A stretch of DNA of 64,000 nucleotides from Candidatus Tayloriibacteriota bacterium (GCA_039934295.1 JBDTMN010000004.1:4840-68839), one strand, 5' to 3'; counted from the first letter of the stretch, positions 1 to 64,000 are shown. The notes: generated from the sequence alone by a model not told the origin. A program made the numbers and translations.

Positions 1-161
1 GAGAACGCCGGCAATTCCTCTTGCAAACGCTCGACAAGCTCTTAATCGCCTTGCACCCCTTCATGCCTTTTGTCACGGAGGAGCTATGGAGCGGAGTGCT
101 CCACACGGAAGACAGCAAAAAGTTATTGATGATAGAAAAGTGGCCGACAGATAACATATGA
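1..161 (+). CDS. C-terminal fragment of a class I aminoacyl-tRNA synthetase, ValRS-like (truncated at the window start)
   Basis: Frame 3 translates to ...LIALHPFMPFVTEELWSGVLHTEDSKKLLMIEKWPTDNI*. The HPFMPF(I/V)TEE(L/I)W motif is characteristic of the ValRS anticodon-binding region. Stop codon at 159-161. Confidence 0.45.
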   Translation, partial: ERRQFLLQTLDKLLIALHPFMPFVTEELWSGVLHTEDSKKLLMIEKWPTDNI

Positions 162-216
162 CATGTAACACGCAACATGTAACATGCAATGAGAAAGAGG
201 ATTTTGATTTTTTTGG

Positions 217-1062
217 ATGTTACATGCTAAATGTTACAAGCTACGTGTTACATTTTATTCAATGGCTATCGCAAACACAATTGCATATAGTTTGATAGGT
301 GGCATCATTCCCGCCTTGATTTGGCTTTGGTTTTGGCTTAAGGAAGACCATCATCCCGAGCCCAAACGCCTCATCATCTACGCATTCCTCGCGGGCATGC
401 TCATGGTGCCCTTGGTTATTCCATTTCAGCAATATGTGCAGGCCACGATTTTTCCCGGAGATATCTCGTCTCCGAGTCTTTTTCACGGACCAACTGTCTT
501 CACTCCCTTCGTTCCCCTTCTCACACGCCTATTTCCTATGCAAGTTTGGCTTATCATTTTGTGGGCGGGACTCGAAGAGCTTTTCAAATTTATTGCGGCC
601 TATTTTGTCGTCTTGAGGAGAAAAGACGACAATGAGCCGGTGGACAAAATTATTTATCTTATAACAGTGGCCTTGGGCTTCTCCGCGCTCGAAAACGCCC
701 TTTTCATATTCAATCCCCTCTTTGACGGCAATTATAGTTTGAGTTTTATTACCAGCAACCTGCGCTTCGTGGGAGCTACCCTCTTGCACACTATCTGTTC
801 TGCCTCAATTGGAGTTGCACTCGGCCTTGCCTTCTACAAGAGCCGTTTATCAAAGTTCCTCCACCTGTTAGGCGGATTTGCCGTGGCTCTCGCCTTGCAT
901 ACTTCCTTTAATTTATTTATAATAAACAGCAAGGATGAGATCAACTTCGCAGTCTTCTATTTTGTCTGGCTCTCGATTATTATTCTCCTTCTCTTTTTTG
1001 AAAAAATTAAAAGCGTCATTAACATAAATGCGGCTCATAGCGAAAAAGCATCTTCGCAATGA
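217..1062 (+). CDS. prsW: PrsW-family intramembrane metalloprotease (probable true start at ATG 262, MAIANT...)
   Basis: Polytopic membrane protein with a GLEELFKFIAAY (EExxK) motif, GFSALENALF, and a HTICSASIGVALG FxxxH-like motif. Confidence 0.55.
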   Translation: MLHAKCYKLRVTFYSMAIANTIAYSLIGGIIPALIWLWFWLKEDHHPEPKRLIIYAFLAGMLMVPLVIPFQQYVQATIFPGDISSPSLFHGPTVFTPFVPLLTRLFPMQVWLIILWAGLEELFKFIAAYFVVLRRKDDNEPVDKIIYLITVALGFSALENALFIFNPLFDGNYSLSFITSNLRFVGATLLHTICSASIGVALGLAFYKSRLSKFLHLLGGFAVALALHTSFNLFIINSKDEINFAVFYFVWLSIIILLLFFEKIKSVININAAHSEKASSQ

Positions 1063-1075
1063 GTTACCTAAAAAA

Positions 1076-1537
1076 ATGAAAGATAGAAGATCATTTTTCG
1101 AACGTCTAACCGGCTCTGTCCATGTTGACGAAATGGAAGAAGAGGCTCTGGAAACGCGAAAGGTGCCCCGCAGTGACTGGAAAGAAGAGACCGAAGCGGA
1201 TAGCGACGGTCAGCTTACCGTTGATGTGTACCAAAATCCAACCGACATCATCATTAGAACGATGGTGGCAGGAGTGCGACCGGAAGATTTGGATATTTCC
1301 ATAACGCGAGAAATGGTGACAATCAAGGGAAAACGGGAATCCGGCCGAGAGATATCCGAGCAGGATTATTTTTTCAAAGAGCTCTATTGGGGAACATTTT
1401 CGAGAACGATTCTCCTTCCTCAAGAAGTGGAAGTTGAGGATGCGGAAGCCACGGAGAAATTTGGACTCTTGACACTGCGATTGCCGAAAATAAATAAAGA
1501 GAAGCAAACGAAGCTCAAGGTGAAGTCGAATACGTAA
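1076..1537 (+). CDS. Hsp20/alpha-crystallin small heat-shock protein (ORF track start 1028 overlaps prsW; ATG at 1076 preferred)
   Basis: Alpha-crystallin domain: LTVDVYQNPTDIIIRTMVAGVRPEDLDISITREMVTIKGKRE ... GTFSRTILLPQEVEVEDAEATEKFGLLTLRLPK. Confidence 0.8.
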   Translation: MKDRRSFFERLTGSVHVDEMEEEALETRKVPRSDWKEETEADSDGQLTVDVYQNPTDIIIRTMVAGVRPEDLDISITREMVTIKGKRESGREISEQDYFFKELYWGTFSRTILLPQEVEVEDAEATEKFGLLTLRLPKINKEKQTKLKVKSNT

Positions 1538-1564
1538 AGGGAGAAAGTAAAAAGTGACAAAATT

Positions 1565-1599
1565 CTCATTTTGTCATCCCCGCGGATGCGGGGATCCAG
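1565..1599. repeat. Palindromic intergenic element copy (TTGTCATCCCCGCGGATGCGGGGATCCAG), terminator-like hairpin after hsp20
   Basis: GC-rich hairpin CCCCGCGGATGCGGGG flanked by TGTCAT / GGATCCAG. Same family as the copies at 17334, 24649, 25519, 42277, 43729 and 50873. Confidence 0.6.
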
Positions 1600-1643
1600 T
1601 ATGCCCGAGCCGAAAAGTTTACCGAACGTCGGTAAACAATAAA

Positions 1644-2255
1644 TTACGGTACCATATCGGCGAACACTACCAGCCGTTTACTGTAGCTTTTTTTTGATTT
1701 ATCCCAATCGCCCACGCAGGTAACAAGATTAAGATGCACGCCAACTTCGGACTTAAAAACCTCCGGCGCATAGGCGTCTTTATCATACTCTCGACTTTCT
1801 TTCACTTCAAAGGAGACAACCTTGCCCTCGCCGTCTTCAACGTATATTTTGTCTCCTTTGCGCAATCTGTCTAAATTATCGAATATCGCCGCAATACCGT
1901 TTTTCCAGCCCCAATGACCCGCGATGACGGCACTACCTTTCTCCCCTGGGAGTGTTCCTAGAGAAAACCAGGCAACGTGAAGAGGGTCGTCAGGCGCCTC
2001 CATAGCGCCATCCGGCGTAAGACCGACAGTTCCGACTTCAACATCAACATTGATGCTTGGAATCTTCAGGCGCGTAGGTTTGATTAAAGTTGACTGAACG
2101 GTTTTTTCGTTACTGTCAACTTTGCTCTCCTGATGCAGAAATGGAACTAGGAAAAGCGCGGACACTGCAATTAGAATTATTGAAAATATTTTTTTTCCTG
2201 TGGCTGTATTCATTGCAATCATTTTCTTCATTATACTCCAAAAATCCGGTCCCAA
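1644..2255 (-). CDS. Sortase (transpeptidase) with N-terminal membrane anchor; likely start at MKKMIAMN (~2228)
   Basis: N-terminal TM helix. His-containing AVIAGHWGW. TLxTC-like active-site motif HLNLVTCVGDWD. Paralogous to the C-terminal domain of the 2335..4839 protein. Confidence 0.65.
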   Translation of the reverse strand: MGPDFWSIMKKMIAMNTATGKKIFSIILIAVSALFLVPFLHQESKVDSNEKTVQSTLIKPTRLKIPSINVDVEVGTVGLTPDGAMEAPDDPLHVAWFSLGTLPGEKGSAVIAGHWGWKNGIAAIFDNLDRLRKGDKIYVEDGEGKVVSFEVKESREYDKDAYAPEVFKSEVGVHLNLVTCVGDWDKSKKSYSKRLVVFADMVP

Positions 2256-2334
2256 AAAATGGCGGAACCTGTTTATTTACCTTCCTATTCGATTTGAGGA
2301 CTCCGACGTCGAGAGACCTGTTTCCACCCCCCCC

Positions 2335-4893
2335 CTAATTTGGCGACGCGTCCTCATTTCCAGTAATTGGAAACTGCACACCCGACTGCTTTGAGAGAAT
2401 ACTGTTCAACCTGCCTAACGAAATAGGCCCAAAAAATCCTGTCGGGGGCAAAATAGCGTTCGCCGTTTGCCAAGAGACAACCGCAGACCTTGTAATGGGG
2501 CCAAAATAGCCGGTCGGAGTGGGAATGTTGAGAAAATGATTGGCGATAAGAAATTTTTGGAGGGCCACAACATCGTCTCCAGTACTCCCGATTGTAAGGC
2601 TTCGTGTGAACGTGAACGGCGACCCTAGGCTTACCCCTTGCGGAGCTATCCCCACGGGGCTTATGGCCGGTGGGACTATGGCAACTGAATTCGGCACAAG
2701 GTCGGTAAATATCACCAATCGTTTTGTGAAGTCTTGTATGGATTCGTCCCAAGAACCAAGAAGACAGGTGATGATGTTGAGGTGGATGCCACCGTCGGAA
2801 GAAGAAAAAACATCGCTCGCATCAGCATCTGATTTATAGATGCGAATTTCTCTGACCGCAAAAGTAAGTGTTTTTCCTTTTTCATCTACAACAGTGAGCT
2901 TGTCCCCTTCCACCATTTGAATCAATTTGTTGAAAACTTCCGCTTTCCCGTCCAAAAGGAAACCGGTGTGACCGTCAATAACGGCGCTACCAACTCCCCC
3001 AATGCGTGCGCCTAGATTGAACCATCCAACCTCACCATAGCCCGATGGCACATCCATCAAACCTCCCGTCGTCAAGCCAACCGGCACAATTGGAGCATCA
3101 ATATTGAGATTCGGAATCTTGAGACGTCCTATAGTAGGAAGGGTACTACCGGTGGAAGGCAGTGACGGAGCCGGTTCGCTAACCGGTGGCTGATTACCTA
3201 TAGTAAAAAAAAACAGAAGGAGAAAGAGCGCCGAGCCCAAAAAGATGAACTGAAGCAATCTTTTTTCCTTTTTCCTTATCGCCCAAATCGCGAAGAGAGT
3301 CGCGAGTAAGACAAACGCAATGAGGATGACCAGAGGGGCATCCGAATTATTGTTGGAAGCTGGATTTATTGCTACGTCAAACAGCACAGGCGCTGTCTTA
3401 TCGTCATTATTTGCAAAATGAGGAAATTTCACCAAATTGGGAGACGCGACGACAACCGTCGTAAGGGCGTAATCAATGGCAGTCAAACCGTTTCCACTGC
3501 CGTCCGCTGTGGCCGTGACCGTGCTCACGCTGTTGTCGGAAACATGCATTGTGCAGGTGTAGACCCAGCTTTCCCCGGTGTCGAGCAAGCTGTTTTCATT
3601 GAAATCGCCGGAAGGGACAGAGAGAGTATTGCACGTGTTATCTGCAACGCTTACGTTTGAAAGCGCAACCGTGCCAGGATTAGTTGCAACATACGTATAG
3701 GTAACATCCCCTCCGCCAATAGGCAAAACAAACCTGTCCGGAGTTTTTATAACGCTAATTAATGGAGCCGGAAATGAAACGCCGACGGTGACTTTTGCAA
3801 CCGCCGAATCAATCGCGGACAAACCATTGGAAAAACCGACTGCAGTCCCAATATTTGTGGTGGTCTGCGTAACTCTCGCAGTGCATCGGTACGTCCATTT
3901 CTCCTTGATATCAAGTTTAGAATCGCTATTCGTGTCGCCGGAAATGAGATTGACCGAGGCGCACTTGTCATCACCTACCGTAACATTCCCAATCGCAACT
4001 TTCCCGACATTCAAAACTGTGTACGTGTAGGTGACCGATCCAGGACCCTCGGGCAAGGAGAGAGGGCTTGGCACTTGCAAAATGGAAATAAGCGGAGGGG
4101 TAGCAATAGTGTCTGCCGGTTGACTTGACGTAGGAGGAGGCGCGCACGTCGCTCTGGTAATGATGTTGCCATTCAAACTAACCGTCCCCTTTTCCGCAAG
4201 GACCCGTCCCTCCACGACTGCTCCAGTTGAAAGTGAAGCAGTGGTCAAAGCTAAAATATTTCCTCTTAAGATTGATTGTTCTCCGAGGTTCACCGAATCG
4301 CCGACAGCCCAAAAAACGTTGCAAGCTTGGGCCCCGCCCGCAAGAACCACCTCGCTTCTCCGCGCGGTTGCGAGAGTCGAAGTAGTTTTAAATATAAAAA
4401 CTGCGTTGGGGTCGCCTTTGGCATCGAGCGTGAGCTTACCATTTATCGCAAAAGTGCCGTCTGCGGATGCATATATTCCGGGAGTTTGAATTGTTCCGCC
4501 AAGCTCTGAAGGCACGGTTGCGCCTTGCGTTCGCCCAAGGATGTCTCTCGCCGCTCTCGCCAAGTCCGCTTTTGCAGAGGCGACCGGAACATCTGCCACA
4601 TGCAAAGTCCCGATAACGGATCCGTGCCCGAATCCGGAGAGCACAGTTCCGGGACCAACGCCGACATCACCATTTATTACAGAGTCGCCCGTATTTGTAA
4701 TTGAAATGCCCGCTAACACCGCAAAATTGTCGGCTGTTTCCAGATTTACCGGAGCTCTATAGTCTGCAGACGCCACAGTTCCGCTCATCAAAAAAACGAG
4801 TAGCGAAAGTATGAGGCGTGCGTCAAAATATTTTCTCATTTTTTTATTCAACCTTATTTCCAAACTCTTCGTCAGCCACATCCAATTCTGCAT
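2335..4893 (-). CDS. Multidomain surface protein. Layout: signal peptide, DUF3494 (ice-binding-like) domain, two DUF11-type repeats, TM with KR-rich stop-transfer, second TM, sortase catalytic domain, PG_binding_1 domain. Probable true start at MRKYFDAR (4839). Possible substrate-sortase fusion or frameshift artefact.
   Basis: ADNFAVLAGISITNTGDSVINGDVGVGPG matches the DUF3494 N-terminus. TYTYTVxNxG...VxDDKC repeats occur twice. ...LVILIAFVLLATLFAIWAIRKKEKR is followed without a stop by LLQFIFLGSALFLLLFFF. The sortase motifs are AVIDGHTGF and HLNIITCLLGSWD. C-terminal DDVVALQKFL...GYFGPITRSAV is PG-binding. The fusion point lies in poly-A/poly-T tracts. Confidence 0.6.
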   Translation of the reverse strand: MQNWMWLTKSLEIRLNKKMRKYFDARLILSLLVFLMSGTVASADYRAPVNLETADNFAVLAGISITNTGDSVINGDVGVGPGTVLSGFGHGSVIGTLHVADVPVASAKADLARAARDILGRTQGATVPSELGGTIQTPGIYASADGTFAINGKLTLDAKGDPNAVFIFKTTSTLATARRSEVVLAGGAQACNVFWAVGDSVNLGEQSILRGNILALTTASLSTGAVVEGRVLAEKGTVSLNGNIITRATCAPPPTSSQPADTIATPPLISILQVPSPLSLPEGPGSVTYTYTVLNVGKVAIGNVTVGDDKCASVNLISGDTNSDSKLDIKEKWTYRCTARVTQTTTNIGTAVGFSNGLSAIDSAVAKVTVGVSFPAPLISVIKTPDRFVLPIGGGDVTYTYVATNPGTVALSNVSVADNTCNTLSVPSGDFNENSLLDTGESWVYTCTMHVSDNSVSTVTATADGSGNGLTAIDYALTTVVVASPNLVKFPHFANNDDKTAPVLFDVAINPASNNNSDAPLVILIAFVLLATLFAIWAIRKKEKRLLQFIFLGSALFLLLFFFTIGNQPPVSEPAPSLPSTGSTLPTIGRLKIPNLNIDAPIVPVGLTTGGLMDVPSGYGEVGWFNLGARIGGVGSAVIDGHTGFLLDGKAEVFNKLIQMVEGDKLTVVDEKGKTLTFAVREIRIYKSDADASDVFSSSDGGIHLNIITCLLGSWDESIQDFTKRLVIFTDLVPNSVAIVPPAISPVGIAPQGVSLGSPFTFTRSLTIGSTGDDVVALQKFLIANHFLNIPTPTGYFGPITRSAVVSWQTANAILPPTGFFGPISLGRLNSILSKQSGVQFPITGNEDASPN

Positions 4894-5317
4894 CGCGCTT
4901 TGTCATCTGAACACGCCCGTCGATGTGGTTAGGTGGTGAGTACATCGTGTAGATTTTTAAAGATTCGCCTCCGGTATTTACGAAGTTATGCTTTGTTCCC
5001 GGAGTTACCACTACCACATCTCCCGATTCGAAGGGTTTCCTCACTCCGTCCAATAGTGACACGCCATATCCTTGGAAAAGAAAAAGAGTTTGTTCGGTGT
5101 GAGGATGAGTCTCCTCTCCGATATCTTCTCCGGGCTTTATGTCCATCACAACAAGCTGGCTATTCTTTCCTGTGAAAATGACTCTTCTAAAAGCCGTGTT
5201 GTCCAGCGTTTCTTTTATTATATTTCCGGAGTGTGACATTGTGGAAGGTAAGATGAAGAACTCGTGAAAGCAAGCGCGCAACTTATATGCCTCAAACGGC
5301 AACTGAAATAGGGACAA
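4844..5317 (-). CDS. Cupin-domain protein (likely true start MSHSGNII near 5239)
   Basis: Cupin_2 barrel signature: VVMDIKPGEDIGEETHPHTEQTLFLFQGYGVSLLDG...GDVVVVTPGTKHNFVNTG. Confidence 0.5.
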   Translation of the reverse strand: MSLFQLPFEAYKLRACFHEFFILPSTMSHSGNIIKETLDNTAFRRVIFTGKNSQLVVMDIKPGEDIGEETHPHTEQTLFLFQGYGVSLLDGVRKPFESGDVVVVTPGTKHNFVNTGGESLKIYTMYSPPNHIDGRVQMTKRDAELDVADEEFGNKVE

Positions 5318-5372
5318 TGTAGCCTCGCACAGAGACGGACCGAGGATTCATCCCTTAAGAATTTATGCGGAG

Positions 5373-6914
5373 CTAAATTGATTTCTTCTTTCGAGTAGTG
5401 TTGAGCAGGAGCAAAATCGCAACGAGACCAACCGAGATAATGATATTCCAAGGGACAGTATCATCAGGAGCAATTCCAGTATTTGGCAGGGTAGGTGTGC
5501 CACTAGTTGGCAAGTCCACTACTAGAGCACCCACAGGAACAGTCACCTCTGCCGTATCAGAAACTGTTCGGCCGTTCGCTTCACCAGTGGCGGTAACAAT
5601 GTTCGTGGTAGTTTGATTGAGTGTAGTTGCACAGCGATAAATCCAAGTTTCGTCGTTATCAAGCAATGAGTCCTCATCTGCGTCACCAGAAACAAAGCTC
5701 ACCGAAACGCATTTATCGTCAACGACTGTCACAGTACTCAACGAGAGTGGGCCGGGATTGGTAACCGTGTAGGTATATGTAACCAGTCCGGGTCCTGCAG
5801 GCAGTGCCGAAGGAGTCGGAAATTTTTCCACATTGATACGAGGTGAGGAAACAGACCTTCCTCCTCCGCTTGAACCACCACTTCGTGGAGGTGGGATGTC
5901 ATTGTTATTTACCGTACATATTGCTACATCACCTCCGGCAAGGGTGATAGTACTGCCATCTACCGCAGAACCTCCATTATTGACACAGCTGAATTCTGAC
6001 GCACTATATCCTGAAGGACCTGATTCGGAAAGCGTATAGGTGTCGGCATTGAAAACTCCGCCGTTAACCAAAGGAGTGGTTCCGCTCAAATTTGTCGGAC
6101 TGCCACCGGTGCCGGTCGCTTGGAGAGTCCAATCGGTAGGAGATGCATTTCCACCATCGTCATTCGTGACAGTCTTTGTGAGAGTAAGAAGCGGACTTGA
6201 AGCGCAAACAGGCACTGTAATCGTGTCATTAGACGCAGTGACAGTTCCTCCAAATGCCAGAGCCCTTCCTGTCCAGCCCACAGTATCACCTATGGTAATA
6301 CCCGCGGCATCAATAACAGTTCCGACAAATGTTGAGTTTGCCCCAAGCGTCGTGGCCGATGTAGGAATCCAGAAGACATCGCAAGCTGAAGCACCACCCG
6401 TTAATAGAACAATAGAGTTTGCTGTTGAATCAAGTGCTCCGTCCATCCTGAAGATGTATGTTCCTGCGCCGTTTAGAGTGATAGTTGATCCTCCACCGAT
6501 GTTGACAGCGTTGTCAAAACAATAAATTCCGGGTGTGTACTCGGTAGTAGTTGCGCCGAATGTGGGAACGTGCGTAGTTTCAGATGCAAGATCAATTGGT
6601 CCAGAAAAAGTTAAGTCGCATGGGGTTTGATTATTTAGATTGACTAGAGCAACTCCTTGGGCCGTTCCTGCATTGCTGTAGACGGTGTCTGCCACATGCG
6701 TAGAACCGCTAACCGTCGCCGCCGTTCCTGTTGTATAACCAAGATCTCCAAAAATACTGTTTCCGCCGAGGTTGCTAAAAGTATCAGAAAGAATACCAAA
6801 CGAATTGGTCGCCCCAAGATTTGGCGTGGTCGCCGCAAAAGCCGGAATGGCTGACCCAGCCGAGAAAAAGGCGAGCGCTAACAGGACTACACCCACTTTC
6901 TTAAATTTTTTCAT
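5373..6914 (-). CDS. LPXTG-anchored surface protein with N-terminal DUF3494 (ice-binding-like) domain, Ig/prealbumin-like middle and one DUF11 repeat; sortase substrate
   Basis: Signal peptide MKKFKKVGVVLLALAFFSAGSAIPAFA. GATNSFGILSDTFSNLGGNSIFGDLGYTTG resembles DUF3494. LVTYTYTVTNPG...VVDDKC repeat. C-terminal LPNTG followed by a hydrophobic stretch and RKKKSI sorting signal. Confidence 0.65.
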   Translation of the reverse strand: MKKFKKVGVVLLALAFFSAGSAIPAFAATTPNLGATNSFGILSDTFSNLGGNSIFGDLGYTTGTAATVSGSTHVADTVYSNAGTAQGVALVNLNNQTPCDLTFSGPIDLASETTHVPTFGATTTEYTPGIYCFDNAVNIGGGSTITLNGAGTYIFRMDGALDSTANSIVLLTGGASACDVFWIPTSATTLGANSTFVGTVIDAAGITIGDTVGWTGRALAFGGTVTASNDTITVPVCASSPLLTLTKTVTNDDGGNASPTDWTLQATGTGGSPTNLSGTTPLVNGGVFNADTYTLSESGPSGYSASEFSCVNNGGSAVDGSTITLAGGDVAICTVNNNDIPPPRSGGSSGGGRSVSSPRINVEKFPTPSALPAGPGLVTYTYTVTNPGPLSLSTVTVVDDKCVSVSFVSGDADEDSLLDNDETWIYRCATTLNQTTTNIVTATGEANGRTVSDTAEVTVPVGALVVDLPTSGTPTLPNTGIAPDDTVPWNIIISVGLVAILLLLNTTRKKKSI

Positions 6915-7204
6915 AGTTTTTTACTATAAATATTTATTTTACTATATTTGGACATCAATATTCGTTCTTATTGAATTATAGAAATTATTAAGCGAGCGAT
7001 TCAACAGCGTCGCTTTCAATCAATTGTAGCACATCTGTATGATTCATTATACTCGTTCATACAAAATGAAAAAGAGCAGGTCTGTGGATAACCAAATTTT
7101 CCAATTTTCTAGCCAAATAAGCCAAATTTCGCGCTTAGCCTGCAGTTCGATTCTGGGTACTACTTAGCAAATAAAAATAACCCCGAAAGCTGGGGTAGTT
7201 TTTA

Positions 7205-7370
7205 TTTGTGCCGAGGCCCAGATGCCCTATCGGATCGGTCACGACTCTCGGCTCGTCGTCACTCGCCTCGGTCGCGACCCCAGCTCGCGATTTCGGCTAC
7301 TGCCGAAATAACGCTCCGCTTTTCGATTCTGGACGCGAAACAAGCAGTTGTTTCGCTACCTCGGCACAAA
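7205..7370 (-). ncRNA. tRNA-like element: 166 nt bounded by 12-bp terminal inverted repeats identical to the tRNA-Phe acceptor stem, with an unrelated structured interior
   Basis: TTTGTGCCGAGG (7205-7216) pairs with CCTCGGCACAAA (7359-7370). On the minus strand it reads GCCGAGG-TA-GC...TCTGGG-CCTCGGC-A, sharing the first 11 nt and last 15 nt of tRNA-Phe. The interior has perfect hairpins (GCGAAACAA-CTGC-TTGTTTCGC; TTTCGGC-AGTA-GCCGAAA) and no anticodon or T arm. Confidence 0.3.
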
Positions 7371-7401
7371 TGAAAACAGCCCAAAAAGGCTGTTCATTTT
7401 G

Positions 7402-7474
7402 TGCCGAGGCCCAGAATCGAACTGGGGACCTATTCCTCTTCAGGGAAGCGCTCTACCGACTGAGCTACCTCGGC
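7402..7474 (-). tRNA. tRNA-Phe (anticodon GAA)
   Basis: Minus strand reads GCCGAGG-TA-GCTC-AGTCGGTA-GAGC-G-CTTCC-CTGAAGA-GGAAT-AGGTC-CCCAG-TTCGATT-CTGGG-CCTCGGC-A. Acceptor, D, anticodon and T stems all pair. Loop CUGAAGA has U33, anticodon GAA and G37. No encoded CCA. Confidence 0.8.
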
Positions 7475-7592
7475 CTAAAACATCCGCAACGGATGTTCGC
7501 CCTAGGGCATATCCCAACATCAACAAACTAACTCTTTTAAGTTAGCACATTTTCAGTGAATACGAAAGAATGTCGGAGCAGGAGGCTCTATT

Positions 7593-7859
7593 TTACTGAT
7601 TGAGTAATTCTTTGTACTGGTCAATAATATTTGAACTTTTCGCAGATGGACTTTCATCTCCAAACGCGCCAAGCAAACTTGAAATATACATTTGGGCAAA
7701 ATAGACGCCTCCAATCGACAGGAAAATAATAAGAATCCAGTATGAAGCGCGCATAATGTTCGAACGTCTTTGCGAACGCCTCATACCTTTCAAAATTTCA
7801 TTATTCTCTTCCGAGAGTTTATACGTCTTCTCGAGCAATTCTTTTTCTTCTGGTAGCAT
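7593..7859 (-). CDS. Small hypothetical membrane protein
   Basis: 88-aa ORF with one TM helix (ASYWILIIFLSIGGVYFAQMY). No recognisable family. Confidence 0.35.
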   Translation of the reverse strand: MLPEEKELLEKTYKLSEENNEILKGMRRSQRRSNIMRASYWILIIFLSIGGVYFAQMYISSLLGAFGDESPSAKSSNIIDQYKELLNQ

Positions 7860-7871
7860 AATAATTTTTTA

Positions 7872-8519
7872 TTATTTCACTTTCGCAATTTCTAGCGCTA
7901 ATTTTTCTGAAATTGTTTTTAAAGTTATTACATCTTTCCCCGCAAAGTTTTCCTTTGAAATTAAAGCATTTAGATCGTCGCAGATTTGATTGAAAGTAAG
8001 CGAATCTAATTGTCCTAATTTTTCTCGTTTATCACCCCAAGTAAAAGAGTCAAGTTTGTGCAAAATTTCCCTTACTTTTTTGTTTTTTTCAAATTGCGGA
8101 GGATACTGTTGAAGAATACGGTGCAATCTTTCAGAGTAAGTATCTCTATCCCGACTTTCTAATTCAACTGGAGGAATGTACAGCATTCTTTTAGGATGTC
8201 TCAATAGTCGTATTGATTTTGCTACTATTTGTTGTATGCGGGAAGGTCCAACTGCGAAATGCTCTCCAATTTCTTCTAAAGTTTCTCCTTGAAGAAATCT
8301 TCGCCTGATTATTTCTTTTGATCTTTCGTCCGGCAATGTCTCGATAAGTTGTTCAATGTCATCCCGTAATTGCGGATCGGAGGGAGTGAATTTTTTTCCT
8401 AATTCAGCGTCCTGTAGCATTTCAACAAAAGCTTCTCTTTCTGTAGCAGATACGGCATCTTCTTTCTTTATACGCTCAAATTTTTCCATATATGGACAAT
8501 TTTTAACACGACTATTCAC
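7872..8519 (-). CDS. Sigma-70 region-4 (HTH) domain protein
   Basis: LPDERSKEIIRRRFLQGETLEEIGEHFAVGPSRIQQIVAKSIRLLR is a sigma-70 r4 helix-turn-helix. This family is common in CPR genomes. Paralogous N-terminus to the 58692..59723 protein. Confidence 0.6.
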   Translation of the reverse strand: MNSRVKNCPYMEKFERIKKEDAVSATEREAFVEMLQDAELGKKFTPSDPQLRDDIEQLIETLPDERSKEIIRRRFLQGETLEEIGEHFAVGPSRIQQIVAKSIRLLRHPKRMLYIPPVELESRDRDTYSERLHRILQQYPPQFEKNKKVREILHKLDSFTWGDKREKLGQLDSLTFNQICDDLNALISKENFAGKDVITLKTISEKLALEIAKVK

Positions 8520-9081
8520 ATCATGATAAGAGTATACAGCATTTAGTATGAAGTTTACAGTATAAAAAAACGGAATATAGATTTTAGATTACAGATTCTG
8601 GAATAATTAAATAAGACTGATCTTTCTGATTCTATAATCATAATCTGTAATCTGTAGTCACTATTTCCCATTTTCTACACCCTGTGCCTTTGACGATGTG
8701 GCTTCTTGGGGACCTGCCCGAATGACTCGGTCGGGCGGGCAAAATCCTTATTCCTCACTTTACTACACCCTGTATCTTTGACGATGCGGCTTTTTAGGTA
8801 TATCGAACAGCGAAACAGTATGGTCCTCGGAATTGCTGAATCGATAGATATCCAAAAAGGGATGAACGCAAGGAAGAGATTTCTAATTTTTGACGATTGA
8901 GCGACAGTGGCATGCATAAAAGTATACCTAAGATTATATCACATAGGACTTACGCGTTTGGATGCAGTTCGAGGCGCGAGGGAGGCTTGCGACTGAGCTG
9001 TAGTTTGATGCTACTGCTCAGGAGCAAACGACCGAAGCAACGAGGAAATGCGCCAAACGCGTAAGTCCTATCACATTCGCT

Positions 9082-12000
9082 CTACCTCCACGCTTCACTC
9101 ACCGCCCCCAACAAATATTTGAAAGGCAGGGTGAGGAATTCAAAGAAACTTAGATTTGATTTTGGCGGAACAAAGGAGCTGTCTGTTGAGCCTTTAGTGG
9201 GATCAGGTGGGTCTACGACTGGAGGAACAGCGACGGTGACACTCTTTGCGCTCGTTCCTCCTGCTCCACTACACGAAAGAGTGAAAGTGGCTTGGCTTTG
9301 AATAGGGCCGGTGGAAAGCGTTCCTGATGTCGCTTGATTTCCTGCCCAACTGCCTGCTTCCGCTCCGCCAGAAACTGACCCTGTGCAGATGCTGGCATTT
9401 GTAGATGTCCAGCTAATATCTACCGATTCACCCGGAAGAATGGTAGGGCCTGTTGCAACACCTTCTGGCTCTGGCTTGGTAGATAGCGAGATGGTGGGAG
9501 GCGGAGTTGAACTACCTGAAGGGGAAGATGGGGTAGTCGGATTGTTCGGAGTTACTGAACTAGCTTTTGTCACTATAAGATTAGCGGACGCAGTTTTGCT
9601 CCCGCCCTCACCTTCACACGTTACAGTATAGGTGATGGTGGTCGGAACGGTAAAACGAACTGACTTAGTTCCGCTTGTTGCTCCATTAGCCCGCAATCCT
9701 GTAACAGCGCATGAAGTAGCCTTATTGGAAGTCCACGAAACAGTTGCCGCTTCTGTGGTTGTGATGGTGCTTGGGGAGATGGAGAGGGAGACGGAGAAAA
9801 TATTCTGGTCTGGTGGAGTGTCTTTGGTAAATGTCGCTATCACCGCTTTGCCTGCATCCATCTTGAGAAAGCAGGAGCCGATTCCCGAGCATGCACCTGT
9901 CCATCCCGAGAAGGTGGAGCCGGCAAAAGGAACCGCCGTGAGGGTGATAGGCGCATTTTGAGGGAACAAAACATCGCATACTTCTTTGTTACAGAGAACT
10001 TGACCTAAGCCGGTTCCTTGATTTGTGATGGTGAGAGAGAATACGCCTGGAGTTATGGTCAAATACAGACGGTTGCTCTTTCCCGTCGTAGGGTGAGTGA
10101 CTTGGATGGAATAATTGCCCACCGGGACGTTGGGAACAAATTGGATTGTTTTTCCTCCATCGGTGCTTGGAAGTGTTTGAACGACTGATACGCCGGACGA
10201 TTGGTTGGTAAGAGTAAGAATATTCCCAGCTGGCGCAAAGCGGACGCCCGCAATAGTGACGGTCGCGTTTGAGGGAGCAGATCTCTCCGGAGAGACTGAT
10301 GTGAGATAGGGTGAGACTTCGCCGACAATAATGAGAGCGTTTGTGGTGTTCGGAGGCAGAACCCCAATTACTCTGGAATTCTGGAAACCGCCCAAAGTAA
10401 CTTGGGTTAGAATTCCGCGATATGCTCCGGCAAACATTTTTTTCGGCTCGAACACGACTGTCACAGTAAATTCTGCAGTAGTGCCGGCAGGAATTAGATA
10501 GAAATCGCCTTGGTCCGTTGTTCCCACCGATGAATATGTCTCTACTCCGCCCATATAATTTTGTCCGTCAACTGATACCGCATAGGAAGAAAACGCATCC
10601 CGTTTTGATATGAGCTGGTCACGGCTTCCGGCCGATATCGAAACTTTAAATCGAGTGGTGAGTCCCGCTTCGCCTCCGTCTGAAGGGTCGTATAATAGTG
10701 AGATGGTTGAGGCACCTACAATCCCTGCGGACGGTAGGACGGTGTCAGGTGAATCCACCAAATTGAAATATCCTGTCTCGCCGGTAATGCCTGAATTCAC
10801 GTCCCGTATTGAAATCTTATATTGACCGGAATTCAGCATCGTAAATGTCCATCCACCAATAACCTGATTATATGAGTAGACTCTTCCTGCAGTCCACACG
10901 AATCGATTTCCAATATAAGTTTGGTCCCAGACTTCAGGATTTGATATTGGCCAATTTTGCCCGTCAGTGCCAGATATTGAGATACCTGTTGCTCTCCCCG
11001 GAGTGCCGGTCCAAGAAATAGTGGTTGTCGAGCCAGCAAGAACAGTGTCCCCCTTCTGCGGTAAAGTGACAACTATAGGATCGAGCACACCCATATGCAA
11101 AGAATTGGTTTTTGCGTCGTTGATTACAAACTGCTCTATATCGTTATTTGGTCGAAATGTAAGCAACTTGGCAAAATAAGTATCCCTGAGAAGATTTTCC
11201 TCATTGAAGGAGCCTGAAATAACAAAGCGAGCAGTCGTATTTGGAGGAATAATGTAATAGGGCCCGGCAAAATCTTCGACTCCATAAAGGGGCACGTATT
11301 GAATCCCCAAATCTTGATTATTATTTGTTCCCGACTGAACCAAGATAGTTCCTACCAAAGAGACTGCGAACGATGAGCTGTAGCGAGATTTGAAAAGCTC
11401 TAAAGCGGACTCGGTCGTCGTGACGTCAACCGTAAATGTAGCTTCTGTCGCGCTCAATGAAGAGCTCGCGACCGAAACGGTAACTCCGGTAAGCGGTATT
11501 GGAACGCGTCCGCAAGCGCCCTTAAAACTTGAAAGATGAGTGGCATATTCACTGTCTGAAGCGAAGGGTAATGTGATGTTCACGGGTACAAATGTCTGAC
11601 CCATTTTTTGAGCGAAGTCGCTCGAGTTTGCGTATTTGGCATATTGATAAAATTTGATTCGGAGATATTCGCGCAGTATTTCTTTATTCACGTTCAAATA
11701 AGGAAAGTCGTCTATCATCGCAAACATATCATTCAACGATGAAGGCTGTAGAAATATATTTCGGGCAATTTGATAATACGCTTGCCTATAAGAAGGTTGC
11801 GTACTTGCGGGCAAGTCGTCTAGTAGTCGCTCCGTTTCGCTTGATGAGGGATCCGAGTCCATCGAATAACAACCGAGAGACAAGTCAAATCCATGAGGAA
11901 TAACCTTCGTCTTGTCGGTTGTTTTATCCACTCCCCACTCCTCATTATGTAAAGCCCCCATATCATACACAGCCAGAAAATCCGTAAACAGCATGAATTT

Positions 12001-12807
12001 TAGAGTTGAATCCCTGTCAAAATAGACCGTTGTAGAAACTTGGGTCGTATTATTCGTGACGAGAGCGGATATCAAACGGTCAAACGAACTTGCGTACCAC
12101 CCGTTCGAGCCTTCCGATTCATACAGCATTGGGTTCATGTTGAACTCCGTGGTAAATGGTATCTGATCATCAAGCTCTGCCGGTCTCTGAATGATCATGT
12201 ATCGATATGTTCTTCCGTTATATCCGGAATCCGGCGTTATGAATGTCACATTCGCGAAGCCGATAATATCGGCAGTTGGAACTCCATATTTTCTGAAAAT
12301 TTTATGAATAATATATTCTCTCAAGTTGACATTAAGTTTCCCGCTGAAGCCGTAATCTCCTCCTCCGAGATAGTAGTCGTTTCCCGCGTCACATTCCGGA
12401 ATCATGCGGAATTTTTGATACTGCAATTGTGCGGACCCCGGATAGGTGCTCACACCCGTAAAAAGTTCCTTTGGAACCCCCTGGCTGTTGAATTTATCAA
12501 AACTCAAATTAAGCATGGGCGGGTCGCATACTCCTCTCATGTGACCTTTCTTCTCATATTTTATTTTCCAATCTTTGATTTTTATTCCAAGACTGGTGTA
12601 CTCAACTAATTTTCCATCACGATTCGGAGCGAATTCATCAAGTGACAATGTCTTTCCTTGGGTATCTAGTGTGAGATTTCGAATCGGATAGAGAGGTGTC
12701 TGCGCATAAGAGAAAGAGGGTGCAACAAAACCCGTGGCCACAAGTAATGCGACCGATGAGAAAACAATGTATCGTTTTTTCATTACGTTTATCTTAGAGT
12801 TAATCAA
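9082..12807 (-). CDS. Large secreted CotH-kinase-family protein with Ig-like repeats and an InlB-B-repeat-like domain
   Basis: Signal peptide. CotH-like core: YIIHKIFRKYGVPTADIIGF...YRYMIIQRP; LFTDFLAVYDMGALHNEEWGVD...IPHGFDLSLG. Cys-containing repeat VLCNKEVCDV...ITLTAVPFAGSTFSGWTGACSGIGSCFLKMDAGKAVIATFT. Several T/S-rich Ig-like repeats at the C-terminus. Confidence 0.6.
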   Translation of the reverse strand: MINSKINVMKKRYIVFSSVALLVATGFVAPSFSYAQTPLYPIRNLTLDTQGKTLSLDEFAPNRDGKLVEYTSLGIKIKDWKIKYEKKGHMRGVCDPPMLNLSFDKFNSQGVPKELFTGVSTYPGSAQLQYQKFRMIPECDAGNDYYLGGGDYGFSGKLNVNLREYIIHKIFRKYGVPTADIIGFANVTFITPDSGYNGRTYRYMIIQRPAELDDQIPFTTEFNMNPMLYESEGSNGWYASSFDRLISALVTNNTTQVSTTVYFDRDSTLKFMLFTDFLAVYDMGALHNEEWGVDKTTDKTKVIPHGFDLSLGCYSMDSDPSSSETERLLDDLPASTQPSYRQAYYQIARNIFLQPSSLNDMFAMIDDFPYLNVNKEILREYLRIKFYQYAKYANSSDFAQKMGQTFVPVNITLPFASDSEYATHLSSFKGACGRVPIPLTGVTVSVASSSLSATEATFTVDVTTTESALELFKSRYSSSFAVSLVGTILVQSGTNNNQDLGIQYVPLYGVEDFAGPYYIIPPNTTARFVISGSFNEENLLRDTYFAKLLTFRPNNDIEQFVINDAKTNSLHMGVLDPIVVTLPQKGDTVLAGSTTTISWTGTPGRATGISISGTDGQNWPISNPEVWDQTYIGNRFVWTAGRVYSYNQVIGGWTFTMLNSGQYKISIRDVNSGITGETGYFNLVDSPDTVLPSAGIVGASTISLLYDPSDGGEAGLTTRFKVSISAGSRDQLISKRDAFSSYAVSVDGQNYMGGVETYSSVGTTDQGDFYLIPAGTTAEFTVTVVFEPKKMFAGAYRGILTQVTLGGFQNSRVIGVLPPNTTNALIIVGEVSPYLTSVSPERSAPSNATVTIAGVRFAPAGNILTLTNQSSGVSVVQTLPSTDGGKTIQFVPNVPVGNYSIQVTHPTTGKSNRLYLTITPGVFSLTITNQGTGLGQVLCNKEVCDVLFPQNAPITLTAVPFAGSTFSGWTGACSGIGSCFLKMDAGKAVIATFTKDTPPDQNIFSVSLSISPSTITTTEAATVSWTSNKATSCAVTGLRANGATSGTKSVRFTVPTTITYTVTCEGEGGSKTASANLIVTKASSVTPNNPTTPSSPSGSSTPPPTISLSTKPEPEGVATGPTILPGESVDISWTSTNASICTGSVSGGAEAGSWAGNQATSGTLSTGPIQSQATFTLSCSGAGGTSAKSVTVAVPPVVDPPDPTKGSTDSSFVPPKSNLSFFEFLTLPFKYLLGAVSEAWR

Positions 12808-12923
12808 TACAATTATTACACTTTTTTAAAATCATTGAAAGAGGAGTTTATCCCCAGCGCATAGAAGAATATGGATCATAGGTTATAGATTTCCGCTTCT
12901 CGTTTCATGATAGAATCCTAAAT

Positions 12924-13718
12924 GTGATGAAAAAATTGTTTTTTGGACTGATGTGTATCTTTGCTTTCATCGGACTTGTCATGGTCGTTGGATTTGTTGC
13001 AATTCAGCTCCGATGGACCAAGACAGAGGGAGTGGTTGACGCACAACACGACTACTTCAAGGAAAAAATCGCGAAGAATCTCGAGTGGGAAAAAAGCGAA
13101 GAGTGGAAAGCTCTCAAGGTGGCAATTTTGAAGGATAAGGAGGATATTTTGAAAGCATCGGAGTCGAGCGGAGTCGGAACAAGGCTCATTATCGCGCCCC
13201 TCGTCGTCGAGCAACTTCGACTCTACGAAAGCAATCGAGAGTTATTTAAAGAATTTTTTTCGCCCTTGAAAATGCTGGGGAGCCAAAATCAGTTCTCGTG
13301 GGGAGTAATGGGGATTAAAGAGGAGAGCGCAAGGCAGATTGAGCAAAATTTGAAAAACGCGAATTCACCTTTCTACTTGGGACCCGCGTACGAGCACATT
13401 CTCGATTTTACATCAGACAGTCCCGATTCGGAGCGCTTTCAGAGACTCACAGATGATGCGAGCCGTTACTATTCCTATCTCTATGCGGGACTCTACGAAA
13501 AGCAACTGATTGCGCAATGGGACAAAGCCGGAATCCCCATTCATGACAGGCCGGAAATTGTTTTCACACTTTTCAACATTGGATTTTCCAATTCTCGCCC
13601 GCATCCAAACCCCTCGGTTGGCGGAGCGGAAATTAGGTTTGCCGGAAAAGAGTACAGCTTCGGCGGACTTGCTTTTGAATTTTACTATTCGGACGAATTG
13701 CCAGAGTTTGAGAAGTAG
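12924..13718 (+). CDS. Hypothetical membrane-anchored protein
   Basis: 264-aa ORF with N-terminal TM helix. No recognisable family. Divergent from the CotH gene. Confidence 0.45.
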   Translation: MMKKLFFGLMCIFAFIGLVMVVGFVAIQLRWTKTEGVVDAQHDYFKEKIAKNLEWEKSEEWKALKVAILKDKEDILKASESSGVGTRLIIAPLVVEQLRLYESNRELFKEFFSPLKMLGSQNQFSWGVMGIKEESARQIEQNLKNANSPFYLGPAYEHILDFTSDSPDSERFQRLTDDASRYYSYLYAGLYEKQLIAQWDKAGIPIHDRPEIVFTLFNIGFSNSRPHPNPSVGGAEIRFAGKEYSFGGLAFEFYYSDELPEFEK

Positions 13719-13735
13719 TTGCTTCAATTTCAAAT

Positions 13736-16375
13736 TCAATCTCGCTTATCCAGAATATTCTTTTGCCTCTTTAGTCGAAATATCCATTTCCCAAATTCAA
13801 CCGCGACAATATTTAAAGTCGCAATGAGCGCAACCCCGAGCACCCAATACAATGGCAAGGAAACTGTGCCGAGGAGAGTCTGCAAGAATGGAACGTAAAT
13901 TGCGGCGGCCATCAAGGCAACGCCGATGCCTACCCCCGCGCACAAGTAACGATTGGAAAATATCGGATATTCAAAGATGCTTTTCTCCAGACTTCTTAGA
14001 GAAAACGTCAAAAACAAAGTGTAGCTTCCAAATGCCGCAAAAATAAAAGTTCTTACTTCATCTTCAGGAAAACCTGCCCGCAAAAGATACCAATACAGCG
14101 TGAACAGAATCAAACTTGTTAAAAATCCGGTGAATAAGATCAAAAACTTCATCAAGGGGTCGAAAAGACCACTCTTAACTCCTCGTGGACGAGCTTGCAA
14201 TCCGTCAATATCTTTCTCAAATGCGAATGCAATAGCCGGAAAACTATCTGAAAAAAAATTGACATAAAGAATTTGAAGCGCATTTAAAGGCAATGCCAAT
14301 CCGGCAATAAGTGCCCCGCCAATCAAAAGAAGTTCGTCGGCAACGGAAGAAAGCAGATACACGAGCACCTTCCGAATGTTGTTCATAATCTGGCGACCTT
14401 CTTCTATGGCGGCAACAATGGTCTCGAAATTATCGTCCAGGAGTACAAGATCCGCTACGTCGCGAGCCACTTCAGTGCCTGTTCCCATAGCGATGCCGAT
14501 ATCCGCCTGCTTGATGCTTGGCGCGTCATTTACCCCGTCGCCGGTCATAGCGACCACTTCTCCCATCTCTTGAAAAGCCTTGACCACTCTCATTTTATCA
14601 AGCGGAGACACTCGAGAGATAACGCGCACATGTGGCAGACGCTCCTTCAAGCCCTCGTCATTGAGTTCCCGAAGTTCTGTGGCATCAAGGACGCTTCCCT
14701 TTTCAATTCGCATTCCCACTTCTTTGGCAATCGCCTCCGCTGTGCCTCGATGATCTCCGGACATAACTATTGTTTTTATTCCCGCCTCCTCAACACGACG
14801 CATAGCGTCTTTGACGCCCGGCCTGACCGGATCATGAAGCGTTATTACCCCATTAAATACAAGACTATCGAGTTCTGACTCCAAGTCTCTTTGAAATGTG
14901 AAATCTTCCTTCGGCTCTATGTTCTTGCTTGCAACCCCGAGGACGAGCTCTCCCGATCCTGCTAATGAATCAATTTTCTCCAGCACACCCTTTCGTTCCT
15001 CCAATCGAAGTGTCGAGTGGCGTATTAAAATATCAGGTGCCCCAAAAAAAACGAGCGAATGTTTTTCGCGGTCTCGCACGAGCGAAACGGAAAATTTGTT
15101 GACCGCGTTGAAAGGCAGAGAATTTACAATTTCAGTTTTATTTTTCACCTCTTGAACCGCTATGCCCCGAAGCCCAGCAGACCGCACTAGTGCCACTTCA
15201 ATCACTCTTCCGTTCATTCGCCAATCCAATACCGGATCTTTTCGATTTTCAATGAGAACATTCGTATTCAGAAGCGCCAGTTCAAGCAGTTTGTTCTCGA
15301 GAATGCCTTCAGTTGGCAATACCTTGCTCAATTCCATCTTTGCCATTGTCAAAGTCCCCGTCTTGTCGGTCAAAATTATGGTGGTGCTTCCCAACGCTTC
15401 TGCGGCAACCAATTTTCTAATGACACCCTTGCGTCGAGACATGCGTTGCACTCCTATTGCCAAAATTACCGTCATCGCCACAGGCAGACCTTCCGGCACC
15501 GCGGAAACTGCAATCGCGATAGATATCAAAAACATTTCAACACGTGAATGCCCTAAAGCAATACCGGTCACAAAAACAATCAACGTAAGGATTCCTAAAA
15601 AAATGCCCGCTTGCATGCTGAAGCGCCTGATTGCGTACTGCAGTGGCGTCTCCTCTCTTTTCGACTCGGCAACAAGAGCCGCAATTTTACCCAACTCGGT
15701 GGCAAAATCGGTGCGGCAAACCACCGCGGTCGCGACTCCTTGAGTAACAAGAGTTCCGGCAAAAACCATTGAGTGCTGGTCTCCAAGAACCGCATTTACG
15801 CTCACCGGTTCAGTTGATTTCGATGCGGGCAAAGATTCTCCGGTGAGAATCGCTTCGTCAATCTGGAAATCATTCACAAAAATGACGCGCCCGTCTGCGG
15901 GAACACGGTCTCCCTGCGCCAGTCGAATAATATCTCCCGGCACTAAATTGGCAGCATCAATTTCGTACTCCTCGCCACCGCGAATAACTCGCGACCGTTG
16001 TTTCAAATATGATTTGAGCTCCGATAATGCTTTCTCCGCTTTGTATTCTTGATAAAATCCCAAAACGACATTGACTACCACTGCCGCAAGTATAAAAAGC
16101 GCGTCCCGATAATGAGCTATGAAAAACGTGATGATGCTCGCAAAAAGCAAAATCAAGATGAGCGGACTTTTAAATTGACTCAAAAAGATAATAAAACCGC
16201 TGGCGCTCCCCGATTTTTCGATAATATTTAAGCCAAAGATTTCCAGTCGCTTAAGCGCGTCATCTTCACTAACCCCATTCTGGGTATCCGTTTGAAGCAT
16301 TTCGCGAGCATCTTTAATAGATAAAAACCAAAAAGGGCTTTTCTGAATTTCGGGTGTAAGTTCTTTTTGTATCAT
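13736..16375 (-). CDS. Cation-transporting P-type ATPase (type II, Ca2+/Mg2+-ATPase-like)
   Basis: DKTGTLT phosphorylation motif, MTGDHRGTA, TGDGVNDAPSIKQADIGIAMG hinge, N-terminal cation-ATPase domain, about 10 TM segments. Confidence 0.9.
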   Translation of the reverse strand: MIQKELTPEIQKSPFWFLSIKDAREMLQTDTQNGVSEDDALKRLEIFGLNIIEKSGSASGFIIFLSQFKSPLILILLFASIITFFIAHYRDALFILAAVVVNVVLGFYQEYKAEKALSELKSYLKQRSRVIRGGEEYEIDAANLVPGDIIRLAQGDRVPADGRVIFVNDFQIDEAILTGESLPASKSTEPVSVNAVLGDQHSMVFAGTLVTQGVATAVVCRTDFATELGKIAALVAESKREETPLQYAIRRFSMQAGIFLGILTLIVFVTGIALGHSRVEMFLISIAIAVSAVPEGLPVAMTVILAIGVQRMSRRKGVIRKLVAAEALGSTTIILTDKTGTLTMAKMELSKVLPTEGILENKLLELALLNTNVLIENRKDPVLDWRMNGRVIEVALVRSAGLRGIAVQEVKNKTEIVNSLPFNAVNKFSVSLVRDREKHSLVFFGAPDILIRHSTLRLEERKGVLEKIDSLAGSGELVLGVASKNIEPKEDFTFQRDLESELDSLVFNGVITLHDPVRPGVKDAMRRVEEAGIKTIVMSGDHRGTAEAIAKEVGMRIEKGSVLDATELRELNDEGLKERLPHVRVISRVSPLDKMRVVKAFQEMGEVVAMTGDGVNDAPSIKQADIGIAMGTGTEVARDVADLVLLDDNFETIVAAIEEGRQIMNNIRKVLVYLLSSVADELLLIGGALIAGLALPLNALQILYVNFFSDSFPAIAFAFEKDIDGLQARPRGVKSGLFDPLMKFLILFTGFLTSLILFTLYWYLLRAGFPEDEVRTFIFAAFGSYTLFLTFSLRSLEKSIFEYPIFSNRYLCAGVGIGVALMAAAIYVPFLQTLLGTVSLPLYWVLGVALIATLNIVAVEFGKWIFRLKRQKNILDKRD

Positions 16376-16935
16376 AGTGCTCTTGCGACTAGACCGATAA
16401 ACACGATGCCAATAAAGTTGAATACAAAGGAAAGAGGAATAAACCAGGACATTTTCATTTTTGAGAAGCCTAGTAGGCTTATTCCAAGCTCGTCAGGTAA
16501 AGGCGAAGCAATAATCAGTCCTCCGATAAAAAAGCTTACCCACCTGAATAATTTAAGCTTGAGAATTGCCCCTATTCTCCTCCCTCCTCTTCGATGCCTC
16601 AAAAGCTCCACCAAATGCGATGAAAATTTGTCCCGAATGAAATAGAAGATAATTAAGTCTCCCAACACCGCTCCCGTGGCGCCCAAAAGCGCCGTCGTAA
16701 GCAGAGAGTTTCCCTTCGCGATTTCTCCCAAGGTGGCTATGGCAGGCGCTGTCGTAAAAACCGAAGTGAAAAAGAATCCCGCGACAAATGTACCGAACAA
16801 TTTCAATTCCTGCGTAGAGGAGAGAAAATTTATTATAACATTATTTTGCACCAGCAATATCGCAATAAAAATACTCAAAACAATTATCGCGATATCGTGG
16901 AGAAAAAATGAATTTTTTTCGTTACGTGCGAACAT
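16372..16935 (-). CDS. Small polytopic membrane protein (possibly DedA/VTT-like)
   Basis: 187 aa with 4-5 TM segments and a G-rich loop GGLIIASPLPDELGISLLG. Family assignment is weak. Confidence 0.4.
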   Translation of the reverse strand: MFARNEKNSFFLHDIAIIVLSIFIAILLVQNNVIINFLSSTQELKLFGTFVAGFFFTSVFTTAPAIATLGEIAKGNSLLTTALLGATGAVLGDLIIFYFIRDKFSSHLVELLRHRRGGRRIGAILKLKLFRWVSFFIGGLIIASPLPDELGISLLGFSKMKMSWFIPLSFVFNFIGIVFIGLVARAL

Positions 16936-16940
16936 TTTTG

Positions 16941-17012
16941 TGCCCCCGGCCAGAATTGAACTGACATCTACCCCTTAGGACGGGGCTGTTCTATCCGTTG
17001 AACTACGGGAGC
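16941..17012 (-). tRNA. tRNA-Arg (anticodon CCT)
   Basis: Minus strand reads GCTCCCG-TA-GTTC-AACGGATA-GAAC-A-GCCCC-GTCCTAA-GGGGT-AGAT-GTCAG-TTCAATT-CTGGC-CGGGGGC-A. All four stems pair, with G-U wobbles. U33 and A37 present; anticodon CCT. Confidence 0.75.
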
Positions 17013-17078
17013 GGTTAAAAAAGACTATAGCATATTTCCGCGCTCCAAAACAAAAACCCCTTGTGGGGGGGTTGTTTT

Positions 17079-17315
17079 TTACTTTATTTCCAAAAGTTCT
17101 CTAATCCTGTCCTCATCAAATCCGACGATAATTTCATCGTCTATAGTGATAACAGGCACGCCGAGCTGGCCCGACTTATCTACCATTTCTTTTCTTTTCG
17201 CGAGGTCAGTGGCAACATTGTGCTCCTCGTAAGCTACAGCATATTCTTTGAAAAATGCTTTAGCCATTGCGCAATAGTGGCAGGTCGGGGTTGAGTAAAT
17301 TGTTACTTTTTTCAT
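17079..17315 (-). CDS. Glutaredoxin-family protein
   Basis: 78 aa: KVTIYSTPTCHYCAMAKAFF...GQLGVPVITIDDEIIVGFDEDR. Thioredoxin fold with a CxxC active site and a glutaredoxin-type GVP...I motif. Confidence 0.75.
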   Translation of the reverse strand: MKKVTIYSTPTCHYCAMAKAFFKEYAVAYEEHNVATDLAKRKEMVDKSGQLGVPVITIDDEIIVGFDEDRIRELLEIK

Positions 17316-17333
17316 AAAATTAACAGAGTCTTT

Positions 17334-17413
17334 CTCTGTTATCCTCGCAAGCGAGGATCCAGATTAAATTATAATGCAATATCCTAGATTCCCGCTTCCG
17401 CGGGAATTACAGG
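17334..17413. repeat. Two tandem palindromic hairpins (CCTCGCAAGCGAGG and CCCGCTTCCGCGGG), GGATCC-flanked family
   Basis: Same architecture as the GTCATCCCCGCGAATGCGGGGATCC elements. Confidence 0.5.
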
Positions 17414-17450
17414 TCATTGGCATTTCGTAGTATAGCAAAAATTTAAAATA

Positions 17451-17837
17451 TTATCTACCAATCAAAGGCGTTTTTATTGTTTTAATATCCTCCAGTCCTA
17501 AATCTTTAGCAAAGAAGGTAATGATTCCCCACACCGAAGACATGACGAAAAGCGCGATGACACCACCAACCATTACTCTTCTCCCTTGCGCCTTTGCCTC
17601 TTCGCTCCCCGCACTCCACATGTACTTTGCCAAACCCCAAAAGAATACCGCGAGCGCCGCCGTAAAAGTGATTACCGTAATAGTCCCCAGTAACTTGTTA
17701 AAAGCCTCGAGAGTCGTGCCTACACTCCCAATATCTACTGCTCGAGCGAGAGTAGGCAACATGAAAGCTCCAAGTGTAAGCAGTAAAATTCTTATCATAA
17801 ATATGTTGCCAATAAGGAAATGACTGAAAAACTCCAA
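17451..17837 (-). CDS. Pilin-like small membrane protein, VirB2/TrbC-like topology (paralog 1 of 3)
   Basis: Signal peptide followed by two hydrophobic helices separated by a charged loop. Motif VFFWGLAKYMWSAGSEEAKAQGRRVMVGGVIALFVMSSVWGII is shared with the two ORFs immediately downstream. Confidence 0.4.
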   Translation of the reverse strand: MEFFSHFLIGNIFMIRILLLTLGAFMLPTLARAVDIGSVGTTLEAFNKLLGTITVITFTAALAVFFWGLAKYMWSAGSEEAKAQGRRVMVGGVIALFVMSSVWGIITFFAKDLGLEDIKTIKTPLIGR

Positions 17838-17851
17838 AATCCTTAATCTCC

Positions 17852-18118
17852 CTAAAGTCCAAGATACCCGGGTCCCTTAATTCCAAAAGTAGTAAGCAAT
17901 ATCCTTAAAATTCCATATACAGCCATCATGATAAACAGCCCTCTCACTCCCCAGAGCATTGAGGTTTTGCCTTTGCTTCTTGCTTCTTCATTTGCCGCAC
18001 CCGCAATGAACTGGAAAATTCCCCAAAAGAAAACAAGGAGCGCCACGCCGAACATGAGTATAATGAGAGGGTTCAATATGAATTCATTGACCCTGTCTAA
18101 GAGAATTTTGATCGACAT
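17852..18118 (-). CDS. Pilin-like small membrane protein (paralog 2 of 3)
   Basis: LLVFFWGIFQFIAGAANEEARSKGKTSMLWGVRGLFIMMAVYGI matches the shared motif. Confidence 0.4.
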   Translation of the reverse strand: MSIKILLDRVNEFILNPLIILMFGVALLVFFWGIFQFIAGAANEEARSKGKTSMLWGVRGLFIMMAVYGILRILLTTFGIKGPGYLGL

Positions 18119-18145
18119 TTAAATCCAAATATGCAGAAAGATCCC

Positions 18146-18508
18146 TTATCGTGTTGGACTCCTTCCACCAATTGTCGGTACTGTGATATCAGTCTTGGTT
18201 GGGTCAATACCAATAGCTACCTGCGCCCAACGCACAATCCCCCACACGGATGCCATAACGAAAAGAGCGATAATTCCACCGACCATTATTCTTCTGCCTT
18301 CTGCCTTAGATTCCTCACTTCCTGCGGCAAGAATGTATTTTGCTAAACCCCAAAAGAAAACTAGAAGAGCGATGATAAACACAATAGGGACCATATTATT
18401 TACAATACGTCCAAATGATGTGACAAGGGAATCTAACTGACCTAATTGTTGCGCGAACGCTAGAGACGGAGTTAATAAAACGCCCGCAAATATAAGAAAT
18501 TTTTTCAT
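18146..18508 (-). CDS. Pilin-like small membrane protein (paralog 3 of 3)
   Basis: Signal peptide MKKFLIFAGVLLTPSLAFAQQ, then LLVFFWGLAKYILAAGSEESKAEGRRIMVGGIIALFVMASVWGIV. Confidence 0.4.
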   Translation of the reverse strand: MKKFLIFAGVLLTPSLAFAQQLGQLDSLVTSFGRIVNNMVPIVFIIALLVFFWGLAKYILAAGSEESKAEGRRIMVGGIIALFVMASVWGIVRWAQVAIGIDPTKTDITVPTIGGRSPTR

Positions 18509-18968
18509 TAATTTTTATTTAACCTAATAATTATAGACCACTTTTAATGTGAGAACCAGTCTCAAAAATAATCGCAATCTAATAAATGAAGATGTAGAAA
18601 CTTGGCTACTGCGACAGTCTCCGTTCGGCTACGACTTGCTGTTCGGACTCGACATATATCTATATGCCTCGTCCTCCACAACTTCGTCTCGCTCGAACGG
18701 AAACTGTCTCGTCAAGCCATTATTTTTGAGACTGGTTCTAATTATAAGCGATGGCAGATTTGATAGCAAGTGGAGTTATCCCCCGTAGTGAATTTTGGCA
18801 TTGCGCCTGAAGCACACGTAGTAACGATGCCAAAATCTACTACGGGGTTATCCCCTTAGCTAGATTCTACTCGCCCGAACGTACTATTTCGGTACGGGCG
18901 GGGAATCCAGATTCATGATTCATGAGTAGGTCAATTTCAGGTCTTTTCTTGAATCATGAATCTTGCTT

Positions 18969-19679
18969 CTAGTCAGATATCTTGGTTCCCATAAACTTCT
19001 TTCCCGAAAGATAGTTATCAAGCTCATGTATTTTTTGACCATTTACAATCGCCACTTCTATCCCAAGCTCTTGAGCGAGTTTTGAGGCGACGGGGTCAAA
19101 GGGGGAAGAAAGTCCCGGGCTCCACTTTTTCGGAATCAGCTTTCTGAATTCTCCCCATGTGAGGGTGGGAAGTGGTATAGCATTTTTGTATTTTCGAGGG
19201 TCTTTGTTGTAAACGTAGTCAATGTTTGAAAGGTTTATGATTTTCTTGGCTCCGATATTTCGGGCCAGTAAGACCGCGTCATAGTCCGTGGAAAATCCGG
19301 GCTTCCAACCACCGGCGACCAATATTTTCTCTCGAAAAAGCAAGTCTTCGTGGGGATTTTTTATCACCCGCGGATGAGAATATGTATGAAAAATAGAACG
19401 CATGAGGTGCGCGTTTAATCTTGTGCTGTGAATCCCAATCCAATCCACGTCCTCGATAGTGAGTGACGTGACGGCTCGCACGGCATCCTGGTAGTTTCTC
19501 GCGGTTTTTCCGCCACCGGAGATAATGATAAAGCGATGTCCCCTTTTGATATGCTTTACGATTATATCCTTGAAAGTCGAAAGAAAATGGGTATCAATGC
19601 CATCCGGAACAATAAGAGAACCTCCGACCGAAACGATGATTGGTAGGCCATTTTTTTTACTTACAGCTTTTTTTTGCAT
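18969..19679 (-). CDS. pyrH: UMP kinase (amino-acid-kinase fold, archaeal/eukaryote-like type)
   Basis: PIIVSVGGSL, IIISGGGKTARNY, VAGGWKPGFSTDYDAVLLA, NIDYVYNKDP. Confidence 0.75.
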   Translation of the reverse strand: MQKKAVSKKNGLPIIVSVGGSLIVPDGIDTHFLSTFKDIIVKHIKRGHRFIIISGGGKTARNYQDAVRAVTSLTIEDVDWIGIHSTRLNAHLMRSIFHTYSHPRVIKNPHEDLLFREKILVAGGWKPGFSTDYDAVLLARNIGAKKIINLSNIDYVYNKDPRKYKNAIPLPTLTWGEFRKLIPKKWSPGLSSPFDPVASKLAQELGIEVAIVNGQKIHELDNYLSGKKFMGTKISD

Positions 19680-19726
19680 TCCTAGAAGCCTACCTTATTT
19701 TTTAAAAAAAATCCACCTTTGATTTC

Positions 19727-19786
19727 CCAAGGGTTACCCTTGGAACGTAGGAATATGGGTATTTCGCGCCAAGGGTAACCCTTGGG
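19727..19786. repeat. Two copies of the perfect palindrome CCAAGGGT(T/A)ACCCTTGG separated by about 24 bp (bidirectional terminator-like)
   Basis: CCCAAGGGTTACCCTTGG at 19727-19744 and GCCAAGGGTAACCCTTGGG at 19768-19786. Confidence 0.5.
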
Positions 19787-19826
19787 AGTTTGTAGCGCTT
19801 TCGTAGTCAAAAATTTTTTTAATATA

Positions 19827-20219
19827 TCACTTTAGTTTATTCGCCAACTGCTTTGGAGTCTTCACAATCGCTTGAAAAAGAATATTTCGGCATATTTCCG
19901 GGTCGTTTTCAGAAAATGCATAAATCGGTTTCGCAAGCGCGGTGGCAAAACCGATCTCCATGCTTACACTATATCCGCTATATCCGTCCTTATTGAAGAC
20001 AAATACCGCATCGGCAACTCTTATTTTCTGAAATTGATCATGGGTTAAGCCCATAGCTATGAATTTCTTATGGTGCTCGGGAACTTTGTTCAAATCGCCA
20101 TAGTTTGCAGTGTAAAAATGCGGAGTCAAAACTTCCACGCCTAAAGCTTCGAGCTTTTTTGCGAACTCCATCGCTTCCTTGGCAAATCTATTACTTCCGC
20201 AGATTACTACTGATTTCAT
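19827..20219 (-). CDS. Nucleoside 2-deoxyribosyltransferase-like (Rossmann-fold) protein
   Basis: VVICGSNRF...ADAVFVFNKDGYSGYSVSMEIGFATALAKPIY fits the PF05014-like pattern. Confidence 0.5.
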   Translation of the reverse strand: MKSVVICGSNRFAKEAMEFAKKLEALGVEVLTPHFYTANYGDLNKVPEHHKKFIAMGLTHDQFQKIRVADAVFVFNKDGYSGYSVSMEIGFATALAKPIYAFSENDPEICRNILFQAIVKTPKQLANKLK

Positions 20220-20355
20220 GCACCTATGTTACTACGAACTTGGAAAAAATGCCCGTCTGAATAATGCGTTCGGGCAAACGAAATTAAAAAAAAGCCCCAG
20301 TGGAATCCACGCAGGGCTTGTGTCGCTATTTGATTGATTGTAGCGACTGAATGAA

Positions 20356-20595
20356 CTATGACCAGGGGCGAGTAGAGGTGGCGCGCTCTTTTCTTACCTC
20401 CTCTGGAACAACTGTAAGAGGGGTGGAGCAGACAACGCAGATCAACTTTCCTTCTTTCACTACCCCGCTAGTCCTGAACCTATGGTTTGGGCACCAATCA
20501 GGTTTCCGTGCGTCTTCCATTCGTTTTTCGTTATCTTTCATTTCACTCTCCGTGGTTGATTTGTTAAAGACCGTTCGAAGCTTTTTGAGCAACAA
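20356..20595 (-). CDS. Small putative zinc-ribbon protein (hypothetical)
   Basis: CPNHRF ... CVVCSTP provides two Cys pairs. Lies in an otherwise gene-poor 750-bp stretch. Confidence 0.3.
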   Translation of the reverse strand: MLLKKLRTVFNKSTTESEMKDNEKRMEDARKPDWCPNHRFRTSGVVKEGKLICVVCSTPLTVVPEEVRKERATSTRPWS

Positions 20596-20982
20596 AAAAT
20601 CCCATCCTCATTACACAACGCAAAGTTGCATAATAAGGACGGGATTCTTCCCCTAAAACCTCCGAGGTTCGGGCAAGCCGTGGTGCCACCTTAATTAAAT
20701 AGATTCATGAATCTAAATTCAAGATTCAGAAATTATACTCATTGACTCAGACTTCCCAGCTTTCACTAGGAACGACATCAATTATCCTTGTTACGGAGGA
20801 ATCCCCATGACAGAAAACTGTCTGGGTAAACCGGGTCTTCACGCACCTTTCGGTTTGCAAAGACCATCCTGTCCATTTCTGGACTACTAGCCCCAACCCC
20901 CGACCGCTTTATGCGGACCGAGGAACTAGCGGATGTTTTTATATGTAAGCTTCAACTGGCTTGTAATGTATACCTATCGAGT

Positions 20983-21453
20983 TCAAAAGTCAACACTTTG
21001 AGATTTTTTGAAAGCGATGAATTTTTGAACACTCTTTTTATAGCCCTCGGCAAGAGGAAATGTGAACGCCTCTTCCGGAGAAACCCAACGAGAAGAAATA
21101 AGCTCGACCCCATCAAGATTCAATTCCCCGCCGACAATCTCGCACCAAACATGAAACCAGACAAAATGCGCCGAGCGATGAAAATCAGTTGAGCCGATAA
21201 GTTCGCCCCAGTCAAAAACATATTTGCCCCGAAGTCTAAGCCCAGTTTCTTCTTCGCCCTCTCGAACAATTCCTTCAATTATAGTTTCGCCGGGTTCTAC
21301 ATGTCCTCCCGGAAGAGTCCATTTGCCGGGCCACTTTGGCGATTCCACGATAAGAATCTTGCCGACATCATTTTCAATCACTGCGGACCCAACAATTTCT
21401 ATTCCTTTTGGAAATTTTTCATTCATCAAATTATAATTTTGCTCCGACTGCAT
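20983..21453 (-). CDS. NUDIX hydrolase
   Basis: Nudix box [24 protein letters not shown]. Confidence 0.8.
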
Positions 21454-22033
21454 GTATCAACTCGGGAAATTCTGTTCTTTCTTTGTCGTGACTGAAGTGC
21501 CCTTGATCCGCATATTCGTAATATTCCGAATTCAGATTCTCATGAACAAAACGCGCCTCATGGATAGGGATGAAGGCATCGTCTCTCGAGGCAAACTGGA
21601 CTATCCATTTTTGATTTTTTTTAATGGCTTCCCAGTTCCAGGGAGCATCAAAATACCCGCTTTTTTTCTCCATTTCGTTATCGAGGTTTGTGTGGTAAGC
21701 GCCAACCAAAACGGAGCCGAGTATTTTATTTTTCTCGGCGTATCTCATCGAGGCAATCGCTCCCGATGAGTGCCCGATAAGAATAGTATTTTCATCTGCT
21801 CCAAGCTCCTTTATGAATGGGAGCCAATATGCGCTTCGCGCGAGCATTGCGTCCGGAAACTTCTCGTTGACTGTGGCAATGCCCATTTTTTCGAGCTCAT
21901 TTTTAACATAGGGGTACCAATTTTCGTTTGGTTCGGAATCACCGTTGCCAGGAATAATTATTGCTTGGAAGTCATGAGACATTTGAGAAAGAAAATTATT
22001 ATTTGTCGTCTTCCTTGTTGGCGTCCAAATCAA
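21431..22033 (-). CDS. Alpha/beta serine hydrolase, RBBP9/YdeN-like (probable start MSHDFQAI, ~21982)
   Basis: IIIPGNGDS..., nucleophile elbow [10 protein letters not shown]-terminal D and H residues. Confidence 0.6.
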
Positions 22034-22430
22034 GACAGACCGAATTCAAACAGTACCGTTTCCCTGTTTTGGTTGGTCCGTCGGGAAATATGTGTCCCAA
22101 ATGCGACCCGCATTTTGAACAGACGACCTCGGTGCGCGCCATTCCAAGCGAAGTGTCCTGGTGTAGAGTGACTGCGCCCGGTAAAGCTTCGTCAAATGAA
22201 GGCCAACCCGTTCCGGAATCAAACTTAGATTCAGATGAAAACAGGGCATTTCCACATGCGGAACAATTGTATGTTCCTTCGCCTTTTTCATGCAAAAGTT
22301 TCCCGCTAAAAGGCGCTTCCGTTCCTTTCTCTCGCAAAATTCGATACTGCTCTTCCGAAAGTTTCTCCTTCCATTCGTCTTCATTTTTTGGCATGGGGTT
22401 TTTATTCATTGTATTAATTAGACTTACCAT
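21999..22430 (-). CDS. msrB: Peptide-methionine (R)-S-oxide reductase MsrB
   Basis: CxxC...CxxC zinc site, GWPSF, RYCLNS catalytic motif. Confidence 0.85.
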   Translation of the reverse strand: MVSLINTMNKNPMPKNEDEWKEKLSEEQYRILREKGTEAPFSGKLLHEKGEGTYNCSACGNALFSSESKFDSGTGWPSFDEALPGAVTLHQDTSLGMARTEVVCSKCGSHLGHIFPDGPTKTGKRYCLNSVCLDLDANKEDDK

Positions 22431-22872
22431 AGGCCGCTCGATAATACTCCGCTCTTTTCAAATGATTCCTAAGCACGCCCAAGATTATATTGTTATCCGG
22501 ACTACCTAAGTCTTCTTTTTTCACAACATCTTCAAGAATGCCGATAAAATTATACTTTTTGATGCCCTTAACAACAATAAAAAATTCTTCTCTGAACGCA
22601 TGGTCTTTGAACAGTTTATCCAAATCAGACGGATGGTGAATGTCTGTATCAATTTTCTCCAATAATTCGCTAAAGTCCTCTAGACAAATCATGCTGTGCT
22701 TCTGCATTTCAGAATCATTCCGCCTTGCCATTGCTTCTTCAAAATACTCTAATTCTGTGATGGCCATGAACACCCCCTCCCGCACATTTTCTAAAACTCT
22801 TGCGAAGGAATCGGAATCAAGAGGAAGCTGGGATTGATCATATTCTATATTGGATTTTCCGCTTTCTGACAT
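22414..22872 (-). CDS. Hypothetical protein
   Basis: 152-aa acidic ORF, no family recognised. Lies between msrA and msrB. Confidence 0.4.
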   Translation of the reverse strand: MSESGKSNIEYDQSQLPLDSDSFARVLENVREGVFMAITELEYFEEAMARRNDSEMQKHSMICLEDFSELLEKIDTDIHHPSDLDKLFKDHAFREEFFIVVKGIKKYNFIGILEDVVKKEDLGSPDNNIILGVLRNHLKRAEYYRAAYGKSN

Positions 22873-22882
22873 ATTTTTCGCG

Positions 22883-23434
22883 TTAATGACTTTTTGAATT
22901 TTCCATCAAATCCACAAATTCTTTCTGAACTTTTTCAAGCTTTGGATTAATGATGAGCTCGCAGTAAGGTTGATTTTTGTTTTTAGCGTAGTAATCTTTG
23001 TGGTAATTCTCCGCTTCATAAAACACGTCGAGCGGAGTAATTTCAGTCGCTATCGGTTTTCCCTCCTTGTTTGAATCATTGAGCTCTTGTATAAACTGTT
23101 CGGATTCCAATTTCTGCTCTGGCGTGGTATAGAAAATGACCGACCGATACTGTGTGCCCACGTCATTGCCCTGCCGATTGACAGAAGTCGGGTCATGGGA
23201 GCCAAAAAAAACAGTGAGAAGACTGCGAAAGGCAACCTTCGTCGGGTCATATTCAATCTTGATAACCTCTGCATGGCCAGATTTCCCGCCACTAACATCG
23301 TCGTAGGTCGGATTCTTCTTCGTGCCACCTGAATAACCCGGGACAACCCTTATCACTCCCTTAAGCATCTTAAATACGGCTTCAGTGCACCAGAAACACC
23401 CTCCCCCGAATATTGCAACTTCAGTATTCTCCAT
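22883..23434 (-). CDS. msrA: Peptide-methionine (S)-S-oxide reductase MsrA
   Basis: GGGCFWC active-site motif; conserved YHKDYY near the C-terminus. Confidence 0.9.
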   Translation of the reverse strand: MENTEVAIFGGGCFWCTEAVFKMLKGVIRVVPGYSGGTKKNPTYDDVSGGKSGHAEVIKIEYDPTKVAFRSLLTVFFGSHDPTSVNRQGNDVGTQYRSVIFYTTPEQKLESEQFIQELNDSNKEGKPIATEITPLDVFYEAENYHKDYYAKNKNQPYCELIINPKLEKVQKEFVDLMENSKSH

Positions 23435-23453
23435 AAATACATTTTAACGATAT

Positions 23454-24635
23454 TTAGCCAAAGGTAAAGGTGAATGCTTTCAAACGGGATTTTTTAATAC
23501 GAATCTCAAGCGTATGTACTCCGTAGTCTGACCCTTCAAAGAGAGTATACAACTCCACTCCTTTTATCAATATTGTCTTTGAAAGTACGCCGTCCAAAAA
23601 TATTTCGACGTCGACTCCCGTATCAGAACCCGCCACCATGTATACATTTTTTGCCGAATATTTGAAAATGATTTTTGCCTCACTTTCGTTCTCCGCAAAC
23701 TCCGGCGTGAAATTCCAAGTGCCTGAAAGGTAAAGGGTATTTGCGTTTACTATAGAAGGGATTGAGAGCGTCTGAAGACCGACTCTCCCCTGCGTCCCAT
23801 TTGCCAAGTACTGGTTTCTCTCGGAGCCAAAATACGTTTCAGGACTTCCCACCTTGTGAAGGTCGGAAATAGCGGTAGATTCTTTAGCACTCCCCTCACT
23901 GGGTACTACATCCATATTTACCCCCAGGCGATTCGCCCTTTCGAGAAGCGCGGAGCGGATCGCCATCTCCGTCTCTTCATACCCGCCTTCTCCGATATGG
24001 TCATAGACTATGTATCCGTCAATATCAATGAGGTATTTCCTTGGCCAATACTGATTGCCGTACGCCTTCCATGTTGAAAAATCGTTGTCCAAAACAACCG
24101 GATAGATAATGCCGAGTTTTTTCACCGCCTCCGTCACGTTGTCCTCGACTTTTTCAAATGAAAATTCGGGAGTATGAAGACCAATAATTTCGAGGCCTTG
24201 GTCCTTATATTTGTCATACCACTCTTCAATAAAAGGCAGTGTCCTCTGACAGTTGATACAGCTATAGGTCCAGATGTCCAAAAGCACCACTTTTTTCCCC
24301 CGAAGTTCAGTAAGTGTAATCGGTTTTCCTCCGGTGTTTATATACCCGTCTATGGTGCTCAACTCGGGAGCCAGAGCAAAGTGGGCATTTTTAAAATCAG
24401 AAATTATTTTTTTCTCTGCTACCGTATTTTTTTGATTCGAATCGGCGCCTTTTGTGGAAGTAGATGTGGATTCTCCACTTATTATTTCCGTAGCAATACC
24501 TTCATTCGGTATTCCTTTCGGTATTCCAACCGGATAATAGGAAGAGGAATCTTGTTTAGGAGAAAACAGATAAATAGCGCCTCCAACGACGAGCGCGCCA
24601 CCTATAATTATTGCGATTTTATATTCAAGTTTCAT
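23454..24635 (-). CDS. Membrane-anchored thioredoxin-like (TlpA/ResA-type) thiol-disulfide oxidoreductase with an extra C-terminal domain
   Basis: N-terminal TM helix. Redoxin domain KKVVLLDIWTYSCINCQRTLPFIEEWYDKYKDQGLEIIGLHTPEF has a CxxC. Confidence 0.75.
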   Translation of the reverse strand: MKLEYKIAIIIGGALVVGGAIYLFSPKQDSSSYYPVGIPKGIPNEGIATEIISGESTSTSTKGADSNQKNTVAEKKIISDFKNAHFALAPELSTIDGYINTGGKPITLTELRGKKVVLLDIWTYSCINCQRTLPFIEEWYDKYKDQGLEIIGLHTPEFSFEKVEDNVTEAVKKLGIIYPVVLDNDFSTWKAYGNQYWPRKYLIDIDGYIVYDHIGEGGYEETEMAIRSALLERANRLGVNMDVVPSEGSAKESTAISDLHKVGSPETYFGSERNQYLANGTQGRVGLQTLSIPSIVNANTLYLSGTWNFTPEFAENESEAKIIFKYSAKNVYMVAGSDTGVDVEIFLDGVLSKTILIKGVELYTLFEGSDYGVHTLEIRIKKSRLKAFTFTFG

Positions 24636-24648
24636 ATTTTTTTGGGTG

Positions 24649-24716
24649 TTATTCCCGCGGAAGCGGGAATCTGGATCCCGCCTCCGCGGGGATGACAGAA
24701 TCAGAATTCTGTCATC
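24649..24716. repeat. Pair of palindromic GGATCC-flanked hairpins plus TGACAGAAT...ATTCTGTCA palindrome
   Basis: TTCCCGCGGAAGCGGGAATCTGGATCCCGCCTCCGCGGGGATGACAGAATCAGAATTCTGTCATC. Confidence 0.6.
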
Positions 24717-25455
24717 TTTTTAGCTCTAAAAGTTTTTGCTCGACCTTCGTGATGTCAAAAAAATTCATACTCAAAATTTTAGCTTCGAGAATTTTGTCGT
24801 ACCCTGTGACGATTGCAATGCCGACTAGGATGAAAATCACCCCTAAAATCCTTTTAAACCAACCTCTTGGGTCCGCGGCAACACCAAGTCGAATCATGAT
24901 TCTTTGCCCCAAAAGAGCAACGAGAAGAAGCATGAGGCAAAGTCCGAGCGTGTACGCCAAGAGGTAAATAATACCGAGAACCGGCTTTTCAGGAAGAACT
25001 GTGGCAAGAACTACAAAGTAAGTGGGACTGCAGGTTGAAAAAACGGGACCCAGGGCGGCGCCGATTATGACGTCTCCCCAAAAATTTTTCTTTTCGTACC
25101 CGACTCCAAGAAGCTTATTCGACTCGCGATTCAATACATTCGTAAAGCTCAATTTTTCCCAAAGAGACGGAAACACGGTGATAACGCCGAGGACGAGGAT
25201 GATGCCCCCAGATATCCATTTCCACGCGGATTCTGGAACTCCAATAAATACTGAACTGGCTTTTAGAAGTAGTGTGAACGCAATGACCGAAAGGCCGAGC
25301 GAGATGGTAACCGTGATTGCGCGCCTTTTTCTTATTTCCTCACCCGCGTCACTGCCTGAAAGCGTACCGCCCAAAATAACAGGAAGAAGTGGCAAGATAC
25401 AGGGCGCAAGAACAGTCAAAACTCCCGCGATGAATGTGATGATAAGTAGGGTCAT
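24712..25455 (-). CDS. ccdA: Cytochrome c-type biogenesis / disulfide-reductant transporter CcdA (DsbD-like)
   Basis: LAPCILPLLP Cys motif in TM1 and a second Cys in FSTCSPTY. About 6 TM segments. Confidence 0.8.
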   Translation of the reverse strand: MTLLIITFIAGVLTVLAPCILPLLPVILGGTLSGSDAGEEIRKRRAITVTISLGLSVIAFTLLLKASSVFIGVPESAWKWISGGIILVLGVITVFPSLWEKLSFTNVLNRESNKLLGVGYEKKNFWGDVIIGAALGPVFSTCSPTYFVVLATVLPEKPVLGIIYLLAYTLGLCLMLLLVALLGQRIMIRLGVAADPRGWFKRILGVIFILVGIAIVTGYDKILEAKILSMNFFDITKVEQKLLELKR

Positions 25456-25518
25456 GATTGCATTATACAGGAAAAAATACTTCTAAAAAACAGCGCTCTG
25501 AAGGTATACGTTTTTTAC

Positions 25519-25567
25519 CTGGATCCCAGCCTCCGCCGGGATGACAAAATACGAATTTTGTCACTTC
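25519..25567. repeat. Degenerate copy of the GGATCCC-GC...GGGATGACAaAAT palindromic element
   Basis: CTGGATCCCAGCCTCCGCCGGGATGACAAAATACGAATTTTGTCAC. Confidence 0.5.
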
Positions 25568-27468
25568 TTATCCTCGTCTTTCTTTTCCTCCTTTACGTCG
25601 GCATCTCTAACGTTGCCTTCGGGAGTAGCACCGCCTTCAGCGCCCGGCGCCGCGCCGGGCGCTCCCTGCGCTTTGCTCATCGCCTCTCCAATTTTAGAAA
25701 GCTCCGTTGAAAGAGCGTCAGTCGCGCTTTTCGTCGCTCCGATATCCGGCCCGTCTTTAACTTTTTTCGTAGCGTCAATTTTTTCTTGGACACTCGCTTT
25801 TATGTCAGCCGACACTTTATCCCCATTATCTTTGAGAGCTTTCTCGGCCGTGTAAATCATTTGCTCGGCGATGTTTCTCGCTTCCGCCTCCTCGCGCTTT
25901 TTCGCATCTTCTCCCGCATGAGCCTCCGCATCTTTTGCCATTCGGTCAATTTCTTCTTTGGAAAGCCCCGAGCGCGCTTCAATCCTGATTGACTGCTCCT
26001 TGCCCGATGATTTATCTTTTGCCTTAACATTCAATATGCCGTTCGCATCAACATCGAAGGTCACTTCAACCTGTGGCATGCCCCGGGGGGAAGGTGGAAT
26101 TCCATCCAAGATAAATCTCCCGAGCGACTTGTTGTCTTTCGCCATCGCCCGCTCTCCCTGCACGATACTTATCTCAACCGAAGTTTGATTATCCGCGGCA
26201 GTGGAAAACACTTGAGATTTAGATGCCGGGATAGTCGTATTTTTTTCGATGAGCTTGGTGTTCACCCCTCCCAACGTTTCAATTCCAAGAGAAAGCGGAA
26301 TGACGTCGAGAAGAAGGATATCCTTCACATCTCCCCTGATGATTCCTCCCTGGATAGCCGCGCCAACTGCCACTACCTCATCGGGATTCACTCCCATGTG
26401 AGGCTCCTTGCCAAAGAAATCTTTCACCGCTCTCTGCATCGCGGGCATTCTCGTCTGTCCTCCGACCAAAATCACTTCGTTAATTTCGGGCTTCTTGAAA
26501 GGCGACGCCTCCATTGCCCTCTTCGTTATCTCCATCGCGCGGTCGATAAATTCCTGACAGAGTTCCTCGAGTTTCGCACGAGTCATTTTGATAAGAAGGT
26601 GTCGAGGACCGGACGCATCGGAAGTAATGAACGGGATGTTGATTTCAGTCTCGACCGCGTTTGAAAGCTCGATTTTCGCTTTTTCCGCTGCTTCGTCGAG
26701 TCGTTGGAGCGCAAGGGTATCTTTCCTCACGTCTATCCCCGACTCCTTTTTGAATTCTTCTCCTATCCAATTTAATATTTTCTGGTCAATATCTTTGCCT
26801 CCGAGGTGTGCGTCGCCATCGGTTGACTTTACTTCAACGACATCGTCTCCGACTTCCAATACAGAGATATCGAAAGTTCCTCCTCCGAAATCGAATACCA
26901 CAATTTTTTCATCTTTCTTCTTGTTGAAGCCATAGGCCAAAGCCGCCGCGGTCGGTTCGTTTATGATACGCTTCACATCCAAGCCCGCAATTTTTCCCGC
27001 GTCTTTTGTAGCCTGCCTTTGAGAGTCGTTGAAATAGGCAGGCACGGTAATCACTGCTTCAGTCACTTTTTCTCCAAGACGGGCCTCCGCGTCGGTTTTG
27101 AGTTTCTGAAGTATCATGGCCGAAATTTCTTCCGGCCGATACCAGTTTTCGCCCATCTTCACCTCAATGCCTCCGTTTGCGGATTTCCTCACTTCAAAAG
27201 GCACGGACGCTTTGTCCTTCTGCACGGCGGGCTCATCGAAGTTGTGTCCGATGAATCTCTTAATCTGATAAATGGTATTTTTCGGATTTGTCACCCCCTG
27301 CCTCTTGGCGAGAACGCCGAAAAGACGCTCTTTCGTTTTTGATTCGGCGACGATGGAAGGCGTAGTCCGCGCTCCCTCGGCGTTTTCCAAAATTTTCGGC
27401 TCGCCAGCTTCCATGACCGCGACCGCCGAGTTGGTTGTTCCTAAGTCGATTCCAATTATTTTTGACAT
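25561..27468 (-). CDS. dnaK: Molecular chaperone DnaK (Hsp70)
   Basis: [28 protein letters not shown]. Full-length 635 aa. Confidence 0.95.
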
Positions 27469-27475
27469 AGATTTT

Positions 27476-27605
27476 TTAGCTTTTAGCTTTTAGGTTTTAG
27501 CTATTAGCTTAAGAGTTACGTTTTAATTCGAATTAAAAAAAGACGCGACATTCTGTGTCTTTTTTCTTAAAAAGCTAATAGCTAGTAGCTAATAGCTTAA
27601 AGCTT
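27476..27605. repeat. Long intercistronic hairpin built from 7-nt period repeats (AGCTTTT/AGCTATT arm vs AGCTAAT/AGCTAGT arm)
   Basis: Left arm TAGCTTTTAGCTTTTAGGTTTTAGCTATTAGCTT. Right arm AAGCTAATAGCTAGTAGCTAATAGCTTAAAGCT. About 45-nt loop. Confidence 0.7.
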
Positions 27606-27919
27606 CCCGCGGGTGCCCTAGTCATTTGACTTATGAAAAAATCAAGCGAAGAAACAAACTCCGAAATGTATGGAGAAATAATAAACTCGTGCTTTTGAGC
27701 TTTACCTTTTGGAGCAGAGAGAAGAAGAATTTCCGGAGAATTTTCTGCAGTTCCTGAAAGAAGAGCAGTTTTTTTGGAGATAATTCTTACAATTCGAGGA
27801 TTCGAAATTTTCACAATTTCCCCCCCTTCTTCTTGCACAATAAAAGCAAGGACCATCTGCACCGCTCCCCTTTCGACAGTTACAAATCTAATATTCTTTT
27901 TTCTCGATATTTCTATCAT
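27575..27919 (-). CDS. Hypothetical protein between grpE and dnaK (C-terminal codons overlap the repeat hairpin, so true extent uncertain)
   Basis: 114-aa ORF with no family recognised. The last about 10 codons are encoded by AGCTAAT repeats. Confidence 0.35.
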   Translation of the reverse strand: MIEISRKKNIRFVTVERGAVQMVLAFIVQEEGGEIVKISNPRIVRIISKKTALLSGTAENSPEILLLSAPKGKAQKHEFIISPYISEFVSSLDFFISQMTRAPAGSFKLLATSY

Positions 27920-27955
27920 ATCTTTCTCCTCATCTTTACCTTACACCTTACACCT

Positions 27956-28594
27956 TTAACCTAACACCTGCTCTTTAAATTCCCCCACTCTCACTTTCGG
28001 CGCCTTCAATACTCTTCCATTCAACGAATACCCTTTTTGTATGACAGATGTCACCACCTGATCCATCTCTTTTTCATCCACTTTTACATATTCTATCGCC
28101 TCGTCCCGCATAGGGTCAAATTTCGAATTGGAGGGGTCAATCTCTTTGAGCCCATTGTCATCTAAAATTTTCTTAAGTTGACTCGCAATATATTCCACTC
28201 CAGTCCGCCAGTTTTTGTCCGCCTTCTCCCAGAGTTCTTTGTTTCCCATCGCCATCCCAAAACTGTCGAGAACAGGAATAAGTTCCGCCAATAAGCCCTC
28301 ATTCGCGAATCTCACAAATTCGGCATTTGCATCCTTATCCCGTTTTCGAGAATTGATGAAATCGGCTTTATCCCTCTGCCAGCCGTCGAGATACTTTTGT
28401 TTTTCTTCCACGCAAATTTTGAGCTTCTCGCGAAGTTTTCCTATGGTCTCTTCCCCTCGTTCTTCCTCCGCGACTACATCTCCATCATCAGACTTCTTCG
28501 ATTGCGGAGTTTTCTTTAAAGGATTCCCTTCTTCATCTGTTGCAATAATATCATCGGCTTCAGCGTTTTGATTTTTTGAATTATCATCTGACAT
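27956..28594 (-). CDS. grpE: Nucleotide exchange factor GrpE
   Basis: Coiled-coil N-terminal part, then a GrpE core. Position upstream of dnaK. Confidence 0.8.
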   Translation of the reverse strand: MSDDNSKNQNAEADDIIATDEEGNPLKKTPQSKKSDDGDVVAEEERGEETIGKLREKLKICVEEKQKYLDGWQRDKADFINSRKRDKDANAEFVRFANEGLLAELIPVLDSFGMAMGNKELWEKADKNWRTGVEYIASQLKKILDDNGLKEIDPSNSKFDPMRDEAIEYVKVDEKEMDQVVTSVIQKGYSLNGRVLKAPKVRVGEFKEQVLG

Positions 28595-28663
28595 TACTTC
28601 TCATTATATATTAATTTCTAATATCATAGCAAAACACCCCCAAGTGAGGTGTTTTGTTTGCCT

Positions 28664-29104
28664 TTATCTCTTAGACCACTGCGGTGCTTTCCTAGCCTTT
28701 TTAAGTCCGAACTTTCGGCGTTCTTTCATGCGGGGGTCGCGTTTCAAATATCCCGCTTTCTTGAGTTTCTTTCGGAGTTCAATATCAAAGAGGAGAAGCG
28801 ACCTTGCAATACCATGTCGCACCGCCTCCGCCTGAGAGTGAATTCCGCCACCTTTCGTCTGAACAGTAATTTCAAATTTTGAATTAATTTTTGTTTTATT
28901 CAGGGGATCTAAAATGATCCTTTGGAGCTCGGGCGTTGGAAAATAGGTAGCCATATCCTTGCCATTAATGAGATACGAAGATTGGGGGACACCCACAGTC
29001 ATACGAACCCTGGCCATTGAAGTTTTGCGTCGCCCAACAGCCTCGAGGTATCTCGATTTTTTCACCTGCGCCTCTTCTTCTGTTTTTTTGATTTCTTTTA
29101 TCAT
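28664..29104 (-). CDS. rpsI: 30S ribosomal protein S9
   Basis: GRRKTSMARV, GGGIHSQAEAVRHGIARSL, C-terminal KKARKAPQWSKR. Confidence 0.9.
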   Translation of the reverse strand: MIKEIKKTEEEAQVKKSRYLEAVGRRKTSMARVRMTVGVPQSSYLINGKDMATYFPTPELQRIILDPLNKTKINSKFEITVQTKGGGIHSQAEAVRHGIARSLLLFDIELRKKLKKAGYLKRDPRMKERRKFGLKKARKAPQWSKR

Positions 29105-29231
29105 ATTTTTTTAATCGTGTAACGTGTAGCTTGTCCTAACCCGTTTGGTCGGACTAGGGTAACCTGTAACGTCTGAGAAAGATCTTTCTTTTTCTTACGT
29201 TACAAGTTGCACGTTTTGCGTTACACGGTCA
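29105..29231. repeat. Imperfect long hairpin of GTAACG-type repeats between rplM and rpsI, centred on the palindrome AGAAAGATCTTTCT
   Basis: CGTGTAACGTGTAGCTTGT ... palindrome ... CTTACGTTACAAGTTGCACG...GCGTTACACGG. Confidence 0.5.
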
Positions 29232-29579
29232 TTAATCCTTAATGACCAGCCTCTTCATCATCCTCGGCCTCAATTTGTTTGACGGAAGCATGCCATACAC
29301 AGCCAATTTAAAAACTTCAGATTTTCCCTTTTTTTCGATGACCGTTTCCATTTTCTCATGCCTCAATCCTCCCGGATAGCCCGAATATTTTGCATAAGTT
29401 TTTTTCGAGACTTTTTTCGGAGAGATTTCAGATTGAGACACATTCACAATTTCCACCATTACGTCCGCCGGAAACGAGTTGCGAACATAAGAAGAAGTGT
29501 TTTTTCCCATGAGAATACTCGCGGCCTCGCTTGCCACTCTTCCCACTTTTTTCTTTTTTGCGTCGAGTATATACTTCAT
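29232..29579 (-). CDS. rplM: 50S ribosomal protein L13
   Basis: MKYILDAKKKKVGRVASEAASILMGK. L13 length and composition. Confidence 0.85.
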   Translation of the reverse strand: MKYILDAKKKKVGRVASEAASILMGKNTSSYVRNSFPADVMVEIVNVSQSEISPKKVSKKTYAKYSGYPGGLRHEKMETVIEKKGKSEVFKLAVYGMLPSNKLRPRMMKRLVIKD

Positions 29580-29670
29580 TTTTTTTCACTGAACTGACTC
29601 GGAACATTCACTCGGAACTAAAGCCGAACTTCTGTGCTTTTCCGTGTGCTTCGTCCGTGTGGCTTCCGTG

Positions 29671-30021
29671 TCATATGAGTTCTATCATCGCCATTTTGCT
29701 CCCATCGCTTACTCTCGAAGGCAGTTTCGTAATCCGGGTATATCCGCCCTTCCTATCTTTATATTTCGGTCCCGTCGTTTCGAATAATTTTTTAACAAGC
29801 GGAGGATGACCAAGACGAGAGGCAACAAGCCGTCGGTTGGAAAGAGTAGCATTTTTCGACTTCGTAATCAATTTTTCAACATATGGCCGGAGCTCCTTCG
29901 CTTTTGCCTCCGAAGTGGTGATTTTCCCCTCTTCAATCAAAGAAGAAGCAAGCGACTGTAAAAGGGCTCGCCTCTGCCCTCTTTCTCGCCCGAATTTTCT
30001 GTTTTTCTTGTGATGCATCAT
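29671..30021 (-). CDS. rplQ: 50S ribosomal protein L17
   Basis: HHKKNRKFGRERGQRRALLQSLASSLIEEGKITTSEAKAKELRPYVEKLIT. Confidence 0.9.
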   Translation of the reverse strand: MMHHKKNRKFGRERGQRRALLQSLASSLIEEGKITTSEAKAKELRPYVEKLITKSKNATLSNRRLVASRLGHPPLVKKLFETTGPKYKDRKGGYTRITKLPSRVSDGSKMAMIELI

Positions 30022-30023
30022 TA

Positions 30024-30100
30024 TAGCTATTAGCTATTAGCTATTAGCTTTTAGCTTAGGGAATTTAATTTCCTATAAGCTAGCAGCTAATAGCTAAAAG
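30024..30100. repeat. Intercistronic long hairpin: (AGCTATT)x4 arm, palindromic loop GGGAATTTAATTTCC, (AGCTAAT)-type arm
   Basis: TAGCTATTAGCTATTAGCTATTAGCTTTTAGCTTA GGGAATTTAATTTCCTA TAAGCTAGCAGCTAATAGCTAAAAGCTA. Confidence 0.75.
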
Positions 30101-31072
30101 CTACTTCAACGTGACTCCAAATTTATTCAACATTTTTTTTATCTCCTGAACGCCTTTTCCCCCTAAGCCGTCAATATCCAGAATATCCTCTTCTTTTTTT
30201 CTTACCAACCCTCCCAAGGTCCGGATATTGGCATTCAGAAGCGCGTTCAATGTTCTTTGTGTCAACTCCAGCGATTCAAGCCTCGTTTTAAGAAATTCCG
30301 GATCAATCTCTTTCTTATCTGCCGAGGCCTCCTCTGTCTCTTTCGTTCTTTCCGTCTCCAAAGGAATGATTACTTCATCTTCTTTAAAACCGATGATGGC
30401 CTTCAGCTGATTTATCATGATTTCCACGGATTTTTCAAATGCCTCTTTTGGTGAAATGGTGCCATCCGTCTCAAGAAAAATTTTCAATTTATTGAAATCA
30501 GTGCGATTACCCACCCGCATATTTTCTACTTCGTAGTTCACCCTTCGTATCGGCGTGAAAATAGCATCAAGACTGATTGCGCCGATCTCCACCCTATCCT
30601 TTTGCAGAAGTTCTTTGGAAATATATCCCAAGCCTCTCTCCACGGTCATCTCGATGTCGACTTCCGTATTTTTTTCGGTAATGGAAAAAAGATGCAGATC
30701 GGGAGTAAGCATTGTCACCTGTCCAGGCACCTTTATGTCTTTTCCGGTTACTTCTTTGACGCCTTTCACTTTGAGCGAGAGCGTCTGGGGTTCATCGGTA
30801 TGCATGGCTATCCTCAACTTTTTTATTTTGAGGAGAATGGTAATGACATCTTCCTTCACTCCTTCCAGAGTCGAGAATTCATGGCTAACCCCTTGGATTT
30901 TAACGGAGGTTACCGCAGACCCCGGGATAGAGGACAGAATAATCCTGCGCAAGGAGTTGCCCAGAGTGTGACCGTAGCCGGGGTAAAGGCCGTCAATCTC
31001 ATACAGTCCCGTGAAATTTTCCTCACGCAAGACTTTTGGCTTGGAAGGCAATAAAACGCTATAATCAGGCAT
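30101..31072 (-). CDS. rpoA: DNA-directed RNA polymerase subunit alpha
   Basis: N-terminal domain with GYGHTLGNSLRRILLSSIPG. C-terminal HhH domain. Confidence 0.9.
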   Translation of the reverse strand: MPDYSVLLPSKPKVLREENFTGLYEIDGLYPGYGHTLGNSLRRIILSSIPGSAVTSVKIQGVSHEFSTLEGVKEDVITILLKIKKLRIAMHTDEPQTLSLKVKGVKEVTGKDIKVPGQVTMLTPDLHLFSITEKNTEVDIEMTVERGLGYISKELLQKDRVEIGAISLDAIFTPIRRVNYEVENMRVGNRTDFNKLKIFLETDGTISPKEAFEKSVEIMINQLKAIIGFKEDEVIIPLETERTKETEEASADKKEIDPEFLKTRLESLELTQRTLNALLNANIRTLGGLVRKKEEDILDIDGLGGKGVQEIKKMLNKFGVTLK

Positions 31073-31086
31073 AGTATTTTTTTAAT

Positions 31087-31166
31087 TAAGCTTTTAGCTT
31101 TCAGCTACTAGCTGTTAGCTTCAAGATGATTATCCTAAAAGCTAATAGCTAACAGCTCATAGCTAC
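31087..31166. repeat. Intercistronic long hairpin of AGCT(N)TT 7-mers between rpsD and rpoA
   Basis: AAGCTTTTAGCTTTCAGCTACTAGCTGTTAGCTT CAAGATGATTATCCTAA AAGCTAATAGCTAACAGCTCATAGCTA. Confidence 0.7.
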
Positions 31167-31777
31167 TATCGTTGATAAAATTGAATAATTGCATTGATAT
31201 CGAATACCGTTTCCCCCGTCCGATAAGCCGGTTTCGCCTCGATGACCGCCTGTCTTTTTTCCAAATCCAATTTGATCCATGGAGGCACAGCAACTTCTTT
31301 GAACTTCTCTCCGACGCCCTCAAACAGCTTCTTTTTTGCACTTGCATCGCGAATAGCAATTATCTCCTTTGGAGAAACTTGATACGAGGGAACAGTCACC
31401 TTTACCCCATCAACCAAAATGTGCCCGTGGGAAACCATCTGTCGCGCCATTTGGCGAGTCGACGCAAGCCCCATCCGATAAATCACGTTATCCAATCTTG
31501 ACTCCAGCATTTCATAAAGCGTATCCACAGCTGGGGTACTCTTTTTTGCGAGCGAGCGTTTGACGTAGGTGCTGAATTGGCGCTCATTGATGCCATACAT
31601 ATATCGAGCTTTTTGTTTCTCGATCATCTGTATTCCATAGTCAGTTTTAGGGCGTCCTTTTCTTTCTCCGCCTTTTCCCCTGCTTGCCATACGGGCAGCA
31701 AATTTGGGAGTCTGAGTCTTATCAAAAATGTTCGCCCCCAACCGCCTTGCTATTTTGTATTTTGGACCAATTTTCAT
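31166..31777 (-). CDS. rpsD: 30S ribosomal protein S4
   Basis: MKIGPKYKIARRLG...; S4 domain VDGVKVTVPSYQVSPKE. Confidence 0.9.
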   Translation of the reverse strand: MKIGPKYKIARRLGANIFDKTQTPKFAARMASRGKGGERKGRPKTDYGIQMIEKQKARYMYGINERQFSTYVKRSLAKKSTPAVDTLYEMLESRLDNVIYRMGLASTRQMARQMVSHGHILVDGVKVTVPSYQVSPKEIIAIRDASAKKKLFEGVGEKFKEVAVPPWIKLDLEKRQAVIEAKPAYRTGETVFDINAIIQFYQR

Positions 31778-31780
31778 AAT

Positions 31781-31868
31781 TAGCTTAAAGCTATTAGCTA
31801 TTAGCTATTAGCTATTAGCTTTTTTGGAATTTTTCCTAAAAGCTAACACCTAACAGCTGACAGCTATT
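31781..31868. repeat. Intercistronic long hairpin, (AGCTATT)x5 arm vs AGCTAACACCTAACAGCTGACAGCTA arm
   Basis: TAGCTTAAAGCTATTAGCTATTAGCTATTAGCTATTAGCTTTTTTGGAATTTTTCCTAAAAGCTAACACCTAACAGCTGACAGCTA. Confidence 0.7.
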
Positions 31869-32302
31869 TATACCCGCCGTGGCTTCTTCGCTTTCGGACC
31901 GTTATACGGAACCGGCGTCATATCGGTAATTTTTGAAATGTTTATGCCTTTCGATATGAACCCGCGAATACCCGACTCTCGTCCCGAGCCCACCCCTTTT
32001 ACGACCACGTCAATTTCCTTTACGCCAAGGTCTTGTGCCTTCAAAGCCAGTGTCTCCCCGACTTTTGCGGCGGCAAACGGAGTGCCTTTTTTTGCCCCCT
32101 TAAAGCCCAATGAGCCGCTCGAAGACCAGGCCAATGCGCCTCCTTTTTTGTCCGTCAAAATGAGCTTGGTATTGTTGTATGTTGACTGAACATACAGGAC
32201 CGCCGAGTCCACTTTACGTTTGGCACCACGGGCTTGAGGCGCGGCAACTTTACCGCCTTCCGTCTTTTCTCCCTCTGTTTTTACGATTCTTTTCTTTCCC
32301 AT
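31868..32302 (-). CDS. rpsK: 30S ribosomal protein S11
   Basis: VLYVQSTYNNTKLILTDKKGGALAWSSSGSLGFKGAKKGTPFAAAKVGE...; C-terminal PVPYNGPKAKKPRRV. Confidence 0.9.
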   Translation of the reverse strand: MGKKRIVKTEGEKTEGGKVAAPQARGAKRKVDSAVLYVQSTYNNTKLILTDKKGGALAWSSSGSLGFKGAKKGTPFAAAKVGETLALKAQDLGVKEIDVVVKGVGSGRESGIRGFISKGINISKITDMTPVPYNGPKAKKPRRV

Positions 32303-32308
32303 AGTAAT

Positions 32309-32390
32309 CAGCTTTTAGCTATTAGCTGTCAGGTGTTAGCTTAAAATCTTTAATTTCCTAAAAGCTAATAGCTAACAGCTTACACCTATT
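32309..32390. repeat. Intercistronic long hairpin (AGCTTTTAGCTATTAGCTGTCAGGTGTTAGCTT arm vs AAGCTAATAGCTAACAGCTTACACCTA arm)
   Basis: Arms are reverse-complementary, including the compensating AGGTGTT / ACACCT variant. Confidence 0.7.
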
Positions 32391-32769
32391 ATTTCTTTTC
32401 AACCGCTTTCCTTCCCGAACCCATGGTCTTCCTTGTATTTCCCCTGACAGTGCGTGAATTGGTCTTCGTCCTCTGTCCTTTGACGGGTAATTTCCGCAAA
32501 TGCCTGATTCCTCGATATGCTTTAATGTCTTTCAGCCTTTTAATATTTCCCGACACCTCTCTTTTCAAGTCTCCTTCGATTTTGTGTTCTTCCATTGCCT
32601 TTCGAATATCGTTTTCTTCCGCAGGAGTGAGTTCCTTTGCCTTTTTCCCCGGCGCGATGTTTGTCTTTTTCAATATCGACAGCGCGCGAGAACGCCCCAC
32701 GCCATAAATTGCGGTCAAGGCTATCTCCAATCTTTTTTCATCCGGCAATGTTATTCCAGCAATTCTCAT
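32389..32769 (-). CDS. rpsM: 30S ribosomal protein S13
   Basis: MRIAGITLPDEKRLEIALTAIYGVGRSRALSIL...YRGIRH. Confidence 0.9.
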   Translation of the reverse strand: MRIAGITLPDEKRLEIALTAIYGVGRSRALSILKKTNIAPGKKAKELTPAEENDIRKAMEEHKIEGDLKREVSGNIKRLKDIKAYRGIRHLRKLPVKGQRTKTNSRTVRGNTRKTMGSGRKAVEKK

Positions 32770-32773
32770 AGTG

Positions 32774-32857
32774 AATAGGTGTTAGGTGTTAGGTGTTAGG
32801 TGTTAGGTGTAAGCATTCGGTTTTACTAAAACCTTACACCTGTCACCTTACACCTGT
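32774..32857. repeat. Intercistronic long hairpin of (AGGTGTT)x5 vs (AACACCT/TACACCT) repeats between rpmJ and rpsM
   Basis: AGGTGTTAGGTGTTAGGTGTTAGGTGTTAGGTGTAAG CATTCGGTTTTACTAAAAC CTTACACCTGTCACCTTACACCTGTTC. Confidence 0.75.
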
Positions 32858-32974
32858 TCAACCCTGTCTCTGCTTATGCCTCGGGTTCGCCTTGCATATC
32901 ACATACACATATCCTTTGCGTCGGACAAGTTTGCAACTGGCGCATACTGTTTTTACGGAAGCTTTTACCCTCAT
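32858..32974 (-). CDS. rpmJ: 50S ribosomal protein L36 (38 aa; absent from the 60-aa-minimum ORF track)
   Basis: Minus-strand translation gives [38 protein letters not shown]. Canonical C-x2-C...C-x4-H zinc ribbon. Located between infA and rpsM as expected. Confidence 0.8.
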
Positions 32975-33030
32975 GCCATGAATTAAAAACTAGGTGTTGT
33001 CAATCCTAATTCTTGGTTTCCCTTATTTAA

Positions 33031-33255
33031 TTAAAGACGCTTCACAATTCTTCCCTTGCCTCCATAAGGGTCAATCTGTACTTTTACCCTATCTCCTATT
33101 AAAACTCGGATTCGATTCATTCTCATCTTTCCCGAAAGATAAGCGAGCGTCTCATTTTCTTGGCCTTCTAATATAACTTTAAACAGGGTATTAGGCAAGG
33201 CCTCGCGAACCACTCCATCGAGGCTTGTGTCTTTTTCCTTCGCATTATGCATCAA
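33031..33255 (-). CDS. infA: Translation initiation factor IF-1
   Basis: S1-like fold: GVVREALPNTLFKVILEGQENETLAYLSGKMRMNRIRVLIGDRVKVQIDPYGGKGRIVKR. Confidence 0.9.
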   Translation of the reverse strand: MMHNAKEKDTSLDGVVREALPNTLFKVILEGQENETLAYLSGKMRMNRIRVLIGDRVKVQIDPYGGKGRIVKRL

Positions 33256-33334
33256 ATTTGTAACGATTTCCTAGCATATCAAGTAACCCTAATTTCGTCA
33301 ATATAGGATAGCCCAAATCCCCCAAGGCTTCCCA

Positions 33335-34666
33335 TTAGCCCTTACTTTCTACAATTTTAATTTTATCAAGTTCTCTCGGAAGTTTCTTTACCCAAAATGG
33401 CTTCAATGTGATTTCAGTTTTGTCAAAAGAGAACTGAGTCTTAAGAATTTCCTCGATTTCATCCAAAGACTTTCCGGAAATCATTTTTCGGAGCTCCAGT
33501 TCTTCATAGCTCCAGACGATACTTGGATTCCCTTTTAAGTTGAAAACAATTTCGTCTTTTTCGATGAGATTGTCCGGCGAAAGAGAGGAAAACACCAACG
33601 CTTGGATGTTCGGTATTTCTATTGCTTTCCCATCAAAATCGGGAATAACCTCTTTTGCGATACTTTTTTCGAGAGCGGTCTTGTTAAATATAATTCCTTG
33701 AAAGTGAGCTTGCTCATTCACCCGTATCGAATTTGGAGCAACTGGATCATTCGGCAAAGATTCAAATTCTATGGAAACGGCGTTATCAAAAAGAATGAAA
33801 TTTTCCGGCATCTCGCTTTGAGCCTCTTGAAAAAGTTCTTTTTGCAGTTCTGTATGAATATCTTTTTTTGCTTGAGTCAAATCTGCCTCCGCTGCAATCT
33901 TTGAGAGTCCGGAAGAACCCTGTGTCATCGCAGTTTTTGAACGAGCAACGATTGTCTTGAATCGGGGATCTCCCTTAAAGCCGGGAATGGTAAAATAAGT
34001 GATCGCGATATTGTACTTTGCTCCGATTGCATCGGCAAATACCGTAACCTCGATGCTTCCGGGAGTTTCGCCTTTTTTAGCGGGTACGGTAATCGGTTCA
34101 GCGATGCGATAAATCAACCCCCCGGAAGTTTCAAAGCGAGTGTTCTTGACCAGAGTCTGTGGCTTAGACTCATTGCTGGAAATAATTATTTTTCCGCTTG
34201 CCTTAGAATCTACCTGTTTTTCTTCTTTCGCTTCTATCACTTTTGACCCAGTTTTTGTCAACGTTATAACATCATAGAAAAGTGAGGTGTCGGTCTTGAC
34301 TTTTACCGCCTTGAAATTCGAATCAAGCGAAGCTTCCACTTTCTTTGGAGTAACTTCCACTGTCGCGCTTCCGAATACGGTAAAAAATGAGAAACCGAGT
34401 ATAAGCAAAGCTACAAGAATGCTCAACCAAAGAAAAAGTCGGGAATGCCTCCTCCTCGGAGGCTCAACAAATTCGGAGACACGCTTTTCCTCAAAGGTAT
34501 GCGGAGATGGAGGTTCATACTGTTCCTGGTTATAAGGTGATCGGCGTGGCAGATCAACCTCAAGAGGAATATCCGAGATCCTTTTTCTCCTATCGGATGG
34601 CAGGGGAATATCTCTTATTGACCTTTTCTCGGGAGGAAGAACATCTTGTAAAATATTTTTTGCCAT
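33335..34666 (-). CDS. Hypothetical bitopic membrane protein (Pro/Arg-rich cytoplasmic N-terminus, one TM, large extracytoplasmic domain); possibly PilN/PilO-like partner of the upstream PilM-like gene
   Basis: TM segment LFLWLSILVALLILGFSFFTVFG. Downstream of and co-oriented with the PilM/FtsA-like gene. Confidence 0.4.
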   Translation of the reverse strand: MAKNILQDVLPPEKRSIRDIPLPSDRRKRISDIPLEVDLPRRSPYNQEQYEPPSPHTFEEKRVSEFVEPPRRRHSRLFLWLSILVALLILGFSFFTVFGSATVEVTPKKVEASLDSNFKAVKVKTDTSLFYDVITLTKTGSKVIEAKEEKQVDSKASGKIIISSNESKPQTLVKNTRFETSGGLIYRIAEPITVPAKKGETPGSIEVTVFADAIGAKYNIAITYFTIPGFKGDPRFKTIVARSKTAMTQGSSGLSKIAAEADLTQAKKDIHTELQKELFQEAQSEMPENFILFDNAVSIEFESLPNDPVAPNSIRVNEQAHFQGIIFNKTALEKSIAKEVIPDFDGKAIEIPNIQALVFSSLSPDNLIEKDEIVFNLKGNPSIVWSYEELELRKMISGKSLDEIEEILKTQFSFDKTEITLKPFWVKKLPRELDKIKIVESKG

Positions 34667-34741
34667 AATTGAATAAACTCGAAATTTGGATTTCGCGCTC
34701 TAATGAAGGTTATTGTATCATAAAATCCATTAAATAGGAAG

Positions 34742-36004
34742 TTATATCGCGCGCTCGCCGAGCTTCTGTATAAACACACTCTCCATTGCAAGAAGTGAGG
34801 CGTTTTCGGCAAATTCACCGATTTTGTAGGAATCCTTAATGAGAGAATCCTGAATCGGCACTATTTTAAACGGCTCGCGGTCTCCTGCAAACTGTTCGAA
34901 TATTTCGTCTTCAATCATCTTGGAAAAGAGCGCTATAAAATCGGAATCCGCCGTTATAAAGAGCGTCTTTGGCAAGAAAAATTCTTCGAAAAAACTCCGA
35001 AGAGATTCGTGAAAATGCGTGACCCAGTCTTTCTTCGAGTTTAAGATTTCCCGAATTTTTTCGGTTACATTCGGCTCCGCCTTTTGAGCTTGGTAGAGGC
35101 GGAGAAACGAAAGCGCCACTTGGGGGACTGTGTTTAGGGACTGGCCAATCTCCCTGATATAAAAACTGGAACCGATGGGAATCGTCACCGTCTCGAGCAA
35201 TAGCCCTTTTTTTATAAGACTGACATCGGTTACTTCCTCCCGGACATCCACAAGAAGAAAATCCGGGGGGGTGTCCTTCAAATCCCTGACCCCAGAAAAC
35301 AGCACGAGCGGGAAAGAGTGGAACTGAATAGACTTGACGTTGAAATTTCTTCTGATGGTCTCTTTGATTTTTTCCGTAAGTTCCACCCCCGCAAAGCTCA
35401 GATAAATCGAGACTTCAATATTTTTAACGGATTGTCCTGTTGGCTGCCAGGTCTCGTAGCCGTTCAATTTCATCCGTATTATTTTGCTCTCGAGAACCTC
35501 GACGCTCTCTTTGAAGTTTTGGGAATACTCGCCCTTAAGGAGCGACTCTTTAAAGACATTTTTTTCGTCTTCGACAATCCTATTCAAAAGCGCGGAGGTG
35601 ATCGTGACCGGCTTTTCTTTTTCGATTTTGATTATCTTTGTCTGGGATATATACCACGGAGAAGAGAGCACGCAATATACGTGCTGTATCGTCTCGCGTC
35701 CATGCTTTGTAAACTTGAGATGTGATAAGCCCTCGTCTTCAAGCGATTTCAAAACTTCCTGGAGAGCTGACCACATGAGGACTTTGGTTCTTTCAATATC
35801 TTTTTCTTCTCCAGCGGGGAGAGATACTCTATGGTTGAAAATTACATACGGGTTTTCCGTTTTTGAGATTTGGAGCAACGCGCCCTCAACATACCCGGAA
35901 CTGAGGTCGAGAATAATTGATATTTCATCGGAGGATTTATTCATGAAGGAAAACATGCAAATAAGTATACCACACTGGGAAAAGCGTGTAACAGAAGGAC
36001 GCAC
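34742..36004 (-). CDS. Actin-fold ATPase, PilM/FtsA-like (likely start MNKSSDE at 35944 or MFSFMNK at 35956)
   Basis: IILDLSSGYVEGALL N-terminal phosphate-1-like motif. FLLVDVREEVTDVSLIKKGLLLETVTIPIGSSFYIREI resembles the PilM/FtsA phosphate-2/adenosine region. Confidence 0.4.
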   Translation of the reverse strand: MRPSVTRFSQCGILICMFSFMNKSSDEISIILDLSSGYVEGALLQISKTENPYVIFNHRVSLPAGEEKDIERTKVLMWSALQEVLKSLEDEGLSHLKFTKHGRETIQHVYCVLSSPWYISQTKIIKIEKEKPVTITSALLNRIVEDEKNVFKESLLKGEYSQNFKESVEVLESKIIRMKLNGYETWQPTGQSVKNIEVSIYLSFAGVELTEKIKETIRRNFNVKSIQFHSFPLVLFSGVRDLKDTPPDFLLVDVREEVTDVSLIKKGLLLETVTIPIGSSFYIREIGQSLNTVPQVALSFLRLYQAQKAEPNVTEKIREILNSKKDWVTHFHESLRSFFEEFFLPKTLFITADSDFIALFSKMIEDEIFEQFAGDREPFKIVPIQDSLIKDSYKIGEFAENASLLAMESVFIQKLGERAI

Positions 36005-36040
36005 CCTCTCTTATGTTACATGTTGTGTGTTACATGCTAT
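35985..36040 (-). promoter_or_regulatory. Promoter of the PilM-like gene with a TGTTACA-box array: two upstream ATGTAACA boxes, a TGTTACA -35-like box, 17 nt, TATACT
   Basis: Minus strand reads ATGTAACAcacaacATGTAACAtaagagagggtgcgtccttcTGTTACAcgcttttcccagtgtggTATACTtatttgcATG. Confidence 0.45.
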
Positions 36041-37851
36041 ATAATGACGGCTTTGATGCGTCTCACCCCCTGCGATACCGCCTCTTCTTTAACGATTTTG
36101 AATTTCCACTTTCCCTCTGCCCCAGCGAGTTCGCTCGTGTTCTTGACATGTGGTCCTCCGCAGAATTCTTTTGAAATTGGATTCCCCTTTTCATCTTCGA
36201 TGAAGTAGACAGAAACCTTGTCGGGATATTTTGCTCCAAACTCCATTTCAGCTCCAAGTTTTTTTGCCTCATCGAGAGACATTTCCCTTCGGACGACAGC
36301 AAGTCTCCTTTGAATCCAGTTGTTTACCGTTTCCTCGACTTTTTTCTTCTCCTCATCGCTAAGTTTTCTTTCAAATGAAAAATCAATCCGAAGTCGCTCC
36401 TCTGTGATATTGCTTCCCCGCTGTTTTACATTTTTCCCTAGAACGCTTTGCAATGCCGCGAGCAAAAGATGGTGAGCCGTGTGAAGCCGGACAGTATGCT
36501 CGTTATGGTCAGCTAACCCTCCTTTAAACTTTTTTTCCGCGCCAGCTCGTGAAAGTTCTTGATGTTTCTTAAAAGCTTCCTCAAATCCCTTAACGTCAAC
36601 TTTTTTCTTTTTTTCTTTGGCGAGCTCGATGGTCATATCGATAGGCAAACCATATGAAGAAAAAAGATTGAATGCGTGTGTTCCCGAGATCACATCTCCT
36701 TTCTCCGAAATCTTTTCAAATTCTTTTATTCCCAGGAGTACTGCTTCAGCAAATTTGGATGATTCTTCCACCAAAACATTCTGTATTCTTTCTTTCATCG
36801 AAACTAGTTCAGGATATGCCTGTTCATACATCGTTGTAAGCGCATCAACGTAAGCAGAAATTCTTTTTTCATCAAGTTTTCTGTCGCTCGTGTTTATTAT
36901 TGCTCTTCGAATTAATCTGCGGAGAATATACCCTCGGTCGGTGTTCGATGGGATTACCCCGTCAGCAATGAGAAAAACGCTCGCTCGAAGATGGTCTGCA
37001 ATAATTCTTTTATTGCGTAGAGTATTGTCCGCTTTTTTCATGAGATCTAAAACTGGCAACAGAAGATCTGTGTCAAATATGTTGTCTTTCCTTTGCATAA
37101 CCATCGCCAACCGCTCAAATCCCGCCCCGGTGTCCACATTCTTCTGCTTGAGTTTGCCGACAATCTTACCTTCAACCTTTTCAAATTCCATGAAGACGTC
37201 GTTCCAAATTTCAACAACTTTCTGTTCTTCGTCAGCTTTCGCAAACGCTTCCGGAGACAAGTCGCCCAATCCTTCCTCTGTTATGTCATAAAACATTTCC
37301 GAGCAGGGACCGCTTGGACCTGTCCAGTCATCTTTACCTTTCACGGCCGGCCACCAATTACTCGATGCATCTTTGAAATAAATCCTATTTTTTGGAATTC
37401 CAGCTTCCTCCCAGATTTTTGCCGATTCAATATCCTTTTCAGCATTTTTGTCGCCCGCAAAAACGGTAATATACAGGCGTTTCGGATCAAGTCCAAGTCC
37501 TTCTTTTTTTTCCGTCAAAAATTCATAGCTCCAAGTGATTGCTTCTTTTTTGAAATAGTCGCCAAGTGACCAGTTGCCGAGCATCTCAAAAAAAGTCCCG
37601 TGCGTCTTATCTCCAACATCATCAATATCAATCGTGCGCAGGCATTTCTGAACACCTGCGATCCGTCTTCCTTTCGGATGAGGTTTGCCCAACAAATACG
37701 GAATAAGAGGCTGCATTCCTGCAGTATTAAAAAGAGTAGGATTTGTAATACCCTTTTCATCAGTTGTGACAAGGGAAGCAGAAGAAATAATCGCATGCCC
37801 GCGCTTGCGAAAAAATTCGAGGAATCTCTCGCGGATTTCGGAGGAGTTCAT
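36037..37851 (-). CDS. alaS: Alanyl-tRNA synthetase, short form (604 aa: catalytic, tRNA-recognition and editing domains; no C-Ala domain)
   Basis: FNTAGMQPL, FFEMLGNWSLGDYFKKEAI, editing-site HTAHHLLLAALQ. Confidence 0.9.
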   Translation of the reverse strand: MNSSEIRERFLEFFRKRGHAIISSASLVTTDEKGITNPTLFNTAGMQPLIPYLLGKPHPKGRRIAGVQKCLRTIDIDDVGDKTHGTFFEMLGNWSLGDYFKKEAITWSYEFLTEKKEGLGLDPKRLYITVFAGDKNAEKDIESAKIWEEAGIPKNRIYFKDASSNWWPAVKGKDDWTGPSGPCSEMFYDITEEGLGDLSPEAFAKADEEQKVVEIWNDVFMEFEKVEGKIVGKLKQKNVDTGAGFERLAMVMQRKDNIFDTDLLLPVLDLMKKADNTLRNKRIIADHLRASVFLIADGVIPSNTDRGYILRRLIRRAIINTSDRKLDEKRISAYVDALTTMYEQAYPELVSMKERIQNVLVEESSKFAEAVLLGIKEFEKISEKGDVISGTHAFNLFSSYGLPIDMTIELAKEKKKKVDVKGFEEAFKKHQELSRAGAEKKFKGGLADHNEHTVRLHTAHHLLLAALQSVLGKNVKQRGSNITEERLRIDFSFERKLSDEEKKKVEETVNNWIQRRLAVVRREMSLDEAKKLGAEMEFGAKYPDKVSVYFIEDEKGNPISKEFCGGPHVKNTSELAGAEGKWKFKIVKEEAVSQGVRRIKAVII

Positions 37852-37929
37852 ACAGAAAGTGTAGCAGAAATGCGCGACATTTCAACGATTTGCATGAGAG
37901 TAAATACTGTGATATAGTACATTTAGCTT

Positions 37930-38346
37930 ATGAACGCCATTATGAAAAGTTCGTCGCCAAAACGACGCAGTCATCTGGAGAGCAACATTAAGGGTCGGAG
38001 AATGGAGAGTCTTTTTGAAAAGCTGACGAGAGAGCTCATGGCGGGAGGACGACTTTTGCCATGGATAGCTCGCCTCGATAGAGCAAATCCTAATGAAGAT
38101 TTGTACGAGGGTACGGATTTCAAAATCAAAGCCATCAAAGAAAACGGAGAAGGCAAATCGTTTTTCACGATACGGATCGATGTCAAAAGCTCTGAATGGC
38201 AAGTCGGAATATTCCAGAGCGAACATCCTGACTCAAGGGTGCATGCAATCAGAATCGACTGGTCTACAACTCTCGAAGATGTGAGAGTGATGCTGGATGG
38301 AATCTATCTCCAAGTTCTTCCAAAGCCCCCTCCGCAAACAGCCTGA
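37930..38346 (+). CDS. Hypothetical protein
   Basis: 138-aa ORF on the plus strand between alaS and atpC. No family recognised. Possible start at MESLFEKL. Confidence 0.35.
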   Translation: MNAIMKSSSPKRRSHLESNIKGRRMESLFEKLTRELMAGGRLLPWIARLDRANPNEDLYEGTDFKIKAIKENGEGKSFFTIRIDVKSSEWQVGIFQSEHPDSRVHAIRIDWSTTLEDVRVMLDGIYLQVLPKPPPQTA

Positions 38347-38529
38347 ACGATCCGGCTGTTTTTTTATATCTATAATTGATTAACACTGGATGGTAATCAT
38401 TCCAGTGTGATGCAATTTATTTCCTTTATTTTTTCGAGTGCCACTTGTCCTCCTTCGCATGGCTTCGGCCGTCGGCTCGACGAAGTCAGCCTTTGGCCAG
38501 ACGCAGTCGGCGGGACAAGTCGGCAATGC

Positions 38530-38973
38530 CTATCTTCTATACTTTTTTGATTTCCATTTATCAGCAATTCTTACTCGAGTCAGACTTCGTTCTAGTTCGG
38601 ACTCAAAGTGTTCATAGTCAACGTGTTCTTTATTTTCCATTTTCTTTTTGAGTTCCGAGGCACGTGCTTTTGCTTTTTCAATTTCGACGAGAGATATAGA
38701 CGATACATGTTCGGCAAAATCCGCAAGAACTGCAACTTGAGTCGTGTTGTCTTCCCCATTTTTGACCTCCACAAATCCCCCTGCAACTGCAAAAGGCACC
38801 GGCTCCCCGTTTGCAACCGCCACGATATCTCCCGAGGACAGTCCGACGATAATCGGAATGTGATTCGGCAAAATGGTTATTTCACCTTCGGATGCAGGCA
38901 AAGTAACCTGATCCACCATTTCTTCCAAAATGAGCTTTTCAGGAGTGATGATTTTGAGATTGAGTTGGGGCAT
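38530..38973 (-). CDS. atpC: F1 ATP synthase subunit epsilon
   Basis: MPQLNLKIITPEKLILEEMVDQVTLPASEGEITILPNHIPIIVGLSSGDI...; beta-sandwich plus helical hairpin. Confidence 0.85.
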   Translation of the reverse strand: MPQLNLKIITPEKLILEEMVDQVTLPASEGEITILPNHIPIIVGLSSGDIVAVANGEPVPFAVAGGFVEVKNGEDNTTQVAVLADFAEHVSSISLVEIEKAKARASELKKKMENKEHVDYEHFESELERSLTRVRIADKWKSKKYRR

Positions 38974-39018
38974 TGGGATAGCTGTTAGGTGTTAGGTGTT
39001 AGGTGTTAGTTTGAAAAT

Positions 39019-39231
39019 TTACTTTTCAAAATTCTCTCGGGAAAGTTTTGACTGCCGCAAAATAGAGCTAAATGTGCCAGACGGAATTTGTTTTCTATTT
39101 GCGGGTACGATAACAGTGAGCTTTCTTACAATGTGAAAAAATTTCGCGTGACTTCCTTTTTGTGACACAAACGCAAAGCCTTTATTCTCAAGAACTTTTA
39201 CGATTTCACGTGATGAAAACAGTTTAGGCAT
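39019..39231 (-). CDS. hicA: HicA-family toxin (mRNA interferase)
   Basis: SREIVKVLENKGFAFVSQKGSHAKFFH...TVIVPANRKQIPSGTFSSILRQSKL matches the HicA/YcfA pattern (KxxEIIKxLEKxGF..RQKGSH...H...TVP.H..KEL..GT...IL). Confidence 0.7.
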   Translation of the reverse strand: MPKLFSSREIVKVLENKGFAFVSQKGSHAKFFHIVRKLTVIVPANRKQIPSGTFSSILRQSKLSRENFEK

Positions 39232-39442
39232 GCTGAAAAGAGGTTTCCGCGAGAGAAAGCGAGGTAACCTCGGGGATTGAAGGAGTTTTTATGTCTTCAA
39301 AATAAAGCTCGATAGCTTCTTTGATATTAGCGAGAGCTTCTTTGCGCGTCTTGCCAAAACTTGAAATATCAACGTTAAGGCACTGGGCAACATAAAACTT
39401 TCCTTCTTTCCAAACGACATTTTTTAGTCGGACTGTTTTCAT
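39224..39442 (-). CDS. hicB: HicB-family antitoxin
   Basis: 72 aa: VWKEGKFYVAQCLNVDISSFGKTRKEALANIKEAIELYFED. HicB/UPF0150 RNase-H-like fold pattern. Overlaps hicA by 8 nt. Confidence 0.6.
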   Translation of the reverse strand: MKTVRLKNVVWKEGKFYVAQCLNVDISSFGKTRKEALANIKEAIELYFEDIKTPSIPEVTSLSLAETSFQHA

Positions 39443-39483
39443 ATTTCAATACTACAAAAAAAGTGTCGGCAAATCAAGCGACC

Positions 39484-39561
39484 CAAAGAGATATCCTGAT
39501 CCACCATTTCTTCCAAAATGAGGCGTTCAGGAGTGATGATTTTTAAGTTGAGTTGAGGCAT
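39484..39561 (-). pseudogene. Duplicated 5' fragment of atpC (start codon plus about 22 codons) upstream of hicB
   Basis: 39495-39561 matches 38908-38973 at about 90% identity. Encodes MPQLNLKIITPERLILEEMVDQ then diverges with no long ORF. Confidence 0.5.
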
Positions 39562-39581
39562 TTGAAGATAGCTGTTAGCTA

Positions 39582-39794
39582 TTAGGTGTAAGTAAAAAAA
39601 TCGGAGCTCAATTTTTTTGCAATCTCTTCAGCTTTTTCTTCAGGAATATGGACCGTATGCAATGTCCATTGTTTTAGCCACGGTGTTTTGTGTTTTTCTA
39701 CGACTTTTGATACCCTTGTACCAATTACAAAAACCTGTGCGCATACAGATTTATCGGAAAGACTTTCTTCAATAATCACGCCTTTGTAATTCAT
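39582..39794 (-). CDS. Small hypothetical protein flanked by inverted AGGTGTT-type repeat arms
   Basis: 70-aa ORF. AGCTGTTAGCTATTAGGTGTAAG (39565-39590) and CCTAACACCTAAAACCTCACAGCTAACACCT (39795-39826) are inverted copies. Confidence 0.35.
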   Translation of the reverse strand: MNYKGVIIEESLSDKSVCAQVFVIGTRVSKVVEKHKTPWLKQWTLHTVHIPEEKAEEIAKKLSSDFFTYT

Positions 39795-39890
39795 GTCTTC
39801 CTAACACCTAAAACCTCACAGCTAACACCTGCCTTAAGAGCTCCTTTCCATTCCTCGTCCGTCGCGGACTCGTCAGGACGCGGGTATTGA

Positions 39891-41240
<1,350 letters not shown>

Positions 41241-41295
41241 TTATTGAATAATTATGTTTCTCGGCTTTTAACTTTACACTTTATACTTTACACTT

Positions 41296-42252
41296 TCAAC
41301 TTATGCTGGCCATTCCCGCACTAATTTCTGAAATCTCCTGCGTGATTCCCGACTGCCGTGCCTTGTTGAATACGAGAGTCAGATCATCAATCATCTCTCC
41401 CGCGGCTTCGCTTGCGTTTTTCATGGCAACCATTCTTGAAGACTGCTCTGAAGCGTTCGACTCAAGAAGCATCTGATAAATTTGCATTCTCGAAATTTTT
41501 TCAGCGAGCGAGCCTAAGAGTGCGTTTCTGTCGCCTTCGATAAGGTAATCAATTTTGGGAACAATTGACATTTGACCATTGACTTTTGACTTTTGACTCT
41601 GGTCAAGTGTCAAAGTCAGATTGTCAATAGTTTCCCTAAGTTCGGCCTTCGATACCGGAAGAATCTGCTTCACGTTCGCTCTCTGGGTCATGGCGGAGAC
41701 AAAATCGGTATATGCCACGAGAACTCTATCATAATGCCCCGCGCTGTATTCGTCGAGTGCGAGCTTGGAAATTGCCGAAATATCCGAAAGTGAAATGTTC
41801 GCAGGTAAATCGGTAAAAGTCGCAATAATGTTTTGACCAATCCGACGCATGGCGACATCACCCTTTTTTCCGACTGATACAATGTCTATTTTAGCTACCC
41901 CGTTCTCACTCTTAAGAAGAGCGAGAGTTTTTTTAATCACTTGAGCATTGTATGAGCCACATAAACCGCGGTTTGAGGAGATGAGAATCAAAAGAATTTT
42001 TCCCGAGTTTTTCAACCCGCCTTCGCTCGAGCTACGGCGTGGCGAAGCGAAAAGCGGATGGTTAATTTCCTCGACATTTTTTGAAATCGAAGTCAAAACC
42101 TCCCATGAATATTCTGCGTAAAGACGCGATGCCAATGTCGATGCCACCGCTCTCTTCATCTTCGAAGCCGCCACCAATTCCATCGCCTTGGTGATCTTCT
42201 TGGTGCTTTTGACCGATTTTATTCGGCGTTTGATTTCTTTGGTACCCTGCAT
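41296..42252 (-). CDS. atpG: F1 ATP synthase subunit gamma
   Basis: MQGTKEIKRRIKSVKSTKKITKAMELVAASKMKRA N-terminal helix. C-terminal helix with the MQIYQMLLE motif region. Confidence 0.9.
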   Translation of the reverse strand: MQGTKEIKRRIKSVKSTKKITKAMELVAASKMKRAVASTLASRLYAEYSWEVLTSISKNVEEINHPLFASPRRSSSEGGLKNSGKILLILISSNRGLCGSYNAQVIKKTLALLKSENGVAKIDIVSVGKKGDVAMRRIGQNIIATFTDLPANISLSDISAISKLALDEYSAGHYDRVLVAYTDFVSAMTQRANVKQILPVSKAELRETIDNLTLTLDQSQKSKVNGQMSIVPKIDYLIEGDRNALLGSLAEKISRMQIYQMLLESNASEQSSRMVAMKNASEAAGEMIDDLTLVFNKARQSGITQEISEISAGMASIS

Positions 42253-42364
42253 GAAGTTAAAGTTATAAAGTGGAAAGTGACAGAATTCCTATTCTGTCAT
42301 CCCCGCGAATGCGGGGATCCAGTTAAAAGTGGGAAAAATTACTTTGTGAATTTGAAGGTTGAAA
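42166..42364. repeat. Copy A of a 199-bp exact duplication (3' end of the secreted-protein gene, palindromic element, first 29 codons of atpG); identical to 43618-43816
   Basis: Base-for-base identity over 199 bp with an offset of 1452 bp. Confidence 0.85.
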
Positions 42365-42989
42365 TTATTTCCTGAACTATTGATATAGTTTTTGGATCAT
42401 TTTCTGGTGCTGACAAAAAATATCCTCCTTGTGGCAATGGAATATATGTTATATACCTGTCTATCGAACTGACTTCTGTCCATTTATATACTTTTCTACC
42501 ATCAACTTTAATTTCCTCAAAACTTCCTCCATATCGATCCCTAAAAATATCCTCTACCCCAGCATTAGCATCCCCAAAACCTGAATCTTTCCAGTCATCG
42601 CGTATTCCTTGTATGCAAACATCATCGCAATAATGCACTCCAAAGTCAGCACCGTTAGGTCCGCCCAATAATCCACTTTCTTTTAACTCTTTTTGCGCTT
42701 GTTTTTCCGCTTTTGAACTCCAAACCGCAACACCCCCATCATATATATCATTATTTTCTATAATCCAATCTTTGGGATATTTAAATTCAAATCCATATTG
42801 TTCATTTTTGTATGTTTTCCAGTCTTTAGTTTCGTTATCAGTTTGATTTTGATCAGCAATGACATTCTGAGTTGGAGAAGGTGTTACATCTGTTTTTTGA
42901 GAAATTTTATACGCCATAAAACCTCCACCTAGAATAACGGCGACAATGAGAGCAATGATAAGAGGAGCGATCCCTTTTTTATAATTCAT
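42339..42989 (-). CDS. Hypothetical secreted/membrane-anchored protein (paralog of 43791..44507)
   Basis: N-terminal TM helix, WKTYKNEQYGFEFKYPKDW motif, C-terminal ...STFKFTK shared with the paralog. Confidence 0.5.
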   Translation of the reverse strand: MNYKKGIAPLIIALIVAVILGGGFMAYKISQKTDVTPSPTQNVIADQNQTDNETKDWKTYKNEQYGFEFKYPKDWIIENNDIYDGGVAVWSSKAEKQAQKELKESGLLGGPNGADFGVHYCDDVCIQGIRDDWKDSGFGDANAGVEDIFRDRYGGSFEEIKVDGRKVYKWTEVSSIDRYITYIPLPQGGYFLSAPENDPKTISIVQEIISTFKFTK

Positions 42990-43103
42990 ATTTTACTATT
43001 TAAAACTTATAAACCTACATTTTAAAACTACTTTTAAATTCTCCAATCGCCTTTTTCAACTCCGCCTCTCCTACATCTGTTCACATTTTTGTGAATAATT
43101 TAT

Positions 43104-43334
43104 TTAATTAAAAAATTGCAGAAGTGCTTCAGTGTCCAACTCGGCTTGAAAAATAATCGATTTTATTGTTTTTGGAGCTAAAACTCTATTATGTTGCGGA
43201 ATGACAACACGTAAATGAGTTTTGATTGAATGGCGCAAATGAACATGGCTTCCCCTGGTGTGATGCAAATAAAACCCGGCTTCCAGCAAAATCGGAATAA
43301 TTTGTTTGGCAGTCAATCGCTTCAGCCGGGGCAT
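43104..43334 (-). CDS. hicA: HicA-family toxin
   Basis: KQIIPILLEAGFYLHHTRGSHVHLRH...VVIPQHNRVLAPKTIKSII. YcfA/HicA pattern with GSH and a conserved His. Confidence 0.7.
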   Translation of the reverse strand: MPRLKRLTAKQIIPILLEAGFYLHHTRGSHVHLRHSIKTHLRVVIPQHNRVLAPKTIKSIIFQAELDTEALLQFFN

Positions 43335-43340
43335 AGAAAT

Positions 43341-43592
43341 TTAAAATGAAACTGATAGCCGTAAACTCGCAATATCTCCTTCAACCGGCACTTTTTGGCG
43401 ATCTACTTTTAATCCCTCCAAATAGCATTGAATGGCTTCTGTTGCCATCTTTTTTGCATCGTCAAGATTTTTGCCTTCGGTTACAAGGCCGGGAAGCGAA
43501 GGCACTACTACCGTATAACCATCATGCTCATTTCGCTCAAAAACAGCAGTAAAATTGTAGATCTTCTTTTTCATTTTCCCATTATGACTCAT
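43341..43592 (-). CDS. hicB: HicB-family antitoxin
   Basis: IYNFTAVFERNEHDGYTVVVPSLPGLVTEGKNLDDAKKMATEAIQCYLE has the typical HicB/UPF0150 signature. Confidence 0.7.
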   Translation of the reverse strand: MSHNGKMKKKIYNFTAVFERNEHDGYTVVVPSLPGLVTEGKNLDDAKKMATEAIQCYLEGLKVDRQKVPVEGDIASLRLSVSF

Positions 43593-43605
43593 TATTTACA
43601 GAAAA

Positions 43606-43704
43606 TCAAACTATTTTAGCCGCCACCAATTCCATCGCCTTGGTGATCTTCTTGGTGCTTTTGACCGATTTTATTCGGCGTTTGATTTCTTTGGTACCCT
43701 GCAT
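43606..43704 (-). pseudogene. Duplicated 5' fragment of atpG (32 codons, MQGTKEIKRRIKSVKSTKKITKAMELVAAKIV*) immediately upstream of hicB
   Basis: Part of the 199-bp exact duplicate of the real atpG 5' region. Runs into a stop after 32 codons. Confidence 0.55.
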
Positions 43705-43728
43705 GAAGTTAAAGTTATAAAGTGGAAA

Positions 43729-43774
43729 GTGACAGAATTCCTATTCTGTCATCCCCGCGAATGCGGGGATCCAG
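43729..43774. repeat. Palindromic element GTGACAGAATTCCTATTCTGTCATCCCCGCGAATGCGGGGATCCAG (copy within duplication B)
   Basis: Identical to 42277-42322. Confidence 0.7.
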
Positions 43775-43790
43775 TTAAAAGTGGGAAAAA

Positions 43791-44507
43791 TTACTTTGTG
43801 AATTTGAAGGTTGAAAGAATTTGATCCAATATTTGCTCATGTTTACTTATTGCGTCATGTTGAGCTTGAGTTTGCGCAGGAGTTGCATCGTTTTTCCCGG
43901 TATTTATATAACCCTCATAGCCGACTTCGTGCCAATGGACATGGGAATTGACGATGTAACAATAGTTATCGTGAATCGCGCGATACTGACTTTCCACACC
44001 TCTCACTCCACCCATCGCAGCATCTCCTACCTTATCGCTGAAAATTGAAAATGTATTGCCATTGATTACTTTTGTGAGAGTGCTCGTGTGCGGTTGGTCT
44101 CCATAATCTTTAGTTAGACAAACGCTCAAATTATAAGGGGTATTGTCCGCATTTACTTCAAAAGATGAATCATCAATATAATTTTCCTTTGCTCCCACAT
44201 CGGAAATTTTTGTAATCTGATATTCGTAAAAACCCTGTTTTTCGATCTTATCGTCTAATTGATATTCGGACGGATATTGAAATTCAAATCCATATTTTTC
44301 ATTTTTATATATTTTCCAATCAGCCATATCTACCGAAGTGACAAGATTCTTATCAGTTTTACTGAAATAAGGAAACTTATCAACATAACAGTTTTCCGCG
44401 ACTCTATCATTGTAACAAGTGATAAAAGCGACCGTCTTTAGACCGTATATTCCTACAATCACAACGGCCACCGCTATAACAACCCCCCAAATAATCTTTT
44501 TATTCAT
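43791..44507 (-). CDS. Hypothetical secreted/membrane-anchored protein (paralog of 42339..42989)
   Basis: N-terminal TM helix, WKIYKNEKYGFEFQYPSEY motif, C-terminal ...LSTFKFTK. Confidence 0.5.
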   Translation of the reverse strand: MNKKIIWGVVIAVAVVIVGIYGLKTVAFITCYNDRVAENCYVDKFPYFSKTDKNLVTSVDMADWKIYKNEKYGFEFQYPSEYQLDDKIEKQGFYEYQITKISDVGAKENYIDDSSFEVNADNTPYNLSVCLTKDYGDQPHTSTLTKVINGNTFSIFSDKVGDAAMGGVRGVESQYRAIHDNYCYIVNSHVHWHEVGYEGYINTGKNDATPAQTQAQHDAISKHEQILDQILSTFKFTK

Positions 44508-44547
44508 AATCTTTTTCTTATCTTCTCTAACTTACTAATATACTAAT

Positions 44548-46047
44548 TTACATCTTAAAACTTCCCTTAAATTCCCCAATCGCTTTCTTCAACTCCGCCT
44601 CTCCCGCGTCCGTCCACATTTTGGTTTCGCGAATGTCTTTGAAGAATTTTTTTGCGTGAGTTTCGGTGTAGTCAATCAACCCTCCCTCAAATTCCTTTAT
44701 TTTCGCCACCGGAACTTCGTCCATGAAGCCCTTGGTGAGAGCGTAGAGCGTTACTATTTGATGCTCGACTTTGACGGGAGCATACTGTGGCTGTTTCAAA
44801 ACTTCCACCGCGCGCTTGCCTCGTTCAAGCTGTTTCTTTGTTGACTCATCGAGGTCCGAGCCAAATTGAGCAAATGCTTCGAGCTCACGGAATTGCGCCA
44901 AGTCTAGCTTCAAAGTTCCCGCAATTTTCTTCATGGCTTTGATTTGCGCGGAAGAGCCCACTCTGGAAACCGAGGCTCCGACGTTCACCGCTGGCCGAAT
45001 TCCTTTGTAAAAAAGGTCTGTTTCCAAGAAAATCTGCCCGTCGGTGATTGAAATTACGTTCGTTGGTATGTACGCAGAAATATCTCCCGCTTGGGTTTCG
45101 ATAATCGGAAGCGCGGTGATAGAACCGCCTCCGTATTTCGCATTTCTTCGGCAAGCTCGCTCAAGCAAGCGAGAGTGAAGGTAAAAAACATCTCCCGGAT
45201 ATGCTTCTCGACCCGGCGGTCGGCGGAGCAAAAGTGAAATTTCGCGGTAGCTCACGGCGTGCTTTGAAAGGTCATCGTAAATAATGAGCACATCTTTTCC
45301 CTGCTCCATGAAATATTCTGCGATGGCCACTCCGGAATAAGGCGCGATATAAGAAAGTGGAGCGGGCTCCGATGAGCCGGCACTAACAACAATCGTATAG
45401 TTCATCGCTCCGCCTGCCTCGAGTCGAGCAACAAGTTTTCGAAGTTTTGAATCTTTCTGACCGATGGAAACGTAAACGCAAATTAGGTTCTGTCCTTTTT
45501 GATTCAAAATAGTGTCAATTGCAATCGCGGTTTTTCCCGTTTGGCGGTCTCCGATTAAAAGCTCCCGCTGGCCACGACCGATTGGAATTAAGGCGTCAAT
45601 GGCTTTGATTCCGGTTTGGACCGGCTCTGAAACACCTTGTCTGGTCACAACCCCGGGTGCTACTTTCTCTATTGGATTCGACTTCTCTGTTTTGACCGCG
45701 CCCTTGCCGTCAATAGGTTCTCCCAAAGCATTGAGCACCCTTCCTATCTGCGCGTTCCCGACAGGCACTTCCAATATTTTCCCCGTGGCCTTGACCTCAT
45801 CCCCTTCTTTTATTTTTGAAAATTCTCCAAGAATAATCACACCAACCGCGTCTTCTTCGAGATTCAGTACCACCCCAGTTTCCCCATTTGGAAATGTCAC
45901 CATCTCGGATGCTTTTACATCGGAGAGACCCGAAACTTTTGCGATACCGTCAAAAACCTCGAGGACGTGCCCAATCTTTTCCGCCTTGATTTCAGATTGA
46001 AATTTCTCTATTTGCTGTTTTAAGTTTTCTACTATTGTATTTTTCAT
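44548..46047 (-). CDS. atpA: F1 ATP synthase subunit alpha
   Basis: Walker A GDRQTGKT. Conserved alpha-subunit core. Confidence 0.95.
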
Positions 46048-46451
46048 GCTTGTAAAAGATAATTCGAAAGCTGGCTCATTTTATTTTTTATTGAAAGGTC
46101 TATCACTTCATCTTCCGCCTCTATTTTCAATCCCCCGAGGAGCGACGGGTCTTCCTCGAGATCGAGGAGGATGTGCTCCGCTCCATAGCGTTTTTTGAGC
46201 ACTTCCTCTAATTCGTGGCTCATTTTTTGGGAAAGAGCAACGGAACTTGCAACTTTTGCCCGCACGACCCCAGTATCTTCGTCTTCAAATTTTTGAATAA
46301 AATGTAAAATTTCGGACGATTTCGAAATCAAATTGTTTATCGATAAAAAATTTCGGGCATTGAAAAGTGCGTGGTCGAGCTCTTCCCCGCTTTTGCCCTT
46401 CGCGGATTCGTATATCGCCTGTGCCACATTTTTTGGAGATAGCTTCATCAT
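46044..46451 (-). CDS. atpH: F1 ATP synthase subunit delta (OSCP), short form
   Basis: 135-aa helical protein in the canonical position between atpF and atpA. Confidence 0.7.
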
Positions 46452-46457
46452 ATTACA

Positions 46458-46925
46458 TCATTTCACATTTTCTATTTCTTTTACGTCCGAGGCCAGAAGT
46501 TTCTTTGTTGCCTCCATCGCGAGCTCAACAATCTCCCTCCTTGCCTCTTCGACCATTTTTGTCTTTTCCGCTTCGAGTGATTTCTTTCCGGATGAAATCA
46601 TGCTTGCCACTTCTGTTTTGGCGCTTTCCATCATCTCATTTTTCTTGGCTTCGGCATCTTTTTTTCCTTTTTGAAAGATGGCCTGGGCTTCTCCACGGGC
46701 TTTTATCATCGAGTCTTCATATTCTTTCGTCGTTCGCGTCATCATCTCGGCATTCGATTTCGCATCTTCAATACCCTTTCCAATTTTTAAGGACCGTTCC
46801 GCCATAAGTTTGTTCAGAGGTTTGAGCGCAAAAAAGTAGAGAACCGCAAGTACGATGGCGAAGTTGACCGCCTGAGCGATGATGATTTTCCAGTCTATGT
46901 GAAATGTGGAAATGATTGAGTCCAT
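46458..46925 (-). CDS. atpF: Fo ATP synthase subunit b
   Basis: Single N-terminal TM (IIAQAVNFAIVLAVLYFF) then a long charged coiled coil. Confidence 0.8.
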   Translation of the reverse strand: MDSIISTFHIDWKIIIAQAVNFAIVLAVLYFFALKPLNKLMAERSLKIGKGIEDAKSNAEMMTRTTKEYEDSMIKARGEAQAIFQKGKKDAEAKKNEMMESAKTEVASMISSGKKSLEAEKTKMVEEARREIVELAMEATKKLLASDVKEIENVK

Positions 46926-47106
46926 GAGTTAATCAAACTACGAATAGGTACGAAAGTACGAATAAAACCGGAAGGCAACCGGAAACCGATTAAATTACTT
47001 CAGATGCGAGGCGCCAGTGAGTATTGTGACTTAAATGTAGTTTAGATACTACATTGCGGGAACAAACGGAGCTGGCAACGAAGCAGATGAGGTGATTTTA
47101 TCGGTT

Positions 47107-47328
<222 letters not shown>

Positions 47329-47521
47329 TCATATTTGGCCTAATTTATCGTTGCTTCGTTCGTTCGCTCCCGTGCTGTAGGTAACTACAGCTTGGTCACG
47401 AGCCTCACTCGCGCCTCAAATTATTCTCAAATCTGAAAGTTCTATTATTTTTTATTAATAATTATTTGACCTTTGTCTTCCGGCATCTTTAACATAAAAA
47501 TTCCGAAAGACACATTTCAAA

Positions 47522-48433
47522 CTACGTTTGGAGAGCCTCCTTTTCTGCAGGACTCTCGTGTTCCTCGTGATCTTGAGAGGCAATAGTGAAATACACAAGG
47601 AGAAGAATCGAAAAAATGAGTGCCTGAATCAGACCTACGAAAATTTCCAAAAAAAGAAATGGAATCGGCAACACGTATGCGAGTATCGCGCCCATTGCCA
47701 TAAGGAGCACTTCTCCGGCAAATATATTTCCAAAAAGACGGAATGAGAGCGACGCGACCTTGGCAAATTCGCCGATAAGCTCGAGAAGACCGACAAAAAA
47801 TGTGACCGGAGCCACAACCAAGACAGACGGCTCTTTGCGAACCTTTACGAAAATCTGTCCAAGCGATTTCAGGTTAACATATTTATTGAAAGTTTTCCAT
47901 ATTCCAATCGATACAATGCCGAATACGTTGGCGCCGAAAACCGCCATAATGGCGAGGGCAATAGTGGTATTGATATCGGCTGTCCCGCTCCGAAGAAACG
48001 GAATAAATGCCAGCCCATGAGAGCCTTTTTCCAGAATGCCAAACCCTCCGAGAGGCAGAAGTCCTAGCCAGTTATTGACGAGAATAAAAAGAAAGGCGGA
48101 AAAAGCAAGAGGAAAAATCTTGAGAGAAATTTTTCGGCTGTTTGTAACCTGGTCGCAAAGCGAGAGTGCTCCTTCCAAAATTGCCTCGAAAACATTCTGC
48201 AGGCCTCTCGGCACTTCCCGAAGCGTTCTTCGTAAAGCGACCGCAAGAAATGTAATCAAAAGAACTGCTACAAAGCTCGTGAGAAGAGCGTTCGTGATTG
48301 GAAAAGTACCAATATGTCCGATAGGCTCCGCAAAAAGCGTGACCTCGTGCTTGACTTCCATTCCCGTGGAATCAATAGCTACTTCTGTGGATTCAAGTGT
48401 TTGTGGAATCTCCGTTTGTGTTGTTGTTGCCAT
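47522..48433 (-). CDS. atpB: Fo ATP synthase subunit a (possible start at MEVKHE, ~48361)
   Basis: Polytopic. Conserved Arg-containing helix (FSLSFRLFGNIFAGEVLL). Confidence 0.85.
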   Translation of the reverse strand: MATTTQTEIPQTLESTEVAIDSTGMEVKHEVTLFAEPIGHIGTFPITNALLTSFVAVLLITFLAVALRRTLREVPRGLQNVFEAILEGALSLCDQVTNSRKISLKIFPLAFSAFLFILVNNWLGLLPLGGFGILEKGSHGLAFIPFLRSGTADINTTIALAIMAVFGANVFGIVSIGIWKTFNKYVNLKSLGQIFVKVRKEPSVLVVAPVTFFVGLLELIGEFAKVASLSFRLFGNIFAGEVLLMAMGAILAYVLPIPFLFLEIFVGLIQALIFSILLLVYFTIASQDHEEHESPAEKEALQT

Positions 48434-48689
48434 CTTTTTTCTCTGAAAGCTCTTTGTTAATTTTCCGAATATACTTTGTTACGGTGCGCACAATGCCAAA
48501 TGACGAAATTAAAAATCCAATTCCCGTAAGTGAGAGAAAAATCCATGGTTTCGTCCCGAACTTCGCGTCCAGAATTTTGCCTATAATCAAAGCTCCCACA
48601 ATTGGCACAACCACCCACGCTGACACCTGACCGAATACCTCTAAAGCAGGTCCCCACCATAGGTTGTTTTTATTGCCTTTTTCTTCCAT
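48393..48689 (-). CDS. AtpZ/AtpI-like small membrane protein preceding atpB
   Basis: 98 aa with two TM helices. In the position typical for atpI/atpZ. Confidence 0.4.
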   Translation of the reverse strand: MEEKGNKNNLWWGPALEVFGQVSAWVVVPIVGALIIGKILDAKFGTKPWIFLSLTGIGFLISSFGIVRTVTKYIRKINKELSEKKDGNNNTNGDSTNT

Positions 48690-48925
48690 GATTGTGCTCC
48701 CGATTAGACTAAAGTATAGAAAAAAAATCGTTTTTTCGCAAGAATTGGCTCTTGTGCGCGAAAATGGTTAACTTGGCACAGAAAATTAGAGAACCAGAGA
48801 ATCCTGTTTATTCCACCATTCGCGCGAATGGTGGAATAAACTTCTCCAACAACATCTATCTAATTTCAGTCATACATAGACACGCTCTGTCTAGAGTGGT
48901 ACTATAAAAAAAGTGAAGTCGTTCT

Positions 48926-49396
48926 TTGACGATGGAACTTGATTCAACAAATTTCAACCTCAAAATCACAACCAGAATGAAAAAACTGATTAGCCGGATG
49001 AGTGCAGTTGGACCACTTTTTCTTTTACTTACGCTGTCCTCGGCCTTGATATTTATCGCAGGAATCAACGCTACGATTTTCGGAAAGACCGAAGAGTGGA
49101 GGGTGATTGGATTTTTCGCCACCTATTTGGGTTCCATGTTGCTCTATGGGGCAAGGGTCTCCTTTAAAAGTTTCGAGGTGAACAGACGGAACTTAATCTC
49201 AATTTTGGTCAGGGGTTCATTATTGGCCATTTTGGGTGCAGCAATTTGGTCAATTGGGATCAGGCAGCCATGGAAAAGTTTCGCAATAGTCACTTTAGCT
49301 TTCGGAGGAACAGTGGCCTTAGCCTCTTTATTATCCTTGCTAACGGACTTGCTATCAAAAAAGAATAAGCAGGGTCCGCAAAGCAATTCGGAATGA
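48926..49396 (+). CDS. Hypothetical membrane protein
   Basis: 156 aa with 4 predicted TM helices. No family recognised. Confidence 0.4.
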   Translation: MTMELDSTNFNLKITTRMKKLISRMSAVGPLFLLLTLSSALIFIAGINATIFGKTEEWRVIGFFATYLGSMLLYGARVSFKSFEVNRRNLISILVRGSLLAILGAAIWSIGIRQPWKSFAIVTLAFGGTVALASLLSLLTDLLSKKNKQGPQSNSE

Positions 49397-49408
49397 ATTT
49401 TCAACCTG

Positions 49409-49440
49409 CCAAACGCGAGACCCGCTTCGGTGGGTTTTTT
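49409..49440 (+). terminator. Rho-independent terminator-like hairpin plus T-tract after the 48926..49396 gene
   Basis: GAGACCCGCTTCGGTGGGTTTTTTATT. Confidence 0.5.
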
Positions 49441-49616
49441 ATTGAATCGAAGCAACGTGGATGGTCGTGAAATTGATTGGACGTAAATCTATCCTACTTT
49501 TATTTGTTCCAGCAAATAAAAGTTGAGTAACCGTGTTAGAATGTTTGTATTGCGACATAGGTTATGTCACGATAGAGATATTATTATGGTTTTGTAATTA
49601 ATTTTATTTTAAATTT

Positions 49617-49985
49617 ATGAATTTTGATCAACCACAAGTAGAAAAACAAATTGATAAGGAACAAGCTATAAAAGAATTTAAGGAAATTTTTAAGTCTGCC
49701 AAAGACGATGTTGATGCATTATATATTCTTAATGCTACTGGTCCTCTCTATGATAGTGGATCTATTAACTCGGATCTTGTTACAAACGGTATAGAGAATA
49801 CTAAGGTAATGCTTAGGCGAGTAAAAGAGTTTGAGGTTACATATGGGGTGGATTTACAACTTAAAGGAGACATAATGTCTTTGCAGGCTTCTCTGGACAG
49901 TCGTGGTAGTTTCGGAGCTGGTAGTAAATCACGAGAATTGGTTGCGAAAATCAGGAGTATGGAAGATGGTAGTTTTCTAAAATAA
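49617..49985 (+). CDS. Hypothetical protein in an AT-rich block
   Basis: 122-aa ORF with no family recognised. Surrounding DNA (49450-50150) is markedly AT-richer than its neighbours. Confidence 0.3.
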   Translation: MNFDQPQVEKQIDKEQAIKEFKEIFKSAKDDVDALYILNATGPLYDSGSINSDLVTNGIENTKVMLRRVKEFEVTYGVDLQLKGDIMSLQASLDSRGSFGAGSKSRELVAKIRSMEDGSFLK

Positions 49986-50230
49986 CCAAGAATACTTCTT
50001 ACTTAAATCCTTGCTAAAATTAATACTGCCAACATGGTTACCTTCAGTATTGTGATATTACTCACGTTGCTTGTTACTTACCATGATATGGTAAAACTTT
50101 TTTAAAATGAATCTCGCCTAGCGGACGGTACGCGAGATGATTTCGCTATATCATATTCAAAAAATAAACCTTATTCACAGAGTTCGAGGAGCCAAAATCA
50201 AAAAAGGAACTTGATAGAATAGTGCCCTTT

Positions 50231-50863
50231 CTACCCTTTAAAAGGGTAAATAGTTTTCTTCGCAAATTTTTTATATTGGTCGCCAAGAACTGAGAAATCT
50301 TTTTTGAGAGTTTCCAAAAGATGCTGATTGTAGATTGCGGCGGCAGGGTGGTAGAGGGCGACGATTTTGATTGCGCCGTAGGACGCTTCTGCTTCGTATG
50401 CTTTGCCGTGAGCTTGGGAAATGGGTTCAAGCTCAAGTTCCTTGTCGAATTTTTTCATGATATAGCCCATTGAATATCGGCCAAGCGTGGCAATGATTTC
50501 AGGCTGAATGATATTTATCTGTCTATCCAAAAATGGCCCGTACAATTCAATTTCATTTGGCAGAGGATCACGATTTTCTTGGGGACGATCTTTAACAATG
50601 TTTGTGATGTACACTTCAGCTCGTGGAATTCCCGCAGATAACAAAAGAGAGTCTAAAATCTTACCTGCCGCTCCACAGAAAGGTTTTCCCGTCTTTGCTT
50701 CGTTTCGGCCGGGCGCTTCGCCCACAAACATTATTTTTGACTCATGGCTCCCCTCTCCGATTACCGGAAAATAGTTGTTTTCGGTGCGATAGGCAAAGAG
50801 AGGCGACTCTTTCAAGTCCAAAACCTCGTCTTTGATTTTTTTCATTTCGTCGATCTTTGACAT
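50231..50863 (-). CDS. Uracil-DNA glycosylase, family 4
   Basis: FVGEAPGRNEAKTGKPFCGAAGKILD (GEAPG...PF.G.AG motif). C-terminal HPAAA. Confidence 0.8.
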   Translation of the reverse strand: MSKIDEMKKIKDEVLDLKESPLFAYRTENNYFPVIGEGSHESKIMFVGEAPGRNEAKTGKPFCGAAGKILDSLLLSAGIPRAEVYITNIVKDRPQENRDPLPNEIELYGPFLDRQINIIQPEIIATLGRYSMGYIMKKFDKELELEPISQAHGKAYEAEASYGAIKIVALYHPAAAIYNQHLLETLKKDFSVLGDQYKKFAKKTIYPFKG

Positions 50864-50872
50864 AGTATTGTT

Positions 50873-50950
50873 ACTCCCGCGGATGAGGGACTCTAGAAAT
50901 TAATCTGGTTCCCCGCCTTCGCGGGGATGACAGAATATGAATTCTGTCAT
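50873..50950. repeat. Palindromic element pair (CCCGCGGATGAGGGA...; CCCCGCCTTCGCGGGGATGACAGAATATGAATTCTGTCAT) flanked by a 26-bp direct duplication of the UDG start region
   Basis: TTTTTCATTTCGTCG(A/G)TCTTTGACAT occurs at 50838-50863 and 50951-50976. Confidence 0.6.
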
Positions 50951-50980
50951 TTTTTCATTTCGTCGGTCTTTGACATGAAC

Positions 50981-51832
50981 TTAAAACAAAGTGCTCTCTT
51001 GGTGATCGTCTGGTTTAACTTTTTTTGTTTTTGGAATGTCTCTCTCCGCTGATTTTGCTTCAGACGAATTTTTTTCGAATACTATCTCGATGGCAACACC
51101 CGCCGACTGGCGGTAACTGCAATAATCACAGTCCGTGCTCTCCTTGGGCAAGATGTCGCTTACTAAACACTTTTTAATATCTCCCAACGTTTTTTCAACC
51201 CATTTATCGCTTCCAGTATAGGGAATGACGGACACATCGAATTCAAGCTTTCCGTCAAAAGCAACTCTATCCGTTTTTCCGTTTGCATAGACAAAATAAC
51301 CGAGATCATCAACTTTGAAACCATTCTGTCGAAAGAGCCATTGATACACTTCCATCTGGCGTTTGTATCCGTCCTGCCAGAGAGCATCCAAACTCACTTC
51401 ACCGTCCTTGCTCGTGGCTTTGTAGTCGACAACGATGAGTTCTCCGGAAGGCTTGACCCAAACGTCATCAACTCCCCCGCGCACAAAAAGATTGGTTGGC
51501 TTATGAAGAATACTCACGCCGTGTCGCAAAGAATCTCTCCAGTCTTCCATCTGTGGATGGCTGAAGGGAACTGCGTCAATTTTGTATTGCTTCATCAAAG
51601 GATGCGCCGTCTTTTTTGCCCGATGGATGTCAAACTCTTTTTTCAAAAGTTTGTCCACCGCGCTGTTTAGGGTAAAGGGAAAACCTGGAGGACGGGCGAC
51701 ACCGAGCTTGTTGTCAATGTAGAAGCATCTCGCGCATTCCAAAAAGAGGTCGATCTTGGAACGGGAGAGCTTCCAGTTCGGACCGCCATAATTCCAGTCA
51801 GGTTTTCTGTTTGGTTTATAATAGAGGGACAT
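50981..51832 (-). CDS. PD-(D/E)xK nuclease-superfamily protein with Cas4-like Cys cluster (N-terminal CxRC, C-terminal CxxC)
   Basis: CARCFY near the N-terminus, VVDYKATS (D-x-K) core, CDYCSYR near the C-terminus. This is the Cas4/RecB-like 4Fe-4S arrangement. Confidence 0.55.
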   Translation of the reverse strand: MSLYYKPNRKPDWNYGGPNWKLSRSKIDLFLECARCFYIDNKLGVARPPGFPFTLNSAVDKLLKKEFDIHRAKKTAHPLMKQYKIDAVPFSHPQMEDWRDSLRHGVSILHKPTNLFVRGGVDDVWVKPSGELIVVDYKATSKDGEVSLDALWQDGYKRQMEVYQWLFRQNGFKVDDLGYFVYANGKTDRVAFDGKLEFDVSVIPYTGSDKWVEKTLGDIKKCLVSDILPKESTDCDYCSYRQSAGVAIEIVFEKNSSEAKSAERDIPKTKKVKPDDHQESTLF

Positions 51833-51922
51833 AAGAAAAAAGTTGAAAGTGAAAAGTTAAAAGTAAAAAGTAAAAAGTTTGAAGAATCGGAAGAATGAAG
51901 AACAAAGAGAAGAAAATGCTAG

Positions 51923-52768
51923 TTAAACAAATAAACTTTTGGCTTCGTCAAGAACGTCTTTTTCTTCCTTTCTCCCGAGTTGCAGAAATGAAAGAACGCT
52001 CGGGTTTGAAACAATAGTCTTGCAAAGCACGATGCCTTTTGTAAAAAGTTCCTGTTTCTGCGAACTGGTAAGAGTCGTGAGACAGGTGAGAGGATGAAGT
52101 TTCTCTTCTTCAATCACGCTCTCGAGATTTTCTTTGTCCGGATAGTTCCACCCCATCATCGAAAGCCTCGTACAGCTTCCGTACTGAATGGCGGAAGAGG
52201 TGAATTTAGTATTGGTGATAAGAAAACCGTCCGTGAGACGCCTTTCTTTATTGCCAATAAAAAAAGATACTTTCGCTAGGTCTTCCATTCTGGCTTTTAC
52301 ATATAAAGCAATCTTGAGATCAGTCTTGAACCCCGGCTCGTTGTGAAATTTCACTTCTGCAAAGAGAAGCCGGTCGTCTTTCCACGCGATGACATCGACT
52401 TCATGTTCCACACAATGACCTTTCATGATTTTACCGGTTTCGACACTCCAACCTCTCGCTTTAAATATCTCTCCCACATAATCTTCAAAAGGGAATCCGG
52501 AAGGGCCAAAGCCGAGAAGCGCGCGTCGAAGGGAGTACCTTGCGGCAGATGGCCTGTGTTGCTTCTCGAGAAGCATGAAAGCATGCCGATAGATATCGGT
52601 AGTCGACATGTCATCCATGAGTTCCGACTGAACGTGACTGACCACTTCCCGAATAAGCTCATCATGAGCGCCCGCTCGCTTAAGCGAGTTCACAAGCTTC
52701 TCCTGGTCGAAAAATTCTTTTTCCCCGTCGGCTTTCAGGATTCTGATTTTTGGGCTGGTGTTTTCCAT
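51923..52768 (-). CDS. ATP-cone domain protein fused to a Mrr-like restriction-endonuclease-fold domain
   Basis: N-terminal ATP-cone-like segment (KIRILKADGEKEFFDQEKLVNSLKRAG). Core FEDYVGEIFKARGWSVE...EVDVIAWKDDRLLFAEVKFH resembles the Mrr catalytic motif. Confidence 0.5.
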   Translation of the reverse strand: MENTSPKIRILKADGEKEFFDQEKLVNSLKRAGAHDELIREVVSHVQSELMDDMSTTDIYRHAFMLLEKQHRPSAARYSLRRALLGFGPSGFPFEDYVGEIFKARGWSVETGKIMKGHCVEHEVDVIAWKDDRLLFAEVKFHNEPGFKTDLKIALYVKARMEDLAKVSFFIGNKERRLTDGFLITNTKFTSSAIQYGSCTRLSMMGWNYPDKENLESVIEEEKLHPLTCLTTLTSSQKQELFTKGIVLCKTIVSNPSVLSFLQLGRKEEKDVLDEAKSLFV

Positions 52769-53027
52769 AATGACAGATACTAATATACAAATGGCTACGA
52801 ATAATTAGGAATAAAGAATAGAAGACTGCACTTTGCCATCAAAGCGAGCCATTCATTTTTTGGAGAGTCGCGAATGGCAGATTGAACATCAAGGAGGCGA
52901 ATAGGAAAATTCAATTGTTTGAGGAGCAGTCCCGTGCGACGAGTCTTGGATTTTCCGTAAATGAGCCGACTATGATGTTCCTCTGCCGAAGCGTCCTCTC
53001 TCCAAAAAAATGAATGGCGAGCGGCCT

Positions 53028-53513
53028 CTATCCTTTGATATCAATCTCAAACGTATCCAGATTCTCCCCTTCCGGAACTTCAAAGATATTCAGTATAAGC
53101 GGTGAGCCATTCAACGTTCCGCTAACCGTTGCATCTTTGGACATCGTAATGCTTGTCTTCCATCTTCTCGCGCTCACAATCTGCTTGCAAACTTCAGTCG
53201 TATTCGTTGAAGTGAAGACCAAAGATATTTTGTTCGCTTCCGTCGCATTTTTTTGAGCTTCTGCTTCCACAAGGTCGCAGGGAGTGGGAAGGCTGATCTC
53301 TCCGGCAAAGGTATGAATGCCGTTTTTGAACTGGTGTTTTACGTCAATGGTTTGGGCTGTCGTTTCCTCTCCGCGAGTAGATTCAAGAGCGGGGTTAAAT
53401 ACTTCTGTTTTATGGTTCGCCCGATACGAATAATAAAACCCTCCGGCAATCAGGGCAACCGCAAGGACTGCGAGCACGATTGCCACGATTTTTTTATTAT
53501 TATTTTCTTCCAT
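53028..53513 (-). CDS. Hypothetical membrane-anchored protein
   Basis: 161 aa with N-terminal TM. Preceded by a TGTTACA-box promoter. Confidence 0.4.
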   Translation of the reverse strand: MEENNNKKIVAIVLAVLAVALIAGGFYYSYRANHKTEVFNPALESTRGEETTAQTIDVKHQFKNGIHTFAGEISLPTPCDLVEAEAQKNATEANKISLVFTSTNTTEVCKQIVSARRWKTSITMSKDATVSGTLNGSPLILNIFEVPEGENLDTFEIDIKG

Positions 53514-53594
53514 GGATAGTGTATTGTTAGGTAAATAAAGTCAATTGCTAGTTCCTTCCGTATGGGTTGATTATAGCACAAGGTGGGGAAAGAT

Positions 53595-53625
53595 TTGTAA
53601 CATATAGCATGTAACATGTAACGTC
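53595..53625 (-). promoter_or_regulatory. Three direct TGTTACA boxes upstream of an extended -10 (TGCTATAAT) for the 53028..53513 gene
   Basis: Minus strand reads GTTACAtGTTACAtgctataTGTTACA, then about 20 nt, then tgcTATAAT. Confidence 0.45.
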
Positions 53626-53673
53626 TCACGGGAAAAACTGGGAATCATTTTTTCTTACGATATTCGTTATACG

Positions 53674-54819
53674 CTACACAATCACTCCCCCTCCCAAGCA
53701 GACCTCGCCATCATAAAGCACGAGAGACTGACCTGCCGATACCGCCTGTTGTTTTTCGAAAAAAACGACGGAGAATGTGTTGCCTGATTGCATCACTCGA
53801 CACTTTGCGAGTTCCTGCCGATACCGGATTCTAGCTCTATATTCTTTCCCTGCCAAGGGCGCCTGCAAAATCCAATTTACATTTTTTAACACTATTTTTT
53901 CTTTGTTTCCGGAGCTCGGCGGTTCTCTGTGACCAACAGTAATCGTATTTGCCCTCACATTTTTGCCGACTACATAAAATGGCTCATCATTGGGAGATTT
54001 TTCCGTGATGATATATCCGTGCCGTTCGCCTTCCGTGTAAAAAAATGCTCCGTCGTGCTCTCCGATTACTTTTCCCTCGCCACTCAACACTTTTCCTTTC
54101 TCGTGTTTCAAGTAGTGGCCGAGAAATTCTCTCATATCCATTTTGCCGATAAAACATAGCCCCTGGCTGTCTTTCTTTTCCGCCGTAGGCAAGGCAAACT
54201 GCTTCGCCATTTTTCTCACTTCCGGTTTCGACAAATGTCCTACGGGAAATAGCGTGCGTGATAACTCCCGTTGTGTGAGCGTCCAAAGGAAATAGGATTG
54301 ATCCTTATTGGAATCACATGCAACATGTAACTTGTAACTTGTAACATCTGAAAGGGGAAAATCTTTTTCTCTTCTCAACTGTTTCGTGTTACGAGTTATA
54401 TGTTTTGTGACTTGCGCATAGTGCCCAGTAGCAACAAAATCGGCTCCTTTCTTCATTGCAAAATCATAAAATCCGCCAAACTTTATCGCCTTGTTGCACA
54501 TCACATCCGGGTTCGGAGTTCTGCCCGCTTTATACTCGGCAATCATAGAGTCAATCACATCTTTTTTGTATTCTTTTTCAAGATTGAGCGTAATAAAGGG
54601 AATGTCCAAAAGAGCCGCGACTCGCATCGCATCGAGTCGATCTTCTCTCCATGTGCAGTCAATCCAGTCCGGTTGCCAGACCTTAATAAACACGCCGATA
54701 ACATCGTATCCCTGCTTTTTAAGCATCGCCGCGGAAACCGAACTGTCAACCCCTCCGGACATGCCGACGTATACTTTCTTTTTTACTTTTTTTGTCCTTT
54801 TTTCTCCTTGACTTTTCAT
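53674..54819 (-). CDS. mnmA: tRNA-specific 2-thiouridylase MnmA
   Basis: PP-loop VGMSGGVDSSV, GHYAQV, KDQSYFLW, CFIG. Confidence 0.9.
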   Translation of the reverse strand: MKSQGEKRTKKVKKKVYVGMSGGVDSSVSAAMLKKQGYDVIGVFIKVWQPDWIDCTWREDRLDAMRVAALLDIPFITLNLEKEYKKDVIDSMIAEYKAGRTPNPDVMCNKAIKFGGFYDFAMKKGADFVATGHYAQVTKHITRNTKQLRREKDFPLSDVTSYKLHVACDSNKDQSYFLWTLTQRELSRTLFPVGHLSKPEVRKMAKQFALPTAEKKDSQGLCFIGKMDMREFLGHYLKHEKGKVLSGEGKVIGEHDGAFFYTEGERHGYIITEKSPNDEPFYVVGKNVRANTITVGHREPPSSGNKEKIVLKNVNWILQAPLAGKEYRARIRYRQELAKCRVMQSGNTFSVVFFEKQQAVSAGQSLVLYDGEVCLGGGVIV

Positions 54820-54861
54820 TAATTCTATTCTAATCTAGAAACTAGAAACAGGCAAATTGTA

Positions 54862-55410
54862 TTGCTCAAAACGGGCAAGTTTGCGCTACGATTTGGAGAA
54901 AAATCTATGAGTCAGATAAAGATAATGATGGTGGGAGTGATGATAGGCCTAGTCATTGCTGGAGTCGTGGTCGATATTCGAAATAGAGTGAACGACCAAT
55001 GGGGTTATCGTCTCTTGGGCGGGCTACTTTGTTTTTTTGCCCTTTTGTTTTTTTCCGTTACTTCCACCGCATTCAACGGGACGGAAGCCCAGGAACAGGT
55101 CGCGCCTGCGAGGACAGTCACCGTCCTCCAATTAGAGACAGGTATTTATGAATACCCCGATGTCTGGGAAGTTGGTGGATTTTATGTCATTCCATTACGG
55201 CGCGCAGAAGGTCTTCAGCAAATAGAAACCGAAAACGCGGGCACGCCAGAGAGGAGGGGGTGGCACATGCTTGCCTTTTCCACTTTTGTCAAATATGAAA
55301 TCCCCCCCAGCCAAAACGCGAAGTTGGTCTCATTCACCGGCTTTCTCGAGGTAAAAAAAGACGGAGACAAAAAAATCCTCGCGGTGTACAAACCCCCCAC
55401 AAGCAAATAG
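54862..55410 (+). CDS. Hypothetical 2-TM membrane protein (tandem paralog 1)
   Basis: Shares an L..G.YEY.D.W....F...PLR core with the next ORF. The roughly 60-nt leaders are also similar. Confidence 0.45.
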   Translation: MLKTGKFALRFGEKSMSQIKIMMVGVMIGLVIAGVVVDIRNRVNDQWGYRLLGGLLCFFALLFFSVTSTAFNGTEAQEQVAPARTVTVLQLETGIYEYPDVWEVGGFYVIPLRRAEGLQQIETENAGTPERRGWHMLAFSTFVKYEIPPSQNAKLVSFTGFLEVKKDGDKKILAVYKPPTSK

Positions 55411-55531
55411 TTCTCTCCAATATCAAGGTCCGACCTTGATATTTTTTTTCGTCCTATCCCCTACCCAATTGAAAATCCTTCTACTATAATAGTGGCAGCT
55501 AGGCAAATAGTATGCTCATCGACGAGCAAGT

Positions 55532-56047
55532 TTGCCACTGAACTTCGGAGAAATTGTTATGTTAGAGTTTTTCAATCTTTTTGGATGTGCTCTCATCATT
55601 ACTTTGATTCTCATGGTGGCCAGTCGAAAAAGCCCGCCAAAATACAGGATGTATGATTCCGTCGGCGCGGCAAGTATGTTTGTCATCCTTTACGTCGCTT
55701 GCAAAGTGATGAACCCGCTTAATCCGAGACAAGAGAGAGCGGCGCTTCCCGGAAATGCAGTCGAGATTGCCAAGCTCGAGGCAGGCGTCTACGAGTACTT
55801 GGATCTTTGGGACACGAAGCCATTCCACCTCCTTCCTCTTCGAAAAGTGGTGAGGAATGGAAGCAATGTGACACAAACGGACGACCCGAAACGAGCAAAA
55901 TGGATTCTGGCCGTCCTTTCGGGAGAAGAGGCAAGACGATACAAGATACCTGCGCCACGCAGTCAGAAAAAAACACCCATAGGGGGCACCCTCGAGGTGA
56001 AAGTTGAAAACGGACATAAATGTTTTTCAGTCATCGAATGCCGGTAG
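55532..56047 (+). CDS. Hypothetical 2-TM membrane protein (tandem paralog 2)
   Basis: AKLEAGVYEYLDLWDTKPFHLLPLRK matches LQLETGIYEYPDVWEVGGFYVIPLRR in paralog 1. Confidence 0.45.
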   Translation: MPLNFGEIVMLEFFNLFGCALIITLILMVASRKSPPKYRMYDSVGAASMFVILYVACKVMNPLNPRQERAALPGNAVEIAKLEAGVYEYLDLWDTKPFHLLPLRKVVRNGSNVTQTDDPKRAKWILAVLSGEEARRYKIPAPRSQKKTPIGGTLEVKVENGHKCFSVIECR

Positions 56048-56083
56048 CAAGCTACCGGCTTTTTCTTTCTGACTTACTCCCTA

Positions 56084-57085
56084 CTACTTCAAATATTTCT
56101 CAATATTTTTCCTGTGCTCCTCAAACGTCTTCGCGTAGCGCATTTCTCCCTCCTTGCCGGAAAGAAAATACCAGTACGCGGTCTCCGTGGGATAGAGAGC
56201 CGCCAGAATTGAATCTATTCCCGGATTGGAAATCGGCGTCGGAGGAAAGCCGACATATTTGTAAGTGTTATAAGGCGAATCAACTGTGATATCTTCCGCC
56301 TTAACTGTAGCGTGATTTTCGACATTACTATATCGAAACGGAGAATCAACCTGGAGGGCCATGCCGGAGCGCAAACGTTTCCACAATATTCCGGCCACGA
56401 TTTTTCTGGCCTCCGTCGTTTTCGCCTCTTCCTCAAGAATTGAAGCCATGAGAATCACTTCTCGAAGAGAGTGGGACGATTGGTCAAAATCTTTTTGGAG
56501 CGTTTTTATCTTAGCCTCAAAATTAGCCTCCATTGAGGCAATGACATCGTCTGCATTGGCATTTGAAAGAAATTTGTACGTATCGGGAAAAAGATAGCCT
56601 TCTTTCTCGTGGGTTTTCTCGAGGAAATCCAGGGGATCAAATTTGAACAAGTGGAGCCGGGCAATCTCGGCAAATTCAAAAAGATTCAAGCCCTCGGGAA
56701 ACGTAATTTGGAGAGGCACGAGTCCCAATTCTCCTGCAGAAATTCTGCCCGCAACCTCAAAGACAGAAATTGGCTTGTCGAAATAGTAGTCGCCTGCAAC
56801 GACCTTCCTGTCCCAATTTTTCCAGACCACAAAATTGCGCAGGAGAAATGACGACCTTACAATATGCTTTTCTTTCAAGACGGAAGCAAGTTGGCTTAGG
56901 GATTCACCCTTGGTCAAGGTAACCGCGGAATGAGAAGGAAAATCGGAAGGAGGAGAAATCATGAAAAAAAAGAACGCAAGACCTAAAAGAAAAACATACA
57001 TTACAAAAACGGAACTTTTTTTCCGCTTTGAAATACTTTGGCCTTCGCTCCAGCCACCTTCTGTTTGTGTTTTAACATCTTCCAT
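56084..57085 (-). CDS. mltG: Endolytic murein transglycosylase MltG (YceG-like)
   Basis: N-terminal TM, YceG core (GYLFPDTYKF; ILWKRLRSGMALQVDSPFRY). Confidence 0.75.
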   Translation of the reverse strand: MEDVKTQTEGGWSEGQSISKRKKSSVFVMYVFLLGLAFFFFMISPPSDFPSHSAVTLTKGESLSQLASVLKEKHIVRSSFLLRNFVVWKNWDRKVVAGDYYFDKPISVFEVAGRISAGELGLVPLQITFPEGLNLFEFAEIARLHLFKFDPLDFLEKTHEKEGYLFPDTYKFLSNANADDVIASMEANFEAKIKTLQKDFDQSSHSLREVILMASILEEEAKTTEARKIVAGILWKRLRSGMALQVDSPFRYSNVENHATVKAEDITVDSPYNTYKYVGFPPTPISNPGIDSILAALYPTETAYWYFLSGKEGEMRYAKTFEEHRKNIEKYLK

Positions 57086-57108
57086 GAAAAAGTTCTCCGA
57101 AATTAAAA

Positions 57109-58437
57109 TTAAATCGGGAGATTTGCGGGAGGCTCTGCCTTCTTAGCCGCAATACGGTCAAATGTGGGCGTCTCAGAAACTTTCCCGGGAAAGTGATAAA
57201 TAGTAGCGAGTTCCTCGGTGTTCAAAACAAACGGATTCGAAGATTGATGAGGCGCGTGGAAAAACGAACGACGTTTATAGGCTTCTACCACGTGATGATT
57301 GCTCCTGTTTTGCCTCATCTCTTTGTAGTCCTGCCATGGATAATTAAATTTATTTGACCACGCATGATGGTTGGGCATAAAACCATTTAAGTGCGGACTG
57401 CTGTATGGCTTGAAAAGCGTCCGCAAAATCGGCTCGTATACCTTGCGATACTTTTCTCTTTCTGCGAGATAAATGCCCCGAATTCCGCAATCAAAGGCAT
57501 TTTTGGCGATGCTTCTCTCAATCGCTTTTATTTTCTCCTTATCACCGGACGTAAGCTTAAATTCGCTGAACTCTTCTCCGTCGTCTTTTCCGTGAGTTTC
57601 TTTTTTTGCCTTTTGTTTTATTTTTTCAATCTCCATTTCGGCCTCATGCTGCCAATCCACTTTTTCAAACCATGTTCCGTGCTTTGTCTTTTCCGCCTTG
57701 TGAGCACGAATCATTATCTGAATCCACATCTGCTCGCCGGGCCCAAGAGAGCCCAGAGCTTCAATTAAGTTAGTGATTGGGTCCGTCTTGTTTTCTTCCT
57801 CCGTCTGCGTGCTCTCCAGGGTAAAATCCAAATAGGTCTTTATCGGATACGGGTCGGGAGCAGAGAGCTCAAAATCGCACGCCCATAGTTTGTATTTTTC
57901 CTTGTCGAAGGTAACCATCTTTGCGTAATCCGGCACTTCATGCACTTCTATTCCCGGATATTGCGCATAGAGCTGAGACTCGACAAAATTTTTCCATTTT
58001 TCCCAAGTCCAAATAAAAAATTTGACCTGCCCGCCCAATGAGACGATTTCGAGCGAGAACCACGGCCTCACCTTACCTTCCCAGTAACGGTCGATAAAAG
58101 TGTGCTCTCCGGTCGTTTGATAGAGGGCGCTTAAAAAAACTTCCATGGCAAGGGGAGTCTTGAGCACCTCTCTCGGAATCTTCAACTCCAAAACGATATT
58201 TTTCTGTTCAAGAAAAAATTTCGTCCGAATATAGACAATCCAGAGCTTCCACAAAACTGCTGCCAAAAAAAGAGGCACCCAGAGCGGGTAGAATGATAAA
58301 AAAATTTGGAAGCTTTCCATACCAGCTATTTTACCATCTGTTCGCGATTTTGCACATAACACTCGGCACGTTCTTTTGTAGAAACAGAAAATCTGCCCAG
58401 CCGCAGATTTTCTTCGTTCCTTACAGGAACTGTACAC
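57109..58437 (-). CDS. Hypothetical protein with N-terminal TM (probable start MESFQIF, ~58320)
   Basis: 442-aa ORF, Lys/Glu-rich central segment, no family recognised. Confidence 0.4.
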   Translation of the reverse strand: MYSSCKERRKSAAGQIFCFYKRTCRVLCAKSRTDGKIAGMESFQIFLSFYPLWVPLFLAAVLWKLWIVYIRTKFFLEQKNIVLELKIPREVLKTPLAMEVFLSALYQTTGEHTFIDRYWEGKVRPWFSLEIVSLGGQVKFFIWTWEKWKNFVESQLYAQYPGIEVHEVPDYAKMVTFDKEKYKLWACDFELSAPDPYPIKTYLDFTLESTQTEEENKTDPITNLIEALGSLGPGEQMWIQIMIRAHKAEKTKHGTWFEKVDWQHEAEMEIEKIKQKAKKETHGKDDGEEFSEFKLTSGDKEKIKAIERSIAKNAFDCGIRGIYLAEREKYRKVYEPILRTLFKPYSSPHLNGFMPNHHAWSNKFNYPWQDYKEMRQNRSNHHVVEAYKRRSFFHAPHQSSNPFVLNTEELATIYHFPGKVSETPTFDRIAAKKAEPPANLPI

Positions 58438-58691
58438 TCTTCACATTTCGAAGACGAAACATTCAGAGTCTTGCGAAAGCCTGCCCGTACCGAAACGTTA
58501 CGTTCGGGCGGGCTCCAAGTATTCGCTTTCTCACTCGGCCGATTTTTTGCATAAGAATGCAAAACCATGCAAATCGGCCTGCGAATGTTCTACAAAAGAA
58601 GTGCCTCGCTCAATCGTCTAAAGAAAACTCCGCCGAGCGCAAAGCGCTCGGCGGAGTTTTCTTTCTAACTTACGAACTTACTCACTTACTC

Positions 58692-59723
58692 TTATACCAC
58701 CACAGTATACTTTCCGCTAATTTCCTTTTTAAAGTATTTTGGATTTTGGAGATTGACCATGATGGTATTTTCTTTGACATATCTTTCTTTCATGACCTTC
58801 TCGATGATTTCCCCTTTGTTAAGAGGACCGTGTTTTTCAATAATTTTTTTGATGACATCTTTCACTACTCCGCTTATATAGCCCCACTCGGCGAGCGCGT
58901 AGAGACCTCTCCCTACAAGGACAAATCGCGGGTCCTTGATGAGCTCGTTGTGAGTGGTCGCCACGTGAGCTTTCTTATTGAAAAGCTTCTGGATGTTTTT
59001 CGCAACTTGAGTGAAATGGATAGGGGAGCCGTGCTTTCTTATGACAAGAAAAGCGTAGTCCCTCATGCCCTTGGTCCGAATATTCGGAGATTCGGAAGAG
59101 CCCCACTCGCCCAAAGGATTCTTGACGATTTTTTTCGAAATCTGGAGCCATCTCCTCACGATTTCTTCATTTTTATATTTTTCCGACACCTCTTTGCACT
59201 GCTCGAGAAATGCGCCGATGACTTCCGCCTCGGAAAGAATATCGTTGGTGGAAATATTTTTATATAATTTTCGAATCGACTCCTCTACCTGCTCGGCAAG
59301 CTCATGATTTGCGTGCCATCGATGCTTGAAGTGATCATCTTCTTTTCTTTTTTTAAATTGATCACCCAGAACCAATAAAAGGTTCAGATGATTATGCGTT
59401 CCCTTGTCTTTAGAAATGTGATTTAAAAGATTATCTTCAACGACAATGCCCCCGAGAGAGTCGAGGAGAGTTTCGAGTTCGGAAAAAGCCGCTTTTTCCT
59501 TCCCGTAAGCGTCGGATTTTCTTATATTGGCGAGCGCGTAGTTTTCGATCTGGCGAACACGCTCTCGCGTGATACCATACTTTTTTCCGATAGCCTCGAG
59601 TGTCATCCTTTTTGAGTCCTTTCCAAGACCATATCTTGAAATGATGACTTCTTGAGCTCTATCCGGCAACACCGAAAGAAGGCGCTTGGTAACCTGTTTT
59701 GGTTTGAATTTAATGATTTCCAT
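58692..59723 (-). CDS. Sigma-70 region-4 (HTH) domain protein with large C-terminal extension
   Basis: N-terminal LPDRAQEVIISRYGLGKDSKRMTLEAIGKKYGITRERVRQIENYALANIR is a sigma-70 r4 HTH. Confidence 0.6.
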   Translation of the reverse strand: MEIIKFKPKQVTKRLLSVLPDRAQEVIISRYGLGKDSKRMTLEAIGKKYGITRERVRQIENYALANIRKSDAYGKEKAAFSELETLLDSLGGIVVEDNLLNHISKDKGTHNHLNLLLVLGDQFKKRKEDDHFKHRWHANHELAEQVEESIRKLYKNISTNDILSEAEVIGAFLEQCKEVSEKYKNEEIVRRWLQISKKIVKNPLGEWGSSESPNIRTKGMRDYAFLVIRKHGSPIHFTQVAKNIQKLFNKKAHVATTHNELIKDPRFVLVGRGLYALAEWGYISGVVKDVIKKIIEKHGPLNKGEIIEKVMKERYVKENTIMVNLQNPKYFKKEISGKYTVVV

Positions 59724-59925
59724 GAATGTGTATCTTTAATTTCGATAACAAAATTGATTCCGATAAAATGATTTGTAGAATCTATCATCAATACATATAT
59801 AAGTCAAATGTATGTTGATATCTCCTTTTGACTAAATCGAGCTCTCGGCAACTTGTTGACCAAATTGAACGCTTATTATACCGCATATGACAATAAATGT
59901 CAAACAGCGCTACCCCTCTCCGATT

Positions 59926-60561
59926 TTAGCCTTGTAAATCAACCTCTTTTAGGGCTCCATGCACATCTTTAAAATCCTTGAGAATCTGATTTTCCGGTAG
60001 TAATTCTCGCAACTTGTCGTACCCGCAATAGCCCCAGCTACAGCCAATAATCTTCCCCCTATCCAATAAATTTTCAAGCTCATACACGTCCGCTTTGCTA
60101 TCGGTAAAATAGTAAACATCTTTCACGCTCACTCCCCAATCTCTGCAAACCATTTCTATTTTTTCTTCCTTGGAATGGTGGTTTTCGTACGTTAAAACGT
60201 GAGTCGGATTAAGTCCTGAAGCCAGACTTGGCGCCAAAACATACGAGCCGGCTCCGGTAGAAACAACAGCAATTTTTTTATTCGGAATTTTTTTGATTTC
60301 TTCTATAAAGCCGTCGAACATTCTGAAGCCCAATCGCGCAACTTCATTCCCAAATGACGCAATCCAAACTCCAAATTTCTTGTGCTCTTCTTGCGACAAA
60401 GTCTGGTCTCGAGTATGTTTCGGCTTGTTATCGAAATATCGGTTCATCTGTAATACGGCTTCGTCCATATTTTTAACAAATCCTAGATTAATCCTAGTGT
60501 GCAAATTTGATTGCATAGTATCTCCCAGAACCCCGTCAAAATCAAAAATCAGATACTTCAT
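59926..60561 (-). CDS. HAD-superfamily hydrolase
   Basis: Motif I LIFDFDGVLGDT. Later K and DD motifs. Confidence 0.65.
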   Translation of the reverse strand: MKYLIFDFDGVLGDTMQSNLHTRINLGFVKNMDEAVLQMNRYFDNKPKHTRDQTLSQEEHKKFGVWIASFGNEVARLGFRMFDGFIEEIKKIPNKKIAVVSTGAGSYVLAPSLASGLNPTHVLTYENHHSKEEKIEMVCRDWGVSVKDVYYFTDSKADVYELENLLDRGKIIGCSWGYCGYDKLRELLPENQILKDFKDVHGALKEVDLQG

Positions 60562-60571
60562 TGATAAAAGT

Positions 60572-63082
60572 TTATAACTGCTCTTCCGTTACAATGCTCA
60601 CTATTTTATCCTTGACTACAATCACTTTCTTTATTTTCTTCCCAGAAATCCATTTTTCCACATTCTTAGCTCCAAGTGCCATTTCTTCGATTTTTTTCTC
60701 GCTCATTTCTCCGGTAATTGTGAGAGAAGCTCTCACCTTTCCATCCACCTGAATCATTATTATCTTTGTTTCGCTCACCATTGCCTTTTCATCAAACACC
60801 GGCCAGTCCGTATTGTGAATTGACTCACGATGTCCGAGACTCTCCCAGATTTCTTCAGTTATATGAGGAGCAAAAGGTGCAAGGATAATGAGGAATTTCT
60901 CATAATCCTCTTTGGAAATGGTCTCTTCTTTCTCCATCTCATTTGCAAGTATCATAAGAGTCGAAATGGCAGTATTGAACTTGAAATTTTCTATGTCTTC
61001 GCCAACTTTTTTGATTGTTCTGTGAAGAGTAGTTGTAAGTTGTAAGACCTCAGATTTCAGTTTTTCATCGCCTTTCAACTTCATCTTTTCTTGAATCTTG
61101 AATCCTGAATCCTGAATCTTTTCTCGAAGTCGCCACACTTTTTCGAGAAAACGCCTCGGTCCAATCATCCCCTCCGTTGACCAGGGAATGGAGTCCGCAA
61201 AAGGCCCCATAAACATTTCGTACATTCTAAAGGTATCTGCTCCGTAAAGTTCTACCATTTTATCCGGATTCACCACATTTCCAAATCTTTTTGACATTTT
61301 TCTCCCGTCGGCTCCTCCAATAAGTCCGACATTTTGCAATCTCGAAAATGGTTCTGGGTAGTTCACCAAACCTAAATCAAATAAAAACTTGTGCCAAAAC
61401 CGCGCGTAGATAAGGTGTCTCGTCGCATGCTCCGCCCCCCCAACATAAAAATCGACGGGAGACCAATATTTTTCTTTTTCTTTATCTACAAAAACTTTTT
61501 TATTTTTCGGGTCTTCGTATCGAAGATAGTACCAGCTCGAACCGGCCCACTGTGGCATGGTATTCGTTTCTCTCTTTGCAGGACCCTTGCACTTCGGGCA
61601 TTTTACATTCACCCACTTTTCGATATTCGCAAGAGGCGACTCCCCCGTATCAGTCGGCTCATAAAATTTCACTTTCGGCAACTCAACCGGCAGATCTTTC
61701 TCGGGAACGGGAACTACACCGCATTTTTCACAATGAATCACAGGAATCGGCTCGCCCCAGTAACGCTGGCGGGAAAAAACCCAGTCTTTGAGTTTGTAAT
61801 TTATTTTTCGCACTCCGTACCCGCCCTTGATAATATGGTTGATAATATCTTCCCGCGCCTCGCCCCACTTTCGTCCACGAAATTTTTTTGGTTCCTCCAA
61901 AACTCCCTGCGGGTCACGAGCGTAACAATATTCCAATTTTTTTACCTTTTCGCGCTCAATTGGATCCAACGGAAATGTCACGGGACGCAGAGGCAAATTG
62001 TATTTTTTTGCAAAAGCAAAATCGCGGACATCGTGGGCGCTACAGTTTACTATCCCCGTTCCGTAATCGTACAAAACATATGAAGCGACCCAGATAGGTA
62101 AATCCCGTCCGGTGTCAGCGAAGTTCTCAATAAACCGTCCGATAAATATTCCTTCCAAATCTTCATCGATATTAAATTTGTTTCCAGCTTTTTTCGCCTT
62201 GATTCTTTCGACAAATTCTAAAACGTCCTTTTCCTGCGGTGTTCCTTTGACCAATTCGTACACTAGAGGATGCTCCGGCGCGATGGCGGTGAAGGTCTCT
62301 GCATGATAACTTTGGGGCACCGAATTATACATTTGAACTTCGATGTTGAGATCCTTTATGGAACACTTAAAATTCACTCCTTCCGACTTCCCTATCCAGT
62401 TTCTCTGGCTTTCTTTTATGGACTCGGGCCAATTTAAATCTTTAAGTCCATCTAACATTTTCTCCGCATAATCGGTGATCTTCAAAACCCACTGGCGCAT
62501 GGGCTTTTTTATTACAGGAGTTCCGCATCGCTCGCATTTACCATCTTCGACGTCCTCGTTCGCGAGGCCTGTTTTATCCTTCGGACACCAGTTGATAGGT
62601 TCCCAAGATTCATAGGCGAGGCCTTTCTCCAAAAATTTCAAAAAAATCCACTGCGTCCATTTGTAATATTTCGGGTCTGAAGTATTGATTTCTCTATCCC
62701 AATCGTAATTAAATCCTAAAATCGAAAGTTGCTCTTTGAATCGTTTTATATTTTTCTCCATCGCAACCTTAGGATGAACTTTGTTTTTTATCGCGTAGTT
62801 TTCTGCCGGAAGCCCAAAGGCATCAAAACCCATAGGGTGAAGAACATTGAAGCCCCGCATTTTTTTGAATCGAGAATAGATATCCGTCGCAATATATCCC
62901 TTGGGGTGCCCTACATGAAGTCCTTCCCCAGAAAGATACGGAAACATATCCAACACATAGCACTTGGGTTTAGAAGCAGACTTTCGCAGATTTAAGGCGG
63001 GTTCTTTGGTTTTGTAGAGAGCTGATTTCTCCCATTTTTTTCGCCACTTTTTTTCTATATCTCGATGGTCATATTTTTCCAT
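60572..63082 (-). CDS. leuS: Leucyl-tRNA synthetase
   Basis: HVGHPKGY (HIGH), KMSKRFGN (KMSKS), LAPFAPHITEEIWESLGH anticodon-domain motif; 836 aa. Confidence 0.95.
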   Translation of the reverse strand: MEKYDHRDIEKKWRKKWEKSALYKTKEPALNLRKSASKPKCYVLDMFPYLSGEGLHVGHPKGYIATDIYSRFKKMRGFNVLHPMGFDAFGLPAENYAIKNKVHPKVAMEKNIKRFKEQLSILGFNYDWDREINTSDPKYYKWTQWIFLKFLEKGLAYESWEPINWCPKDKTGLANEDVEDGKCERCGTPVIKKPMRQWVLKITDYAEKMLDGLKDLNWPESIKESQRNWIGKSEGVNFKCSIKDLNIEVQMYNSVPQSYHAETFTAIAPEHPLVYELVKGTPQEKDVLEFVERIKAKKAGNKFNIDEDLEGIFIGRFIENFADTGRDLPIWVASYVLYDYGTGIVNCSAHDVRDFAFAKKYNLPLRPVTFPLDPIEREKVKKLEYCYARDPQGVLEEPKKFRGRKWGEAREDIINHIIKGGYGVRKINYKLKDWVFSRQRYWGEPIPVIHCEKCGVVPVPEKDLPVELPKVKFYEPTDTGESPLANIEKWVNVKCPKCKGPAKRETNTMPQWAGSSWYYLRYEDPKNKKVFVDKEKEKYWSPVDFYVGGAEHATRHLIYARFWHKFLFDLGLVNYPEPFSRLQNVGLIGGADGRKMSKRFGNVVNPDKMVELYGADTFRMYEMFMGPFADSIPWSTEGMIGPRRFLEKVWRLREKIQDSGFKIQEKMKLKGDEKLKSEVLQLTTTLHRTIKKVGEDIENFKFNTAISTLMILANEMEKEETISKEDYEKFLIILAPFAPHITEEIWESLGHRESIHNTDWPVFDEKAMVSETKIIMIQVDGKVRASLTITGEMSEKKIEEMALGAKNVEKWISGKKIKKVIVVKDKIVSIVTEEQL

Positions 63083-63171
63083 ATCTTGGAATCATACAAA
63101 AAATACTCTACTTATTCAATTGAATAGGCTGAATTTGGAAAGTGTGACTTTTCGATTTTCAGAGAGATAAT

Positions 63172-63855
63172 CTAGATCTGCCCTTTAGGATAGAGAGTGG
63201 TATCACTCACGAAGGGTGGGTATCTTTCAGGGTCGATAGTCCTTTCGAAGCAAGAGCGTCCTTTGTCATGCTGCCAATTATCGTTTTCGAGCATAATCGG
63301 GGTCGGGCTTCTCACTCCCTGAATTTCTTTTTTGCTTTCGGTATTAAAGTCGGCGCACAATGTGAACGTCATCGCTCCCGTTTTCATGTACTCATACGGT
63401 TTTTTGGTTTGAGAATCCACTGGCGAGAAATACCCCCCTATAGAATCATTAAGCTCTGTCAAAGTATCCGGCAATTTCTGCTTTTGTTGCCAATATTGAA
63501 CCACCTCCCATTGAATACTCTGCAAATCCTGCGTCTTTTGACTGTCAAATTGAAGCAAGCGCTGTTTTTGGGGTGACCCCATAATCACAAAGCCGGAGAC
63601 GATTGCGACTAGCACAAACGCGATTGTTCCGTATCGAAAAATCATTCTCTCATTCATCGAGAGAACCCCGTCGCTTTTGATGTCACGGAGATAATACCCG
63701 AAAATGAGGACCGCCACGACAAAAACTGAAAGCGTTTTTAAAATAAATCGGGTCGAAATTTCTCCCCCCAAAAAAGTGTTGAGAAGGACAATAAGATCCC
63801 CCACCATAACCGCCCCGGCAAAAAAGAGAGTGAGATATATGAGCCACTTGCGCAC
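63172..63855 (-). CDS. Hypothetical membrane protein
   Basis: 227 aa with 3 N-terminal TM helices. No family recognised. Confidence 0.4.
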   Translation of the reverse strand: MRKWLIYLTLFFAGAVMVGDLIVLLNTFLGGEISTRFILKTLSVFVVAVLIFGYYLRDIKSDGVLSMNERMIFRYGTIAFVLVAIVSGFVIMGSPQKQRLLQFDSQKTQDLQSIQWEVVQYWQQKQKLPDTLTELNDSIGGYFSPVDSQTKKPYEYMKTGAMTFTLCADFNTESKKEIQGVRSPTPIMLENDNWQHDKGRSCFERTIDPERYPPFVSDTTLYPKGQI

Positions 63856-64000
63856 CCCAAGATTCCTTTTTTCCGAGTTCCTCGCGTACTCATTATTAAG
63901 GGCACGGGTGAGGAAAATATAGAGCGGAAAAATAATAATAAGCGATGCTATTGACCACCGAATCGCCCCGCTATAGGGATCATAATAGTAGCTATAAGAC

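Follow-up and report, generated by a model that had tools for sequence, protein, structure and literature searches.

A sortase and its putative substrate fused in one reading frame in a Candidatus Tayloriibacteriota surface-protein locus

Sortases and LPXTG substrates are textbook separate partners. In a 64,000-nucleotide stretch of Candidatus Tayloriibacteriota DNA (GCA_039934295.1, JBDTMN010000004.1:4840-68839; hereafter the window), one open reading frame at 2335..4839 appears to hold both. The locus raises the question whether such a protein is real, how it arose and what might become of it after export. A sequence-only reading had described a sortase locus at 1644-6914 with two DUF3494 surface proteins, one of them joined to a sortase and a peptidoglycan-binding domain, and had left open a real fusion, a phase-variable switch or an assembly frameshift. 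The elements that it named were all recovered in position. The genes and features of this locus described below lie on the minus strand.

The fusion gene (2335..4839; ORF analysis and Pfam) encodes 834 amino acids followed by a stop. From N- to C-terminus, the product consists of a signal peptide, Ice_binding, two CLIPPER_2 domains, a first transmembrane segment (TM1), RKKEKR, a second transmembrane segment (TM2), LPSTG, sortase, PG_binding_1 and FPITG. The predicted signal peptide (aa 1-25, 4765..4839; MRKYFDARLILSLLVFLMSGTVASA, followed by DY) comprises a hydrophobic segment at aa 5-27 and then an A-x-A site, with cleavage expected between VASA and D. The beta-helix head (aa 41-228, 4156..4719) matched Ice_binding (DUF3494, PF11999) with 170.4 bits. 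Two CLIPPER_2 stalk domains (DUF7507, PF24346; aa ~249-466, 3442..4095) were found as two stretches with 56.7 bits, while the DUF11 model scored 24.2 bits on this stalk, slightly under its cut-off; the CLIPPER/CLIPPER_2 stalk family is described in PMC12617251. PG_binding_1 (aa 753-805, 2425..2583) scored 35.7 bits against a cut-off of 23 and was modelled by AlphaFold2 as three helices (pLDDT 56-76). Together with the sortase described below, the Pfam search upheld all four domain calls. The description of the heads as ice-binding-like holds at the level of the DUF3494 fold family, which was matched with 170 bits by the fusion and 89 bits by the neighbouring substrate (5373..6914), but not at the level of the NCBIfam ice-binding equivalog NF045625, on which the two scored 83.8 and 45 bits, below the cut-off of 400. 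The head is thus predicted to be a fold-family relative of ice-binding proteins, and 'ice-binding' serves here only as a fold-family label.

The sortase catalytic domain (aa 573-715, 2695..3123) scored 60.3 bits on PF04203 (cut-off 26.6). The catalytic residues His624 (2968..2970), Cys692 (2764..2766) and Arg707 (2719..2721) are present and were invariant in an alignment of 11 fused homologues. The Cys motif, previously given as TLxTC, actually reads HLNIITC and, in a phmmer comparison with PDB sortases, aligns with their Cys strand. AlphaFold2 predicted a barrel with pLDDT >90 over residues ~568-717, for which Foldseek found structural matches among sortases A, C and E (probability 1.00, E 4e-11 to 1e-9), the best match being A. 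oris SrtC-1. In sequence and model, the catalytic triad and fold of the fused sortase are intact.

A stand-alone plain sortase with a TM anchor is encoded at 1644..2255 (Pfam, 83.7 bits). It is 47% identical to the fused sortase, in keeping with its description as a paralogue, and its linker contains no pentapeptide. The reading frame gives 203 aa from TTG 2255; 195 aa from ATG 2231 is more likely. A terminator-like hairpin (2269..2248) overlaps TTG 2255. For both sortases the best-scoring NCBIfam class was class F (NF033748), with 78 bits for the fused and 130.3 bits for the stand-alone enzyme, below the cut-off of 166; by these scores both are related to class F and fall outside its curated membership. 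A class F sortase has been characterised in Propionibacterium acnes, as cited in PMC8225981.

The gene at 5373..6914 encodes a sortase substrate of 513 aa, in which Pfam, motif and hydropathy searches identified a signal peptide, Ice_binding, SpaA_2, CLIPPER_2, LPNTG (5475..5489), TM and RKKKSI. It is accordingly the canonical LPNTG protein with a DUF3494 domain that had been proposed, and no other ORF in the 64-kb window ends in a complete sorting signal. Its domain order had been equated with that of the fusion; the two are similar only, as the substrate carries SpaA_2 and one CLIPPER_2 and the fusion two CLIPPER_2, which are 52% and 39% identical to that of the substrate. Nor are the two surface-protein genes adjacent, as had been stated, since a Cupin_2 gene (4844..5239; 131 aa from ATG 5239; Pfam, 51.6 bits) lies between them, with its stop 5 nt ahead of the fusion ATG. 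Cupin homologues were found in three other loci (L001, L015 and L033; 65% identity with the L033 copy), and by this homology the gene belongs to the conserved set of genes in related loci.

The junction in the fusion lies between two TM segments (hydropathy; aa 503-521 and 528-548) that flank RKKEKR, as had been noted for the hydrophobic segment and basic tail running on into a second helix. TM1 (3277..3333; Kyte-Doolittle peak 2.98) would be the former sorting-signal helix: together with the basic tail, it was aligned by BLASTP with the sorting signal at the end of the 5373..6914 product. RKKEKR (aa 522-527, 3259..3276; encoded by AGGAAAAAGGAAAAAAGA) would form a cytoplasmic loop, and it is not the protein end, the chain continuing for 307 residues. 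TM2 (3196..3258; hydropathy 2.37) corresponds to the sortase membrane anchor. Once exported through Sec and relieved of its signal peptide, the polyprotein is predicted to have its passenger outside, TM1-RKKEKR-TM2 as a tight hairpin within the membrane, and its sortase and peptidoglycan-binding module outside again.

Ahead of TM1, a regex scan for an intact [LF]PxTG returned none, only FPHFA, LFDVA and NPASN in the region of aa 467-502 (3334..3441; SPNLVKFPHFANN...LFDVAINPASN). The substrate LPNTG aligned to LFDVA (BLASTP), and the LPNTG of a second fusion type, described below, to L..ANN of the 2335..4839 product (MAFFT); the pentapeptide expected at this place has, by these alignments, decayed. 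The statement that the protein lacks a clear LPXTG was thus correct ahead of TM1, but two motifs further on had been overlooked. The motif scan found LPSTG (aa 560-564, 3148..3162) on the predicted outer face, 8 residues before beta-1 of the sortase domain, and FPITG at the C-terminus (aa 823-827, 2359..2373), followed by NEDASPN and the stop only. Canonical-looking pentapeptides therefore flank the sortase-PG_binding_1 module, at aa 560 and aa 823.

The DNA of the junction reads GGAAAAAGGAAAAAAG and is accompanied by a T9 run within TM2 (A9 on the plus strand, 3205..3213), the longest A/T run of the window. The codon after RKKEKR is TTG (L528), a possible internal start. In the other two frames a stop was met within ~25 codons, with no sortase anchor; a real fusion is favoured because the coding sequence makes sense across the A-tract only if its two sides are read in one and the same frame. 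The independent Logan assembly and the NCBI entry gave the identical 834-aa product. An orthologue, P0002, recovered in two assemblies, is 50% identical over 99% coverage, has the same four domains and architecture, and reads through the junction in frame, where its longest homopolymer is A5. Its locus is syntenic, with an Ice_binding substrate, a plain sortase, the fusion and a cupin. Ten further hairpin-type fusions, each joining a protein with two CLIPPER_2 domains to the same sortase family through divergent loop sequences, were retrieved from JGI, ENA, Logan and NCBI. At least 20 fusions without TM segments, in which LPXTG leads directly into the sortase, were also found; the window protein represents the other form, in which the substrate TM is joined to the TM anchor of the sortase. 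In total, at least 30 further fused proteins were found in Patescibacteria. On the single-frame junction, the Logan assembly, P0002 and the ten hairpin fusions, the choice left by the sequence-only reading falls on a fusion, and we consider 2335..4839, in its architecture and origin, almost certainly genuine and neither a frameshift nor a homopolymer artefact. It had been called unusual, which is true for the literature searched, where no description of such substrate-sortase fusions was found; within Patescibacteria, however, fused forms are recurrent and the term does not apply.

The most plausible origin is the fusion of two once-adjacent genes in a sortase-dependent surface-protein locus. 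The upstream gene would have encoded an adhesin-like protein of the LPXTG type, with a DUF3494 head, two CLIPPER_2 stalks, a pentapeptide, a TM and a basic tail; the downstream gene a Patescibacterial sortase composed of a TM anchor, [FL]PxTG, the catalytic domain, PG_binding_1 and LPxT[GA], usually followed by a TM and tail. Once the stop/start junction was lost, the basic tail of the substrate would have been joined to the sortase anchor. The unfused state is found in metagenome loci L033 and L025, where a gene for a CWSS-bearing substrate is followed by a sortase gene with the order TM-FPSTG/LPITG-sortase-PG_binding_1-LPNTG/LPYAG-TM. The C-terminal half of the window protein is colinear with the L033 sortase over both domains, with 43% identity over 249 aa (BLASTP).

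The PG_binding_1-tailed family is represented by L033:4813-6009, L025:4596-5828 and P0360-P0479, annotated 'sortase' or 'LPXTG-site transpeptidase'. The order TM anchor, sortase, PG_binding_1 is common to the family and the window protein, as are a pentapeptide between TM anchor and catalytic domain, another a few residues past PG_binding_1, and a gene neighbourhood of CLIPPER_2/Ice_binding substrates, plain sortase and cupin. The C-terminal motif LPxT[GA] was present in 115 of the 120 proteins, and a TM followed in 118. FPITG occupies this place in the fusion, and P0002 has LPNAG and FPDVG where the window protein has FPITG; the C-terminal pentapeptide has thus been retained at the corresponding position, even though TM and tail are missing from the window protein, which ends about 7-8 residues past FPITG. 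The fusion to an Ice_binding passenger is likewise a feature of the window. On the N-terminal side, LPSTG corresponds in position to the [FL]PxTG of the family. Its homology with that motif is uncertain, because it lies 8 residues from beta-1, compared with a median of 24 in the family, and lacks the conserved GWKFP...AYSDIRDPGGIPQGLP linker in which the family motif is embedded.

With the canonical sortase/LPXTG system of the housekeeping class A, E and F enzymes, the window protein shares the sortase fold, the His-Cys-Arg triad and an N-terminal membrane anchor of the enzyme, and its neighbour has the classic tripartite LPNTG-TM-RKKKSI signal. The differences are that enzyme and substrate are joined in one chain, signal TM to enzyme anchor; that the substrate's own pentapeptide has decayed; and that one pentapeptide precedes the catalytic domain and another lies past PG_binding_1. 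The TM-less fusions (P0006, P0007, P0014 and others; 'ice-binding family protein') have a passenger of the same Ice_binding plus CLIPPER_2 family as the window protein (34-58% identity) and, in every member, a pentapeptide ahead of an intact sortase. In contrast to the window protein, they have neither a hairpin nor PG_binding_1; LPXTG directly follows the last stalk domain, a plain-type sortase begins 9-80 residues on, and the gene usually follows an Ice_binding-PG_binding_1 partner gene. Class C/pilus loci, similarly to the window, place several sortase genes next to isopeptide-type stalk proteins (SpaA_2, CLIPPER_2) with LPXTG. Class C sortases carry N- and C-terminal membrane segments, as does the related PG_binding_1-tailed family. 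The NCBIfam class C model gave 23.5-30.7 bits against a cut-off of 160, and a search of the fusion, the substrate and the stand-alone sortase for a YPK pilin motif, an E-box or a DP[WFY] lid returned none. With CLIPPER/CLIPPER_2 fibrillar adhesins (PMC12617251) and DUF3494 proteins, the fusion has in common a putative N-terminal head, tandem isopeptide-type stalks and attachment at the C-terminal end; the adhesins end in a simple sorting signal, whereas the anchor in the window is a hairpin plus an enzyme module.

What the fused protein might do after export is less certain than its origin. The reading that we prefer as a whole, an origin by fusion followed by processing at LPSTG, is given a probability of about 0.55, and its cleavage step, taken by itself, falls somewhat short of even odds. 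Fusion would ensure that adhesin and enzyme are made 1:1 and side by side, and PG_binding_1 would keep the enzyme close to the wall. LPSTG, exposed at a distance of ~11 residues from the membrane, would be cut between Thr563 and Gly564 (in the stretch ...SLPSTGSTLPTIGR...), either by the stand-alone sortase encoded next to the fusion or by a second fused copy, the 8-residue tether probably being too short for a cut in cis. Passenger and hairpin, bound as an acyl-enzyme, would then be transferred to an amine of the wall or of lipid II. The freed sortase-PG_binding_1 module, starting with Gly, would stay on the peptidoglycan, possibly fixed via FPITG, and the wall-resident enzyme and the plain sortase could then also process the LPNTG protein of 5373..6914. 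The product of such a cut would be wall-linked yet still hold two membrane helices, an arrangement for which we know of no precedent.

Several comparisons speak for the cleavage step. Within the closest subgroup (n = 2), LPx[TA]G is kept at the same spot, the window LPSTG aligning with LPNAG of P0002, and the rest of the linker is not conserved. In 140 genuine sorting signals, position 1 was L in 82% and position 4 was T, A or S in 98% and Val in 0.7%; LPSTG and LPNAG fit this profile at both positions. A motif ahead of the sortase domain was present in all 22 fusions of the first set and, as chance-like matches, in only 2 of 55 plain or N-terminal-PG sortases. Among the ten other hairpin fusions the pentapeptide before TM1 is degenerate in four, as in the window, and the motif after TM2 is kept in all. 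The retained FPITG, with no TM behind it, points the same way. Against the step, the AlphaFold2 models gave a pLDDT of 55-63 for the LPSTG linker of the fusion and of 64-83 for LPNTG of a TM-less fusion, in which the linker was disordered. Docking into the active site is thus predicted for neither motif.

The strongest competitor, though clearly less probable, holds that the protein stays uncut: the hairpin would anchor passenger and sortase for good, PG_binding_1 would tie them to the wall, and the sortase would act on other proteins only, such as the LPNTG protein of 5373..6914, and might join these to the passenger. LPSTG would then represent the [FL]Px[TV]G linker element of the family, in a structural role or as a pseudo-substrate 'lid'. 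The N-side motif of the family, F-P-x-[T/V]-G, differs from genuine signals: it begins with F in ~85%, and Val occupies position 4, the would-be scissile one, in 17% as against 0.7%. On these figures a structural or pseudo-substrate element fits the family motif better than a cleavage site does, and its fixed distance within a conserved linker is that of a structural element. The decayed pentapeptide ahead of TM1 would also suit a passenger that no longer leaves the membrane. In class C sortases an N-terminal lid fills the active site. In a pilin sortase, an N-terminal GYPSY motif has been found important (PMC4829219). The motifs of the window and P0002, however, resemble genuine signals and not FPx[TV]G, the conserved linker is absent, and AlphaFold2 did not place the LPSTG linker confidently on the enzyme. 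With two LPXTG-type sortases present, a membrane-near, exposed LPSTG would be expected to be cut unless shielded.

Improbable, in our judgement, is a gene with two products or in decay, in which the sortase-PG_binding_1 part would be made mainly from the internal TTG (codon 528) after the purine-rich AAGGAAAAAAGA, the passenger being a relic or a membrane-anchored adhesin, and slippage at the A-tract or T9 could set the product ratio. A Shine-Dalgarno-like AAGGA does lie 8 nt ahead of this in-frame TTG at the start of TM2, the sorting pentapeptide of the passenger has decayed, no A/T run in the window is longer than T9, and the early stops in the shifted frames would yield a passenger with a short tail. 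The passenger domains are nevertheless intact and high-scoring (Ice_binding 170 bits, two CLIPPER_2), the frame is kept in P0002 without homopolymers and in ten hairpin fusions with other loops, and Lys and Phe codons give A/T runs anyway.

Least probable by far is an artefact in which a substrate ending after RKKEKR and a separate sortase were merged by a homopolymer indel or a chimeric join. The junction does lie in A5/A6 tracts followed by T9, and the DNA comes from a metagenome-assembled genome. TM1, the basic loop and TM2, however, share one frame whose alternatives give stops and no sortase anchor, the Logan protein is identical, P0002 is fused in frame by different DNA in two assemblies, and the 30 or more other fused proteins come from many projects.

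Processing at LPSTG, the preferred reading, can be extended to a self-sorting polyprotein, a speculative proposal that we regard as doubtful. The sortase-PG_binding_1 module would itself be a substrate: the cut between LPST and G would detach the module and couple the adhesin to the wall, and transpeptidation between FPIT and G would fix the enzyme covalently in the peptidoglycan, giving a wall-resident sortase 1:1 with its cargo. If this were true, the same logic would apply to the TM-[FL]PxTG-sortase-PG_binding_1-LPxT[GA]-TM family and to the TM-less fusions, where the sortase domain would stand in for the hydrophobic retention signal.

Engineers use sortase-LPXTG fusions as self-cleaving tags, and Patescibacteria, which repeatedly put enzyme and substrate on one chain, would provide a natural counterpart. 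In engineered constructs such as the BISOP tag (PMC2901362), sortase and LPXTG also share one chain and the cut releases a product starting with Gly. Those constructs are laboratory-made, soluble and cytoplasmic, usually in the order sortase-LPXTG-target, whereas the window protein is natural, predicted to be exported and membrane-tethered, with the order passenger-(TM hairpin)-LPSTG-sortase and putative self-cleavage. The fusions raise the questions whether a sortase can use a motif on the very chain it belongs to, whether it can be anchored in the wall instead of the membrane, and what takes the place of the hydrophobic retention signal. They also expose a large, previously unnoticed sortase family whose members carry a sorting signal of their own besides a peptidoglycan-binding domain; database labels such as 'ice-binding family protein' or 'sortase' hide the fused architecture.

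The sequence-only reading had suggested that the locus may encode the main surface-attachment apparatus of the cell; the window encodes at least one further large surface protein (9082..12807). Patescibacteria presumably live attached to host cells. Loci of this kind, which combine a beta-helix head on isopeptide-type stalks with two sortases and a conserved cupin, are candidate host-attachment loci.

The sortase locus lies on the minus strand and opens with the gene for a 513-aa surface protein (5373..6914), followed by a Cupin_2 gene (4844..5239), whose stop codon lies 5 nt ahead of the ATG of an 834-aa fusion gene (2335..4839, third in transcription order), and by a stand-alone sortase gene (1644..2255, fourth). 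The 834-aa product is identical to the NCBI entry 'MAG: ice-binding family protein [Candidatus Taylorbacteria bacterium]', and database labels of these proteins read just 'ice-binding family protein' or 'sortase'. Past the fusion stop codon lies a terminator-like hairpin (2269..2248, minus strand). Because it overlaps the TTG start of the stand-alone sortase at 2255, ATG 2231, which has GGAG upstream, is more likely to be the start as judged from these signals. A G9 run (2327..2335, minus strand) begins exactly at the fusion stop codon.

Domains of the fusion protein were assigned with Pfam, resulting in an Ice_binding domain (aa 41-228, 170 bits), two DUF7507 domains, a Sortase domain (aa 573-715, 60 bits) and a PG_binding_1 domain (aa 753-805, 36 bits). 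DUF7507 has been renamed CLIPPER_2 and is a predicted isopeptide-bond stalk domain (PMC12617251). Hydropathy analysis added a signal peptide and two strongly hydrophobic helices, TM1 (aa 503-521) and TM2 (aa 528-548), flanking RKKEKR. The stretch that separates TM2 from the sortase domain contains the pentapeptide LPSTG (aa 560-564), and FPITG is found seven residues from the C-terminus. The 513-aa protein carries Ice_binding, SpaA_2 and one CLIPPER_2 domain, then a C-terminal LPNTG, a TM helix and RKKKSI, and, of all ORFs in the 64-kb window, it alone has a complete sorting signal. The sequence-only reading had named the DUF3494, stalk-repeat, Sortase and PG_binding_1 domains, the canonical LPNTG-anchored protein and a stand-alone paralogous sortase (47% identical to the fused one), all of which were confirmed, but had missed both fusion pentapeptides and the cupin gene.

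That reading had also considered a frameshift or a phase-variable switch at the homopolymer tracts of the junction. The Lys-rich loop is encoded by the A-rich stretch, and LFFF of TM2 by the T9 run, the longest A/T run of the window. Following translation in three frames, both helices and the loop were sensible in one frame only; the two others reach a stop within ~25 codons and leave the sortase without an anchor. The Logan assembly of run SRR26386573 contains an identical fusion ORF with identical neighbours. An orthologue from another Patescibacteria MAG, P0002, shares 50% identity over 99% of the length, the same four domains and the same TM-basic-TM junction in frame, encoded by DNA without a run longer than A5. 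Its locus is syntenic, with an Ice_binding substrate, plain sortase, fusion and cupin. Given the single sensible frame, the identical Logan ORF and the junction and synteny of P0002, neither a homopolymer error nor phase variation accounts for the architecture, and both were ruled out as its origin; on these comparisons the substrate-sortase fusion is real and not an artefact. The gene after the fusion gene in the P0002 locus (L001 10574-13435) encodes a 953-aa FG-GAP / CLIPPER_2 / PG_binding_1 protein.

Modelling of aa 548-834 with AlphaFold2 gave a sortase core with pLDDT >90, matched by Foldseek to crystal structures of sortases A, C and E (E ~1e-10). His624, Cys692 and Arg707 are invariant across the fused homologues. 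In sequence terms, the protein comprises an exported passenger, a tight membrane hairpin in keeping with the positive-inside rule and, on the outer face, an intact sortase with its PG-binding domain. Judged by motif, a usable pentapeptide is absent before TM1 and two canonical-looking pentapeptides flank the enzyme module. LPPTG at aa 797 was rejected as a sorting motif, as it falls within the P-x-G-[YF]-F-G repeat that PG_binding_1 domains conserve, and NPASN (aa 492) was dropped as a class-B-like NPxTN signal because P0002 does not conserve it.

The fusion, held by the sequence-only reading to be possibly genuine and unusual, is not unique, since fusions recur in Patescibacteria in two forms, TM-less and hairpin. 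Counted over the initial homologue search, a profile-based search across 1.84 billion representatives and two scans of collections, there are at least 20 distinct TM-less proteins. In these, Ice_binding and SpaA_2 and/or CLIPPER_2 domains are directly followed by LP[NKS][TSA][GA], a TM-free linker of 9-80 residues and a plain sortase domain. A pentapeptide of this type occurs in 22/22 fusions of that set; among plain or N-terminal-PG sortases 2/55 had matches, both chance-like. An Ice_binding-PG_binding_1 gene lies directly upstream in four of the six TM-less loci examined (seen at L003 6684-7979, L005 about 6657-7992 (split), L007 3673-4851 and L015 2505-3683). The product of this upstream gene, of ~390-430 aa with an Ice_binding head and PG_binding_1 at its end, is a possible partner or acceptor bound to the wall. 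PG_binding_1 is a recurrent wall-attachment module across these loci.

Hairpin fusions, in which a TM-basic loop-TM segment joins a 2x CLIPPER_2 protein to sortase and PG_binding_1, were found as ten proteins or fragments besides P0002 (JGI, ENA, Logan and NCBI), with widely differing loop sequences. A genome-collection scan with a two-sequence alignment recovered the P0002 genome, one TM-less fusion and nothing else. Queried with the 307 C-terminal residues, a word-index search for homologues missed the query's own protein, P0002 and the sortase family described below, and absence from it is not evidence. Fused and free sortases are interspersed in a neighbour-joining tree of sortase domains without support values, a hint that fusion may have arisen more than once.

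The unfused state was recovered by a metagenome scan at two loci, L033 and L025. On the 856-kb contig of L033, the gene order is Ice_binding-SpaA_2-CLIPPER_2 protein, cupin, plain sortase, 2x CLIPPER_2 protein ending in a normal sorting signal, and a 399-aa sortase, whose gene overlaps the end of the preceding gene in a different frame. This sortase comprises a TM anchor, KFPSTG, the catalytic domain, PG_binding_1, ILPNTG, ~45 residues, a TM and RRR; L025 has an equivalent arrangement, its pentapeptides being LPITG and LPYAG. The first protein of L033 (735-2582) ends in ...SFPNTGFPPKGI before its stop, a sorting pentapeptide with no TM or tail after it.

With the L033 enzyme as query, 469 proteins were retrieved at E <=1e-10, and architecture was scored on the best 120. 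Members of this family of Patescibacterial PG_binding_1-tailed sortases (L033 4813-6009, L025 4596-5828, proteins P0360-P0479) share the layout N-terminal TM, F-P-x-[T/V]-G, sortase, PG_binding_1, LPxT[G/A], ~30-45 aa, TM and basic tail. Among the best 120, the C-terminal TM is present in 118 and an LPxT[GA]-type motif after PG_binding_1 in 115, by which these sortases appear to bring along a cell-wall sorting signal of their own. The N-side pentapeptide (110/120) lies ~24 residues ahead of strand beta-1, within a conserved GWKFP...AYSDIRDPGGIPQGLP linker. L025, L033 and this search show that a whole family of stand-alone sortases carries a pentapeptide in the linker. Val occupies the would-be scissile position of the family motif in 17%; by comparison, Leu stands at position 1 in 82% of 140 genuine sorting signals of passenger homologues, and Val at position 4 in 0.7%. 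The difference suggests that, in the family at large, the N-side pentapeptide is a structural or pseudo-substrate element. LPSTG of the window and LPNAG of P0002, 8 and 4 residues from beta-1, both fit the genuine-signal profile, and these two fusions lack the conserved linker and the C-terminal TM.

The C-terminal half of the fusion is colinear with the L033 enzyme (43% identity, 249 residues), FPITG standing opposite its LPNTG. TM1 and the basic cluster align to the sorting signal of the neighbouring substrate, whose LPNTG falls opposite LFDVA; in a MAFFT alignment, LPNTG of the TM-less fusions falls opposite L..ANN. A degenerate pre-TM1 pentapeptide was also seen in 4/10 of the other hairpin fusions, and all ten retain the pentapeptide ahead of the catalytic domain. 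The simplest history suggested by these alignments is that a substrate gene and the sortase gene directly downstream lost the stop/start junction separating them, after which the substrate's pentapeptide would have decayed.

In the mechanism inferred from these features, the fusion would deliver adhesin and enzyme together and PG_binding_1 would dock the sortase on the wall. LPSTG, exposed near the membrane, would be cut in trans, transferring passenger plus hairpin to a wall amine; the Gly-started sortase so released would stay on peptidoglycan, perhaps fixed through FPITG. A more novel reading, of the product as a self-sorting, wall-resident sortase polyprotein, is given a probability of about 0.3. 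In AlphaFold2 models, pLDDT was 55-63 for the LPSTG linker of the fusion and 64-83 for LPNTG of a TM-less fusion, with a disordered linker; such low to moderate values speak neither for nor against docking of the motifs into the active site. Chief among the rival readings is a bifunctional membrane protein that stays uncleaved, with the pentapeptide serving as a lid-like element. Internal initiation at TTG codon 528, which AAGGAAAAAAGA precedes, is a lesser rival. A pilus function was not adopted because neither pilin motif, E-box nor lid was found.

All component parts of the fusion are already known: a class F-related sortase, LPXTG signal, CLIPPER_2, SpaA_2, DUF3494 head and PG_binding_1. 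The sortase is related to class F with a score under the NCBI cut-off, and the head is related to ice-binding proteins in fold alone (83.8 vs 400 bits). As in pilus loci, several sortases lie beside stalk-domain proteins, but without pilin motif, E-box or class C lid. In an incomplete literature collection, no paper was found on sortase and DUF3494 together or on sortases bearing their own sorting signal, and no description of natural substrate-sortase fusions. The nearest conceptual relatives are engineered self-cleaving sortase-LPXTG tags (PMC2901362).

A small Cupin_2 protein recurs as a conserved component of such sortase/adhesin loci (window 4844..5239, minus strand; L001 13445-13933; L015 1878-2402; L033 2801-3319). 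Cupins of the window and L033 are 65% identical, conservation above that of the surrounding surface proteins, and the L033 copy has an N-terminal TM. Near the locus, 9082..12807 (minus strand) encodes a further large protein, secreted or surface, of 1241 aa whose only matches, to CotH and InlB B-repeat, are weak. Just beyond tRNA-Phe (7401..7474), 7872..8519 (minus strand) encodes a 215-aa protein with sigma-70 region 4 as sole match and no region 2. Opposite-strand genes directly downstream of the locus encode a PrsW-family intramembrane protease (217..1062, plus strand) and an Hsp20 protein (1028..1537, plus strand), with the protease gene overlapping the start of the Hsp20 gene; the same neighbours occur in the Logan contig.

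Follow-up and report, generated by a model that had tools for sequence, protein, structure and literature searches.

Hairpin spacers of the ribosomal-protein block

The DNA analysed here, a 64-kb stretch (the window) from a member of Candidatus Taylorbacteria in the candidate phyla radiation (CPR), carries on its minus strand the genes that flank the spacers considered here: dnaK, an ORF of 114 amino acids, grpE, rpsI, rplM, rplQ, rpoA, rpsD, rpsK, rpsM, rpmJ and infA. Almost every intergenic gap between the ribosomal-protein and rpoA genes is occupied by a hairpin of ~90 bases, the arms of which are tandem repeats of 7 bases. No Shine-Dalgarno (SD) motifs were found in the clade. Over positions 29175-32805 the window is matched at 100% identity by an independent Logan assembly, which exactly reproduces four of the hairpin spacers.

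All elements of the block lie on the minus strand. The hairpin between the 114-aa ORF and dnaK (27476-27605; z -4.83) has AGCT-family heptamer arms at 27478-27510 and 27572-27604, with an inner terminator-like hairpin (~27535-27566) in its loop. At the junction of the grpE 3' end and the 114-aa ORF a solitary AGGTGTT-type array lacking a partner arm was found at 27938-27969, where a single arm had been predicted (27936-27975). The rplM-rpsI spacer (29105-29231), for which a different long hairpin had been claimed, indeed carries a composite one (z -7.72), with CGTGTAACG/GTAACGT-type arms around two inner hairpins; its unit family is also present in the relatives L033, L036 and L073. AGCT-family units build the rpoA-rplQ hairpin (30022-30103; 32 Watson-Crick pairs, z -4.78), the last unit of which includes the rpoA stop codon TAG, and the rpsD-rpoA hairpin (31073-31165; 26 pairs). 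The latter is sequence-orthologous to L003:1-81, the window copy being longer by one unit per arm. In the rpsK-rpsD hairpin (31778-31870; 32 pairs, z -7.66) a perfect (AGCTATT)x4.6 arm stands opposite a heterogeneous AGCT/ACCT arm. The rpsM-rpsK hairpin (32301-32389), of the AGCT family with unmatched AGGT/ACCT units, brings the rpsM stop and the rpsK start together at its stem base, and the rpmJ-rpsM hairpin (32770-32860; 32 pairs, z -6.14) has AGGTGTT/AACACCT units in both arms. The spacer at 29580-29670 was not convincing as a hairpin (z -2.2).

An ungapped and gapped stem search showed stems of 26-39 Watson-Crick pairs in the six heptamer spacers, here delimited as 27476-27605, 30022-30100, 31073-31165, 31778-31867, 32303-32388 and 32770-32857, and in the rplM-rpsI spacer. 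RNA of the transcribed minus strand of these seven spacers folds at -29.7 to -42.5 kcal/mol (z -4.4 to -7.7), and none of 200 dinucleotide shuffles was as stable. The arms contain 3.3-5.3 tandem copies of period 7 (TRF). The original prediction of long heptamer hairpins in the six spacers is thus borne out far beyond chance, also in the comparison with shuffled controls that it called for. No Rfam family was matched by the spacers at the gathering threshold; the sub-threshold hits were chance matches to hairpins of eukaryotic miRNA precursors, scoring 29.9-40.7 bits where 68-95 are required.

Heptamer periodicity and arm pairing

The periodicity is specific. Strict arrays of period 7 occur eight times in the window, while periods 4-6 and 8-12 have none each; over all loci there are 20 arrays of period 7 and at most two of any other period. 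In 199 hairpins from 81 sources, autocorrelation within the arms is highest at lags 7 (0.352) and 14 (0.329), with other lags at ~0.27, and intergenic DNA shows the same at lag 7 (0.324 vs ~0.275). The sequence AGCTNNNAGCTNNNAGCT was found 19 times against 0.02 expected. Among the hairpins compared, which were selected at >=16 Watson-Crick pairs, the median stem is 27 pairs; the median loop is 4.5 nt.

The window, covering 64 kb of genome, holds several element families of 75-100 nt each, among which ~9 copies or partial copies of the AGCT/AGGT family. A split element of this family lies at the atpD-atpC junction (39567-39830, minus strand), with its 5' arm at 39800-39830 and its 3' arm at 39567-39597. 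An ORF of 70 amino acids (39582-39794) occupies the loop between them, in agreement with the claim that partial copies bracket such an ORF. A second 3' arm (38979-39009, minus strand) lies immediately upstream of atpC. It came with a duplication of 105 nt (38899-39002 resembling 39484-39592) that flanks a HicAB cassette and comprises the 3' arm and the 5' end of atpC, duplicated via insertion of the cassette. Of the single arms predicted at 38975-39010 and 39565-39600 both are thus present, but as two copies of one 3' arm.

Heptamer hairpins built of other units are found elsewhere in the window: TAACATG/ACATGTA at 152-258, GATTCAT/ATGAATC at 18903-18969 and AACTTGT/ACATGTA with a diverged partner arm at 54316-54405 (these three without assigned strand), CAGATTA/TAATCTG at 8560-8680 (minus strand), and a hairpin at 53596-53680 resembling that at 54316-54405. 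A TTGACTT array with a short complementary partner lies at 41561-41620 (minus strand). The predicted whole-operon element holds for nearly all spacers of the block and is not confined to it. By eye, ~13 of the 18 arrays in the window are paired into hairpins. The solitary arrays, (AAGTAAA)x6.6 at 51833-51878 (no strand assigned) and those at 41265-41302 and 61089-61120, indicate that slippage in steps of 7 nt acts without a hairpin as well.

Arm-to-arm complementarity amounts to ~85% of aligned pairs and exceeds unit-to-unit identity within arms (~0.5-0.8); pairing has thus been maintained better than periodicity. It had been claimed that the arms co-vary, as a sign of selection for the hairpin. 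A switch of both arms to AGGTGTT/AACACCT is seen only in 32770-32860; in 31778-31870 and 32301-32389 the AGGTGTT/ACACCT units stand opposite AGCT units, which results in G·G or C·C mismatches. The perfect arm opposite a heterogeneous one in 31778-31870 points to slippage in one arm. In the family alignments the majority of pairs do not vary, and the unit positions that do vary are unpaired; compensatory pairs number 4/22 (AGCT family), 1/20 (GCGGTTAGCG family) and 0/22 (TAGGC family). Sense-strand G·U and A·C mismatches occur 62:45, which is not significant (p = 0.12). Sense RNA is marginally more stable than antisense RNA in the heptamer class only (23:12, p = 0.03). Given the few compensatory pairs and the lack of a significant G·U excess there is little evidence for RNA-level selection; the co-variation holds only in part, and the claim of selection drawn from it is weak.

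Distribution among relatives

In the infA-rpsI block spacer length has a bimodal distribution, with 1-30 nt in most relatives and ~75-130 nt in a subset in which nearly all junctions are affected. Several Taylorbacteria subclades have hairpin spacers at the same gene junctions as the window; the trait is clustered on the tree, yet patchy. In seven genomes that form one clade (71-85% protein identity) practically all junctions are expanded, with the element family per junction differing. Empty sites are present in close relatives, at rpsK-rpsD in L004 (11 nt) and in L001 (12 nt and 1 nt).

The search of relatives that had been proposed showed that heptamer families do recur in related genomes; as to co-variation of the arms, few pairs were found. 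Unit families, sometimes with their loops, recur across different spacers and genomes: L036 holds three copies of ~100 nt of a family also found in L023, L007 and L004, the TAGGC family is shared by L018 and L032, and the GCGGTTAGCG family by L033, L037, L036 and L003. The spacers occupied by a shared family are non-orthologous. Elements or genes nested within loops were found in the window (27476-27605 and 39567-39830) and in L015. Arrays of (TAGCTNN)n, some of them arranged in inverted pairs, are found widely in metagenomes whose GC content ranges from 0.30 to 0.68.

Heptamer hairpins are over-represented at junctions of co-directional genes (35/261 vs 3/72, p = 0.03). Since they lie between such genes, they would be transcribed within the polycistronic mRNA. 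The enrichment and the sense-strand stability bias fit an RNA-level role. Placement is narrow and asymmetric: the left flank, from upstream stop to stem, has a median of 3 nt and the right flank, from stem to next start, of 7.5 nt (left shorter than right in 39 cases, the reverse in 9). G is scarce in the 3' arms and in the right flanks (0.12).

No transposase and no RAYT gene was found among 20 window ORFs scanned against Pfam, nor any insertion sequence (IS) in the DNA examined. When the filled spacers of the window, L003 and L033 were compared by eye with the empty orthologous spacers of L004 (11 nt) and L001 (12 nt), no direct repeat indicative of a target-site duplication was seen beside the hairpins. 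Mobility is therefore suggested by the distribution only.

Probable origin and possible functions of the elements

The most probable explanation, to which we assign a probability of roughly 55%, is that the spacers hold copies of small non-coding palindromic repeat elements (~75-100 nt) of REP/MITE-like character with heptanucleotide microsatellite arms, which arose by slippage and dispersal. Unit families that are common to several genomes and occupy non-orthologous sites indicate REP/MITE-like dispersal overlaid with heptamer slippage. Replication slippage in steps of 7 nt would expand and homogenise the units within an arm, and the same process, known to be in excess in many bacteria, would yield the solitary arrays of the window. 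Inverted duplication, or dispersal of whole elements, would then spread them into gene junctions; strand switching was perhaps aided by the palindromic tetranucleotide cores of the units (AGCT, CTAG, ACGT, TCGA, AATT, CATG). This model gives no reason for the period being 7. The better maintenance of pairing than of periodicity, the expansion of practically all junctions in one clade, the enrichment at co-directional junctions and the sense-strand bias speak against it.

Related repeats are known. REP/BIME elements of enterobacteria and pseudomonads are likewise short imperfect extragenic palindromes, often located between co-transcribed genes, which form mRNA hairpins and occur in many dispersed copies without target duplication. 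REP elements can stabilise upstream mRNA, and a REP within ~15 nt of a stop codon lowers translation of the upstream gene. Unlike the elements described here, REPs are ~35 nt, with each species having only one or a few conserved families of them, are not heptamer-periodic and are linked to RAYT transposases. Correia elements of Neisseria and the MITEs ERIC, RUP and BOX share with the elements of the window inverted repeats of ~100 nt beside genes, co-transcription and presence/absence differences between relatives; similar copies at non-orthologous sites combined with presence/absence polymorphism, as in MITEs, were found here as well. Correia elements also form long RNA hairpins, which can be bound or cleaved by RNase III (PMC2649163). 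Characteristic of them are the defined terminal inverted repeat, the TA target duplication and the conserved core; the elements found here show no target duplication and have microsatellite-like arms.

The closest kin of the arms are bacterial heptanucleotide SSRs, such as cyanobacterial STRR, GGGGA(C/T)T of Nostoc and TAACTGA of Beggiatoaceae, cyanobacteria and Bacteroidetes; the AATAACTGAAT... family resembles TAACTGA. Shared features are a 7-nt unit in ~2-7 head-to-tail copies, a strongly intergenic location, a specific excess of period 7, and length and sequence differences between relatives at one junction. As in Xanthomonas, where GGGAATC arrays form 70-75 inverted pairs per genome (PMC4692102), convergent pairs can form stem-loops (PMC4692102; PMC4679880). 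Tandem units, period-7 excess, intergenic variation and convergent pairs, the characteristics of heptanucleotide SSR arrays, are thus all found here. Differences are the presence of many unit families in one genome, where the known repeats have a single dominant unit, the pairing of most arrays into hairpins, the filling of nearly all core-operon spacers in a streamlined CPR genome, the recurrence of whole elements (arms and loop) as dispersed copies, and the absence of G-quadruplex potential. The original prediction that this is no standard feature is right for annotation, but an excess of heptanucleotide repeats and inverted heptamer pairs in intergenic DNA has been published before (PMC4692102; PMC4679880).

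Selection for the hairpins as intercistronic mRNA elements, acting as RNase III-type processing sites and/or barriers to 3'-exonucleases, is a considerably less probable alternative. The operon transcript would be cut into stable monocistronic pieces, or differential stability would be set. Precedents are the hairpins of phage T7 early mRNAs, E. coli REP stabilisers and Neisseria Correia elements. In T7 early mRNA, as in the present operon, the gaps between the cistrons of a long polycistronic transcript each hold a hairpin; the RNase III sites of T7 are conserved and non-repetitive with a characteristic internal loop, whereas processing of the hairpins described here is hypothetical. RNase III substrates are near-continuous double-stranded RNA of ~20 bp or more, and the spacer stems are of that kind (26-39 Watson-Crick pairs, few mismatches), so that RNase III action on them is structurally plausible. 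The long stems and short loops, the near-confinement to co-directional junctions, the slight sense-strand bias of the heptamer class and the behaviour of Correia elements favour this alternative. So does one clade in which occupancy is near 100% while the sequences turn over: constant occupancy in streamlined genomes argues for selection for the hairpin, beyond mere tolerance. Against it stand the majority of related genomes, which do without hairpins, the few compensatory changes within families and the non-significant G·U asymmetry. Moreover, no rnc gene was detectable in the ~1.4 Mb of partial loci searched.

It is rather doubtful that the hairpins are translational-coupling devices enforcing 1:1 synthesis in an organism that lacks SD motifs. 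A G/U-rich 5' arm would mask the A/C-rich, G-poor 3' arm and the leader of the next gene, and a ribosome that reaches the stop codon at the base of the stem would, on terminating, melt the lower stem and expose the downstream initiation region. The narrow flanks and G-poor 3' sides fit such a device, and heptamer direct repeats just upstream of start codons in Beggiatoaceae have been proposed as translational regulators (PMC4679880). The start codon itself, however, lies outside the stem, and hairpin-free spacers of 1-20 nt suffice for coupling in relatives. Moreover, some copies of these elements carry genes or further hairpins in the loop and others are solitary arms, and the placement is equally expected if insertions survive only inside a very short ancestral spacer.

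Still less probable is a binding-site array for a protein that reads single-stranded RNA or DNA in steps of 7 nt, the hairpin being a switch that is open when bound and closed when unbound. Candidates would be cold-shock-domain proteins or a HutP-like reader of (U)AG-N4 repeats; the HutP site is (UAG-N4)x3. The specific period of 7 and the TAG (or NAG) every 7 nt in many 5' arms (TAGCTNN, TAGGTGT, TAGGCNC, TTAGCGG) are in line with this, and CspB binds heptamer repeats with one protein per unit (reviewed in PMC4679880). One genome, however, holds many unrelated unit families including A/T-only units without TAG, the TAG content is not clearly above chance for A/T-rich heptamers, and no candidate protein was identified. 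The terminators or attenuators of the original prediction are very improbable despite a stable GC-containing stem in every spacer, as U-tracts (T runs) after the stems are absent, a terminator scan found no intrinsic terminators in hairpin spacers and a terminator-like count equal to that of shuffles, and promoter-like sites number 9 against 8.9 expected, with none in the hairpin spacers, so that stopping after each ribosomal-protein gene would silence the operon.

Repeat elements spread by slippage and dispersal could persist in tight operons lacking SD motifs because the inserted RNA, folded into a self-contained hairpin, would be looped out. With the stem ~3 nt past the stop and ending ~7.5-8 nt before the start, the folded stop-start distance would be about as in insert-free relatives; the folded hairpin would hold stop and next start ~10 nt apart, and the A/U-rich initiation region would stay free of pairing with the insert. 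Secondary consequences for the mRNA are likely, such as a barrier to 3'-exonucleases, double-strand-specific cleavage, or translational coupling that would be reinforced as the stem base is opened by a terminating ribosome. The hairpins belong to dispersed repeat families common to related genomes, which is more probable than a conserved regulatory RNA. They are best read as selfish or slippage-born elements, co-transcribed with and tolerated by the operon, that may possibly play a role at the RNA level in processing, stability or coupling.

Hairpins in the spacers of the ribosomal-protein block

The region occupies the minus strand of a Candidatus Taylorbacteria contig (Parcubacteria/Patescibacteria, CPR), and its RpoA (30101-31072) matches, at 100% identity, a protein from a MAG listed at NCBI as a Candidatus Taylorbacteria bacterium. 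Apart from a 114-aa ORF, the genes of the block were named by Pfam; all are encoded on the minus strand, in the transcription order infA (33255-33031), rpmJ (32974-32858), rpsM (32769-32389), rpsK (32302-31868), rpsD (31777-31166), rpoA (31072-30101), rplQ (30021-29671), rplM (29579-29232), rpsI (29104-28664), grpE (28594-27956), the 114-aa ORF (27919-27575) and dnaK (27468-25561). The alaS-infA interval (33335-36004, minus strand) encodes two large proteins of 443 and 420 aa without convincing Pfam domains, one of them with a sub-threshold Baseplate_J match; the position of the pair is kept in the close relative L001 (L001:5163-7741; 408 and 439 aa).

A long hairpin was found in every spacer for which one had been predicted, with between 26 and 33 Watson-Crick pairs in five of the ribosomal-protein spacers and as many as 39 between rplM and rpsI (29105-29231), using a stem search that gave G·U and A·C equal scores. 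Folding of the transcribed strand yielded -29.7 to -42.5 kcal/mol (z-scores of -4.4 to -7.7 against shuffles), and none of 200 dinucleotide shuffles matched the stability of the native spacer RNA. The 7-nt period of the arms was likewise confirmed: under a strict criterion eight arrays in the window repeat every 7 nt, against none for periods 4-6 and 8-12, and AGCTNNNAGCTNNNAGCT occurs 19 times where 0.02 are expected. An inner terminator-like hairpin lies inside the loop of 27476-27605. No convincing hairpin was found in the rplQ-rplM spacer (29580-29670, z -2.2); this spacer is expanded (91 nt) and differs from its neighbours in having a period of ~12-13 nt (TGTGCTTCGTCCG x2.6). An independent Logan assembly of one read set is 100% identical across 29175-32805 and over 15 MAGs produced by separate studies share the architecture, which rules out an assembly artefact. 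The Logan contig terminates within two of the repeats, as is usual for short-read assemblers, and exemplifies how palindromic repeats break such assemblies.

The original prediction also held that the two arms co-vary, and that this indicates selection for the hairpin. Co-variation is complete only in the rpmJ-rpsM spacer (32770-32857), where both arms have changed to AGGTGTT/AACACCT. In 31778-31867 and 32303-32388 lone AGGTGTT/ACACCT units oppose AGCT units, giving G·G or C·C mismatches; in the former the arm opposite a perfect (AGCTATT)x4.6 array is heterogeneous, as though slippage had recently affected a single arm. Compensatory pairs within families numbered 4 of 22 for AGCT (units with AGCT or AGGT), 1 of 20 for GCGGTTAGCG and 0 of 22 for TAGGC, and the four AGCT pairs all come from the single fully converted element. 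Paired positions in the families are invariant cores, while the variable unit position is unpaired. On the sense (transcribed-RNA) strand, G·U and A·C mismatches did not differ significantly (62:45 in heptamer hairpins, p = 0.12; 317:300 overall), and no difference between sense and antisense folding energy was found over 52 operon hairpins. Among 35 heptamer hairpins, sense folding was marginally favoured (23:12, -1.65 kcal/mol, p = 0.03). In hairpin-rich genomes, heptamer hairpins were present at 35/261 co-directional and 3/72 divergent or convergent junctions (p = 0.03), two of the latter three being artefacts of crude gene calls. The observation is real and striking, and the inference of structure-selected co-variation finds partial support only. 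Selection at the RNA level gains some support from the co-directional bias, the sense-strand energy of the heptamer class and the placement of the stems close to stop and start codons, and little or none from the mismatch counts and the near absence of compensatory changes within families.

Several candidate regularities were discarded. Mismatches recur every 7 nt within the TAGGC family and the GCGGTTAGCG family, but this was dropped as a general rule because it is absent overall (0.341 vs 0.322 random). Units often carry a stop codon in each frame or a palindromic tetranucleotide core; as defining properties these were discarded, since several families lack them and a rough count was not clearly above composition-based expectation. 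Arm orientation relative to transcription carries no information, since an inverted repeat is identical on either strand. Readings as DNA uptake sequences or CRISPR/TIGR arrays were rejected given the many unrelated units per genome and the lack of spacer-repeat arrays.

Occupancy and unit families in related genomes

The operon was retrieved from three close relatives (RpoA identity 79-84%) and 80 GTDB species genomes (63-79%). Spacer lengths at the eight junctions from infA to rpsI are bimodal: 1-30 nt in most genomes and ~75-130 nt at nearly all of these junctions in a subset. Expanded junctions number 7/8 in the window, 3/3 in L003, 3/4 in L004, 7/8 in L007 and 8/8 in L015, L018, L032, L033, L036 and L037 (L001-L084 are loci of this operon in related genomes). 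In a tree of RpoA, L17 and L13 the trait is clustered, with one seven-genome clade (71-85% identity) fully expanded; L003, L004 and L001 group with the window, and the trait occurs partially elsewhere too. Empty sites exist in close relatives (L004 rpsK-rpsD, 11 nt; L001 rplQ-rplM, 12 nt, and rplM-rpsI, 1 nt), and no target-site duplication is visible at the hairpin elements. In 199 long spacer hairpins of relatives, arm autocorrelation was 0.352 at lag 7 and 0.329 at lag 14, and ~0.27 at other lags.

The hairpins behave as dispersed repeat elements rather than as vertically conserved regulatory RNA, since unit families are common to several genomes and occur there in non-orthologous spacers. 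TAGGCNC/CTAGAGCC was found in L018 and L032, GCGGTTAGCG/CTAAACGC in L033, L036, L037 and L003, CGTGTAACG in L033, L036, L073 and the window (29105-29231), CGAAATCCGAAAT in L015, L037, L056 and L023, and AGCT in the window, L003, L051, L063, L073, L033 and L018. A ~100-nt AATAACTGAAT...ATTCAGTTAT element is present in three copies in L036 and also in L023, L007 and L004, its loop being conserved between the L036 and L023 copies. Alignment of five window AGCT/AGGT hairpins with the L003 orthologue gave a mean column identity of 72%, with a TTTTAGGAAA motif on the 5' side of the loop.

Other repeats share these loci. A second, non-heptamer family, a ~165-nt GC-rich composite repeat (TGGCTCGGCCCGCAGTTTCGGGATTCAG...GATGATTTTCAAAAACTCGCGGACTCGTTAAGAAAATCAATC) with two strong hairpins, occupies several ribosomal-protein spacers of L032, L033 and L073 (e.g. 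L033:8502-8665 and 10970-11137). Another palindromic family, (G)TCATTCCCGCGAAGGCGGGAATCCAGA...TCCCGC...GGGAATGAC, has one window copy (24647-24697) and at least four near grpE/dnaK/dnaJ in L001 (12360-12440, 13150-13213, 13600-13670, 15800-15870). In the rpsD-rpoA spacers of L018, L032, L033, L036 and L073 a conserved stretch, ...TAGGTTATTATGTTTT...GGGAACGATTGAGT..., replaces the heptamer hairpin and is possibly an internal promoter plus rpoA leader motif; nothing like it was seen in the window.

A metagenome scan for (TAGCTNN)x4 returned at least 120 loci on contigs with a GC content of 0.30-0.68. Among the matches listed (L085-L204), the contigs are mostly not CPR-like, several arrays are inverted pairs, and arrays of as many as ~20 units are widespread on contigs from soil, peat and freshwater. 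High-GC organisms are included, with long hairpins such as (TAGCTCT)n/(AGAGCTA)n in the metagenome loci L128, L126 and L098. An over-representation of heptameric repeats between bacterial genes has been described (Mrazek 2007, as cited in PMC4692102). The Calothrix/Nostoc STRR have been published, as have TAACTGA arrays that directly precede start codons in Beggiatoaceae, cyanobacteria and Bacteroidetes (PMC4679880); none of these published heptamer repeats has an established function. The claim that the hairpins are not a standard feature holds for annotation, but arrays of heptamers between genes, some of them in inverted pairs, are a known kind of element. An Rfam search of 25000-42000 (E up to 1) gave no meaningful match. 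No account of such elements in CPR bacteria was found in the literature. What is new is that there are many families per genome, almost always paired into ~90-nt hairpins, that in certain CPR subclades these fill the spacers between core-operon genes to saturation, and that they show dispersed-element behaviour.

Further arrays and coding ends in the window

Heptamer hairpins were also found at 152-258 (ACATGTA), 8560-8680 (CAGATTA), 18903-18969 (GATTCAT), 41561-41620 (TTGACTT), and 53596-53680 and 54316-54405 (AACTTGT); their units are unrelated to those of the operon. Solitary arrays lie at 27938-27969, 41265-41302, 51833-51878 and 61089-61120. The sequences at 38975-39010 and 39565-39600, taken at first for separate single arms, are heptamer arms but represent two copies of one 3' arm. 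They belong to a ~105-nt direct duplication (39484-39592 and 38899-39002, ~86% identical) on both sides of a HicB-like (DUF7387)/HicA toxin-antitoxin cassette (39442-39019) inserted just upstream of atpC; the duplicated stretch comprises the arm together with ~70 nt from the start of atpC, creating a truncated 5' pseudo-copy. With the partner 5' arm at 39800-39830, a 70-aa ORF (39582-39794, minus strand) falls within the loop of the atpD-atpC hairpin. This ORF has no Pfam match and comes with a Shine-Dalgarno (SD)-like AGGAAG motif of a kind rare in this genome; the atpD-atpC junction of L001 measures only 76 nt and has no ORF.

The stop codons of rpoA (30101-30103) and rpsD (31166-31168) belong to AGCT units. 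The C-terminal residues of the called 114-aa ORF (…KLLATSY*) are encoded by a heptamer array (27575-27604) and its L001 homologue has 102 aa, so the array may have lengthened or redefined its 3' end. Gene callers can be misled, as arrays supply stop codons and lengthen ORFs.

Proposed origin and possible roles of the hairpins

The best-supported reading, to which we assign a probability of roughly 0.55, is that the hairpins are REP/MITE-like palindromic repeat elements with heptanucleotide-microsatellite arms. Slippage in 7-nt steps would generate and homogenise the units within one arm, and can act alone, since solitary arrays exist. Whole elements would disperse to, or displace one another at, gene junctions, and would be co-transcribed with the operon genes. 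The stems lie a median of 3 nt past the stop codon and 7.5 nt ahead of the next start, the left flank being shorter than the right (39 vs 9). SD motifs are lacking upstream of infA...rpsI genes in this clade (present in 19/367 compact spacers, 5%, and 2/152 expanded spacers, 1%), and leaders are A/U-rich and G-poor (G 2-8% at positions -1 to -8 in the window and L001-L084). A self-contained hairpin would loop the insert out, leaving stop and start ~10 nt apart as in insert-free relatives and the insert not paired with the initiation region; this might be why operons that are tightly coupled and SD-less tolerate such elements.

Few known genomes are as streamlined as those of CPR/Patescibacteria. 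Pure tolerance is argued against chiefly by one clade of such genomes in which occupancy is nearly complete despite family turnover; the co-directional bias and slight sense-strand bias point the same way. These findings speak for a selected role in mRNA processing or stability, which we consider rather unlikely, or for a device coupling neighbouring cistrons, which is distinctly improbable. RNase III substrates had been suggested; an approximate E. coli query gave no match to an RNase III gene in these loci, a negative that is uninformative given their partial coverage. In a wider and rather unlikely version, the long hairpin at each co-transcribed junction would itself be selected in several Taylorbacteria subclades. 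Any self-complementary heptamer array could then provide this structural module, so that one family may succeed another with occupancy remaining near 100%, and with stop and start on either side of the stem base the hairpin would organise termination-reinitiation or segmental mRNA processing/stability without SD-led initiation; an RNA-binding factor might recognise the 7-nt register. A heptamer-reading protein as the explanation in itself is very improbable. Terminators or attenuators, also part of the original prediction, are hardly credible, as a scan found no U-tract terminators in the hairpin spacers; these spacers hold no consensus promoters either.

The excess of bacterial heptanucleotide repeats has been on record since 2007. 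In some Taylorbacteria lineages hairpin DNA takes up ~90 nt at almost all junctions within the operons expressed most strongly, whereas sister lineages have spacers of 1-30 nt. Hairpin-rich and hairpin-poor lineages thus form a clean natural contrast, in which heptamer repeats as selfish elements or by-products of slippage can be weighed against a use in operon-internal RNA control. As the clade lacks SD motifs, the elements are also relevant to the way in which internal cistrons are translated there.
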